61,249 nucleotides of DNA, filler included, from Basidioascus undulatus (GCA_000826855.1; 3 parts of 3 records of this genome joined end to end with filler, not necessarily neighbours in it), one strand, 5' to 3'. Counted from the first letter of the whole stretch, positions 1 through 61,249 are shown. Notes: a model not told the origin generated them from the sequence alone. Numbers and translations: made by a program.

Positions 1-31
1 TGATGGCGATGGGGGCGAAGGAGAGCTTCAT
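1..31 (-). CDS. 5' end of a probable secreted protein (MKLSFAPIAI...), running off the window edge
   Basis: ATG at 31 on the minus strand followed by a signal-peptide-like start; pyrimidine-rich leader upstream. Only 10 codons are visible. Confidence 0.4.
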   Translation of the reverse strand, partial: MKLSFAPIAI

Positions 32-899
32 TTTTAGGTGTGGTGTGGAAAGAGTGTGGGGTAGAAGGAGTGTGAGTGATCTAAAGCTGGAAAGCTGGAA
101 GGGCAGCTGGATGAGAGAGTCTGCTGACTGCACGGCTGAAGCTTAAATACTGGACCGTTGCTTTGCGCAGGGACATGAGTCCTTTCCACAACGCTGTACT
201 ACTGTGTACAGGGGTTGGAACAACGTGGCTCGTTCCAGTGCTAAGTACCACCACAGGACCATCTCAACCGCAGATCGCGAAGCAGCATCTAGCGCCCGGC
301 TGCAGGGGCAATAGCGCGCTCATCGCAGGGAACGACGACGGTATCGCTTGCATGTTTTCAATTGTTGTGAAAATCGGCTTACGCCCATGTCTAAAAATAC
401 AGTAACGCGTGCGACGTTGCGACTTCGTGGGTATTGTCCGTGCACTTCACATTGCCGTATGGGCGAACTTAATTTGTCGAGAGGTGGTAGACAGATCTAT
501 AGATGAGGAATACGCGAAGGCGTTATAGTTGCCCTGGGCATTGACGAAGAATACACTCGACAAGCAAAAATGACCTCCCTCCAATGTGCAACTCTCGTCG
601 CTTTCAGATTGATTGTTCACGTACGTTGCTCGCTATCTTGCGCTCCTCCAAGTTTGGATGGGAAATGAGACTCCGCAATTATGAAAAGAAAAACTATTTT
701 CAACCTCTCCTTCGCGAAGAACTAAAACGGCAGATCCGTGAGCTTCGCTGCAAGGCGACGCAACTCAGAAAGGTTGAGCGCAGCTGCGTGACTGTAGTCA
801 CGGTGCGCATGCCAGCCAAATTATGCGCGTGGCCCAGCATTAAGTCTATGAGAACCAAGTGTCTATTGAATACCCTCCCGCTTCAGGCCAAGCAACGCA

Positions 900-2622
900 T
901 CAGGATTCGGCAGCAGCCACCGCAGCCCTATCAGCGGCCTGCACCTCGACCGCAGCGGCCTCTGCCTCCGGATCCCAAGTCTCCTCTCCCTCCTTGATGT
1001 CCCACTCGGCGATTCCAATCATCGCGCCGAGCTCGCGCCACTTGGCGAGCATCTTCTCGCGGCGGAAGGACGCCAGTTTGATCACCGCCGGCCAGTACGT
1101 CGAGTGGTCGTACGTGGACATCTGCACATGGATGTTGGGTCAAAGAGGAGGGTAGTCAAAAATTAGCGCTTTCGTCGATCAGGAATTTGCGAGTTGCAAT
1201 GAACACGTACGTCAACCTCTCCACCGAACAGATTCTCCAGTTGGCTAGCAGGGACGAGATGAGTGACTCTGTTCGCAAAGGAAAGCTACAATGCAGATGA
1301 TGTGAGTAAAATGTTCATGGGTGAGGCGAATGTAAAGTGGAAGACACATCGGTGAGGCTGACCTTCGCGCGGGTGACGGGGTCGAGCAAAGGTGAGATAA
1401 TCTTGAACATGGCGGTGATGACGAAGGGGACTATAAAATGCACGTGAGTGCACAGCGACACGCCGAGTGAATACAGCACGTACGGTTGGCAACGTATGCG
1501 GTTCCAAGGCTCTCGGGATAGTGGTCCGCCAGCCTATTGTCGAGGTCAGCGGGGAAACAAGCAAGTGGACGGTACAGAGCTACTTACGCATACATCATCT
1601 GTGGAAGACGCCTTAGTCATGGGCATACCATTTAGAAACAAAAAGAAAAGAAGGCGAACCGTCTTCATGGTCTGTATAGAAGGGCTCTGACCGCTGGACA
1701 TCCGCAAAGGTTCAGCTTTGAGCAGCGACGAGCATGATCGGCGTAAGGACACACCGTGCGGCGAAGTTGATAAGCAAGCCGAGCGTCTGAGCCACCCCCT
1801 GTTTATCAGTGATAGTCTGTGGAGAGAATTAAATGCGCATACCTCGACGCCCCGAGGCATAAGGTCTTTGCCGCGCTCCAGGAAGAAGTAAGCGTGGTGC
1901 AGTTGGCGGGGTGATTGCTCGGTATTTTGGCTGTGCATGATCCACGGTTAGAACGCGCTTTTGGTGGATTGAGGAGAGAAACTTTCCGAAATGGCTTCAT
2001 ATACCTGGAATGGACAGCCTGAGTCAGTACAACGAGTCAATACGGGTGCGGACGGAACCATACCAGAGCGGACGCCGAAGGTTGTCGTAGCTGCAGCGTT
2101 CCCACGTCAACATGGTTAGCACTCGGAATTATGTAATATTTCACGGATGCCAACGCACCCATATAGCAATTGCTTGCCAGTAAGCTGCTCCGGCTCAACG
2201 TATTCCGGCTTCGTGAGCTGGCCGCCCTCGGAAAGCCCAGTCTCGCGGCGCCAGACGATAGTCGCTTCGAGGCGCTTGATGGCAGCCTTCGCATCCCACT
2301 TGGTCGCGCGCAGATAACGAAGCAAGCACTCCCGCGTCTTCATTTCGCCCAAACGAAGAGAAAGTGTATTTGTTAGTCGACAGGCACCCGCCAGGACAGA
2401 TGTACACCAAACGCGCACCAGCCAGAACTTTTCAGTCTCGTTGAGAGGCTCCTTCACTGCGTCTGCAGCGCTTGAAACGGGAAGAGACTCCAGAGCGTTC
2501 AGGTGAGCGAGAACCTTCTCATACTTGACCTCGTGGTCGGGAGTGAGTGCCGCGGGAGGCGAACGAGCCGTGGTGCTCGGCAAGGGATGAGCGGGGGGTT
2601 TGTTGGAGTTGATCGAGGACAT
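900..2622 (-). CDS. PDR16: CRAL-TRIO/Sec14-family phosphatidylinositol transfer protein, PDR16/PDR17-like, multi-exon
   Basis: Hand-spliced protein contains FWL|TRECLLRYLRATKW, GKQLLYG|YDNLRRPLWYMKPFRQNTE, FFLERGKDLMPRGVE, DHYPESLG, LDPVTRAK and ENLFGGEVD|MSTYDHSTYWP. The ORF 900..1127 is its last exon. Confidence 0.9.
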
Positions 2623-3636
2623 GATCGCAAAGCAAACCGACTGTTTGAGATAAGGTGCGGTCAGCGATGAGATGAAGTGAAACGATGTGGATGCCGAGAT
2701 GTGTGAAAGGTGCAACCGCCAAAACGCTGCGCACGGGCCAGAGTCTGCGGCGATCAATCAGGCCATGAACTGGGCACTTTCGGCTGTTAGAGATACCTTC
2801 TACCTTCGCAGCACTGGCCCGCTTCGCCCTCGAACGCTTTTAAAGTCAAGCTGCTTTGTAGGGAGCTTTTCTGGAGCGGGATAATCGACCAGCTTTTGGT
2901 ATGTACAGGTGAGACGTGAGCACCTGGGAGTGCACTGCCATGTTCGGCGGACGACGGATCAGACAAGATCAGAGCTAGGATGAGAGGCCCAAGAGACTCT
3001 TGGAGCTGCTTTCGAAGAGGTCGGAAGTTGTCGCCGCTGGCACCATTTCTTATCGATAGTCCGAGGCTCCGAGCTCCTGCTGATCTGCACCGGATCGGGG
3101 TCTATTTCCCCGGCGACAAGTGTATCAAACAGATTGAAGTTTTCGTCCAAGCCGCCTCGCCGATGGCGATCCGTAATCAACAGCCAGGATCAGCACCTCA
3201 GGGCTCCTCTGGCTGTCGGCAGGGTTCTCGAAGATGTGGAACAGCGCGGTGGGAGCTTGGCAGTCTGCAAGCTGGCAACGCCGATCGCCGTGTTTGCGCC
3301 ATGAGCCTGTCACATGATGTAAGGTTTGCCGTTATTTGCCCAGGGACAATGACGTATTGGCACAATTCTGTGTGCGAGCACTGCAAAGCTCAACACATGC
3401 AGCTGGGGTCCAAGAAGATGAGTCGCGTGTCGACCCGGCGTCCGAAATGACCGCTATCGTGTGCCGGCAATCTTTTACGTACCAAGCTAGCACCCTCTGC
3501 TCAGTGTACTACCTCTCTTGTTCACCACCTCTCATCATCTCCCATCTTCCCCGCCAACCAGTAACGAACAGCGCGTCCGACCGTCATCGCTCCCCTCCCT
3601 CACGCATTCAAACAGCCAGTAACGTCGCAGTCCACG

Positions 3637-6600
3637 ATGAGTGACGTAGAGAAGCACGCGGTTGACCGGAACGAGAAGGTCGTCGCCGCTGTGCACATTC
3701 ACGAGAGCGAAAAATATGGGTTGGACGCGGCGTATGAGGTGTGTAACCTTCGAAATTGGGGATGCAGGTGCAGGTTTCACATTTGTGTCTGGCAGGCAAA
3801 ATGTCACATGGTGAACGAAGCCCTCAGTACGTTGGTTCATGCTTATCAGCGAGGTTGGCTGTACGTCGGCTGTGGGCTAAGCAATCCGCTCCTCCCCTCG
3901 TAGACGCTATCGGAATGGTGAGGCAAACCAGGATTTGTATTAGCTGAAATTGCATGGGAATATGGTGGACTCACACCAAAAATGTCACGCAGGGACGTTA
4001 CCAATGGGAAATGTTTATGGTCGCTGGGTTTGGTTGGTGAGTGGTCCACCAGTCTGCCAAGTTCCCTGCAACTTACACAATTGAACAGGCTCGGTGCGTC
4101 TATTTCTCGAAAGCGGTCTGGGGCATGGGATCTTAATCTGGGCAATCTGCAATCACACAGCGGACAACTTGTGGTAAGCCTACTGGTTCCCATTTATGCC
4201 TCAAGTATTACCCCCATTGATCACGCGAGCACGCCGTGCAGGCTGCAAGCGATTGCTTTGGTTCTGCCGTCAATAGAGGCTGAGTTCAATCCTGAGCATT
4301 CGGCAATGGCAACGGTGAGTTGCAATTTTTAATTCGGTTGCTGCTGTAGTCTGAGCACAGGTTTACAGCTCGCCCTGTATGTTGGTTTGATCCTGGGTGC
4401 GACGTTCCTGGGTGCTTCGGCGGACGTGGTCGGAAGGGTGTGTTTTCCCTCTTCGCGCGAGTCCTGTCTCGTCTCAACGCTCATGTGGTATCAACAGAAA
4501 ATGGCATTCAACCTCACCCTTCTCATTGCCGGTGCACTCACGTTCTGCTTGGTCTGTGGAAATTGCCCAGCTGCCGCTGAACCCGGATGGTGATTGATAC
4601 AGGGGTCTTCGGCACCGCCGTCGGCAGCGCTCCCAACTTTGTCGGTTTTGCCGCCATGGCAGCGTGCATCGGTCTCGGATTGGGTGGCAACTTGCCAGGT
4701 TCGATAAATTTTCTGTATCCAGCCGGCGGTCTCCACTGACTCTGTACCCCGTTGCTAGTCGATGGCGCGCTCTTTTTGGAGTTCCTGCCTGCGAACAGGT
4801 AAGTTGTCTTCCCGCCCCCTCTGCGCCAGGTACTTACTTTGAACGAAACCTTTTCCAGGCAGAACCTCCTTACCCTGCTCTCGCTGTTTTGGAGTGTCGG
4901 ACAAGTCATCGGCAGTGCGTCGTCACACGCTACCATCTGTTTTGCTGGAAATGGACTCATCTCGTTCTCAATGTATTCATAAGGCTTGATCGCCTGGGTG
5001 TTCCTCGCCAACTACAGCTGTTCCGACGACGCTGAGGTCTGCAGCCGCGATGACAACTGGGGCTGGCGGTACACTCTGGTATGTCCTCTCATGGGCCTGT
5101 AGTATCCGTGCACCGCTCAAGATATTTTTCGTAGTTTACTTGCGGCGGCCTCACGCTCGCTATGTGAGCTACCGTAGGGTGCTGCCCAGGTTGGGGTAAT
5201 GTCACTGACGGTGCCAACCGCGCCTTAGGTTCGTGGTTCGCGTGTTCGTCTTCCCGATCGAAGAGAGCCCAAAGGTACGACAACTCGGCAATGTGCACTG
5301 CGAAGCGGCTTTGACCTAATACCTCTGCAACATCCACAGTTTTATTTGGTGCGTGGCATGACTTGTATCCTCTGTGCACCGGGGAAGCTTGCTTATGCGT
5401 TTGGTGGATCCTGCCAGAGCAAGGGGCGTGATGTAGCTGCGATCGAAGTGCTGCAGCGCAGTATGTGTTCCCTTGCTCTACCACTTCTTGCAATTATTAC
5501 TTACATTTCACTGCTGTCAGTCTCCAAGCGCAACGGTGTCGAATGCCCCATTACTCTTGAGATGCTGCGGCAGACGACGAAAGACCTTGGTGACACGACT
5601 TCGTCCGATACGGAGGCCGGTGCCTTCTCCCGGCTCGAGCTCTTCAGGCGCAGCTTCAAGGAAATGGACCTCGAGCACGTTAAGGTCGGCTTCATCCCTC
5701 TTTTTTTCCCTTCCTTCGCCCCGCTGCATCCGCTGACCCCTCCGTTGAACATGTTAGCCGCTCTTCGCTACCAAGAGTTTAGCGATCAACACCTCCATCC
5801 TGATGTGCCTTTGGTCTTTCATCGGTCTCGGATATCCGCTCTTCAATTCGTTCCTGCCGCGTGGGTGCTAACGCTTAGAAGACAACTCCTGCTGTACACG
5901 CTTACTGACTTCGGGCTTCAATCCTGTCAGTGTACCTTCGCGACCAGAACGCCAGCACAGGCGACAACTCGATTGACGTTGCGTATCGGAACTACACCAT
6001 TCAAGCGGTATGCGGTATTCCCGGCAGCATCGTCGCTGCGCTCCTCGTGGAGCTTCGCGGGCGCTGGCTCGGACGCAGAGGCGCGATGGCGATCAGCACC
6101 ATTTTCACAGGTGTGTCCCTCAAACCGTCTTTCCAAATCACAAAGGCCAATCTTTTGCGCATAACGCAGGCGTTTTCCTCTTCTTGTTCACCACGGCTCG
6201 CTCGGCGGATGCGCAGCTTGGCTTCAATTGCGTCGTTGCGTACGTCCCCGCGTACTTTCGGACCCCCTGCCTTCGCTGACGACTGTCTGACCTTATCTGT
6301 TGAAGGTTTGCTCAAAATATGAGCTACGGCGTGTTATACGGGCTCGTCTCTTTTAGGAGGTTGTAGCAGGAGGTTGTAACTGACTGGCTTGCGCCGTATA
6401 CAGATACACACCCGGTGCGTAATAGCTCTTAGGTTGTGAGCAAGGAGACGCTGACGAGTGATCATATTGGTCAGAGGCTTTCCCTGGACCACACCGCGGT
6501 ACCGGTGATGCCCTCTGCTCAGGTCTCAACCGCATTTTTGGCTTGATAGCCCCTATTGTCCGCAGCTACGGAGGTGAAAATTCTCCGTCTGTCCCCGTGT

Positions 6601-6815
6601 TTGTGAGCGGCGCGCTTTTCCTTGGCTCGGGCATCATGATGTTCTTCCTCCGTTCGTCCCACTTCAGATTCAAAAGCGAGGATCAGATCACTCACGCTGG
6701 AATCAAACCCGCAGCAATCGAGAGTGCGTTTGTTGCCACGCCACGTTGCGTCCCGCTGCGCATGCGCTGACAATCTTTTTCTTTTGTTACAGCCTCGGGG
6801 CGGTCCGCTATGTAA
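3637..6815 (+). CDS. MFS transporter, SV2-like/sugar porter-related, many introns
   Basis: Motifs ADVVGR, GGNLPVDGALFLEFLP, NWGWRY, ESPK, LGRRGAMA and YTP|EAFPGPHRGTG; C-terminus IETSGRSAM* after splicing. Confidence 0.85.
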
Positions 6816-7586
6816 TGGGAAGGGAAGATAACGAAGGACGTGTGATATGCATTCCTGTTTTGGGTCAGCAGTATCAACCTGTGTCCGACGGCAGCGCGCT
6901 GCGCGACTCGTAAATTCGGGAGGTCGAGCAAGGTCGAGGTTGATGTCCTGACCCAGAAGGCCTGGATTTGGAATAATCAGCGTGACCTTTGTACTTGGGC
7001 CTCTTATGGCGCACATTGCTTTCTGCTTCGTGGCGTTCTCCTTCCGTTGTGGCCCTCGTAGCTGTGCATATCTCAAATGATTTCATTAGGTTCCTTGTTG
7101 ATTGACAGTTCCTACTGGCTTGCAGAACGAACTAGGCATACGAGGCTTTCATTATGGAAAATCAGGGCGGTGCAGTGTGTGTGCGTGTACTGTTCAGTCT
7201 GACATGTGTGCACGCTCGCCGTGGGCAGCTCACTACCGGCAACATATCACCGATATCAATCATATTGGTAGAAAAACAGGGTATACAGCAATCGCAGAGG
7301 AGGTGTTCGGAGGATGCAAAGCGGAGGCATGCGGAGGACAGCAGAAAGCGCAGAACGATTGCAACGATAGGGACTGTAGGCAGCAGGTGTAAGAGTAATA
7401 AGCTTGTGAAGTGAACCAAGATCAGTGGCCGCAGGGACAGGCAGAAATCGTAGGCCAACGCATAGGTATACGCCGGGTGTCAGACGGGCTGCCCGGTATA
7501 CGCGACGCGCAGAGCTTCCAGCTTGCGGTCCCTGCAAGTCCACGAGATCGATGTCGGACTCATCGCTGCTGGACCGTAGGTGGCTT

Positions 7587-8186
7587 TCAACAACGCCGAC
7601 AGTCAGTTTCCAAAACTGAAACAAGGCGTACTGCTGGGAGGAGAGAAAAGTACAAGACCTCGATCTCATGGATCGTGCTTGCCCTGGAGCAGATGTCGAG
7701 CAGCTGATCGATGTGAGGAGTTAAGCGTCTCCGGGCACTTAAACGAGAACGAGCGCGGGCGTGGCGTTTTCGAAAGGAGATAAGCGAGCCCTGGACAGCC
7801 AAAAATATCACAGTTAGGAAGTGCCGATTTCGCAAGAATGACCATAAACTCGCACCGCTAAGAAGACGGTCAAGCGAGGGATGCCAGTCGTGCGGCGGCG
7901 GCGGCGGCTCATCAAGCTCGACGAGTTCCAAACGGATGTCGCGGACGGGGCGGCAGAACTCTGGCCGACTGGCGAGCCTGTACACGCGACCGAGAGGAGA
8001 GACGCAGGAAGCGTGAAAGGGGATGATGAGGTGAATTTCTGAGAATAGCAGAGCAAATGCGGCGTCGTGTAGATTGCGGGCGCTCGTGAGGGGAGCAACG
8101 GCGAAACAGGCTTTGAGGTCGTCTTCGTCGAGGTCGGAAACGATCTCGGCCCAAATCTCGAAAGGGAGGACGTTGAGGTCAGGCAT
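7587..8186 (-). CDS. F-box-like protein; 3' extent uncertain, possibly degenerate
   Basis: N-terminus MPDLNVLPFEIWAEIVSDLDEDDLKACFAV resembles an F-box. The downstream spliced frame is hard to keep open. Confidence 0.55.
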   Translation of the reverse strand: MPDLNVLPFEIWAEIVSDLDEDDLKACFAVAPLTSARNLHDAAFALLFSEIHLIIPFHASCVSPLGRVYRLASRPEFCRPVRDIRLELVELDEPPPPPHDWHPSLDRLLSGASLWSFLRNRHFLTVIFLAVQGSLISFRKRHARARSRLSARRRLTPHIDQLLDICSRASTIHEIEVLYFSLLPAVRLVSVLETDCRRC

Positions 8187-9180
8187 TTCAGCATAGGCGT
8201 TTGTATGGTGAGATGGGAGGGGAGAGAAGGTGGGCAAGAAGTAAGAATTGCAGAACGCTGGAAATTCAGACGAGCTGCCACTGGGCACGCACAGCCTCAC
8301 CTTGTGTGCCTGACCGCACACGAGGCCGCGACAGATCGAACGACAAGACCTCAAGTTCTATTCTACAATCAATATTACCATCTATCAACCAGCACAGCCT
8401 CAGTACAGTTAGAATCGACGTTCTTTTCTATAACGGCTCCAGTTATTTTCAGCGTTCCGCGCACCTCCAGTCTTCATATGATCTGACACCTCGCACCTTG
8501 CCCAAGTAGACCTAGATAAAAAGCCGCAGAAATCTGCTTAGGGCTGTTTCTCGTGGTCTGAAGATGCAATACAGAAAGAGGGACGGGTTTCTTGCGAAAC
8601 CGTAAAGGACCTGTGCTCATTGCGCTTTCGGAAAGAAAGATGCAGCTAGCGCCTTTTTTTTCCACTTCCCATTTAAAGATTTTATTGCTCGTGTACAAAT
8701 TTGGGCGAATGCACAAGCAAGTTCACCATATTGCCGGCATCGTCCAGGAGCAGCCTTGTGGTGACTGAGTTTCTCTTGCAGTCTCCACCCAAATTCCAGG
8801 CGAGCAGTGGCACCAGCAGGTACTGACATTTCTCGACTGTGGTTTTCAGGCGTGTTTCACTGCAGGGAACCGGGACTGAAAACAGAAGAGGGGCACCCTT
8901 TTTGCTCCCCTGACTACAGAACAACGGTCCTCAAACGAAGTAGTAGGAAGCAGTCCATCTGTGACGCAGTGTCGCTCACATTCCCGAGCTGCCCCTTGCC
9001 TGGTCTACTTGGCTTTCTCTCTATCCGAGGAGCCCTTTCTTCCCTTGCCGCAACAAGTCGAGTCCCTGGTACCCGAACGGAATACAGACGCCTCCCTGGG
9101 TCAGCAATGCACAAAAGCCCAGCCCTCCCCTCCTCTCACTCTCTCGTTCTTCCATCTCACACTTCTCTCCACCACCAACC

Positions 9181-10654
9181 ATGCACGCCTCCTCTCCGCG
9201 CACGCTCGCCCTCACCTTCCTCGCCCTCTCGTCCCCCACCCTGGCCTTCCCCCTCTTCGGCCTCCCGGGCCTTCCCTCCCAGTCGCTCTCCAACCCCGAG
9301 CGCCCCGGCCCGCCCGACGCTGCCAAAGCGCCATCTCCCCCGCCGATCAAAGCCAAGGCGCCCGAGCCCAAGAAGAAGGAAGAAGAGGCGCCGGAGCAAC
9401 CGGTCAATATTAAGAATAGCGTCGATACGAACTTGGACTTCCAGATGGAGCAGTACAAGCATTCGAGGACGAAGGCTGGGAAGGGGAGGCGGTGGGTTGG
9501 GCGCCGCGGGGAGGAGGACGACGAGGAGAGCGACGGGGAGGACTATGACGAGGATGAAGATGAAGATGATAATGATGATGAGGACCTGTTGGAGGTTGAT
9601 TATGAGGACCTGGGCGACTACCATCACGGTGGGTACTGGGGCAGGGACAAGAATGAATGCGAGGAGTTCTGCAAGAAGAACGAGTGGTGCGCCCCTGCCT
9701 CTCCTTCTCAAACTTGGCCAATAGTACTCAACAAAATCTGTCTCCTTCTCTTATCGCAGGCAAGAGTGGCACGAAGCCGAGTCCAAGTGCTCGCACAAGC
9801 CGGAGTACGAGTACGACTACGAAGTGACCGTGCGTCCTGCGTCCCTCTACCTGTCTTTCTTCCACCCCTCCACCATCCCACCAACTGAAAATTCTCCCCT
9901 CCCAAATCCCTCCCCCCCCCATCAGGTCCAGAAGTTCGTCCCCAAATCCGAATGCAAGAAGCCCGCCAAAGTCTACTACGCCGAGCACCCGCACGCGCAC
10001 CCGCACTGCGCGAAAGAGGTGCCGCACCCGAAGTGCGGCAAGTCCCCCGCAGCTCCGGCGTACGGTGAGAGCAAGGTGGTCGTCGAGGAGAGCAAGAAGA
10101 GCGAGGACGAGAGCAAGAAGGTCTACTACGAGGAGAAGAAGAAGCCTGAGGTCTACCACGAGCAGCCAAAGGAAGAGCACAAGCCGGTTTATGAGAAGCC
10201 CAAGGAGTACAAGCCGATGGAGAAGAAGCCTGATCTATACGAGAAGCCCCAGGAGAAGCCCCAGCCGAAGCCGGAGGTCTACCAGAAGCCGCAGACGCAC
10301 CACCCCGAGTGCGTCGCCGAGCAGTGTGCGCCCGCCCCCGCCCCGGCGTTCCACTATGAGGAGTCCAAGCACGAGCAGAATGAGAAGTACGAGTCGAAGA
10401 AGTTTGGGTCGGGTGCTGCACCGAGGCCGGAGAAGTGCCCTGGCAAGGTGTGCGGCGAGGGGGCGGAGTGGAAGGATGAGGGGGGGTGCGAGGCTGTGTG
10501 AGTTCTCTTTCCGTTTTCTTCTTCTTGCGTTTAAGGCTTGTTATGATAGCGGGCTGACGAGGAGACGGAAACCAGATGCAAGGAGCCTAGTCACAAGCTC
10601 AAGACGGAGTGGGAGGAAGGGAAGGAGGTGCACAAGTGTTACGGCGAGCTTTGA
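9181..10654 (+). CDS. Secreted low-complexity protein with an acidic tract, K-P-x-V-Y-E repeats and Cys-containing flanks; 4 exons
   Basis: Signal peptide MHASSPRTLALTFLALSSPTLA; GT-AG introns at about 9687-9759, 9831-9925 and 10498-10576 keep the frame to TGA at 10652-10654. Confidence 0.75.
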
Positions 10655-11435
10655 ACACCGACCGATTATTGAGCAGACCTCTAGAAAATTGTTAAACACA
10701 TAGAAAGCTGGCATAGAGTGTACTACTTCCAGCATCGTGACGCTGTAACCCTGTATTCGTAGCCATAGAAGTTCGCGAACCACACTCATTCTTTGACCCC
10801 AGGCTCTGAAGCTGCCGCGTGCGACGGGGCTTTCCCAATGTTCCCCAGGACAGCTTCCAAACCGATATCAGAGTCGCGACTGCGCTGTTACCTCACGAGT
10901 CAGCGCAGTTGAACTTCAATCTGCAGCACCTCTAGGAGCAGCCCGGCTGGCCACTGTACTCGCGACGATTGGCTGCTTTCAGGACCACTTCAACTTCTTT
11001 TCTTTTAATTTCTTTCCGTCCTATGCCCTGGATGCTAGAATTTGCACATATTCAATATGCGCACGGTTCGTGCACTACACTTTCAAGTGCAACGTAGCCA
11101 GGACAAAGAAGCCGGAAGCATTTCGGCCCTACCCTCCTGCCCTTTCGGCCATCCACCTGGCTATGAATTCTGGCCTGGGTCGAAACCTACGACGTCAATA
11201 CTGACGTCATTCTGCGAGCAAGATCGGAGGCTAAGGTCGAACGCCGCCTCGCCCAACTTCATCGTTGATACGCCTCCTTTGCAGTCTGGAACGACGCAGA
11301 CGAGTACTTTATCTTGCCACTTGCCATATAAAAGCCCTTGGCTCCAGGGTCCCCCCGGCCCTCCCTCCTTCCCCCCCATTCCGCTCTTGCCCTCTCGCCT
11401 TAACACCAACACACGATCCCAAACCCGAAACCAGC

Positions 11436-14400
11436 ATGAACACCGCCCCTCCCGCCCCGCTCTCCGCCGACGCTAAGCCGCCCCTCACACTCAACACGGC
11501 CGCGTCCACGCCCGGGCTCAATGATGGCGCGTCGTACCACACCGCCTACACCGACGCGACCCCCACCACCGCGAACGGGACGGCGATCTCGCCTTCCACC
11601 GCGCCGACGACCGCAGGGACCGACGCGCCACAGGGGCGGCACGCGCAGGACCACTCCTCCTCCTCCTTCCCGCCCGACAAGACCGCGACGTCCGAGGCGT
11701 CCGCTGTGGAGCCTGCAGCGCCTGCGGTCGCACCCAGCATCCAGACGACCCCCACTTCCGCCGAGCCGCCCGCGCAGCAGCAGCAGCACCTCGCCGCGCC
11801 CGGCGGAGCGACGGGGCTCGCGCCCTCCGCGTCTGTCCGCACGGCGCGCACGGCCGAGACGGTTGACACGAGCAACGGCGTCGACCAGCGCCTCGCTGCG
11901 GCGGACTCGCAGCTTAGCGTGAAGGACCGGAGGAAGATCAACATGTCTGAAGGTGCGTCTTCTCCCCTCCCCCTTTCCTCTCTCTCGTTCTTTGTTTTTG
12001 ATCGGGCGCGGGACACAGGCAAAGACGCCAAAGTCATCTCCAAGATCCTGGCGTCTGAAGGGAAGAATGACGCGGAGGCGATAAAGATGGTCCTGAAGGA
12101 CGCGCAGCGCGCTACCAAGTCCGTGCGGAAGGCTGAGAAGGTGCGTCTCCCCCCTCTTCCCCCCTCCTCTTCCTCTTCCCGATTTGCCTTGCTGACAATC
12201 CCCGACTGGCAGGCGCGGTAGCAAGCGACGGCGAGAAGACGGAGAAGGCGGAGGAATCCAATCCCGCCGAATCCAAGCAAGCCACGCTCCTCCCCGCCGA
12301 GGACGCCCCCGCGCCGTCTGCTGGGGCGGAGGAGGTCGTGCAGGAGAAGCTGGGTGCGTCTACCTTTTCCCTCTTTGCCTTCGCATCTTCGCATCTCCGC
12401 ATCTCCGCATCTCCTCGCCTTCTCGCAAGCGTTCAGCTGATGGAAGACGCCCCGGCCTGGACAGACCCGCCCGCGCTCGCCCCCGCGGAGCCTGAGAAGG
12501 AGAAGGAGGAGACGCCGGCGGAGGCGCCAGTGGAGGCCGCAGAGGAGAAGGTCGATGCGGAGGAAGACGCTGCGGCCCCTCAGCCTGAGGCGGAGGCGGA
12601 CACTGCTGTGGAGGAAGCGGTCGTGGAGGAGGGTGCGTCTTCTCATCTCTGTCTCCAAACACCCCTTCCGCAAGCTCACTTCCCCACCCACAGCTCCCGC
12701 CCCCCAGGCGGCGGTGGAGAAGGAGGTGGTGGAGGACGGTACGGTCTCTATTCGATTCAGATTAGCGTCGTCTGTTCGGTCGCGCTAATGCGCTCCCACC
12801 CCACAGCTGCCGACCCCGCGCTGAGCACCGCGCCCGACTCCGCGCCCGCGCCCGTTGAGCGGGAGGCACAGCAGCCGGCGAAGGAGTTCGTGGATGGTGC
12901 GTTCCCTTTTTCTCTTCCACCCTCCTTCCACCTAGGAGAGACTGATCAATTGTGAACCTTGCGCGATGAAATTACCAGCCGGCGTCAACCAGCTCCCCAC
13001 CACCGCGCCCAGCGCCGGTGCCGGTGCGGACCCGGACCCGGCCGAGCCCACTGCCGGCGGAGACGGGACGCTGGAGGAGCCGTCTGCGGGCGGGGAGAGC
13101 GCTGCTGCGGGAGCTGCGGCTGCAGCTGCGGTCGGTACGTTCCCCCCCCAACTTCCTTCCCCTTCCTCAAGTCTCCCACTGACCCAGCGCTTACAATACG
13201 AAGCAGTGAACGAGCGCACCACCTCCGACTCCGCCCCCCCGCTCCCCACCCACGCAGCCGAGGAGCAGCCTGTCGCGCCCATTGCGCAGGAAGAGCCGCT
13301 CGTGAAGAGCGTGGAGGTGCCGGAGGTGGAGGCCGGGGATATCGGTGCGCTTTCCTTTCTTCCTTCCCCTTTCTACCCTCCCCTATTCCCCTGCTTCTCC
13401 CCCCTGCCCCCCTTCGCCTTGCTTTACCCCACCTCTGCTCGTCTCTTTCTCGTACAGGGTGTTGATGTTTGACCGGCTGGCACACCAGACACCCCCGGCC
13501 TCCGCCGCGCCGAAGAAGGCCAACATGCCCCGCTCGAGGACGAGGCTCCCGCGCCCGCCGAGTCCGAGTCACAGCCCGTCCTACTCGTGCCCGCGACCGA
13601 GCACGAGCCTTCGCCCATCGCGCCTGAGTCGGACCGTGTTGCTGAGCCGGCTGCGGCTAAGGCACCGGCGGAGAAGGAGGAGGCGGAGGAGAAGACCGAG
13701 GAGAAGGAGCAGGAGGTGAAGGGGCAGGAGCAGGAGAAGAGGGATGACAAGGCGGTGGCGGGGATGGAGCACGAGCCGGCGCCGGTGGAGGCTTCTGCTG
13801 AGGAGAAGGACGAGCCTTCGGGTGCGTTTTGTTACCTCTCTCCAACTGACACAGCACGAACTGATGTGTTGAAACGATGCGGCAGTCCCCACCGCCGCCG
13901 CTCTGGCTGCTGGCGCCGCTGCCGCTGCTGGCGCCGCTGCGCTCGCTGCTGCGCCCGCGTTCGCGGAGAAGGAGGCTGCGCCTGCGGTCGACGAGCCCGA
14001 GACTGCCCCGGCTGTCATCCCGGCTGCCGTGGTGGAGAAGCAGGAGGAGGGTACGCCGCGCAGTGATTCTTCCAGCGTTGAAGCACAACATGCTTACTCC
14101 TCTTGTTTAACAGCCGTCAAGCCCGAGCCTGAGGCTGAGGCTTCTGTTGCTGTCGAGGAGCCTGTTGCACCGGCGGTTGCTCCTGCCGCGGTTGAGGAGG
14201 CGCAAGACGAGGGTGAGAAAGCGACGCTTCATCATTCCCTTTCGTTGAGCACTGTATCTGACGCGAGCCTCTGTCGACAGTTGCGGAGTCCGCTCCCCAG
14301 ACCGCGGCTGAGCCCGAAGCTGCTGCTGCCGCGGAGGAGACCGCTGCCGCCCCTGCGATCGCTCCGGCTGCTGTAGAGGAGAAGGAGGATGAGTCTTCCG

Positions 14401-16265
14401 GCAAGTTTTGTACCTTCTTCATTCCGGCCACACGTGAACTGACAAATTCACGGTTTGGCAGTCTCGACCGCCGCCCTCGCCACCGGTGCCGGTGCTGCGG
14501 GCTCCGCTGCGCTCGCTGCTGCTGCTGCTGTTGGGAAGGACACGCCGAAGGAGGAGGCTGCTCGGCCCGCTGCATCCGCCGTCGACGAGCCTGCGACCGT
14601 GGAGCTGGTGGCGTCCGCGGCTGCGCCGGCTGATGTCGAGGCTAAGCAGGACACCGAGACTGAGCAGGGTGCGCATTTCTTCCGCCTTGCCCGGATACTG
14701 TGGACGCTCATGCTCAGTTTTCGGGCACACAGTCGACGCGCCCGCGGCCGCGGCGGAGCCTGAACCCAAGCCGGTTGAAGAGCCCGCCGCAGTTGCGCCC
14801 GCGGAGATCGAGGCCAAGCAGGATGAGGCACCTGTCCCGGCCGCTGAGGAGTCGTTCAGCCGCGAGAACACTCCTTCGCCGGAGCGGTCCCCTGCTGTAC
14901 GTACAGCGCTTCACACGGTGGCTCGAGGATCTAGCTGACTTGAGCGCGGGTGTACAGGCCGAGAAGACCGCGGAGGAGGCTGCGCCTTCCCTCGACACGT
15001 CCGACAAGGTCAGTTACGATCGATTCTAATCTCTTCGGTTGCAACTGACCTCGCTCTCGCAGCCCCTCCCCGCCGCGATTGGTGCTCTCCGCGCCGAGGG
15101 CTCCAAGCCTACGCCGCAAGGCATCCTCACTCCCCCTGGCGAGCGTACGTTTGCAAAACAAGTTCAATCGCCCATCCGGCCATTATCTGACTTTCCGTCC
15201 TGCTCTAGACGTTCCAATCTACCCGAGCGAAACCGGAGTGCGTCCTCGCTTTTCCACCTCGCTTCTGTGCTCTCGTCTGACTCGACCTTCACGTACAGAT
15301 CGACGAGGATGTATCGCCCCGCCCGAACCCCGTCACCATCGAGACGCCGGTCGAGCACATCCGACTCGACAGCGAGTCCCCGGCCGGGATTCATGTGCAC
15401 GAGGAGGGTGGCCACAGCCATGCTGTCGTGCGTTTTGCTACTGCGGACCAAATCCCTTCCTCTTCAGAACGCTAATCTTTCCCAATTTCTCGTTCGGCAG
15501 TCTGGCGCGGAGAACGAGACTCGTGCAACCACCGCCGCCGATGAGGCCCCGGCTACCTCGGAGCAACCCACGGAAGCAAAGACCTGGGCGCCGCTCCCTG
15601 CAGCCGAAGAGGTCCCGAAGCCGATGCGGCTTTCGGAGCGCTCCGCAGAGAGCCCGCTCGAGCCTTCGCTCTCTACCGACGCATCGCCCGTCCAGGAGGC
15701 GCTCGACTCCGCCCCCAAGGAGGACTCGCCCACTCCCGCAGCGGCTGACGTTCCGCCCGTCGAGGAGCCAAGCGCTGCTGCTCCCGCTGCGGACGACCTG
15801 GAGTCTATTGCGTCGCAGCCTGCCGCTGAACCTGAGGCTGTAGCGCCCGAGCCTGCTGCGCCCGCACCTGCGGCTGAGGTCGAGGAGCCTAAGGCGCCCG
15901 AGCCAGCCAAGACGGAGGAGCCCGCTGCTGCTCCCGCGCCTGTCTCCGTTTCCGTCTCTGCTCCGGAGCCCGAGTCCAAAGCGTACGTCCCTTCTCTTCG
16001 CACCACATAAGCAATCAATTCCCTGACGCGTTCGCGACCCCACAGTCCCGCTGCCGAGCCCCGCGCTCCCTCCCCGGCTCACACTGCCGAGCCCAGCACG
16101 GACGGCGCGTCGACGTTTAGCCACCCGCCGCTGCCGGGAGGCTGGAAGAAGGACGAGGACGACACGGGCTCGGTGAAAAAGCGCCGCTGCGTGATCAGTA
16201 CGTTTCTTTTGACCTTCCAGTCATGTATTCGCAATTACTGACGTTGCCTTCTTCCCTTAGTGTAA
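11436..16265 (+). CDS. Very long Ala/Glu/Pro-rich disordered protein with a C-terminal polybasic CaaX (KKRRCVIM); about 20 exons
   Basis: Exons from 12213 onward splice into one open frame ending ...GSVKKRRCVI|M*. The link to the first exon (11436) requires skipping 12019-12140. Confidence 0.7.
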
Positions 16266-16723
16266 ATCGAGAATGCGCGTGGTTAATGAGGTTCGCATTG
16301 TGTGTGTTTCTAAGTCCCCGGGGGACCATTTTGTTTGGTTTGGGATGCTCGACGCCTCCAGCTCGCTTGCACGCTTGATTGTTTTCAATTTTCTGCTTGC
16401 TTCGTATATCCTACACCCACTTTTGATCCTCGCGCCGCCTGCTCTGCACGTCTGCAAAGCTGAAGAAGCGCGAGTGAAAGAGGGAGTGCATGAGGGGCGA
16501 AAGCGAGCTACTTGCGAGGGTAAAAACGAAACGGTTGCTGTAACGATTGCGAGGTGCGTGCGAAGCGAAGAGACAGCAGCTGATCAGAATACAAGTACAG
16601 AAAACGGAGTTGCGAATGTGCGAGTCAAACGAAATGCGAACTGCTAGACTGCAAGACCGGAACTGGACTGCGAAAGTGTGAAACTGCGAGACTGCGAAGC
16701 TGCGAAGCTGGACGTCGCGCTTT

Positions 16724-18145
16724 TCAGTGACCATACGAGAACGCCTTGCCGATGATCTTGTCCATGGGAGTCTTCTTGTACCTACCAATTTATCATATTG
16801 CGTCAACCTCCGCAAAAGCAAACGAACGCCACAGCAGAAAGGGTGGCGGCGTGGCAACGCACCTCCTCCACCCGTTCCTGCCCTTGCCCCTGTCATCCCG
16901 CCCGATCCCGAGCGCCTGGAGCATCGTGCTCCTCCTCAAAGCGACGAGCGCCGTGCCCTTCCCGCTGCACGCGTCCGTCGCAGGCTTGTACTCGTACCCC
17001 TTGCCGCTGCCCGCCGCGTGCGCGGCGAGCCCCTGCTGGAGGTACACGCGCGAGCGGACGTTGCGCGCGAGGGCGTGGCGCGGGAGCGCGGCGCCGTGCG
17101 AGGCTGTACGGGCTTTGGAGACCTGCAATAGAAAAATCGGGGGAGGTAGTGGATGAGTCAGTGGGTACGGGAGGATGGAAGGAAAGAAGGCAGCACCACG
17201 TACGTCCCCCTTGGTCGCCCTCCCCTCCGGGATGGGTCCACGCTTCGTCCACCACCTCGCCTGCCCCGCCGGCCCAGCATCCTTCACCTCCTGGCCGACC
17301 CCCTCCTCAAACGCGCCGGGGACCTCCTCCGCAGGCCCCTGCCCCCGCGTCTCGAGCCGCTCCTTGACTTTCTGCATTGATGGGCTGAGCCCCGCGCGCG
17401 GGCGCTTGTCCGCCGAGCGCCCGGTCGACGGGCCCGCCTGCGCGTAGCCGTAGCTGTCGTCCGGCCTGTCCGCGAGCTCGGGCATGTCGTCTTCATCCGA
17501 GCCCATGGGGGGGCCGGCGGGGCCGTCCGCGAGCGAAGGCATGTCGTCGTCGTCGGAGAAGGCGGGCGGCGCGCCGTCGTTCTCGACGAGGTCCGGGACG
17601 TCCCCGTCCGAGTCGGTGGCGTCGTCCGCAGCGGCGGCGGCGGGCGTCGGGCGGAGGAAGGCTGCCTCCTCCTCCGAGTCGGAGAGCTCGAAGATGCGCT
17701 GCTGCTCGGGGTTCTTGTTCTGGTTGAAGCGGCGCGGCTGTGGGCGGATCGGACGCGGCGGCGGGGGGCGGAAGACCTCGTCGTCCTCCGAGCTGCCGTC
17801 GTCTGAAGCGTTGTTGGCTTCGAGGTCGAACCCCCCGCGGCCGGGGTTGGGGAAACTCTCCTCTCCGTCGCTGCGCTGCGTCTCCCCAGCGTCTGACTCG
17901 CCCTCCTCCGTCTCGCTGTGGAAGAGCGGCTCCTTCCCATGCCCATCCTCCTTTCCCTGCTCCTGCTCCTGGGTAGCCCACCCGCCACGCATCTCCGCGA
18001 GCTTCTCGGCCAGACTCGCCCCGTCCAGGCTGACGCTGAATGAGTCGAGAGCGCTGTCGCTCTGCGCAGAGGGGGAGGCCGTCGGCGGGGGAGGGAGCGT
18101 GCGTGGGACGCTGTGCGGGTCGGGGAAGCTCTGCGTGCGCTGCAT
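16724..18145 (-). CDS. Hypothetical protein with an acidic disordered N-region and a basic C-terminal domain; 3 exons
   Basis: Long ORF starting MQRTQSFPDP; two GT-AG introns; last exon reads YKKTPMDKIIGKAFSYGH*. Confidence 0.65.
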
Positions 18146-19892
18146 GGCCGGCGCGGAGGCGGGTGGGCGTAAGTGCGCCGCGCGGGGGTGGGTGAGAGAG
18201 GCAAACATGGCTGGGTGTTTCTTTGGAAGGGATAAGGCAGGTCAGCTTCGCAGTCTTGAGGATGAGAGGGTGAAAGACGGACCGGAGGTGGGTTTCTAAG
18301 GTGGTTCGAGGCTGCTGCGAGTACGCTGAGCGGCACTGGTTCGAGCTGAAAAGTAAGGGGAGGGGAAAAGGGCAAGGGAGCCCGAGTCAGTGACCCTGAA
18401 AGTGCAGGCTAGGCGAGTTGACACTCGGACATGACTGCACATCGAAAGACCTACGCACCTTGGGCTGCACTTTGGGTCTCGATGGAGATAGTGACGGTCA
18501 AAAGGCAAGAGGCAAGGCGGCCTAAAAAACCCGCAAGCAGAATACTGAGAGCGTCGCGGCAGGCTGCACCGGGTGCGACGGAGCGACGGAGAGACAGAGA
18601 GACTCGCGGAGCGCGACAGCCGGCGGGTGCGTGCAAAGGGAAAGAGCGACTTGGAACACTGCGGTGGCAGATACGTCGTTGACTGAAAATAACTGAATAG
18701 CTTTGAGACATTCGGGTGTTTTGGGAGAGTAATTTATGGTAAAATATGGACAAGATTCATGAGAAAGTATTACTGGCCTTGCCTCAATGCGATGATCAGG
18801 GCGGTGCGCAGCGGCGCTTTGTTTGCACGTAAACAGCCAGCGGAAGGTGCAGGTTCCGCTGCAAAAAATGGGCCTTTGCCTTAGAGAAATCCACATAGAG
18901 AAGCTCTAGGAACCCTAAGGAACCCACTCCAATGAGCAATGGACGGACTGCAGGTCAACGTCGGAGTACTGTCTACGCACAAAGGCATAAATGCACACGC
19001 TCGGGCACAATTGGACGCGTCGTAACGACCGAAACTGCAGCTCTGTGTGCATTGAAACACCTGTTCTTTATTAGGTACCAGAATAAACCTCTCCAAGGTG
19101 TCTATGTGGAAGAAACCTCGACGCCTCCAGATAAACGGAGACCCAACTTTTCACTCGTGGCAAACGTGTCAACGACAGGCCGCTCGCTGTCCTTTTCACA
19201 TCCCTCTCCCGTCCATGCCCACAGTCGATATCCCGCACGTCTGGAAGCAGATGTTTAAATATTCATCAGACATTCTCAATTTCGGACCCTCTCATGACTA
19301 CTGAGCTCTGCGGCCATGCGGAACTACTGAAGGTGGACCCCCGCGGAGACTCGCACTTCGCGTTCTGCGACAGCAGCGCGTCTGTACAGACGGAAGATTC
19401 AAAATAACTTCGGCCGTTGTCTGATATGGTATGAAGATAATACACTGCAAACCCATCTAATAAACCCGCCTGGAGTTCTTGGACATGTCGTTCTGCACGC
19501 GGCCCCCGTCTATTTGAGCCTGGTCTATATGCCGCGCTCCTTACTTGCCCAGCCGGCCTCTCCAGGCTTTCCACAAATACCCACTCAAACCATAGGACGG
19601 TAGAGAGTTTAGGGGCTTGAGCAGCTTCCCATGTCTTCCTAACGGCCTCCAATTTCCGTCGAGGTACACCCTTTGAGACTGCCTGTCGGCGACTTCTCAC
19701 GCACTCCGATACCCTGCCTGCCATAGGGACCAGAGTGGGAGGGGTTGCCTGACTCTTGATTGAATTACCTAGTAAACTAGCGACTGAATGTCCTTTGAGG
19801 GATCCGAGCGCTTTGAAAGGTCTATAAGAACCGTTGCGGCCAGCGTAACATTGCGCCCATCCGCCTCCTCCATCCACGCATCACACTCAGCT

Positions 19893-20414
19893 ATGCGCCT
19901 CACCCTCAAGCTCTTCTTCATCGCCGCCGTCTCCGCCATCGTCTCTGCTGCGGCGCTCGCCCCCCGCGCGTCGCCCGGCGCCACCTGTTACTTCCCCTAC
20001 ACTGAACAAGGTGGGGGTTCCGCTGGGCCCTGCCAACTGTGGGTACTTCCTGGGTTCCAGGCATCATGCGCCAACGCCAATGGAAGCGGGAGTGCCAGGC
20101 TGACCTAAGTGCTGTCCTCTATAGTTTTACCAGACAACTACGGATCGACCGTCGAGGGAGGCCCGGAATTCTAAAGCAGCTACGTGCAACGACGGACCAC
20201 TTGGTTCTGCTACTACCGCCCTGTGGGCCGTTCTTCTTCTTCCACTTCACCTCCCAAGTTTTTAAAGTGCTTATCCTCTGGGCGGATGTCGTCTGCAGAA
20301 CACCGGTGCCTCAACGTTTACCCCCTGAAACTGTTCCGGCGCGGCTGTGGCGAGGACATGCAGTGCGCGCCGGCGCGCGAGGGCCGAGCATACGCTCGCG
20401 AAGCGCAGGCCTAA
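19893..20414 (+). CDS. Small secreted Cys-containing protein; exon structure unresolved, near the contig end
   Basis: TATAAG at about 19823; signal peptide MRLTLKLFFIAAVSAIVSAAALAPR; downstream intron-like segments whose phases do not join cleanly. Confidence 0.45.
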
Positions 20415-20425
20415 TATTGGGGAGG

Positions 20426-20525
20426 NNNNNNNNNNNNNNNNNNNNNNNNNNNNNNNNNNNNNNNNNNNNTTAATTAATTAANNNNNNNNNNNNNNNNNNN
20501 NNNNNNNNNNNNNNNNNNNNNNNNN
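20426..20525. other. Artificial contig spacer N44-TTAATTAATTAA-N44
   Basis: 100-bp gap with a stop-in-all-frames linker, identical to the second gap. Confidence 0.97.
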
Positions 20526-20669
20526 TTATCCATTGTGTCCAGTGTGGCGCCAGCAACCGCAGTTGGAGAATCGCTCTGCCGTTTGTGTCCTGGCCTTGCC
20601 GCGCGCCGCCCCGGAACAAAGCCGCACCTCCGGAGCACCAACGCTGGAGTTGCGAGTGCACCGGCAAAG

Positions 20670-22732
20670 ATGGGGATGGATCCGTCTGCCGCGGCCACTA
20701 TTGCGGCCACAGTGCTGGGTGGGGTGGCATTCATCATAGCTACGTTGCAGCTCGCGCAGAGTCTTCTTTCATCGTCGGCGGACCTGAGGAAGTGCAACGG
20801 GGACGTCTATGGCTCGCTCGCGTATGAGGGGACCAGGACCCGCTTCCGGTGGCCCTGGCGGGACCCCTTGGGTAGCCATGCGGGCTGGAGGGTTCTTCAC
20901 CGGAGCTTCAGGTTTGAGGTCCGCTACCAAGCCCCGCATATCACGTACACCGTCACCGCACGACGCTGCGGCAGCAAGGGCGCCCTGCTCGCGCCCATGG
21001 AGAAGCATCCGTGGAGGGTGGCCCAGTGGTACGACCTGATAGAGGTGGCAGGCACGCTCGGAGTGTCCTCCGACATGGCGGTGACCTGGCTCAACTCTTC
21101 GATAGACTCGTTCCCCTCCGGAGGGACGTCCCTGTGGTACCTGCCCGCATCTCTATCAGGTTCCTCATGGCGGTAGCCGTTTCTCAGGGTCTTGACTGCA
21201 TAGGGTTCGACTGGCACGCAGGGTGCGTATCGTTTGTGGGACAGGCCTCGATGCAGTCAGTGGAGCACCCTATCCTGGGTACTGTGGTCCACTACTACCC
21301 CCGTGTGGACGTTGGTGTCGGTGACTACGACAGTTGGTGCGGGTTTGAGACAGAGGCGATGCCTGATCTCGATGAACCCAAGCTAGGTCACCTCCTCATA
21401 GGGCAGGTTGCCAAGTACCTGGGGAGCTCGTTGCCTAGCGCCGCTGCTGCCCTGGACAAGGACGCCGTTGACAGATGGGTGGCGTGTGTAACGCTGGGGT
21501 CGTCATCCATGTCGTCCTCTCCCAAGTTCGTTCCTGTCATTTCGATGTTCGGGTCCAGGACAGACGCACTGGCTGCGTTCCATGGGGTCTGTGTGTGCGT
21601 GTTTGGGGACGAGGGCTTCAGGCGGCTGAGCCACAGGACGACGGTTGTGAGCTCTATGCAAGTTCTCCACCCCTGGGCACCCGGGATGCTGGAGCTTATG
21701 GAAAAGGACCAGGTCATGGAGCTGAGGAACGAACTTATGCGCGTCAATGACGAGTCCAACGAGGCAGGGATCATAGTCTGTCTCGCATGCGCCATGGCGG
21801 CACATTTGAGCCCAAGGCCACTGCGCTACCTCAGCGTCATCATATGCACTGCGTCCGAGGCGGACATAGGTGTTGCCTTTGCAAAGAGCTGGGAGAGGCA
21901 CCTGAGGCTTCTGGTGCCCATACTCGGGGCCTTGGCTAGCGGTAGTGCTGGACTCTCCTCCAGGACAAGGACGAGTGAGCAAGGCCCTAAGGCCTGGGAG
22001 TACTACCTGACCCGGTGGCGCTCTCACGTGAGTAGCAATTCTCAACAGCCTGCTACTGCACTGTCCGGAAGTACGGTGCCCAGTGAGCACTCAGTTGCTG
22101 ACAGGGCCCTCGCCTGCGCTATCCGCGGTGCCATCATGTCCCTCAAATGGCACTATTGCTCCGACAGGGGAGACGCCAAGATCGAGCTCCCCCCTGAGAC
22201 GCCATGGTTTGGTCTGTTGATTCCCGCCGCACCCCTACCGGCACCACTCCACAGCGGGCCCGCGAGCCCAGCGACCTACACACCCCCCACTGACCCCACC
22301 CACCCACTAACCCACCAACCAGACCTGTACAGCACCGCTCCCCACAACCCCTGGTACTCACAATGGTGTACCCCCTTCCCAAAAACCCAACCACCAACCA
22401 CGCGTGCTCCAACGCACACCGAATCCTGCAGCGAGCTTGCGAGCGGAGCGGTGAGGTGTCCTCACTTCACTAACCCATCAACTCATCTACCACTAACTGA
22501 GGTGACAAATGAACTACTGAGTACGGACTCGCGCGTCCTGACATTCCCCACTTACTGGGTCCCCTCATTGCCTAACCTAGGGGCCCGCCAGCGGGCCTTC
22601 CCGCATCCTGGGGACCACAGTAACCAGTCCCCCACAGTATCCTCCAGTACCCACCCACGCGCACCTGTCGCGCGTGCCTCGGAAAGTGGAGGGCCAGGTC
22701 AGGTTGCGTTAGGTCTTTACCGGTTCCCTTGA
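20670..22732 (+). pseudogene. Intronless modin-like membrane protein with a frameshift near 21111-21126
   Basis: N-terminal TM helix followed by LQLAQ...KC...FRFEVRYQAPHI, WYDLI, SIDSFP; similarity continues in another frame (DVPVVPARISIRFLMAVAVSQGL). Family assignment is from recalled modin-like motifs. Confidence 0.5.
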
Positions 22733-22932
22733 CACCCCTGGGCACGTCTTTAGTCTTACTGTACGTCACTGTTGTCATGTCGTGCATGCCAGTGAGTGAA
22801 CAGGTGTATGTGTCTGATGATGTGTCGAGTGTTCCCCATATGTGTGTCTCTGTGTGAGGATATGTTATTTTCTTTCTTTTGATTGGAAATTGTTGAATAA
22901 TTGATGAACAAACTTTAGCAAAACAGACACTC

Positions 22933-23071
22933 ACTGTTGCAACCCTCCAGGTTGCCTTTTATCACCGGCATACGTTAGCACGCTCGCCTAGTGCAGCGCA
23001 CTTCGGGTGCGACGACACCGCACCTGACATAGATTGCTAATGGAAAGCGCAACCACCAGGGTTGCAACAGT
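22933..23071. repeat. Inverted repeat ACTGTTGCAACCCT...AGGGTTGCAACAGT at the centre of a larger imperfect palindrome
   Basis: 14-bp perfect arms at 22933-22946 and 23058-23071, extended inward by GGTTGC/GCAACC; flanks are loosely complementary for about 150 bp or more. Confidence 0.85.
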
Positions 23072-23554
23072 AGGTTTCGTTTGTTTTCAATTGTTTGAAG
23101 TTTTGTCATTGTTTTCCAAACAAACAACTCAATAAAGATATCCATCACCCTGATACATCAATACCCAATGTGATCATAGACACCCGTGACCTAACCGTCA
23201 CTGTCATCCAACCTAACCCTAACACCAGTCGTTACCCTAGCCCGACACTTCACCCTGACACACCTGACCCTGGCCAACGATACAGCATAGTCCTAGTCCC
23301 GTTAATACCTCGGGATGGCTCCAGACACCCTTAACTCTCAACTACCTGACCTAACTGGCCTACTGTTACGACCCAGCCGGCACCCCGCTAGCCCAGCCTG
23401 GCTGTGCCTGACCTGACCTGACGTGAGGTACATAGTGCACGCTTGCCTGACTGGTGCAATGTCTAGGGGGGGGTGGGGGTCGGTACCTCGGCATTGCATC
23501 TACAATGTGCTGGGGCGGACCTGAGTGTGTACTGGGGGTGTGGCCTATCAAGAC

Positions 23555-24045
23555 GCGAGACGCGCCCCATTGGGCACCCTTACTTCATTTACTCGTTGGG
23601 TGTTGACACCTACCCGTGGGGCGGTGATGGAAGGAGGGGGCTCGGCATGCCTCGCGTTGGTACTCGGGACACAGGGCGCGCACTATGGTGTGCCCTTACT
23701 TTAACTCGCCGAACGTTAGGGCTACCCGTGGGACACGAATGGAGGGAGGGGAGGTTGGTATACCCTGTGTCGCTACCTGAGGTGCGAGACGTGCCCTATT
23801 GGGCGCCCTTACTTCATCGACGCATTAGGTGTTGGTGTCACTCGTGGGACAGCAACGGAGGGGAGGGACTTAACGGGTCTTGGGTTGGTGCTCGTGGTGC
23901 GGGACACGCCCTGAGGGGCGCCCTTACTTTGGGGGTGACGGGGAGTGCACAACTAGGGGGTTGTGCGGGCATGGATGCACTTGGAAAGCTCGAAGCGTGG
24001 GCACACCCGGACATCGCGCTTATCCCACTAGGGTCGCGCCTTACA
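23555..24045. repeat. Degenerate tandem repeat with about 115-bp period (core CCCTTACTT), 4-5 copies
   Basis: Cores start at 23577, 23693, 23806 and 23921, with a partial one near 24038; copies 1/3 and 2/4 are pairwise more similar. Confidence 0.8.
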
Positions 24046-24698
24046 GCAGGGACCGGCAAGTCAGTGGTAGTCACGTACGACCCCTCAATCCTCGAGCTGT
24101 TGAACTCGAGTAGCGACGTGGCCGCCTTCGATAGTGTCGTGGCAGCGAAGTGGCATGCAAGGGCACTACTGCCCCCGGGGATGACTAACGGGCGAGCTTT
24201 GCAGGCTCATCCTTGCCTGCGACGGCTACTCGTTGAGGTCCTCCAACTTCCCTAAGGTAGACGACTCTGCGGTAGTGGCCGCGTGGAGGAAGATAGGGAC
24301 ACTCAGTAAGGTACTGACTTTCGCCCACGTGGTTTTGGTGCTCGCCTGGCCCATTCCCGCTCCTGTATCCCTTCCTCTCGCCCGCTAGCAGCCCTCCTCG
24401 CTCCTGTACTCTACTCCTCCTGTTGCCCATTAGCGGCGTCGCAAGCAGAGCTCTTAACGCCTAACCTAGCCACTTCGACGACGCCGCTCCCTCACGCAGA
24501 CAATAATCTCGCGTGCACACCGAGGCCCTGAGCCTCTGCGTCGACTTACCAATGACACCTTGCCACCTTCTTGGCTCGTCCTGGAGGGCTTTCTTCCTTT
24601 CGCTCAAGTTTTTCACTTCGCCTCTCCCCCCCTCTCTCTCCCGCATGTACTCGCAGCCTGCCAGCGGCGTTGACCATAGAGCTCTTAATGCCTAACGC

Positions 24699-26529
24699 TC
24701 AACCCAGCACCATCCTCTCCACCACCCCCCACGCCCGCTCGCCCGCCTCCGCCTGAAACTCCGCCACCTTGCTCACTACATCGGCCCAGTTAGCCGCCGC
24801 GGGCGTGATCTTGCCCAAAACCACGGGCAAGCGCGAGTCGACGTGCTGAGGCACGATGACGGTCCGGCCGAGGACGCACTCGGCGCCGAGGAGGGCGAAC
24901 GAGATGGCTTCTTTGGCGGATGAGGGGATGCCAAGTTCTGTGTGCGAGGAGGGAGGGGCAGGGTGATTGAGATGAGCGAGGTTAAAGGAGAGAGTGCGGA
25001 TGAAGGACCGTCAAGCTGGGCGATGCGCGTGCCCGGCAGTTGGGAGGCGATGTAGTCGACCAGAGCGGGGTTGAATCCGCCACCGCCGCAGAGGTACTGC
25101 ATAGCCCCAACTCCAAATCAGTCCCGATTCGCTCCTGACCCCCTCGTCACGGTCGACCTAGTCACAGCCGGGAAAAAGAAAGCAGGAGGGAAAAAAACGC
25201 ACGAGCTCGTCTAGCGCCGGATGGCTGGGCAACGTCTCATGCGGAGGCAAATACCGGAGGTAGGCCTCGTGGATAGACTGCGCTGTGATCCGGGTTAGAG
25301 TTGCGACGATGTCTTCCTTGGCCAGGCCCTTAGCGAGCCCGCGCTGGATGAGCTGGTGCGCGAAGGCGTCACCGAAGAGTTCGCGGCCTACGATGGTTAG
25401 GGTTGTCGTCAGTCGCAAACGATGGGAGAAGAGGGCACGACTTGGACGCACCAGTCGTCTTCGGCAGCTTACCCGAGAAGTACTCCATCCCCAGCACCTC
25501 CTTTACCATCTCCTCATCCACCTTTCCCTTCTTGGCCCACTCGCCGTCGCGGTCGTACTGCATTTGGCCGTTGGTGAAGTACCGCATGGCGGCATCCATC
25601 CAGACGTTGCCCGGTCCCGTGTCGAACTCGAACACGTCGAGGGGCGAGGAGGAGGGCACGTAGGAGACATTGCCGATGCCGCCGCTGGTTGGGTTGGCAT
25701 ACAAGGTTGATCAGTAGAGAGAGCAAGGAAAGCACGTTGGAAAGGTGGAAGACGGGCCAGACGCACATGTTTTGGATCCCCCGGCTGAGGGTATCGTGCC
25801 GTGCGAGGAGGGCGTCCATGAACGCGACAAGCGGAGCGCCGTGGCGGCCTGCGGAGACTTCGCCCGTGCGGAAGTCTGACACAACGGTTCGGCCGAGGGC
25901 GATGCTGAGCTCTGTCGATTCCTGTGCCACACGTACAAATCACAAAGAAAACACGCGGTGAGCAAAAACGCACGCATCCAAGGAGGACGGAGGGGAGAAG
26001 GAGAAAAGCGAGCAGAACGAACCATCATCTGGAGCGTCGACCGGAGCTGGTCGCCCTGCGGAAGCGGAATGTGCCACATCGTCTGGCCGTGCGAGGCGAC
26101 GATGTCGACGTCTGCCCAGTCGATATTCTGGGAGGCGGCGAATGCGAGGGCGGCACTGGCGAAGACCTGCCGGTGCGCAGAGTGAAGTGAGGTTAGCATG
26201 AGCAGCAGGATGAGGCGCACCTTCCCGATCAAGGAGCCCATCTGCGAAGTAGCAGGATGAGATCAAGACACACACTGTGCGGTATCCCTGGACGAGAAGC
26301 GCAAGCTGGAACGCACCTGGCAAACCTCCTCCAAGCTCGTCTGGTTGCTCTCAATCATACTGAGGATCCGCTGCTTCGCCTCCTGCGGCACCGGTTGCTC
26401 AGCGTACTTGAGCAGTTTAAACTCGAGCGGGGACGAGGGCGAGGCCTGCTTGATGGAGCAGAAGGCGCAGTCGATGCCGTCGACCGAGGTGCCGCAGTTG
26501 AGGCCGAGGACGGTGAGTTGGAGAGGCAT
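24699..26529 (-). CDS. Anhydro-sugar kinase of the AnmK/levoglucosan kinase family; 8 exons
   Basis: Spliced motifs [66 protein letters not shown] and VLGKITP. Confidence 0.93.
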
Positions 26530-27371
26530 GAGGATGGCAGATTACTGTAGCTAGTGGGGATGGTGATTGGTGCAAGAAAAAGTGCGAACCCAGCAAGAAA
26601 AAGTGCGAACCCAGCAAGAAAAAGGGCAGGTATGAAGCGGAGATGACTGGCGGCAAAGCGACCCGTCTTGGCCGAGTTAATCAACCTGGCACCCGGACAC
26701 CGGACGCTACACGAGTTCCCGGCCCGACACACCGCCCGCTTTGCCACCACCAATTGGAAACCGGAAGATAAGTGCGGTATAAGCGGCGAGAGCGCAGGTG
26801 AGCAGTGGCAGAAAGGGGTATAGGAGATCAGGGGGGTTGGGTGGCGCGACGACGCCGTCGACATGTCGGGGAATAAGCGTTGGGAGGTTGACAGCCCGGC
26901 TGGAGAGATGATGGTCGCGGAAAACTAGGCGCGAGGGCGCCCTCCGCGCTGGCACTCGAGACAGCGTAGCCAGCCGGCAAGCCGGGCTGCCGGGCCGCTG
27001 TCGATCGATGGAATGCTCTCATCAACTGCCCCCTGGCGAGCATACGTCTCACAAACCGCGGCGCGCTGGCTAAAGCGGCGACTCTGCCGGTCGCTGTTCT
27101 GCTCAGTTTACCCAGTATGCGTGTCTCCTCCTCGCCACGGAGCACGAGTGCCTTATCGGCGGGCCGACAATCTCCCCCCTCCTCTCTATCTAGACTCCAC
27201 TCCTTAAAGTCCCCTCTTCCCGTTCTGCTTGCCCACGCACCGCACCGCTTACCCGCGCCTGCGCACACGACCTCGCCACGCTCCCTGCTCCCCTCGGACA
27301 GACTTCGTCTTTCTCTTACATTCAATCCACCACTAGATCACCTCAGTATTCCCCCAGACCCCTTCGACACC
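26530..27371. promoter_or_regulatory. Bidirectional promoter between the kinase and the transporter
   Basis: Divergent ATGs at 26529 and 27372; many CGG/CCG triplets; includes a 21-bp tandem repeat. Confidence 0.7.
26572..26624. repeat. 21-bp tandem repeat GCAAGAAAAAGTGCGAACCCA x2.5 in the kinase leader
   Basis: Read directly from the sequence. Confidence 0.9.
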
Positions 27372-30005
27372 ATGGGCATGGACGCTATCCGCAACAGCTG
27401 GAGGACGTAAGTCTCTTTGCTGACCAGTTACGGTGACTTTATCATCTCACCACCTCGCCCTCTCGCGCTCTCATTCTCTCTCACACAGGCCGATTTGGCA
27501 GAGCTTGCTCGTAGGCATGGTCCTTTTCTGCTGTCCGGGTAACTTTCTAACCCATCATCTACGTTTCCTCGTACGGCTACCTAACCTCCTCCACCCCGCG
27601 TAAAAAAGGCATGTTCAACGCAATTGTAGGGTGCATTTCACCTCCGGTCTATGCGCCGGACCCTCCCTTCTAATCACTGTCGTTCAACGCGACAACCAGA
27701 ACGGAATGGGTGCACATCCTTCACTTCGAATTTTCCCCCGAAACATCTCTGATCCTATCCGCGCCCCCATGCACCCCCACGCACTCCACAGGCGCTGGTG
27801 GCTCCGCAGCCTCCAACACCTCGCTCGTCGCCAAGGGCAACAGCGCGCTCTATGCGTGCTTTGCGATCGTCGGCCTGTTTTCGGGCTCGGTTGTGAACAC
27901 GGTCGGGCCGAGGATTTGTCTTAGCCTGTACGTGTTTTGGCCGTGTCACACTCTAACCTTCTCGATCGTGGCGTTGCAGACGCAATGCTGACGTGTGGAT
28001 GGTATTGGATTGGTCGGCAGCGGCGGATTCGGCTACGCGCTCTACATTGGCAGCCTGTGGTCGCTCGACCGGGGCGGGCCGCAGGGCTTCGTCATTGGCG
28101 CCGGTGCGGTGCTTGGTGTCACAGCTGCATTGCTTTGTGAGTTGATGTTTAGCTACGCTTGATGAAGAAGTGAGCCTGATAATTCTGACTTTCGTTCTGC
28201 TTCGGGTGAAAGGGTGCGCCCAAGGTGTTGTTGTGATGGCCTACCCGACCGAGAAGGAGCGCTCGCGCCACTTTGCCTACCAGGTGCGCGCTACTGTTCA
28301 TTGCCCTTCCCCCCTTTTCCGGTCTCTTTTCAAGCCCCTGAAGCTGAGGGATCACCCGCGCCACAGTGGTCCATGCTCGGCGTGGGTGCCGCGATCGGCG
28401 GCCTGATCCCTCTCGCGCAGACAGTGCGGTCGGGTGGGACGGACGCGGTGAGTACATCGTCGTACATCGCGTTCTTCATTATTGTGTGCATCGGTGCGTC
28501 CTTTCTTTTCCACTCACCCACGCCACTCCGTGCACGTCGGCTCATATCCCTTTTTCATCGTTTCTTGTCTGGATCAGGCATCGCGCTCTCCTTCCTGCTC
28601 TCCAACCCAACCGATGTCCACCGCAAGGACGGCACCCCGGTCCAGGTCGCGGCGAGCCTGGCGTTCAGGGACGAGATTGTCAACATCTTCAGGCTGCTCA
28701 AGGACAAGAAGATCCTCCTGCTCACACCCTCGTTTTTGGCATCCAACTGGGTGAGTTCTGTGGCACGCTTACTTTCGTGCAGGCGACTGAGTGGATGTGG
28801 GCGCTGACATGGTGGTGTTGGGATGGTAGTTCTATGCGTACCAGTTCGGCATGAACGGCTTCTACTTTTCACTCCGATCGCGCAGTCTCAACTCGATGAT
28901 GTACTGGTGCGTGTGACCCCTTTCCCTTCCACTCTTCCGCTCCGAGTCAAAGGTTAGTTGAGTTACGTTCTCTGACCTTTCCTCGGCTCTTGGCTGTACA
29001 AACCAAAGGCTCACCCAGGTTGTCGGCACCTTCGGCATATCCGCCATCCTCGACTACAAGAACCTCCGTCGGCGGACTCGCGGTCTGATCGGGCTTGGGT
29101 GCGTTTGCATTCCCCTTCCTTTGCTTTTCGCTTTGGCGATCTATACTCATTCTCACTCTGCGCCGCCTGCACAGCGTCGTCACCACCTTTGTGACTGTCA
29201 CCTGGTGCGGCGGCCTCGCATTTCAGCTCACCTTCACGCGCGAAACGCCCTCGCCTCAGAAGGACTGGGCAGATGAGGGCTGGGCGGGCCCGTTCGTGCT
29301 TTACTTTAGTGAGTTCTGCCCTGTCGCTCGAGGCGATCATCCCCTGGAGAGGATATAAACTAACCCTATGACTAACTTGTAACTTTCAGTGTACGGAATG
29401 GCGGACGCGATGTTCCAATCTTACTGCTACTGGTAAGGATCTCTGCCTCTGTATGGCCTTAGCTTCGAGTCGGCCGACCTTCCCCTCTTCCACGACCAGG
29501 ATCATGTCAGCGTGCACCAATGACCCTCAGCGCCTCGCGCGCTACGGCGGTTGGTATAAAGGCATTCAGTCTGTACGTTTAACGCTCTCGTTGCCTCGCC
29601 GGATTCCGTGCTTACCCACGCATCCGAAATTACAGGCTGGCGCCGCCGTCAGCTTCGGCATCAATGCCGTCCAGATCCCCTTCATAGCCGAGTACGTCCC
29701 TTTTTCCTCCTCTCCACCCTCTTCCGTCCCTCTCATGTGCACCTCCACTCAAACGTTCTCCTCTCCCCGGCCGGTCCGTCAGGCTTGGAATCTGTTTCGG
29801 CCTTCAAGTCGCCTCCATCCCCCTTATGCTCATTGTCGCTCTCGGCGTCACCGACACGAACTACGGCCTCGAGGACCTCGTCGTTCCGCCCTCGGATCTT
29901 GTTGAGGCCGCTGGCAAGGCCGCGGTGTACAATTCGAACGCGACTTTGAGCTGCGAGATTGAAGAGGACGACACAAAGGAGAAGATCGGGCTTAGGGCGT
30001 CGTGA
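27372..30005 (+). CDS. NGT1: UNC-93-like (DUF895) MFS transporter, NGT1/NOPE1-like putative GlcNAc-type transporter; about 16 exons
   Basis: FCCP|GMFNAI|NGM|GAGG, GYALYIGS, CAQG..MAYP.E, FLASNW|FYAYQF, QSYCYW|IM...ND...LARYGGWYKGIQS|AGAAVSF. The substrate is inferred from family and neighbours. Confidence 0.85.
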
Positions 30006-31227
30006 GGGTCGTGACGGTCGTTTGAGGGGTTGTTTGATGACGGATGTCTCGAGATTGCCTCTTTGAGGATAAAATGCATTTCGATTTGGATAATAAGTAC
30101 CATATTCAGATTTATGGAAGTGAGATTAACAGGCAAAGTGAGCAAGCCAAATTGGGAAGGGAATTCGGCAGGAGGACCACACAGCAGGAAAGAGGTAGCC
30201 TTCTCGGATCACCGCATGCTGACACGCCGAGTTCCAACCGCTCCCTCGACCTCACCTCCAGTCATCTCCACGGCTCATACGCCCCCATTTCCGTCTTACC
30301 CTCTACGTGACCACAGCACTAGCTTCTTCACCTAGGCCCCCACTTCCATCGAGCGCCCCAGCGAAGCGGGCGTCGTTCCTACTCGGCGCGCCGGACGTGG
30401 GGAAGAAGGCGCTTGCCCCTAGGCGGACAAATGAAGTGAACTTAAACGTAATGTCAGACAGGCTCAATCACCATAAGCAGCGGCCGATGTTACGCACACA
30501 AGTCTGCAGCAGCAGCGCAGAGACATTTCCGTGTCGAGGGGAACTGGGTCTGAGCCAGAAACTGCGCTACTGGTCGGAGTTCGACTGGTAATGGCCTTGG
30601 ATATTGTCATTGATATGGCTGGATGAAACCTGGCGAAGCTGCACTGAATGGCGGCGACAGGTAGAAGGCGTACAAGAGGTAGGTGCCTCCTGTTTTCCCG
30701 GTTCGGCTAGCCACCGGACACCCTGCTCATTCTGCGGCCTCAAGGCATCAACGCACTGCGCCAAAAAAAATCGCAGCCGCCGGCCTCACTTACGACTGCA
30801 ATTCCTCGCATTGTCGCACTCACAGTCTTGTGTACAGTCCACTTGCGTTGCACTGGCGCCAAAGTTCGAACTTCGAACTCTATTACACTCGCACGGCTTT
30901 GCAAAGACGGGATCGACAGCTGGACGTCTGTGAGAACTAGTGTAGACTGCGGCTGGTTGACCCGAACGGCCATGACAGATTCGCGCCAATCAGCGCAAGT
31001 GCACGAGGTCACCACTGCACATCCCGTCGTTGGCTTGCCTCGTCGTCTGTCCCTCGTTGGCTGTTCCGCCTCGGCTGTTTCTTTGCCAGACATTCTCGAG
31101 TATGTATACCGATTCTCCCCATTTTATAGACAAGGCGGAAGCACATAGCGGCTAAAGTACAATAGGCTTGGCCACATCAGCGCGCGTATGATGAAGAGGG
31201 GGAAGAATGGAACACTCGGAACAGTGC

Positions 31228-33725
31228 TCATTGTGAATGGACATGCGGAGGCTGAGGAGAATTACTGGATGTTCGGATGGCAGATAGATCCGCTCAGCCG
31301 GGTGAAGAGCGAGGGCGAGCTAAGCAGGGCTCACAAAAGGGCATCTAGGAAGGCAGGAGGCCACTGCATGGGAACCTCGGCGTTCGCTTCGACCGACGGG
31401 CGAGCCTCGTTTTGCGCGGCTTGTCCTCCCTGCTGGGGCCAAGAGAAGAGGCCAAGCAAGTTTGAGACGTCGAGCGAGTGTGGGTTGAGCTTCGGCGGGA
31501 AGACCGCAGTCGTTCCTCTGGGTGCAGAGGGGGCGGATGGAAAATCAAAATCAAACGGGGCAACTGAGGGGACCACGACGTTGATGTCGGTCCCGATAGG
31601 CGCGCAAGTCGACCGAGAAGGCAAGAGCGGACGGAGCCGGGCGATAAGTCTCCCCCAGACGTCGTGCATCGATCTTGGCTGCTGCTGAATCAAGTCGAAG
31701 AGCTGCGTGCAGAGATCTAGGCGAGCTGTCGGTGTGCGAGAATTCCACTTGCGTGCGTAAGGGGGCAGGCAAAATCGACCGCGAAGGAGTCTGTGAGCAC
31801 ACTTACATTGGTCTTCGCCGCCTCCGAAGTTTTCCAACAGTCGTTGTACCGCGAGTTCTACCATCTGTTTGAGAAAGACTGGTGAGACGAGCACAGGAGA
31901 GGGAATGCTCATGAGGCAACGGCAACCTACCTCGGTCCAGAAAGGCGTGGGCGAACGGAATGCGAAGCTTACTTCCTCGTCGTGGACCACACTGCGTACT
32001 AGCGCGAAGGCGGCGTCGAAGCCTGCGGGAGATGCTGCGTAGCCGGTCCCGCCGACGACGATGCTGAGGAACAGGCGGAAACCTTGATAGTAGAGGAGCA
32101 GGACCTTCATTGGCCAGGTACCGGTGGAAGAGCCTGTTGGGCCGCAATTCAGCAGCGGTCGTGAGCGGAAGAAGGTAACAAGAAAGATAAAGGCTCACCG
32201 GACAGCTTGCAGGTCGACCGTGCGAACCAAGCGTCAGCGTCCACGGCCGCCGAGTTGACGGCGATGACGTCTCCCTCTTCAGCCCCTCCGATCCCTGCGT
32301 CCGACACGTTACGCAGACGACGCTGAGCGCCTCGGAGGCAAGCGCTCGAGAGTCGCTGAAGCGTGAAACTCGCGAGCATAGACAGCTCTGCGAGCGCCGA
32401 GGTGAGGCCGGACGCTCGTTGGAGAGGCAGCCGGTCGGAAGGAGCGAAGACCTCAGGAGTGGGTGCGGTGCAAGATAACATGCTGTAATGCGTGTCGACG
32501 ATCTGAGGTGAAATGAAGTCAATGACTGTCGCGATCTCAAATAGCTGGGGCTAGCCCACAAAACGCACGAGGATGAGACTTGCTGCAGCCCTTAGCTCGT
32601 CGCTCGTTCCCAGCAGCATCAAGTCCGCCGCAACCCTTCGCGCCATCGAGCACAGTCCCGACCCGCGACCGTTTCCGACGAGGTCTTTGCCGCCCTCGAG
32701 AAACGCGGCCCCAACGCATAGCCCTATGAGGTCGTCGATCGAGGACGCGTGCGCGCCGCCGGTCCTCGGGTGGATGAGCTGAAGGCAGGCGGCGTCGAAG
32801 AGGGTGACGCAGCGCGGATGTAGCGCTTGTAACGATGGCTCAGGGTGGTGAATAGATGCGGCAGCGAAGACGGACGCGAGCAGGAGAGGCGATTTTGCAG
32901 AGGGGCGAGGTATTGAGTAGCCGAAGAAAAATGGGGCGAGCGAAGCGTAAAAACTGGCAAATGCATTGAGCTCATGCGTGCTGCCGAGTCATAAATAAAT
33001 GTCTCTTACAAATCTACGAGAGAATCCAGCTCATTAGGCGCGAGCCTCGCTTCCCCTGCAAAATGGCGCTGCCAGTCGGCCTCAGGCTGTCGCCCTCCAG
33101 CGACGGACGGGTCCATGGCGGACACGTCAGAAGGTGTACGCTTCATTAGCGGGTAAGACGACTCGCAAGCGCTCGAAGGCTCGAAGCACATCTCGGCGGT
33201 CGTCATGGAGGAGTTTGAGTGAGATGGGGAGTTTCGGGGCCGGGTGTACGGAGACGGTGGTTCGCGCGCCGCGAGTGCGCTGACAACCGACTCGACGGCG
33301 GTGGTAAGGCGTTCTAGCCTACTTTCGACCTGTTAGGTGAAATAAATGAGTCTCTCTGCTTTGCGGAAGCAGGTTAGGCGCACATTGGACTGCCAAGCAG
33401 TGTCATACGAGGTGGCGGCCTGTGAAATTTGCAGGCGTAAGATTAGCCAGCCGAGACTGTCACAAGTGCAGCGAAACTAATTTTCGCCACTGACATTCGA
33501 TCGCTCACGAAAGAGACACTCTGCCCCATTGGTCTGGCACCTCTCGCACGGCGGGTTATCACCGCCGATGCATCTGGCTTTCTGTTTACGGCAGTTCACT
33601 GGGTGGATCGTCAGCAGTAGGCGCCCGGAAACACTGCGTCAGACGACAAACACACAGCACGCGCGCGAGATCCGCGCTGAGCCTTTGCGCTTCTTGCTCC
33701 CGGAGTCTGATTCATCGAGGTCCAT
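31228..33725 (-). CDS. Zn(II)2Cys6 transcription factor with a fungal middle-homology region
   Basis: Spliced N-terminus MDLDESDSGSKKRKGSARISRAC|LNCRKQKARCIGGDNPPCERCQTNGAECLF, then a coiled coil (VESRLERL), SPLLLASV and SIDDLIGLCVGAAFL. The last exon is less certain. Confidence 0.88.
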
Positions 33726-35279
33726 AAGAGATTGCGAGAGAGCGTGAGGTGGACGAGCCTGTTAAAGAGCTCAAGACGATGAGGGTCAGGACCTGGAAAA
33801 CGAAGGCCCACGGCGGCCCCAACCGCTTGTAGGGCCGCGCGGCCCGACGGGTCATGAGATATCCCGGGCTTGGGTGTGCCTCTCGGAAGTTGCGCGGCAG
33901 GTTATTTGCATGTTATCCCGTGTGTGAGACAACCTTGAAGAGACAGGCGACAGGTTCAGCGGGCAAATCTCCGGTTTGCCGCATGGACGACGGCTAGAGA
34001 CGGCAATGCACCGTCCGTTTATCATGCTGATACCGCTAAGCGTCCTTGGCTCGGCACACTGGACGGGCGATTGAAGCACACAGGGGACATCTCCCAAAAC
34101 CCAAAATCTGGGGTTATCTTTCCTTCAAGGGAGGATACCCGATGTTGCGTGCGCGAGCCGAAAGAGTCCAACTTCCCCTTGAGAGCGACTCGACGCAGTC
34201 TTCTCGTCTGGAGACTTTGCCTATGGCGTCGATGGTGTGCTGCTCGAAGCTGGTCAATGTTTTTCGCTCATCACCCGCAGCCGCCATCTCACCCGATTTC
34301 CACAGCGCTCACGGGGCACGCGACAGGCTCTGTGGCTTCGTAGCGAATGCTCAGCCTGGCTCTCTTGCAAAATGACGCCCGAGAATTAAACTCAGAGAAC
34401 ACTCTGGTAAAGATGATTTAAGAGGCGTCCTACTTCCTCGAATGAGGATGCAAGTCATTACGGCGCAGATATCGCCGGCATCGGGGAGCGAGAATGGGAA
34501 GAGAACTGATCGTCCCGAAGGAGCCTCGGCTTCTACCCCCGTTAGAGACTCCACCGACCCGCATCGACAAATAATTTCACATGGACTGATGAGATACTAT
34601 GTTCGAAAGTGGCTGGCCATCGGACGAGCAGCTCATTGTGAGCTGCTGCCCTCGAGCGAGCTATACTGCGTTCGTCTTCCATGCACTTGCCTTCCATCGC
34701 TCTTTGACACGTTCTTGAGATACCAACACATGCTGCTGGCTACTCTGCTCCACACTCATCGCTGCGCGCAGAGGGTCCTCCCACTGATCGCTTTCGTCGT
34801 TCGTATTCGACAAGCTGCAGCGCGCCTCTTTATGGTCACTTTACGATCCCTATCACAGCCTTATTGAGCATTCTCATAACCCTCTGAGCACTTCGGCGGA
34901 GTTCAGCATTTGCTTTTCACAAGACCCTTTCCAATGTTAGCGTCCGATCATTCTGTCGTTCATGGTACGCACCAGCTGAATGAGGCTCCGAGATGTAGTG
35001 CGGAGACTTGATTGCCCTCATGCCCACCAGCGGGGCTGCGAGACCGACATCCACTCCTAACGTTAGGCGATATTGTGAGAGACACAGTTAGCCAAGCGCA
35101 GCGGGAGAAGCGTTGTGTGATTTCCAGGCGGTGAGGTCCGAGCGTTCGACCTCTGACACCTTTCGTAACCAACGCGTCGCAGAGGCCAACGGAAATTGCA
35201 AAAGGCAGCAGAGTCGCAGAGGCAGGCTGAGTGTTGTAGAGAAGCGCGCATGCATGTCTATTGAAAGATTCAAGTGGGA

Positions 35280-37210
35280 TCACAGGCCACGGTCCGCGCG
35301 CCAGACCTCTATTCCAGCGACCCATGTAGCCAGGACCTCGCTCGAGTCCTTGTCGAGCACGACAAGGTCAGCGTCCGCCCCTGCCGATAGATGACCCTTG
35401 CGCGCCGCGACCTCGGGGCCGAGCGACTTGGCCGCATTGCTCGTGGCACATACGAGCGCCTGGGCCAGAGAGATCGACGCGAACTTGACGAGATTTCGAA
35501 CGCATGTGGGCATTGTGACGACACTGCAAAAAGAAAGGCAGGTCAACGACGTCGACAGACGAGATGACGCCCGCGAGGGCGACTAACCTGCCCGCGAGCG
35601 TATCGGTGCCTTGGAGTGTCAGGCGCTGACCACTCTTATCAACCTTCCTGCCGTCCCATTCGTATTGGCCGTCGGGTTGGTCGGGGTCCAACATAGACAT
35701 GGCTATGGTGGCCAACGAAGCTCATCAACACGTTACGAAAGTGAAGAGAGGTGGACTTTGCTCACCGTCCGTGACGAGTACGCAGCCTCCCGGGTGACTC
35801 GAGTAGGCCATGCTGAGCGCGCTCGGGTGGCAGTGAATGCCGTCGGCGATGATACCATAGTACGGCCGCAAGAAGGGGAGCTCGTTCTGCGCGAGCAGGC
35901 GCTGGAGCTGCTCGTCCTGTGGTCGGAAGCGTGCCATCGTGGCCTGGCGAAGCTTGACAATGTCGGTAGCGTCGAGGACGGGTGTAATACCAAGGAGGCC
36001 GATGATCCCGGGCTCACGGTGATGGAGCTGAAGCAGTTCGAAAGTCAGAGGCGAAGCGGGATGCGCATGAAGGGAAGGAGACGCACCTGAGGCATTGCGT
36101 TGAAGAGGTGGGTGATCAGCGTCGCGCCAGACAGAACGGCGGCCACTGCGATGGCCGATGTTGAAGTGCTGCGCGAGACTAAGCTTGAGTTCTCTTTCGG
36201 CGGGGATATGCGAGACGAGCGGCGCACCTGTGCCCTAGCGAGACGGTAACCCCATGCTTGACGAGCTCTGGGATACTCTCTAGCATGCCGTCGACCTCGG
36301 GGGCGAGGGTGAGGAGTTTGACGCCGACGTTGTCGGCGGTGCTCGTGACGACGGCGCCGAGGATCTCGTCGACAGACTGGAAGCTCTTCGGAGCGGAGAC
36401 GAGGACATTGGGGCTGTGGCAACCGTGTTTGCTGGGGGAGATGAAGGGGCCTATTGGACAACAAAAATAAAGATTAGATTCACTCTTGGGCAACGTTCGG
36501 GATGCGTAGACAAACCTTCCGCATGCCAGCCGAGAATGTTGGCTGACTTCGGGAAGGAGCGCTGGCGAAGCAGAGGAAGGACTTGTGGGTAGAGGGTAGT
36601 CTCGTGAGACTGCCACAACGGCGGTCAGCCGGTGCACTCGAGTTTAACGACCGAGATGACAAACGATAATTGTCGGAAGGAAGCTACGGGGAGAAAATTG
36701 AGCGCTCACACGCTGGATTACTCCTCACAAACGCGGAGCTCACCTAGTCACGCCGGTCTCGACCAACTTGCCCGCAACGGTCCGCAACCCCGCCTCGTAG
36801 GCAGCCTCGTCCCCATTGAACTCGCTGAAGTCGACACCGAATGCCCCGTTCAGCTGGATGTCGATCAGGCCGGGTGAGAGGATGTGGCCTTGGAGGTCGA
36901 TGACGTGCGTGGGGCGCCCGCGCGACGCGTAGAATGTCTGTTGCGGGTTGAGGATGCGCCCAGTTGTGGGGTCAACCCAGAGGTCTGCAACCTTGAGCGT
37001 GCCGTCCGGCATCGCGAGACTGCCCTTTGTGAACTGGATGATCGGATTCTCGTCCACCGCGTTGATCGAGGAGGCCGGAGTGACGTTGGCGGTTGGCGTG
37101 AGGTGAGGGGAGTTCATGGCGGAGTTGGCAGGCGAGGTGGTGCAGGAGGACTCTGCCGACGCGAGGGCGTCCGAGGTCAACGCTGAGTAAGGCTCCGGCA
37201 TGGCAAGCAT
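35280..37210 (-). CDS. nagA: N-acetylglucosamine-6-phosphate deacetylase
   Basis: PGLIDIQLNGAFGVDF, GWHAE|GPF, TLAPE, SLGH, THLFNAM, IADGIH, VTD, LAG and GADADLVV. Confidence 0.95.
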
Positions 37211-37714
37211 CGTGTGTGTGAGTGTGAGCGGGAAGGCGAGAGAAGCAGCTTGACCGACTTTTTGTTCATCGCGAGGCAAACGTAGGTGTCCGGGCCCAAC
37301 GCCCAACCGGCTCACTGGCCGCTCACAGGCGATCCTAAGGATTGTGAATAGGACTGGCGGCCGACCAGACGCCGGCTGCGTACGTGAAAAGACGCTGTGG
37401 GAGGCCGAAGAATTCTCGCGGCGAGTGCGCACGGCGAAGGGGACCGGCACATTCGGCGGTTTCGCCGCTTTAACTCTCTTGCTCTTCTCTCCCGCAATAC
37501 CGGCACAACCTCCGCCCCCCGCCGCTCAGGCGTACATGTTCATGCTCGCTACTCGAGCCGCATGTCCGGCGCATGTCCCGACTGTGGCTGCCTGAGTTAG
37601 CCGACCTTCAAGTTTACCTTTTATCACATCGTCCCTTCTTCGCTTCTGCCTTCTTAGCATCGTCCCCACCACCTCTCACAACCTCGCTCATCTCAATTGT
37701 CGCGTCCGCTTGTT
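37211..37714. promoter_or_regulatory. Bidirectional nagA/nagB promoter
   Basis: Divergent starts 504 bp apart; CGG-rich. Confidence 0.7.
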
Positions 37715-38870
37715 ATGCGCATTATCATTCGCGAAACCGCCGCCGACGTGGGCCTATACACGGCGACCTATATCGCCCGCCGCATCAAGGAGTTTGCGCC
37801 TACTCCGGACCGCCCCTTCCTCCTCGGTTTGCCAACCGGATCGAGCCCGATTCCGACATACCGGCACCTCATCGCGCTCCACCGGAAAGGGATTGTCTCT
37901 TTCCGAAATGTCGTGACCTTCAACATGTGAGCTTGTTTTGGACGTGCTTGGAGGAGGTCATAGTAAACGCCGCGCGTTTCGGCAGGGACGAATACATCGG
38001 TCTTGAGGAGAACCACCCGCAAAGGCGAGCGCTCTTATCGTCAGATGAGAGGTCTCATGCGGCCTACTGATCTGTTCCCGCTCAAAAGTTATCATACCTT
38101 CATGTTCGAGAACTTCTTCCAGCACAGCAAGCCCACTTTCGCGTTGAGTCCATCGCCCGCTGCTTGCTGACACGTCAACTCTTGCCCGCAGTCGACATTC
38201 CCCGCGAGAACGTCCACATCCTCAACGGCTGTGCCACCGACCTGGTCGCCGAGTGTCTAGCCTATGAGAAGACAATCAAATCATTGGGCGGGATCGAGCT
38301 GTTCCTTGGCGGCTGCGGCTCGGATGGCCACCTCGCGTTTAACGAGTCCGGGAGCTCGCTCGCGAGTCGGACACGCATCAAGACGCTTGCGCACGAGACG
38401 ATAATTGCCAACAGCCGGTTTTTCGAAGGAGGGGTGGACGAGGTGCCGCGCATGGCGCTCACAGTGGGCGTCGCAACGGTAATGGAAGCGAGGGAGGTCG
38501 TTATTCTCATTACGGGGAGCGCGAAGGCGCTGGCGCTGTCGAAATGTGTTGAGGAGGGCGTGAACCACCTGGTGCGTCCAAACACTATTGCTTTCGGTCT
38601 CGGTCTCGGCCTCGGTCTCGGTCTCTCATGCCTTCCGCGCCCAACAGTGTACCGTGTCGGCAATCCAGCTTCATCCCTCGGCGATGGTGGTATGCGATGC
38701 TCCCGCCACTGGCGAGCTTCGCGTAAAGACCGTGGAGTATTTCAAAAGTGTGAGCACGCCCGATCTGTCTGCACTGGCCTCCATAAATGAAGAAACGGGT
38801 CCTGCAGATCGAGATGGTGCAGGCGGAAGTGGAGCGCGCGCGGGATGCCGCTGGGTTGAAGAGGGTGTGA
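37715..38870 (+). CDS. nagB: Glucosamine-6-phosphate deaminase
   Basis: [52 protein letters not shown] and [10 protein letters not shown]. Confidence 0.96.
38594..38626. repeat. Hexamer microsatellite (TCGGTC)n in a nagB intron
   Basis: tcggtctcggtctcggcctcggtctcggtctc. Confidence 0.85.
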
Positions 38871-39144
38871 GGCTCCTGGCTTTTATCTGCTGTACATGTC
38901 GTGCGCGTTGCATTGCTTTCACTTCGCACCATCCAAAAGCTCAAGTGGCGTGCACGCTCTGTAATACAATCATTTGAACCCGGTCAGCATATGTTTGAGC
39001 CAGAGACATCAGCCGATGCAAGTCTATGACGGATGCGACTTTGTTTAACCCTAATTTACGTCCCTAGTGGGCACAAAAGTACAGGCAGAGCAGACAACAG
39101 GAGGGTGGCACAGTAACTAAATGGGGATCCATCGGGGCATGGAT

Positions 39145-40837
39145 TCAGTGGGGGCTTAAGCTTGATGGCGTTCGCTTTTGCGACGGAGGGCGGTAAGGGG
39201 GTAGCACAGTCAGGATGGGGTTGATCATGAGGTCTATTTTAATTTTGTTCTTGCAGAGCAGATTGGTCTGAAATGTCTTGAGCCCCTCCTGTTGAGGGAG
39301 GACCCTGTCTACAACCTCTGGAGATGGCGTCCTATTGCCGACGGTGGCGAACGTGTGGCAGTCCTTGAGCACACGGAAACCAAGCTGGTCCATGGCCGCC
39401 CGAAAGCACGGAGCGTACGATGCTGCCACCAGACAGTCGACATTGGATGCACCCACGTAGGAATAGTTGAAGATGTGTGAGAGCGAGAAAGGGGCTGTTG
39501 CCAGGTTGCCCTTGAGCTGACGCAGTGGAACGAAACCTGTGACATCGATTCGCTTCATACTCCCAAGTGCGCTCTGTGCGTGTTAGGTGCTCCTCTGGCT
39601 CTCCGCTTCCAAGGAGAGTCGGGCGACGGGGAGGGCGCAAGGCCAAGGGCACGAGACAGCTCGGCTTTATCCTGGTTGGTATTGCGCGAAGCAATGTCTG
39701 CAAACGACCAGCCGAGCCGACATCCCTGCAGCAGGCGTAACACGGTTAGCGTTGCGAGTCAGTTGTAACGCGGACATTCCGCGGTCAGCCTTGCTGCACA
39801 CGCACGTTCCCTCAGTTTACTTTGATACAGTCTCCCTTTCTCTTGCCTTTCCTTTGAAGTAGCTCCCCTTTGTCTTGCCTATTTTTGTTCTTGCCTGCCT
39901 TTGTTCCAAAGTTCTATAGATTTCCCCGTCTAGCTCTAGCTCGAATAAAAAGGCCTCAGCAGCCTTAGCCAAGGTTCTAGCCCAGTTCTCGTTCCCTATC
40001 CAAGAGACAGGAGACGGGGCTCGAAGGAGAGGGGGAACCACCTTTGAGGGAGCTCAGTCTGGGTGTCTCCTAGGCACTTGCTTCACGCAGAACACGGCCA
40101 ATACCTGAAATCCCTCTCTGCGCCTCAAGGGTTGCATAGATGTCGCCATCCTGACGCGTCCATATCCTTATCGTCTGTATCAGACGACTCACTGGACTGC
40201 GGCTCCTCCATCGATGTGCGGCGTGTCCATCCCCCCTCTGCAATGGCCAGCATAGGAGGCACCCCAAAGCCGGCTGAGCAGCGCTTGCGCCAGCGCGACT
40301 TCTTCGGCTGGTGACGGCCTACGCATTGGAAGCGACGTGTGCTGTTAGCTGAAGATTGCGTCGTCAGTGTGCCCGTAGAGCAGCAAGAACCGCAAGCGAG
40401 TTCGTAACGATGGTCCTGACAACAGCTTTTCAGCTGTCGACCGGTCCTGTTCCGTAACACCTTGGATGAGAAGGCCCTGGGGTACCCCTCGATTTTGGGG
40501 CCCGCGGGGCCGAAGAGAAGACATGAGGGAAGGGGGGGCAAGGGCGGAGGGTGAGGGTTAAATCAAAGGGAGCGGGAAAGGACCAAAAGCATCAGGGAGG
40601 GGAGAAAAAGCGAAAAGGAGAGGGGGAAAGCGGTGGGAGGGGAGGGACGGCAGTGGGAGGGTGGTAAGGAAGGAGGAAAGCGAAGCCGAGGTAAAGTTAG
40701 GAGAGGAAGGGAGGAGATTGGATATGGTAAAAAGGCAATAGCGTGGTGTAAAAAAACGATATAGGATGGGTTGGTTTAGGGTAGTAAAGCGAGACAGAAG
40801 GAGGGAGGGGTAGAGAGGCGGGGTAGGACAGACAAGA
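39145..40837 (-). mobile_element. Possible transposon or retroelement relic at the contig end
   Basis: Intronless fragmentary ORFs (39145..39558 resembles fungal retroelement ORF1-like proteins as recalled) and a purine-rich low-complexity end; no RT or transposase motif seen. Confidence 0.3.
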
Positions 40838-40937
40838 NNNNNNNNNNNNNNNNNNNNNNNNNNNNNNNNNNNNNNNNNNNNTTAATTAATTAANNNNNNN
40901 NNNNNNNNNNNNNNNNNNNNNNNNNNNNNNNNNNNNN
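40838..40937. other. Artificial contig spacer N44-TTAATTAATTAA-N44
   Basis: Same structure as the first gap. Confidence 0.97.
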
Positions 40938-41423
40938 TCTGCCTCTGCCCCGCCCGCGCCCCCGCGCCCGGATCCATCACCTTCTCCGCGTCCCTCCCCG
41001 CGCCGCCGCCGACGCTCGCGAACTCCTCCTCGCGCTTGAGCTCCTGCTCCCTGCCCGCCTGCATCTCGCGCGCGAGCTTCTTGCGGCGCATGACCCACCA
41101 CGCGCCAACGCCCGCGGCGGCGAGGAGGAGGAGCACGAGGATGACGATGCCAGCGACTGCACCGCCGGAGTGGCCCTTCGAGGAGGAAGTGTCGGAGGCG
41201 ACGGCGTTAATGGAGGACGGGGACGCGGTGGGGAGGTTCGAGGGCTTGATGTAATGCGAGGTTTGCGCGGTGTGTTTCTGTGGGAGGAGGGCATGTCAGC
41301 GGGGAGCGGGATGTTGTGCGAGGCGGAAAGATGCGGACGGACAGTCGTGGAGGCCTCTTGGCGCGCGGCGAGGTCGTGGTGCGCGGCGCGGCGAGCGCGG
41401 ACCATGCGCGGGGCGGAGTCCAT
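40938..41423 (-). CDS. Single-pass membrane protein (Ser/Thr-rich segment, TM helix, basic juxtamembrane); truncated by the gap
   Basis: MDSAPRMVR...; after one intron, SGGAVAGIVILVLLLLAAAGVGAWWVMRRKK. Confidence 0.7.
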
Positions 41424-43440
41424 TGCTTGTATCGTGTGGTTTTCGAGTTGAAATAGTGTGCGATCGATATCTGTGGTCGATCGAGGAGCGCCAGATGCGA
41501 TATAAAAGACGACTGGCGAGCGAGAGGGGCGAGAGGGGTCGTCGGGTCGGCTGTTGTGAATCGGTTGTGGTGGTTGGTCGTGCGTTCGGCTAGCGTACGC
41601 TGCTGCAAGAGAGTGTGGATCTAAAAGACGGTGAGCGGGTGCAAATGAATGTGGAGGATAGAAAGAAGGATGGCGGCGAGAGGGAGAACAACGACGAGCG
41701 GAGGAGGAGGAGGAGCGGAACAAAGACTCTTGAGGACTGAGGGGCCCGGTGAGCGCGGCTCGTGCGCGCGCCGGGCTCGGCGCGGCACGTTTCAGTTTCA
41801 ATGAAATTGAGGCACGGAACAGGTTGAGGGGCTGTCAGACGGCGCCGTCAACCGTCGGTATTTACTGTGGAAAAACTTGAATGCAACTTGGCACAGTGCT
41901 GTGGTTGGCTGTGGTCAAAGGAGTACTTCACAACGCTGTATTCACCTTTGGCTCTGCAGATTGCGCCCATGCGTGGTTCAAGGCACCACTGGGGTCGATG
42001 CCGATGTTAGAAGTGCCTCGACGAGGCGAGTAAGTCGCCTCGCCTGCACCCGCTTTCTCCATGCCGGCATGACGCGCAACGCGACAGATGGGAGTACAAG
42101 ACAGTGTGGTCCGTGCACGGATTTGGGCAACAAAACGGACGGTATGAATTTTCAGCGGAGGCCACGAGGCTAAACGAGGCTGCTTGTGAGGCGGCAGCAG
42201 CTGCACCCGTTTCGCCCGTCTCAGTCGCACAATCAAGAGAAGCAGGGGTGTTTATTGCTTTAGTGTACCAGAAGAAGACAAAGGGTAGATTGAGGAGAAC
42301 GGGAAAAGAGACTACATGGTCAAGCTACGCAGAATGGACATCGTTCAACGAGTATCGCAGTTACCCCAGTTTCCAAATAGGAAGGAGGCAGCTGCGTCCG
42401 AAGCTTTCTGACCACGTCCCCACGACTCATGGGACCACTCTTTCGCCGAGTCTTAGCCTTTAGCGAGCAGCCTGTCTGACTGCTTGAACAGTAAAACTGA
42501 CTTGTTGAGAGTTCATACAACTGTATGGGGTAACTAAGCTGCTGCAGAGGTTCCAAAGATTGTGCCTTCCACCCTGAGATGCAGCGGCGCTCGCTTGAAG
42601 TTCGACGCAGGCTGCTTCATCGGATAAGTATGGCTCGGAACAAACATGGAGTAGACTTCTATAAAGAGCAGTACCAACAGTTTCTGGATAAATACTTGTA
42701 CTGGATATGGGAACATGCCTATTCAGTCACCATAGTTCACGCCCGCCCTAAGACGCATCCTACCTCGCACTCGGAGATAAAGCACGGTCAGGCCACCCCG
42801 TCAACAACCAAAATCAAGCGTTACAGGTCATATTCATAATCAAGCGTTACATGGTGATATAAATGGTGCACGTCCTAGTCTTGATGGAGGCACGAGCTGT
42901 TACTGAGCTGTCATTGAAAGAAGGACTGGAACTGTGAAAGCGATGCTTCACCGGCCCCCCGGGGGTCTATCCCCATCCGTGTTTCTACAGGCCATCGCGC
43001 TCAGTCTTTCCCTTGATGATATATGAACGAGAAGCACATAATACAATTGAACATTAACAATGAAGCATGTAGACGAGCCGCATCTACTCGCTCATGCTGG
43101 CTGAGCACGGCTCATCGCCAGCGCCAGCCGCGAGATCCGAGACCGTTCCTTCTCTCCGCTCGTCATGCTCGTCTCCCCAAAACTCCAAGCCTTCGTCACG
43201 CCTACCGCTTTTCGCAAACATGACCACAAGTTCTCCACGATGTCTTGTACCAAAATGCTGCGCTCCAACGGTACTTGGGTGACGGCCGCGGGGGGCGCTC
43301 GAGCTCGTGCTGGGTCTACGCTGAGATGACTTCATCGCAAGTGGGTTCCTCAAATGCCCCTCCGGCATGCCTCTCTCCTCCTCCTTGACCAATACCATCA
43401 CCACCAGTAGCATTCGCATTCTCTAACTCTCTATCACGCG

Positions 43441-44853
43441 ATGTCAGCGCAATTCAACGCGCAGCTTCAATCGCTCCCCGATCCGCCGGGGACGCGTCCG
43501 CCGCTCTCGGCGTACTCCCGCCCGGTCGGGACGTCGTTCCTCCTGCACTCGGGGCTCTCCGTGGGCGCATGGGCTCTCGGGTACGCGACCGGCCGCGCGG
43601 AGGCGAAGGACTGGCTCTGGCCGAGCGGGATGGTCGCCAACGCGTGGCTGCAGGGCGTCGTCATCCCCGCTGCGAAGGCGGATATTCCCATTAGCGCGGC
43701 GTGGGCGGAACTCGGTTGGCGTCAGAAGTTGGTTGTACGTTCTCTGTCTGCTTCTGTTGTTTGAGGCTCTCCCGTGCTCACGAGGGCGAGCGACGTAACA
43801 GCTCACCGGCGCGACGGCCTGGGGCCTCCGCCTCTTCTACCGGATCGCCTCGCGGGCGCTGCGTCGGGGTAAGGACGACCCGCGCTACGAGGAGGCCAAG
43901 ACTTCGGACCCGCACTTCTGGCGCAACGCGCTCCTGACGCAGTACCTCCCCGAGGCGACCATCCAGACGCTCATCACCCTGCCGTTCACCGCGCCGTTCC
44001 GCGTCGGCCGCGAGTGCCTCGGCTACGACGCGCCCTGGACCGGAATCGACAACCTCGCCGTCGGCCTGCTCAGCGCCGGTCTCACGCTCGAGGTTATGGC
44101 TGATGCGCAGGTTGAGCGTCACAAACGCCTGGGCGACCATGGCGTACGTCTGCGTTCCCGCGGTCTGTGATGTTCTCCTGCTGACCTCTCTTGTCGCGCT
44201 ATTTCAGCTTGTCCGCAACGGCGTCTGGTCCATCGTCCGCCACCCGAAGTAGTTCCCAATCTCGGAGTGCTCATCTACTTCATCGTCGACTAACTGATCG
44301 TGCTTTCACAGCTACCTCGCCGACGCCCTGGTGCACCTCTCCTTCCCGCTCCTCCTCCTCCCCACGCCCGCTTTCCACCCGATCCTCTTCCTCGGCCCGA
44401 TCGCCAACTACTTCTTCCTGCGGTGGGGGTACCTCTATAGCACCATCTGCTCAGCCCGAAACTCACTCTACGTCCCATAACCTGCACAGTTTCATCGGCG
44501 GCGACAAGGAGAACGAGGTATGTCTCGAGCTCTGCCTCCCCATTTTACCTTTCTCTCTGCTCATGCTTACTCGAATTTCCTTGCTCGCAGGCAACGCAAG
44601 AGAAGCGCTACGCTGAGAAGGACGACCTCAAGCTCGCGGAGCTGAAGACGTACCAGCGCACCAAGAACAGCTTCTGGCCGGGCGTTTCGGAGCTTGCGTT
44701 CGTCTCTTTCACCTTGAATCTTTTATGCTCAGACACTGATGTCGCCATCTTTCTCGCAGCAACGTCTGGACCTGGGTCATCATCGGTTCCGGCGGCGCAG
44801 GCGTCGTCCTGGAGCGCATTGCGCGGGCGTACGCCGCACCGCGGGTTCTCTGA
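43441..44853 (+). CDS. DUF1295 / steroid 5-alpha-reductase-like membrane protein
   Basis: KDWLWPSG, WGLRLFYRI...DDPRY, ADAQ, GVWSIVRHP|YL, FIGGDKENE and NSFWP. Confidence 0.85.
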
Positions 44854-45390
44854 GGGGTGTATCGTGAAATGCAGGGTTTGGAGTGACGAATGAGAACGGC
44901 GAACAAGGACACTTGAGATGGAAAGACCAGTGGCTACTTGATGTACGGGCATGATTTTCAGAGGGGATGCGTGGTTCTAGTCGTGAATGATCTAATGATA
45001 CCGAACAATCCTGTCTGGCAAGGCTGCCTGTATTTCCTACATTACCAGGCCAGCATGAAGAAAGCGGCTGCAGAGCCTCTCATTGTCTCTGGATGCAGCG
45101 AGCCAAAGCAGGCGTAGGCAGTCCTTGTGAGCGACCGCACACGCTCTTTCGCACCGCGTCGCCAGCGGTACTCTCGGTCTTTACTCAACTCAAACTTTTA
45201 CCACGGACATTAAGCCTTAATTCTAGAGTTTTCTGCCTAAAACAGCAGTATCTCGCTCGGCGCCACGACTGTGGCCGATTACCCACGCGCGGACCGGCTT
45301 ACATTTCCTCCTTCGTCCGCTTCCTCCACCATCCTGACACCCTAACAAGGTCTACATCCCACGCCGCAACCAACCGTTACCCAAACCACC

Positions 45391-47057
45391 ATGTCGCATC
45401 TCCCGCACGAGATCTGGTCGCGCATCTTCGAACTCGCTCTCGCAAACCCCAGCCAGACCCTTCGGGGTTCCTGCGTCAGGGCCGTTCGAAACGTCGGAGG
45501 GAGACGCAGCGTACTCGCGGTTGATGAACTCGTGCAGCTGTGTGAGGTAGTGTGGAAGAATTGCGAGTGATTGCTTGCTCTGCACTGCACGGCCATCGGC
45601 TTTTCTGTTGGGTCTTGTAGAACTAACTCCTGGCATAGCACCCCTCCAACCCAACCCGCACCATCAGAGCGTCGCAGGGATCAAGCCACACAAGAAGCGG
45701 AATAAATACGAGTAAAACTGGGTCTTGTATAGGGTTCTTTGTGCCATACAGACGGTGCTTCCTGTGAGGGTGATGTAAGGATTAGGTGTCTGCAGAGCGT
45801 TCGAGGTTGGAAGACGTAAATCTCGTAGTGCTGCTTGGCAGCCGAATAGAAGCCCGTAGCCATAGAAATACCATGGCCCTCCTGAATGCACTTGAAGTTC
45901 AGGTACATTTCCAGCACCTTCGGAGTCAGGGGACCAGGAAGAGTGCCTTCGAAGTCCTTAGGATCGCGGCCTCCCCACCCGTCACGGCCGTCACGCCGAG
46001 GGCCAAGTGTCCTGCGGTGTGGGTCAGAAATGAAAGTAATGCTCCAGAGTGTATGGGACATACCGCACGATCCATGTACCCATCATACACCCTCCGTGTG
46101 TCCTTCGCTACGTAGTGCTGCTAAACGACCGTCGCGCTCAAGCTGGCGAGTTGCGCTGATGAGAACGCCCCAGTGCTATGCTTCTGCTTGATCTTCTTTG
46201 CCGCGCGCTGCTGTTCCGGAGCATGGCGCTAAATGACCAGCTCTCGACGCTCTTCTTGTGTGGCAGGAACGGCAGATGCAGGCTGCCCACGAGCATGGGA
46301 AAGTCAGCTACTCCACAAGTTCACACCGGAGCATGTCAATTACCTTGCGCGACTTGCTCTTTCGGGCAGTCAATGGTGCGGAGGGTTTCGGGAGAGCAGG
46401 AGAGTTGGAAGCTTTGCGCTTTGGGGACATGGTGACGGGAAGGAGGTGCAGTCGATGTGTTAAAAGGGGTCCAGGCTGGATAGAGTCTTTGTGTATGATG
46501 GAGAGATGGGCGGTGCAAGATGTCGAAGTGTGGCACGTCTTCAGATTTCAATCATTGCCCATGCCTCACAACTGCCCCTTACAGCCAGTCTCGAGATGGG
46601 GTGCTCAGCTTAGCCTGAGATATTCGATAACTCAAGCCGCCTATTTGCCTTCGGTTCGGGGCTTATATCTTCGAATTTAATATTCTCAACAGCTACCGGA
46701 AGTCCACCCCCCGCTCAACGGTCCTTCGCCTGAAGCCTCTGCCGCCCTACCACCCACCGAGCTCCCGCTCAATCACTTCCAAGACTTCCTGCTGGCGGTA
46801 AGTGCATCCGCTTGCAGTTCGCGGAGGAATTCCGGTTCCAAATGGGGGATCTTTGGCCGGAGGAGGAGGTAGAGTTGACAATGGGGAGCTTGGCTAGGGC
46901 GTTGGGACATTTTGAGGAGGTGTACCCTGCTACTAAGCAGGGTATTTATCATCCTGAAGTGCGATATCCTTGCTCGGAAGCAAGCGGAAGGTTGCGCAAA
47001 GCCCCGTTCGAAGTCTGCATGAATCCGCATGTTGATCTGCATCCTCTGGCTGTGTGA
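45391..47057 (+). CDS. F-box-like hypothetical protein, possibly degenerate
   Basis: Starts MSHLPHEIWSRIFELAL; downstream exons only partly traceable. Confidence 0.4.
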
Positions 47058-47460
47058 GGGTGGTGCTGCTGTAATATACATTGAGGCTCAAATTTAAAGT
47101 AGTTTTAAAGCAGCACTGAGGCCCCAGTTGACTTCTGGGGATGATGAGCATGAATGTTGCTGTCTGCACAAACTTAGCATTTTTCGGATTGAGTTTGAAC
47201 TGCGTCAGTCAGCGACCCTTAGAAGATGCTACATTCTCAGCAAAGCTGTTATGCCAAAATGTAAGTATACGACTGTCAGAATTCTCGTTATGAGAGGGCC
47301 TAGCTGTCTCTACTGCAGCAGAAGCTATTCACAGCCAAATTGAGCGCACTCCGGACTGAGTTACAGGCACCTCATGTCACTGCCCTCCATGCTCCTCAGG
47401 CTGCTCAGGATTTTCAGATATGATGCAATTTTATGTCTAAACAATTGGTAGGGATATTCC

Positions 47461-48158
47461 TCAAAATATTTGGAACAGGGCAAACAGTGAGATCTGAAGA
47501 GGAAGTGCCGCTGTCGGGCAGGCAGCATTCAGTGTGATCTCAATCTCAGCCATTACATCGCCCGATTCAGTCCATTTCCCTCGGCGTTCTCTTCGCTCAG
47601 CATTTTTCACAGCCAAGCACATAATTATCCAGCAGTAATTGCAAATCAGAAAAGCTATCAACAGCGGAAAAGGTCCACGGAAAGGGCTAGCTAGGAATGA
47701 GAGTAACTAAAGCTTGTTCGCCGCTTGCTTCAAGCGTTCGGCGAGAACAAGGTAGTGCTGCTGTTCAGAAAGAAAGAGATTGTTTTACTCTGCAAGACAG
47801 AACTCCTCCAATGCCGCCCAAGCCCACAGCCTCATCCGTGGGTCCCATTTGTCCGACGTGGCCGTGGCCTCCTGGGCCTTGTCGTCGTTGACGTGTCCGT
47901 CGTCATCCGCGCTGGTCAAGCGGACCTGCTTGAATGTCCAAAACTCGAAGAACGCCGGTACCTATCAAATCAAGTCAGTATTTGTTCAGGGAGAGATGAG
48001 AGGGAGACTGGTGCAGGACAGAAGATGTGTGCGAGCGAAGACCAACGTGCCAACTCGCAGCCACACTTGAGGTAGCCCTCGTAGCGCGGGTGGCTCTTCA
48101 GGGACTCCCCAGGTATATCGTGCAGTGCCAGCCCTGGGCGGCAACCGTACGTGGCCAT
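47461..48158 (-). CDS. Small hypothetical multi-exon protein
   Basis: MATYGCRPG...YLKCGC followed by intron-like segments and VPAFFEFWTFKQ...WDPRMRLWAWAALEE; boundaries uncertain. Confidence 0.35.
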
Positions 48159-49667
48159 GAGCGATTCGCGCTCATCTACCTAGGAAACTGTGCAACTGGA
48201 GAGTAGAGGGGACTTGATGGAGAGGGAAGAGAAAGAGAGCAGAAGGGGCAGCGAAGGAAGGGCGATGTGGCGGTGCAGTGCGAAAGCAGGTGCGGAACTG
48301 AACCTCCGTTCGCCGTCGCACACGGCGTTCGTTTCATGTCCCTTGATTCCCATTGCTGCGGTCCTGCTGATTTCGATCAAGGGTCCGACTGTTTCTTCCA
48401 CATTTAGGCGTACTTCATCGGCCGTTCTTCATCAAGATGCATGTACAGTATCGGAAGCAGAGAAACTGCTTGCAGATCTTGTCACCTAATTTGCAGAGTG
48501 TAAGCTCGTCGTGCGGGTCGTCTGAGGCCTTTGAGCCCGTCAGAACAGTTCAAAACCTGTTCAATAGTTTCGAATAGTCGTGTATGGATTTCTGGGCATT
48601 TTGCCGCTGCCGGGAACAGCAAAGGAGCCAATGGATTAGCTGCATCAAACGAGCCTCAACGACTGGCAAGGCTTCAGTCGCCAATTTGTCCTAACTTACG
48701 AGCCTCTAAGAGAGGTACCTCGCCCATTAAAGGACGTGTTACTGCCCGGAGCTGTATACAGTTGAGTTTTCAAGAGAGCATTCACCGCCTCACAGCTACC
48801 GTGCGGTGCAAAGGTTCGTTCAGCTGACGGCGTCCGGGGTTCAAAAAGCTGCAGTTGTGAAAGATAGTCGGAAGTGAGGAGAAAAGCATACTGTACATGA
48901 TCTTTCCTTGTCATAGCAGGAGCTTTATCAAACGGAAAGATGTGAGTGAAAAAGAAAATACAAAACATCCGCTCAACTCGTGCGGCGCCAAACAGCGCTG
49001 TGTCTCAGATTCAATGATCGCCACTGCAGCATGCCTGCAGGCAGGTCAGTCCCTCAGAGCACCAGCTTAAGCCGGACTGCACTTCATAGAAATTTCTGTT
49101 AACTTCAATATATCGAGCCCGGACCTCCCTGTTGAATGTGAAAAAGAAGCTCAGGGAGGTATCACCGCACCGGAGAAATGCCATTTGCTGAAGCGGGCCA
49201 GAGCGAGACTCCACAGCTGAGTCCCCGCCCCGCGCGCTTTTCTTCTCCCCTCACGACCATCTCGTCGCCCCTTGCCCTCGCCCCGCTTTCGCTTTCGCCC
49301 ACCGCTACACCCACAAAGTCTGCATTGACGCAAACCGTCGCTGTCATCTCTCCATTCCAAAGTGCGTTGGTTGGGCTGAGGCGCTTTTTTCGCCTTTGAG
49401 CGTGGAGGGTGGTGAGGGCGGTGCTGACCGAGGGGCTGTTGATCTCCAGCCAGCAACTCGTTTCGCCTACACAGCAAAAAAGCCTAGCGTTCGCTAAAGG
49501 CACAAGGCACTCATTAGAGAGGTGCGTATACGCGTCTTGTGCTATGGGCTGGGGCGGCGAGTCTTGAGGGAGAATGAATTGGTTACTCACCGTCTTCTCT
49601 GCGCGCTCTCCGTCCGCTCATCCAGTCGCCTTACCCCCTCTTGCGCCGTCTCCGACTAGTCGCCGAC

Positions 49668-49824
49668 ATTTTGTCCGCGCAACAAAGCCCCCATTTCCTA
49701 GGCCTTGTTTATTCGGGACGGTTCTCCGGCCTGAAGGTGCGTCCTGCTCTTGACCCTTTTCAAGCCCGGCCCAGCTCATCCCGCTCTGATCTCCCCTCGT
49801 CCGCCACTCTCACAGCCCCCGTGA
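49668..49824 (+). promoter_or_regulatory. Candidate AUU-initiated spliced uORF (uCC) in the ODC leader: ILSAQQSPHFLGLVYSGRFSGLK|PP*
   Basis: ATT at 49668 with G at -3; intron 49737-49815 (GTGCGT...CTGAT...CAG) brings CCC CCG TGA into frame. Confidence 0.65.
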
Positions 49825-50210
49825 TTTGCCCACTCTTCACCCACCGATAAATCCATTCACCGCATAGCGCGCACCCAACACTCTCCCCGCCTCCCTCGGA
49901 TTAGTCGCCTTCGTCGTCTTTTCCACTCCCACCCTTTACCCCCGCCCCTCAAAGCCCTTTCCTCGCTACAGGGAGCGAGGAACCCCCACCCGACTGACGG
50001 CCTAAACGAGCGAGCCGCCGACAAGGCACTCGCCCCAGCAGGCTAAGACCAGCGTCAACCCGAACTTCTCCCTTGACGGGGACACCCACCGCGCGCACAA
50101 CACAACACCCGACCGCCGCCATAGCAGCAGCACGCCACTCGCCTCCATCCTACCACTCCCTGCACGCTTCTCGACCCGTCGATTCCTTCCACGCCCCCGC
50201 TTCCACCGCC

Positions 50211-52136
50211 ATGTCATCCGCCGCCATCCTCTCCGCGCCCGCCTCGGGTATCTCCTTCACCCGTCCGGACGCCCCGTCCTTCACGTCCGCCTCGCCTGTC
50301 GACGCTGCGACGGCGCTGCTGGCCGACCTCTACTCCGCCACTCCGCGTGGTCGCGCGCCCATCGCTGCCCCGCGTGACGCGCTCCCGACCCCGCCGGCAT
50401 CGCACTGCCCGTCGCCCGCTCCGAGCGTGCGCGCGACCGAGGAGGAGCTTCCGACGCTCTTCAGCGGCAGCGTCGACGCGCAGCTGCGCGCGCAGCTCGA
50501 GGACATCTCTGAGGACGGCGACAACGAGGACGCGTTCTTCGTCGCTGACCTCTCCGAGGTGTACAGGCAGCACAGGCGCTGGGTCAAGGAGCTCCCGCGC
50601 ATCGAGCCTTTCTACGGTACGCCCTTTCTGTCCTTCAGAGCCATTTGGGGAGATGGCTGAAGTTTGTCCGTGTGCCTCCTCCGCAGCCGTCAAGTGCAAC
50701 CCGGATCCGTACGTGATCCGGCTTCTCGCCGCGCTCGGGTGCGGCTTCGACTGCGCCTCGCAGTCGGAGATCGCGTCCGTGCTCGCAATCCCCTCGGCGC
50801 CGTCGGCGGACCGCATCATCTTCGCGAACCCGTGCAAGCCCGCGTCGTTCGTCCGCCACGCGCGCCGCAATGGCGTCGAGATGATGACGTTCGACAATGC
50901 GGACGAGGTGACCAAGATCGCGCGCCTTTTTCCGTCCGCCAAGCTAGTCATCCGCATCCTCACCGACGACTCCAAGAGCATTTGCCGCTTCGGCATCAAG
51001 TTCGGCGCGCCGCTCGACACGGTCCCCGCGCTCCTCGCGCTCGCGCGCGAGAAGGGCCTCGACGTCATCGGTGTGAGCTTTCACGTCGGGAGCGGGTGCT
51101 ACGACCCCCAGTCGTACGAGGACGCGATCGACCGCGCCCGCCGCGCGTTCGACATGGGCCGCCAGGCCGGCTACGAGTTCAGCCTTCTCGACGTCGGCGG
51201 CGGGTTCGGCCACGACAACTTTGAGCTCCTCGCGCGCGGACTGGCGCCCGCCGTCGAGAAGCACTTCCCGGCGAGCGAGGGCGTGCGCGTCATCGCTGAG
51301 CCCGGCCGGTTCTTCGTGCACAACGGTAAGGCTTCGTATCATTATCTTCGTTACGAGCAGTGAGGCTTACAGAGAGTTCGCTCACAGCGTACACGCTCGC
51401 GACCAACATCGTTGCGCGCCGCGGCTGCCACACCGCCGTGGGTGAGGAGCACGAGCACGTCGACCTCGAGGAGATGGAGGACGTCGTCCCGCAGGGCATC
51501 GCCGAGGAGGCGGAGCAGGCCGAGGAGACCGCCGAGGAGCAGCCGACCGTCATGTGTACGTCTTTGTGACTCATCTCGGAAGACGCTGAGCTGAGCGGTT
51601 GGAACAGTCTACACGAACGACGGCGTGTACGGGGCGTTCAAGTGAGTCACATGCGCTTGATTCTGTAGCGATACAACACCATGCTGATGCCTAATCCGCT
51701 CCTTCAGCTCGGTCATGTTCGACCACGCGCATCCGCAAGCGAAGGTGCTGAGCATGGCGACGCGTGGCGGGCTCCAGCTTCCCGCTCCCGCGAACGAGGG
51801 CGATGTCGAGGCGTGCTCGATCTGGGGCCCGACATGCGACTCGATCGACTGCATCCAGGCGCTTACCCGCCTCCCGCGGGGGCTCCAGGTCGGCGACTGG
51901 CTCCGCTGGGACGAGATGGGCGCGTACACCATTTGCGCTGCGAGCACGTTCAACGGGTGCGTCGCTTTCCCCGTGTCGCCTCTCTGAGTCGTACTCGGTG
52001 CTAATCTTGACTTTGCCTTGTTTCCAACAGCTTCAAGCGCTCCGAGGTCCGCTACACCTCTGGCGTCGGCGCCGACTCCCTCGCCGTTCGCGGCGCGCTC
52101 GCCAAGTACGGCGACGCCTTCGCGGCGTTAGCTTGA
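50211..52136 (+). CDS. SPE1: Ornithine decarboxylase
   Basis: PFY|AVKCN, GFDCAS, FANPCK, SFHVGSG, LDVGGGF, EPGRF, NDGVYG, WGPTCDSID and MGAYT. Confidence 0.96.
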
Positions 52137-52945
52137 GTTTAGACTCAGGAAAGGATGCCGTTCGGCGCGCGGAGCGCCAGCGTCCCGTTCCCCTTCCTCT
52201 CCTTTTCCCACTCTTCTATTCGCGATCGTTTATGCAACCCTCCTTTTTTTCTCAACGCACGCCGCACGTTGCACCTTTGGTACCACCTTGCCTTTGCCTT
52301 CCCGCACTTTTGTCGTCTCGCATGAGCCGCACGAACTGTCTTCGCATCGTCATCGTCTGTCATGGTCACGTTTGTCATCTATTGTGGTGTCTGTCGTACG
52401 GGCTTTGCCGCTGTCGGTTTGGGTTGTCGCTCGCTGGCATGGGCAAGAGTCATGGTGCATTGTTGTTTACATCGTTGTGTTATAAAGGCGGTGCGCTCGA
52501 GCCGACGGACACATGCGGGGCTGCTTTCAGAGATTTTGCAGCACGAATTAGGGAGAGGGTCTGACGGGAAAGCTGCCTGCAAACTAATGGTCAGGTGCTC
52601 GCACAACCCCTATCGGAAGGGGAGTGTGGCCGGGCAAGCGGGGCCGTCTGCGAGAAAGGGAGTGTAGACCTACACATAATGCATCGGATGATATGAGCAA
52701 CTGGCAGCATTGGGTAGCAACCAATTGCAGGGACGACGAGCCGCCGGCTGCGAGGGCGCCCCGTAGCTCCCGCAAAACAAATTTTCCACTATGATATCAG
52801 CCAGGGGGAGCCTTACGAGCACCCGCGACCGTGTTAACTTTCAGCATCCGGCGTTGGATAATAGTCAGCGGCCGCGGTCGCTGCTCCCCTTTGCTGCTCC
52901 TCTCCAAGTTTTGACACCTCGAGCATCGTCCAGTCCACACCCGCG

Positions 52946-53446
52946 ATGCCGGTTTTCATCGAGCTTCCCTACGATGTCCTCAGCGAGATCTTCGCACTCG
53001 CCTACTCGCTTGAGCCCCGCACGCCCAGCCTCATGCAGGTGGCAGTCGGCCCCGCCCAGACCGAACGTAGTCCGCCGAAGGGCGTGTTGCGGGTCTCCTC
53101 ATTCGCAAGTTCCTTCAGCCTGTCGCGGAGTCGATTTTATATCGCTGGATACGCCTGGACACCCGCATACAGTGCAGGATTCCTCAAACACGCCGACCGA
53201 CTGAAAGCGAAGCAGCGCTGCACGTCGCTCGAGTTTCATGCCCCGTTCGATCGCCTCCGCACCTTAATTCCACACATTTTGAACGCTTGCTCATCTCTCA
53301 GTCACTTCAACATCCGTATCGGTAGCTTTCAGCGATCCACCAAGCCCACACTCGCTGGCTTCTTGGACGCACTCGCGGCTTTGAGGCCCACGACTGCATC
53401 GATCATGATACGGGCAATTTCATCGAATAGCTCGGACCAGCGCTGA
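52946..53446 (+). CDS. F-box-like hypothetical protein, probably truncated
   Basis: Starts MPVFIELPYDVLSEIFALAY; early stop. Confidence 0.45.
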   Translation: MPVFIELPYDVLSEIFALAYSLEPRTPSLMQVAVGPAQTERSPPKGVLRVSSFASSFSLSRSRFYIAGYAWTPAYSAGFLKHADRLKAKQRCTSLEFHAPFDRLRTLIPHILNACSSLSHFNIRIGSFQRSTKPTLAGFLDALAALRPTTASIMIRAISSNSSDQR

Positions 53447-54859
53447 ACGCGCATGGGTCATGTTACCATTCGGAAGCTGGAGGGCACCTTAACCGAGTGG
53501 GCTCAAACCGTCAATCTTCGCAAGCCTCTATTATTGCGACTTTTGCACTTTCGAAGGTTATCTCACATTGGCCAAGAACCCGCTCGTCCGCGCCATCGAC
53601 TTTTTTCGTGACTTTCGACACTAGGCCTCATCACCGGATTACGCAATGAGATGGCAGGAAATGCGGCCTCGTGTAGAGTTCAGGAGGGACCCAGGAGTTT
53701 TCCTGTGGCCTTGAGGTGTACGAGTGTTGAGAGCGTTTGGGTTCTCCTCGGTGCGTGTCTTGGACCCGTCTTCCCATTGTGTCCTGCTTACACCTGATTA
53801 TACAGCCGGTTCAGCTCAACCTGCAACAACACCTAGGTTGCGTTTCCTCTTATTTCCCTACACTTTTCTCCGGCTGATCAGAATCTAAGAAACCCACCCC
53901 AATATGTACTACATGGCCAGAAGGAGCCAGGGATGCCCAGAAACAGCAAAATTTTCAGTTTCAGTGCCGAATGAAATGCTGTAACTTCAGGCGCTGAAGG
54001 CAAGGTCTGTGCCCTCCCTGAGCACATCAGAACTTCTGTACAGATGAAAGTGGTGATTACTCGGCTCAAAAAAGTGGATATGAGAACAGAGTGTGAGTAT
54101 GTGTGCTATAGGTCAAGTGGATCTGCTTGGAAGAGACGAACAGCAACGTAAAGGTCGACACCTCCTGGGCTGCGAGAATCTATGGTATCTCATTCCCAGG
54201 TCCTTCCAGAGGGTCGAGACCTGATATTTTTATTGTGGCACAGGACACAGGATTGGAGAAAAACAAGCCAGAGCAAGTGTTTGTATTAAGTGCTGTCGAC
54301 ACCGAATCTTCCCATTCCTACAGGCCCGTGTTCTGGAGCATTCAAACCCGTCTTATAAGCGGAATAAGCAATTCAAAGCTTCGAAAACACTTTTCAACAT
54401 ACTCTGAACACACAATCTGGTATGAAAGACTGAGCAGCTAATGCACTGAGTTGTGTCTGCAGCGGTGGTACCGGTCCTGGCCCTCCTGGGCCAACTACTC
54501 TCAAAGTCATTCGTTTTTTCCTCAAAATAACGTATACCTTTCTGATGCTGCGTGAGGTCTTCATTCATTTGTATAAAGACCACTCGATCAGGCTCTTCTG
54601 AGTGCATGGCCGGGGCTACAATGCCGCGACAGGCTCGGATCTTTCTCGCAATGCCGATCTTCATACTTCCCTGATTGGAATCCCAAAGCAGTCCCACCTT
54701 CTCCAGCCAAAGCTTGCTGCCACATAATAGCTTCAGCTTGTCATTTAATTCCAAGGCGCCCCTTCATACCCTCCTACTAGCACTCTTCCGACCCCGGCCT
54801 TCGCAAGACGACTCGCAGGCTTGGCCACTGACAACGAGCGCTGGTGCCACTTCTGCGCA

Positions 54860-55261
54860 TCACTCCTTGAAGAGCGGGTAATGAGACACTATAAGACTCT
54901 TCCTGCCAGAAGTGGATCCGTAGGCAAGACCCACCTTGGGACCGAGGCGCACGACAGTGCCCGCGACGAACCAGTCGTTGGCACGCATGACAGGCAAGTT
55001 GGTAGACGCCGCGCTGTGATGCTCATTCGACGCCGTATGCCACTTGAAATTGAGCACAGAGTTCCCACCCGCCTTTGCCGCAGCCTGCTTGAGGAGCTGG
55101 CAGGCGAGCTCAAACGCGCCCAGGGGGTGCAGCTTGTCCGCTTCGCGCCGCGTGGTCAGCTCCTCCGCATCGAGGTCGGAGGTGTAGTAGTCGGCAGTCT
55201 GTGAATTCAGAATCTGGACATACGATATTCCCTTTACGACCACCGAAATATTCTGCGACAA
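54860..55261 (-). CDS. YbjQ/UPF0145-like small protein, N-terminus apparently missing
   Basis: LACQLLKQAAAKAGGNSVLNFKW...WFVAGTVV; paralogous to 56203-56605. Confidence 0.5.
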   Translation of the reverse strand: MSQNISVVVKGISYVQILNSQTADYYTSDLDAEELTTRREADKLHPLGAFELACQLLKQAAAKAGGNSVLNFKWHTASNEHHSAASTNLPVMRANDWFVAGTVVRLGPKVGLAYGSTSGRKSLIVSHYPLFKE

Positions 55262-55492
55262 GCGGAGATTGCGTGAACGCCCGAAATGTTGAACAAAGTG
55301 GAGCGGAAGATGGCGGAAGACGGCTTTGGGGGAGGCTGGTACATCTAGTAACTTGCTATGTAATGCTTATAGAAGTGCATACAAAGACGTCCCCACTCCC
55401 TGTCTCTTCTCGCTTCCCACTCTTTTCCTCCTCCTACCCAGCTTCAGTGTGCTCCGTCCCGCACGGCCAGTCTCATTAACCACCCACCTGCC

Positions 55493-55696
55493 ATGCGACC
55501 GGAAGACGTCCTCATCCTCACTCTCAACACGCCCCCGTCCGGCCATCCCATCGTCGACATCCTGGGCATGAAAGCTGTCAACCTCACCCACGAACGCGTC
55601 CATAGCTTAAGGAGCGGCCGCAAGCTTGCCCAAGCGGCCAAGTTCCCTCAACGCCGCTTGGTGCAAGCAGCAAGACCTGACGAGATGTCCTCGTAA
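55493..55696 (+). pseudogene. N-terminal fragment of the same YbjQ-like family
   Basis: MRPEDVLILTLNTPPSGH matches MQRPEDVFIITLPTAPPGH at 56605. Confidence 0.45.
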
Positions 55697-56202
55697 CGAA
55701 CGGACTTGCACAGCTGGGTAAACAATGGTGATGCTTTGTTTGCACAGTTCTTGTAGAGAGAACATATCGTTGTTTTTCGACAAGGTCCAACCGTCCTCTG
55801 CTGACATTGCTGCCGGCCTCCGACAGCCAAAGCGTTCAACGGACTTGTGCAGGATGCCCTCCACAAATCTGAAAGCCTGAAAATCTCCGTGACATTTTAT
55901 TCTTCAGTCCCGTATCCCTGTGCATAAGATGGGAGGCGTGTGAATTCGCAAGACTGTACTGCTTTCCTAGGCGGTGATCTGCACACAGCTAGGCAGTGCT
56001 CCAGCAGTGCGTCCATCCTCCTCATCCGCAAGGCGTTCAACAATTATACACTCGAAATACAAACACAGTATGATACAACACCCACTCCCTTTCACCGCCG
56101 GCGCCCCCAGCCCTCACTCGGGATCTTTTGGCATCGGTTTTAGCTCACGTTTCCAACCTAACCCTTCCCGCGTTACATCTGGAAGAACGACAGAGAGAGG
56201 GA

Positions 56203-56605
56203 TCAAGGTATGATTCTCTGTCGAGAAAGAGCTTTACGCTTGAGACTCACCTGACCAACATTCACGACGGTGCCCGTAACGAACCACTCTCCCCTTTCAA
56301 TACACGGCAAAGCATCAAAGGGAGGGCCGTCGTGACCACCTGGCGCCGTGTACCACTTTAGATCCAGCACGGCATGCCCCCCTACCTCTGCGGCTCTTTC
56401 CTTGAGCATGTGGCATGCGAGGTCAAAGACATAGCGGGGGCATAGTCTGCGCTTTTCCGATTGCGCTTCCGACACGGAATACTTTAGCTCGACCGCGTAG
56501 AACTCTACCACACGATTCCAGGTCAAGTGAACGGAACTCGGTGGTATGATGACCTGGTGGTGCGGTTGGGAGCGTGATGATGAAAACGTCTTCTGGTCTC
56601 TGCAT
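56203..56605 (-). pseudogene. YbjQ/UPF0145-like protein with a frameshift near 56526
   Basis: N-terminus in ORF 56423..56605; C-terminus LACHMLKERAAEVGGHAVLDLKW...WFVTGTVV in ORF 56203..56526. Confidence 0.5.
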
Positions 56606-58424
56606 TGCGAGGGGTGAGGTTCGTAGAACTGGAAGTCAATGCAGAGCCTAGGGGAGCGGATGCGAATGCGCGATGAAAGGGCAATGGATCCTTCTCACGG
56701 CAAAGAGCTCACGGAGAACGACTCTCCATGCACCCTGTACCCAGTGTCAGTCTTTACCCGAAAGTCCTGCTCGCCCAAGAAAAAAGGTACCTGGGGACGT
56801 CCTGATCAAAACGGCCCAAGGAATACGATCATGATATCGATCGCGCGATAGGTTTGGGGTGCAGGCTTGGGAATGTTGTCAGACAGCCTGAAAAATCGGA
56901 TGAGGTTTTGTAAACCGGGCTGTATGACATACTGTCCAGATGAGCCAGCCAATCATGAGCAGGAAGCCCAACACAGCGCAAAGGAAAAGAGGCAGCAGAT
57001 GCGACTCGCCGCTTGGCACGCCATGCCCACTTGGCGGCTACCAATACAAAGACCGAAAGACAGAGAATGACGCCAACAGCTGCCCAAGCTGCAATGCCCT
57101 GTCTGACGGACTCTCTTTCCTGTGCTATCTGAAGGAGAAACTGGAAGAAGCTGTTGGACACGATGGCATACTGCAAGTGCTTCCCTCTGGTAAGTTGAAA
57201 AGTAGAGCTTCCCCAAAAGTATTCTTGAACTCTAGCCTCTAGCATGCTGCTAAACACAAAGAAGAGCTTGTACTTGAGAAGAGCGAGGAGGGCTCGTAGC
57301 GGACCAGCCGTTCTGGAAGAACGGTGAGGTGCAATGTCGGAACGGTTTGAGCAGGTAAGGGCGCACTTTTGAGGACAAGGTCTCCCCCTGATAGCGGGGT
57401 ATACCGGTCCCATCCAAACTCCCAGTAGCTTATTGTATGTGACAGCCGTCAAGATGGGGTCTTTCAGAGAAGGTGCCCAGAAGGGACGTACAGTTGCCAG
57501 CTGAAATAACCGAAGAGCAGCTGCGAGAGCGAGAGAGTGACGAGGATGAGGACGTCCGGAACCGCGATAAAGATCACCTATGTGATTGAGACGATGGCCA
57601 TTTCCTTGAATGAGAAGTGCTGATTGTAGACGCGGAGGTGAGCCTCGAGAGGACAGGTCATGGAGACCACAACGTACCTGATCAACAGCGTTTGCAACCA
57701 GTAAAAGGTTTAAAAAGCCAAGTGCCCACTGTTCTCGATAACATGAGAATTAGCGGATGCAGAATGTGAAAATGAGGTTGACGGAATAGAGAACGTACAG
57801 AGTTGAGCAGAATTGTGGTGTCGCAGACATTCGATGGCCAGAAAGAGGTGACAGGCGTGCCCCACGTAGAAACTGATAAAATCCATGAAAACCATCTGAA
57901 CCAGGGCTTCAAGAAGCCGAAGTGTGATTCGGCCAACGCTCTGGCCACCCGTAATAGCCAGATCACGGTCTCTACCATTCGACGTAGCAAGAAACGGGCC
58001 GGACAACGTACCATGTAGCCTGACCCCACCTCCTTACGTACTGTCACATGGCGGTACACCTCGCATGCAAGGCAGATAATCGTAGGGGCCACCGACATTT
58101 TCAACTCTCCGACAAGGACGAGAATCTACAGAAGCAGCTTTCTGCGGGGGAGCTCAAGGGTTGTATCGAGGCAGGAGTGAGCGAGGCCGCGACAGGCGGC
58201 AAGTCCGTCGTCTCAGGACGTCTCCCCGTTGCTTGAGCTTCTTCGACACCATGGCCTGTTCCGCATGGTCAATCCGAGAGGTTCCGTAGGAACCAGTTCC
58301 TGAGAAAACGCTTGATAAAGTTTGATGATGGTTATGTAGCGTTGAGAAAGAACTGAGTTGATCAAATCTGGCGCGGCATTGCGAGCACCACTAGTATTGT
58401 TGCTAACTCAATGCCATTGCGAGT

Positions 58425-58459
58425 TTCGCCGTGCCATTCGCCGTGCCATTCGCCGTGCC
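58425..58459. repeat. 12-bp tandem repeat TTCGCCGTGCCA x3
   Basis: Read directly from the sequence. Confidence 0.85.
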
Positions 58460-59146
58460 CCAAGTCCCCTGACCTACGCATCGGCGGACACCCTGAAGCG
58501 AACATGCATTTCAACACATTCACCCAGGTAACGGTTGAATTACATGTAAGCAGAATAGATAACCTTGCGAATTGTGCGAAACTTGGACAGAAGCAGTGGG
58601 TCGCATGGCAAATTTTACATCCGAACGTCATTCCACGCCGGGCCATCACAAAACTCATGCAATTCTTGATCATTGCGAAACCTGCGCACGTTACATGACA
58701 GTGGACGTAAAAAAGATGAGAGCGAAGAATCGTAAAGCTGGGGCGGGGCAACGAAGAAGGAAATTGCAGCTGCAGCGATGCTCGACGAGCTCAGTGTCCG
58801 GTGTCCATGCGTGCGTGTGGGTGCGAGGTGAAACGTGGGTGGATCGAGATGAACAGTGACTATAATGGGTTGGGATGGGGAAGGGACAAGCAAGGCAACT
58901 GGAGGCGCGAGCTCAGGCGAAACATGCGCTGGCGCGGGGAGATGGGGAGGGTGTTACAGAAACCGCGATGACGAAAGCGAAACAAAGTATCGAAAAAGTA
59001 GATGGAGATGACGAAGAAGACAATGGGGCCGTTCCGCGAAGAAATGACGTCCATCAATCAGGAGCTAGAACAATGTGGGGAGAATAGGAAACGAAACAAC
59101 AATCGCACTTCGTGAACGACGAAGCAACAGAAAGAGGGGAAACAAC

Positions 59147-61249
59147 TCAGAATCGCCCATATCCTCCCACGCCAATCCCAGCGCCAATGCCGTTCGGCAA
59201 GCTGACGTTCTGCGCGCGCCGGGCGTTCCCGCCCGCGCCGCCGAAACCGTTGGTGACACCGGCGCCGGCGCCGGCGGGAGGCCCGCCCAGCTGCGGCTGC
59301 GGCGAGTGCGAGCCTGTGCTGCCCGAGCCCGAGCCCGCGGGGCTCGCGGTGCGCGCAGTGAGGTGCTGCTGCTGGTGCCGCTGCAGCGACTGGAGCTCGT
59401 AGAACGCAAAATCTGTGTACGCAGGGTCGTTGGCCTTCAATATCCGCGCTGTGCTGAGAGGCCAGGGGGATAGGGTTGGGATGGGAGGACGAACCTTGGA
59501 GCAGCGATGTCCGCGCGGGGTGTGTGTGGAAGATGCGCAGCATCTCCGTACCCGCGTCCGGCAGGAGTTCGGTCGTGTCGCGCGAGTTGGTCACGGGCTT
59601 GCGCTCCTGCGTGTTGCTGTACCACCGCAACTCATCGTCAGCCCTCATTTGTCGCCCAGGCAGCAGCTGGAGGGGGTTGCGAGGAAAACGCACTTCAATC
59701 GGATGTGCCGCAGGCTCGAGTTCGGAATGTCCTTCACGAAGATCCAGCGGACCTGCCGTGTCGCCCGATTCGCCGCATCAGTGTCCGTTCGTTCCGAAAT
59801 TTGAAGGCTTGAAAAAAAATGCCGCCGAGCTGAAACGCACCTTGAACACGCCCTTCCATTTCCCGTCCTGCGCCCAGACGCTCGAACTCGTCGTATAGTC
59901 CACCTGCGTGAGCATCTGCGCGACGCCGCAGAAGTGGCCGCTGCGGGGTTCCCATGCTCATCAGCACGCATGACATGCGGGGCGGAAGTCGGATGAGGGG
60001 AGGTCAGAAGATTGGGATGGGGGACTTACGAGGCGTTGACAGAGAAGAAGAGGTAGATCGGGCCTTTGTCCGCAGACTCTTTGAACGCGCGGTCGAGGCG
60101 CTGGTTGCCGAGCTGCAGAGGGCAGAAGCAGGTGTCAGGGGAAGATGAGGCGAGCATAGCGAGGTTGGAGGGCAGAACGTACTTCGGTCGACGCCCAGAT
60201 GTTGTACTTGAGGGATTTGCTGCAGAAAAGAAAGAGTTTGAGCTGTGGGCAGGTGGGAGTGTGAAGAGGGGGCGTGAAAGACGGACTGCACGTCGTCCTC
60301 CTGTTTTTACGGAAGGCCACAGTATCAGCAACCAGTTCTTGAGTTCCGACTTAAGAGAGCAACGCACAGTGTACGACTTGATCACGAAATACTGTACCCC
60401 ACCCTCTCAAGTCAGTCCCTCCCCTTCTTCCCTGCTCCCCTCGATGGTCCCAGCGACGCACCCTAGCATAAGCCGGCTTCGTATCAAACACGCGCGGGTT
60501 GTACCCGTTCTGGGCGATGAGCGTCGGCACGTCGATGGGGCTCATGAGGTTGAGCGGCTCCTGCGCGCCCTGCCCCTGCTGCTGGGCAAGCTGCGGCAGG
60601 GGCGCCTGCTGCTGCTGTGACGCGAGCGGCTGGTGGAACCCGTTGGTCGCGTTGTCCAGCATCGGGAACGGCGCAGGCCCGCCCCCCCCGCCGGTGCCGG
60701 AGAGGAGCGCGGTATTGATGCTCGGCATTGGGGGAGGGTGCGGGAGCGCGTGGCCCGTCATCGGGTCGAACCTGCGAAAAATTGAGCAGCATTGTCAGGA
60801 ATGAATCGGACAGGCAGATGGGGACAGGGATGAATGTGAGGTGATGGAGGAAGGACGCACCGCCACTGGTTCTGCGGCGGCGGGTGATGCGGGAGGTTCT
60901 GCTGGTGCTGGTGCTGCAGCTGCTGCAGCAGCACATGTGGGGGCTCGTCGTACCCCGCACGAGGCCCGACAATGGCGTCGCGCTCGTTCCACACGCTCGC
61001 AGTAGCAGAGAACGGCTTAGCGTACGCGGTGGGGATGCCCTGCGCCGCGGCGGCGCGGGGGAAGATGGGGCTCTCGGCCGCGGCGGTGCGGCTGTGGCCG
61101 ATAGGGGGCACGAAGGCCGCGGCGCTCGCGGGCCCGCGCTGGGGGGGCATGTTGGAGAAGTCTGTGATGAGCTGGAGTTTGCGAGAGGAAGAGGGCGGGG
61201 TGGTTCGGATCGCACGCGACCTGAGAGGCTGATGCTCGCTGGGTGTGAC
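59147..61249 (-). CDS. YTH-domain m6A reader (YTHDF/Pho92-like); 5' end probably beyond the window
   Basis: [70 protein letters not shown] and [11 protein letters not shown]-rich N-region. Confidence 0.93.

Follow-up and report, generated by a model that had tools for sequence, protein, structure and literature searches.

As described in PMC4950302, the fungal GlcNAc cluster of Candida albicans and Trichoderma reesei consists of NGT1, HXK1/hxk3, DAC1 and NAG1/dam1, often together with RON1 and nag3. In canonical clusters, the hexokinase gene is found beside DAC1, both in ascomycetes (PMC4950302) and in Cryptococcus (PMC10218983). Another arrangement, with an anhydro-sugar kinase alongside NagA and NagB, is that of bacterial AnmK-MurQ-NagA-NagB recycling. 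To our knowledge, the only fungal-type enzyme of the AnmK/LGK family which has been studied in depth is the levoglucosan kinase (LGK).

The stretch of Basidioascus undulatus DNA analysed here (the window; 61,249 nucleotides, filler included) carries five intact genes at 24699-38870: an AnmK/LGK-family kinase (minus strand), a PF05978 permease (plus), a Zn2Cys6 regulator (minus), nagA (minus) and nagB (plus). The locus resembles the fungal GlcNAc cluster in its DAC1/nagA and NAG1/nagB genes, its permease (Ngt1-like at the family level), the linked transcription factor and the tight clustering, and the linked DAC1/nagA and NAG1/nagB pair by which a fungal GlcNAc catabolic cluster is recognized is present. 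It differs in that the window is devoid of a hexokinase-type GlcNAc kinase, an Ndt80-like RON1 and a GH3 nag3 and has a Zn2Cys6 factor and an AnmK/LGK-family kinase instead. The linkage of an anhydro-sugar kinase with NagA and NagB is shared with the bacterial recycling system, and the same kinase chemistry is expected. Unlike in bacterial anhMurNAc recycling, the window has neither a MurQ etherase nor NagZ or NamZ, the host is a eukaryote and the permease is of the NGT1 type. We tentatively regard the locus as a variant fungal amino-sugar (GlcNAc-type) catabolic cluster with an AnmK/LGK-family kinase and no hexokinase in the window, a view that stops short of probable.

Gene content and integrity of the locus

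The features of the locus are as follows.

24699-26529, minus strand: anhydro-sugar kinase (AnmK/LGK family, PF03702), CDS of 8 exons encoding 425 aa, all introns GT..AG
26529-26317, 26241-26221, 26166-26023, 25921-25767, 25684-25452, 25387-25203, 25096-25009 and 24937-24699, minus strand: kinase exons (gene model; splicing in run X3)
26551-26610, minus strand: intron in the kinase 5'-UTR (X3 joint from 26550 to 26611, CT..AC ends)
26572-26624, no strand: 21-bp tandem repeat, 2.5 copies (TRF), overlapping the 5'-UTR intron
26714-26912, no strand: approximate core of a putative bidirectional kinase/permease promoter, placed from contig ends and not from mapped starts
27372-30005, plus strand: MFS permease of the UNC-93/NGT1 type (PF05978), CDS with many short exons including microexons, stop codon located
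31331-33725, minus strand: Zn2Cys6 transcription factor, CDS; Zn_clus PF00172 (34 bits, E 3e-8) on 33480-33599
35280-37210, minus strand: nagA/DAC1, GlcNAc-6-phosphate deacetylase, CDS; Amidohydro_1, TIGR00221 on all four exon pieces
37441-37499, no strand: approximate core of a putative bidirectional nagA/nagB promoter, placed between a nagA contig reaching 37440 and a nagB contig starting at 37500
37715-38870, plus strand: nagB/NAG1, glucosamine-6-phosphate deaminase, CDS; Glucosamine_iso, TIGR00502 on all three exon pieces

An earlier note on this DNA had listed five apparently intact, intron-rich genes on these strands of one uninterrupted contig. The gene models and profile matches agree with it on the presence, strands and integrity of all five genes. 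The ends of the interval, 24699 and 38870, are the outer stop codons of the kinase and nagB, and there is not a single N inside the cluster. The kinase and the permease are oriented head to head with start codons 842 bp apart; nagA and nagB, also head to head, lie approximately 8 kb beyond this pair with start codons separated by 504 bp. Contigs from two DNA runs (24406-26601 and 26595-39500) exhibited zero differences from the window and were broken only at the 21-bp tandem repeat; since both runs are possibly the window's own source, they do not provide independent support. A contig of run X3 spans the repeat as the 5'-UTR intron.

Run X3, a public run and the only transcript-type library found, is not recorded as RNA, nor with certainty as DNA. 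Precisely the 7 coding introns modelled for the kinase are missing from its contigs, as are no fewer than 5 introns of nagA, and the permease, the regulator, nagA and nagB are covered as well. Stretches without X3 cover (e.g. 33823-35373) and depth figures were not counted as evidence.

The assignments of the Zn2Cys6 factor, nagA and nagB in the earlier note were confirmed by the PF00172, TIGR00221 and TIGR00502 matches, respectively. The zinc-cluster motif of the regulator is interrupted by an intron, and an X3 contig lies on this gene at 31335-31725. The TIGR00221 matches in nagA are collinear, at profile positions 45-73, 133-197, 244-277 and 329-378. One nagB exon shares 70-75% identity with numerous NagB proteins of fungi; the gene is collinear with residues 1-258 of the database protein P0101, and its last intron and stop codon were located.

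The permease can be aligned collinearly to residues 12-434 of P0221 (459 aa), its only database homologue found, and one of its microexons was seen as 25 letters between 27539 and 27791 in an X3 contig. The permease's own exons gave no Pfam match, and its family level rests on P0221, which carries PF05978 and PF07690, as do the Atlas neighbours of P0221 (family-level names). Candida Ngt1 is also reported to carry PF05978 (bioRxiv 10.1101/2025.04.14.648653). The description of the transporter as NGT1-like thus holds at the family level, at which we use the term, with no claim of orthology.

The kinase and its relatives

PF03702 matched 6 of the 7 ORF pieces of the kinase (best 72 bits), the NCBIfam AnmK models matched all four exons tested, and residues 3-410 of the spliced model could be aligned with full-length family members at 48-50% identity. 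Alignment to LGK showed that the equivalents of Asp26, Asp212 and Glu362 are all present. LGK Asp212, like AnmK Asp182, is described as the general base, and LGK Asp26 and Glu362 as metal ligands (PMC10570956 and its supplement). The end-to-end alignment, the domain matches and the intact catalytic Asp with both metal ligands corroborate the AnmK/LGK homology proposed before. The kinase is an expressed and, judged by its residues, catalytically intact member of this family.

Several results bring the kinase close to the enzyme of Lipomyces starkeyi (PDB 4yh5, 4zlu and others), with which it shares the family and the fold class by sequence, the eukaryotic clade and the catalytic equivalents. 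Lipomyces LGK was the best solved-structure match for three kinase exons, and exon 5 gave an E value of 2.5e-20 to LGK compared with 3.4e-13 or weaker to bacterial AnmK. The kinase is 46-50% identical to its four best full-length matches, including a close LGK orthologue (P0004, approximately 48%) of almost the same type as Lipomyces LGK. In a quick ML tree of 65 rows with SH-aLRT supports, it was placed inside a 35-row eukaryotic (fungal LGK-type) clade (support 99). The other 34 members share 74 invariant columns, and the window kinase matches 64 of these. The identity values, the clade membership and the conserved columns all suit an ordinary levoglucosan kinase that merely adjoins a GlcNAc cluster, with the GlcNAc hexokinase encoded elsewhere, and we give this explanation a fair chance of being correct, smaller than an even one. 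In this quick tree, the kinase, in contrast to Lipomyces LGK, splits off ahead of the LGK group proper. It came out as the sister of all other 34 rows (support 89), the first lineage to diverge within the fungal LGK-type clade, and outside the 28-row group (support 99) that contains P0004. Since it falls outside the tight group with the Lipomyces LGK orthologue, it may have a different substrate.

The sugar contacts of P. aeruginosa AnmK, made with the lactyl and acetyl groups, are listed as Thr97, Arg129 and the backbone of Leu142/Val143 (PMC10570956, Table S2). The window kinase retains Arg129 and Leu142/Val143, as does LGK; Thr97, a position that no AnmK alignment covers, was tentatively equated with the T of the HGQT motif, likewise present in both. 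These contacts, being common to AnmK, LGK and the window kinase, are therefore uninformative on the substrate. The motifs around the sugar site match those of LGK, with no sequence mark of changed specificity. The sequence appears to fit several candidate substrates and to single out none.

The sole close relative found was a 92-aa exon-sized fragment (P0222; 74% identity, no genomic context), and a word-index search with exon 5 gave 173 candidates and no close orthologue. The fungal AnmK-like family is described as widespread, with several paralogue groups (PMC9476349, Fig. S1 legend). The existence of these groups, the deep branch and the lack of a characterised close relative would all suit a kinase acting on another 1,6-anhydro sugar (anhydro-GlcN, anhydro-mannose or the sugar end of cell-wall turnover) or having a role unrelated to its neighbours. 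Nothing positive points to any particular alternative substrate, however, and we consider this improbable.

Linkage, promoters and missing partners

At 62 LGK-type metagenome loci (24 of them at least 10 kb long), all more distant than close relatives, no nagA, nagB, NGT1-type gene or this Zn2Cys6 regulator was found in the flanks, and the 0/62 result agrees with the levoglucosan kinase explanation. A hexose-type transporter (Sugar_tr, PF00083) was found near 5 of the 12 eukaryote-like loci among them, and an NGT1-type transporter near none of the 12. In contrast to LGK-type genes elsewhere, the window kinase adjoins amino-sugar genes and not hexose-type transporters. Its head-to-head arrangement with the cluster's only transporter, one of the NGT1 instead of the hexose type, argues against a levoglucosan kinase as a mere neighbour, as does the rarity per genome with which one of a few AnmK-like genes would come to adjoin a four-gene cluster by chance (a rough estimate, not computed).

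A first scan of public genome contigs found nothing. A second scan gave 80 prokaryotic AnmK loci, 3 of which had nagA- or nagB-like neighbours. One of them (L102) has a GKRP/SIS MurQ-like gene, NamZ and nagA beside AnmK, and another (L082) a GH3 gene, a BadF/BadG-type kinase and nagB. These loci fit peptidoglycan recycling and have no bearing on the fungal case. The peptidoglycan-recycling partners at both loci examined are in line with the known bacterial role of the AnmK family, and recycling of bacterial peptidoglycan by fungi has been speculated on (PMC10570956). The window kinase might accordingly act on 1,6-anhydro-MurNAc from bacterial walls, with an unlinked MurQ-type etherase yielding GlcNAc-6-P for NagA and NagB. 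The lactyl-binding Arg of AnmK is indeed kept in the window kinase, but it is kept in LGK too and so does not discriminate. The lack of SIS, NamZ and GH3 domain hits in the window and the greater similarity of the kinase to LGK than to bacterial AnmK speak against such a role, which we judge to be distinctly improbable.

The approximate promoter cores were delimited by contig ends: the kinase contig extends at least 102 nt past 26611 and the permease contig begins at 26913, so that their ends are approximately 200 bp apart. Motifs common to the two bidirectional promoters showed no excess over chance. An 11-mer, two further 10-mers and the 9-mer AAGCGGCGA, which is common to both inter-transcript cores, were considered as shared regulatory motifs and rejected, all being within chance: an 11-mer or longer was shared in 104 of 400 random pairs, at least three 10-mer blocks were shared in 85 of 1000, and the 9-mer was equalled in 263 of 3000. 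Promoters without a significant common motif would also suit a levoglucosan kinase that merely adjoins the GlcNAc cluster.

Neither a hexokinase nor MurQ had been recognized in the earlier note, and this was borne out within the window. Hexokinase, ROK and SIS domains were found neither in the 248 ORFs of at least 90 aa of the whole 61-kb window nor in the gaps and flanks of the cluster, where 144 of 158 small ORFs were covered. The same ORF scans gave no hit to NamZ, GH3 or Ndt80, the last being the domain of RON1, a regulator common in filamentous ascomycetes. Six-frame scans of the window for signature motifs were negative as well, with limited sensitivity on short exons. The lack of a hexokinase hit in 61 kb speaks against the kinase being an ordinary levoglucosan kinase. 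A GlcNAc hexokinase may nevertheless be encoded in another part of the genome. Clustering of GlcNAc genes is not always complete, the genes of Aspergillus fumigatus A1163 being reported as non-clustered (PMC12584764).

With no hexokinase found in the window, the AnmK-fold enzyme, which holds the kinase position of the cluster, might also replace the hexokinase directly and phosphorylate free GlcNAc. The full ring-opening catalytic set, including the general-base Asp, is kept, however, and we know of no AnmK/LGK-family member acting on non-anhydro sugars; we therefore give very little credence to this possibility.

A putative route from 1,6-anhydro-GlcNAc

The sequence and the contigs establish what the genes are, that they are intact, linked and spliced, and that the catalytic residues are conserved; we infer the substrate, the co-regulation of the genes and the feeding of NagA by the kinase. 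The permease would import a 1,6-anhydro-hexosamine, for which 1,6-anhydro-GlcNAc is the simplest candidate. The conserved Asp would activate water, and the kinase would open the 1,6-anhydro ring with transfer of phosphate to O6, giving GlcNAc-6-P. This would be deacetylated by NagA, and NagB would then produce fructose-6-P and ammonia. The product which an AnmK/LGK-family enzyme would form from anhydro-GlcNAc is exactly the substrate of NagA.

The earlier note had offered the anhydro-GlcNAc route as its interpretation. The gene identities, the intact catalytic set and the lack of a hexokinase or MurQ in the window agree with it, whereas the absence of the linkage at the 62 more distant LGK-type loci does not. 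The route is favoured by the linkage and order of the genes, by the conserved catalytic set, by the fact that no other kinase or etherase was seen in the window, and by the match between the product and the NagA substrate. The transporter context that differs from that of other LGK-type genes, the position of the kinase as the earliest branch and the canonical place of the hexokinase beside DAC1 also argue for it. It is weakened by the LGK-like sugar site, the 0/62 linkage, the lack of a shared promoter motif and the possible hexokinase elsewhere, as well as by the sole close relative being without context and the permease being of the NGT1 type at the family level only. We know of no natural supply of anhydro-GlcNAc besides pyrolysed chitin, which also counts against the route. 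On balance, the anhydro-GlcNAc route is the reading we prefer, with less than even confidence, and the kinase as a mere LGK neighbour is nearly as likely. That the locus provides a complete eukaryotic 1,6-anhydro amino sugar route, from anhydro-GlcNAc to fructose-6-P under a dedicated Zn2Cys6 regulator, we hold to be doubtful.

Anhydro-GlcNAc or anhydro-GlcN is said to have been proposed as a substrate of fungal AnmK-like kinases in a computational paper by Dai et al., 2015; the proposal reportedly rests on docking and phylogeny and draws on no linkage with nagA, nagB or an NGT1-type gene. The earlier note's remark that no described fungal pathway of this kind was known therefore has to be qualified, since the substrate idea has reportedly been published, as a computational proposal. 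Full-text literature searches gave no paper connecting a kinase gene of the AnmK type with nagA or nagB of a fungus, and the linkage of an AnmK/LGK-type kinase to a fungal nagA, nagB and NGT1-type gene appears to be new. These searches gave no experimental anhydro-GlcNAc kinase, and neither Kappel 2016 nor the T. reesei sensing paper mentions 'anhydro' or 'levoglucosan'. Two apparent precedents were set aside: the 'anhydro-GlcNAc kinase' of PMC6925433 is an annotation label only, and the anhydro-GlcNAc term of PMC8229320 is a mass unit.

If the anhydro-GlcNAc route were true, fungal AnmK-like kinases, a large family about which little is understood, would gain a physiological substrate besides levoglucosan, and fungi would be able to channel anhydro amino sugars directly into the catabolism of GlcNAc-6-P. 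This would add a step to the cycling of chitin and fire-derived carbon and nitrogen and provide an enzyme for upgrading pyrolysed chitin. If it were not, the locus would amount to an ordinary GlcNAc cluster next to which a levoglucosan kinase is encoded. A kinase in the position of the GlcNAc-pathway hexokinase makes the substrate question concrete and cheaply testable. Burnt or otherwise transglycosylated chitin is a possible origin of the anhydro-GlcNAc that a complete route would consume.

Structure and probable transcription of the cluster

The five genes recognized in the earlier note between 24699 and 38870 were confirmed in every detail of identity, strand and intactness. The outer positions proved to be the stop codons of the kinase and of nagB, the latter because the last nagB intron and the stop codon were located. 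The genes are as follows (AnmK, anhydro-MurNAc kinase; LGK, levoglucosan kinase of Lipomyces starkeyi):

26529 to the stop codon at 24699-24701, minus strand: AnmK/LGK-family kinase (manual model with 8 coding exons, 7 GT..AG introns and 425 aa)
27372-30005, plus strand: permease, collinear with residues 12-434 of the database protein P0221
31331-33725, minus strand: Zn2Cys6 regulator with an intron splitting the zinc-cluster motif (Zn_clus PF00172, 34 bits, on the second part)
35280-37210, minus strand: nagA (TIGR00221 on 4 of 4 exon pieces, with collinear profile positions)
37715-38870, plus strand: nagB (TIGR00502 on 3 of 3 exon pieces)

The window looks fungal (G+C content of 52-66% and many short GT..AG introns), and none of its four short N runs lies inside the cluster. 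At each of 20426-20525 and 40838-40937, about 20 kb apart and flanking the cluster, a pair of 44-N runs encloses 12 bases; the N runs are presumably masked. The Pfam AnmK family (PF03702) was matched by six of the seven kinase ORF pieces and the NCBIfam AnmK models by all four kinase exons (4/4), and residues 3-410 of the spliced model align to full-length database proteins with 48-50% identity. For one nagB exon, identity to the NagB proteins of many fungi is 70-75%, agaricomycetes ranking highest and no match being near-identical.

The short exons of the permease yielded no matches in a Pfam scan, and its sole database match (45% identity over 128 aa) was P0221, a 459-aa 'MFS general substrate transporter' of Saitoella complicata containing PF05978 (UNC-93) and PF07690. 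Both domains also occur in the fungal Atlas neighbours of P0221. The designation NGT1-like appears to be fair at the family level, since P0221 is collinear with the permease and carries PF05978, as does Candida Ngt1 according to bioRxiv 10.1101/2025.04.14.648653.

Three public sequencing runs, RNA being on record for none, contain DNA of the window and were compared with it over 24000-39500. The contigs of two DNA runs, both possibly the source of the window itself, cover 24406-26601 and 26595-39500 without any difference. Their only break, common to both runs, falls in a perfect tandem repeat (21 bp x 2.5, 26572-26624) which overlaps the 5'-UTR intron of the kinase. Contigs of the third run (X3), whose library type is unrecorded, skip exactly all seven coding introns of the kinase as well as this 5'-UTR intron (26551-26610), and at least five nagA introns; they also lie on the permease (from 26913), the regulator (31335-31725) and nagB (from 37500). 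X3 is most simply read as derived from cDNA, in which case each of the five genes is transcribed and spliced; were it truly DNA, the contigs with skipped introns would represent copies lacking introns. Because the 5'-UTR joint spans the repeat at which the DNA contigs break, it links the kinase with the permease side of the cluster. Contig depth is unfit for ranking the genes and was not used in this way.

X3 joints also confirm a microexon of the kinase (21 coding nt, 26221-26241), and 25 transcript letters between 27539 and 27791 imply one or two tiny exons in the permease. A CT..GC joint (30953-31038) downstream of the regulator stop corresponds on the minus strand to a GC..AG intron, probably in the 3' UTR of the regulator.

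The promoters of both head-to-head pairs are compact, the ends of the transcript-type contigs being about 200 bp (kinase/permease) and about 60 bp (nagA/nagB) apart. An 11-mer is common to both promoters and the 9-mer AAGCGGCGA to both cores. By the different measures, 26%, 8.5% and 8.8% of random pairs of window segments equalled the shared motifs, and as a sign of co-regulation the motifs are a lead only.

Relationships of the kinase and its substrate contacts

The best solved match of kinase exons 3, 4 and 5 was the Lipomyces levoglucosan kinase; for exon 5, the E value was 2.5e-20 to LGK versus 3.4e-13 or weaker to bacterial AnmK structures. P0004, a close orthologue of Lipomyces LGK (E 8.6e-207), was used in its place. 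The window kinase keeps the equivalents of all three residues LGK Asp26, Asp212 and Glu362, whose roles are given in the supplement of PMC10570956. A HMMER search with exon 5 among 1.84 billion representatives found 1899 relatives, of which only one is close, a 92-aa exon-sized fragment with 74% identity and identical exon borders. The others did not exceed 58% identity, except for a 117-aa fragment that matched a portion of the exon at 67%.

A quick maximum-likelihood search with 65 rows placed the window kinase within a 35-row clade of all eukaryote-like LGK-type sequences (support 99), as its first branch and the sister of the remaining 34 (support 89). Of the 74 columns invariant in those 34 sequences, 64 are conserved in the window kinase. 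PMC9476349 describes six enzymes, of which only that of Rhodotorula toruloides clearly acted as a levoglucosan kinase in extracts of yeast. This enzyme belongs to the LGK type proper by our own reading of the DNA in the supplement of PMC9476349; basidiomycetes can therefore have that type, and the window kinase may represent a separate lineage. P0266, a 957-aa protein among the nearest relatives of non-fungal type, has an AnmK-type domain in its first ~384 residues (43% identity to the window kinase), which suggests a fusion protein.

Table S2 of PMC10570956 lists as sugar contacts of Pseudomonas aeruginosa AnmK Thr97 (contacting the acetyl C=O), Arg129 (contacting the ether and the carboxylate of the lactyl group) and the Leu142/Val143 backbone. 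At the positions aligned to Arg129 and Leu142/Val143, LGK and the window kinase have identical residues. Thr97, outside every AnmK alignment, would correspond to the T of the HGQT motif common to both. The contacts compared at the level of sequence cannot tell the substrate of the window kinase.

Amino-sugar context and probable function

Canonical GlcNAc clusters of ascomycetes (PMC4950302) and the cluster of Cryptococcus (PMC10218983) are described with a hexokinase alongside DAC1 and NAG1, whereas an AnmK/LGK-family kinase and no visible hexokinase were found here. The earlier note had seen neither a hexokinase nor MurQ. In our ORF, small-ORF and motif scans of the 61-kb window, from which short exons may escape, no hexokinase, MurQ-type etherase, Ndt80-like regulator or GH3 gene was seen either. 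Among ORFs of 45-89 aa in the gaps and flanks of the cluster (144 of 158 scanned) there was one sub-threshold match and none of relevance. Six-frame scans with signature motifs gave no hexokinase or SIS motif and recovered the AnmK positive control. An unlinked hexokinase or etherase may be present elsewhere in the genome.

We tentatively regard as the most likely mechanism that the kinase functions as part of the cluster: an anhydro-hexosamine would be imported and then converted by the kinase to GlcNAc-6-P. Nearly as likely is a levoglucosan kinase merely adjoining a portion of a GlcNAc cluster that lacks a hexokinase. In a metagenome scan, nagA, nagB, NGT1-type or regulator homologues were found in the flanks of none of 62 LGK-type loci (24 of at least 10 kb). 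The synteny of AnmK with nagA/nagB, proposed earlier as a check, was absent from this set, in which the kinases are at most 50% identical to that of the window. Of 152 listed flank ORFs, 65 were scanned; among 12 eukaryote-like loci, some of them close kin, a Sugar_tr (PF00083) transporter was near the kinase in five and a Zn2Cys6 factor in three. LGK-type genes are thus usually partnered by a hexose-type transporter, and the window kinase, with its amino-sugar context, is unusual for the family, in which this context is not a general trait.

Neighbours resembling nagA or nagB occurred in 3 of the 80 nearest prokaryotic loci. Both of the two that were opened are peptidoglycan-recycling sets, one with a MurQ-like SIS gene, NamZ and nagA and the other with a GH3 gene, a BadF/BadG-type kinase and nagB. 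The former (L102:62-6056) lies on a contig with a Bathyarchaeota MAG label and has, all in one direction, a BadF/BadG-type kinase, the MurQ-like SIS protein, NamZ, nagA and AnmK, a set for recycling the sugars of peptidoglycan in a lineage that has no murein. An AnmK-type gene also lies on a Nitrososphaera-labelled contig (L074). In a group of near-identical bacterial metagenome loci (L055:8718-12444 and L057:2992-6718) the AnmK-type gene stands between an asparagine synthase gene and a PIG-L family gene of the GlcNAc-PI de-N-acetylase type.

Full-text literature searches turned up neither an anhydro-GlcNAc kinase that had been assayed nor a fungal GlcNAc cluster reported to contain an AnmK-type gene. 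In a computational study of 2015, Dai et al. reportedly proposed anhydro-GlcNAc or anhydro-GlcN as substrates of fungal AnmK-like kinases. For this reason, the idea of an anhydro amino sugar substrate is probably not new, and the statement of the earlier note that it knew of no such fungal pathway should be softened; the linkage of an AnmK-type gene with fungal GlcNAc genes appears to be new. That many fungi encode AnmK-type kinases is noted in a passage of PMC10570956, which refers to speculation on the recycling of bacterial peptidoglycan and has that 2015 study among its references.

Other contents of the window

Of 308 listed stop-to-stop ORFs of at least 90 aa without masked letters, 248 were scanned with Pfam; most of the others lie within the cluster and were partly scanned there. 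Outside the cluster, these 248 ORFs gave only the following:

2119-2757, minus strand: CRAL/TRIO (Sec14-like) protein
43799-44167, plus strand: DUF1295 protein
50125-51984, plus strand: ornithine decarboxylase
59061-60406, minus strand: YTH-domain protein

The long ORFs of the G+C-rich 11-18 kb stretch and a 604-aa ORF (20918-22729) had no Pfam matches. Directly 3' of the kinase, repeat-rich DNA (23537-24696) includes a degenerate tandem array of four ~115-bp copies (23537-23929) and a 34-nt copy (24432-24465, 79% identity) of the kinase 3' flank (24663-24696). Over 24000-24516, the summed depth in the two DNA runs was 388 and 675, versus 18 and 21-37 along most of the remaining sequence, and this depth, together with many loose ends, suggests a multi-copy element.
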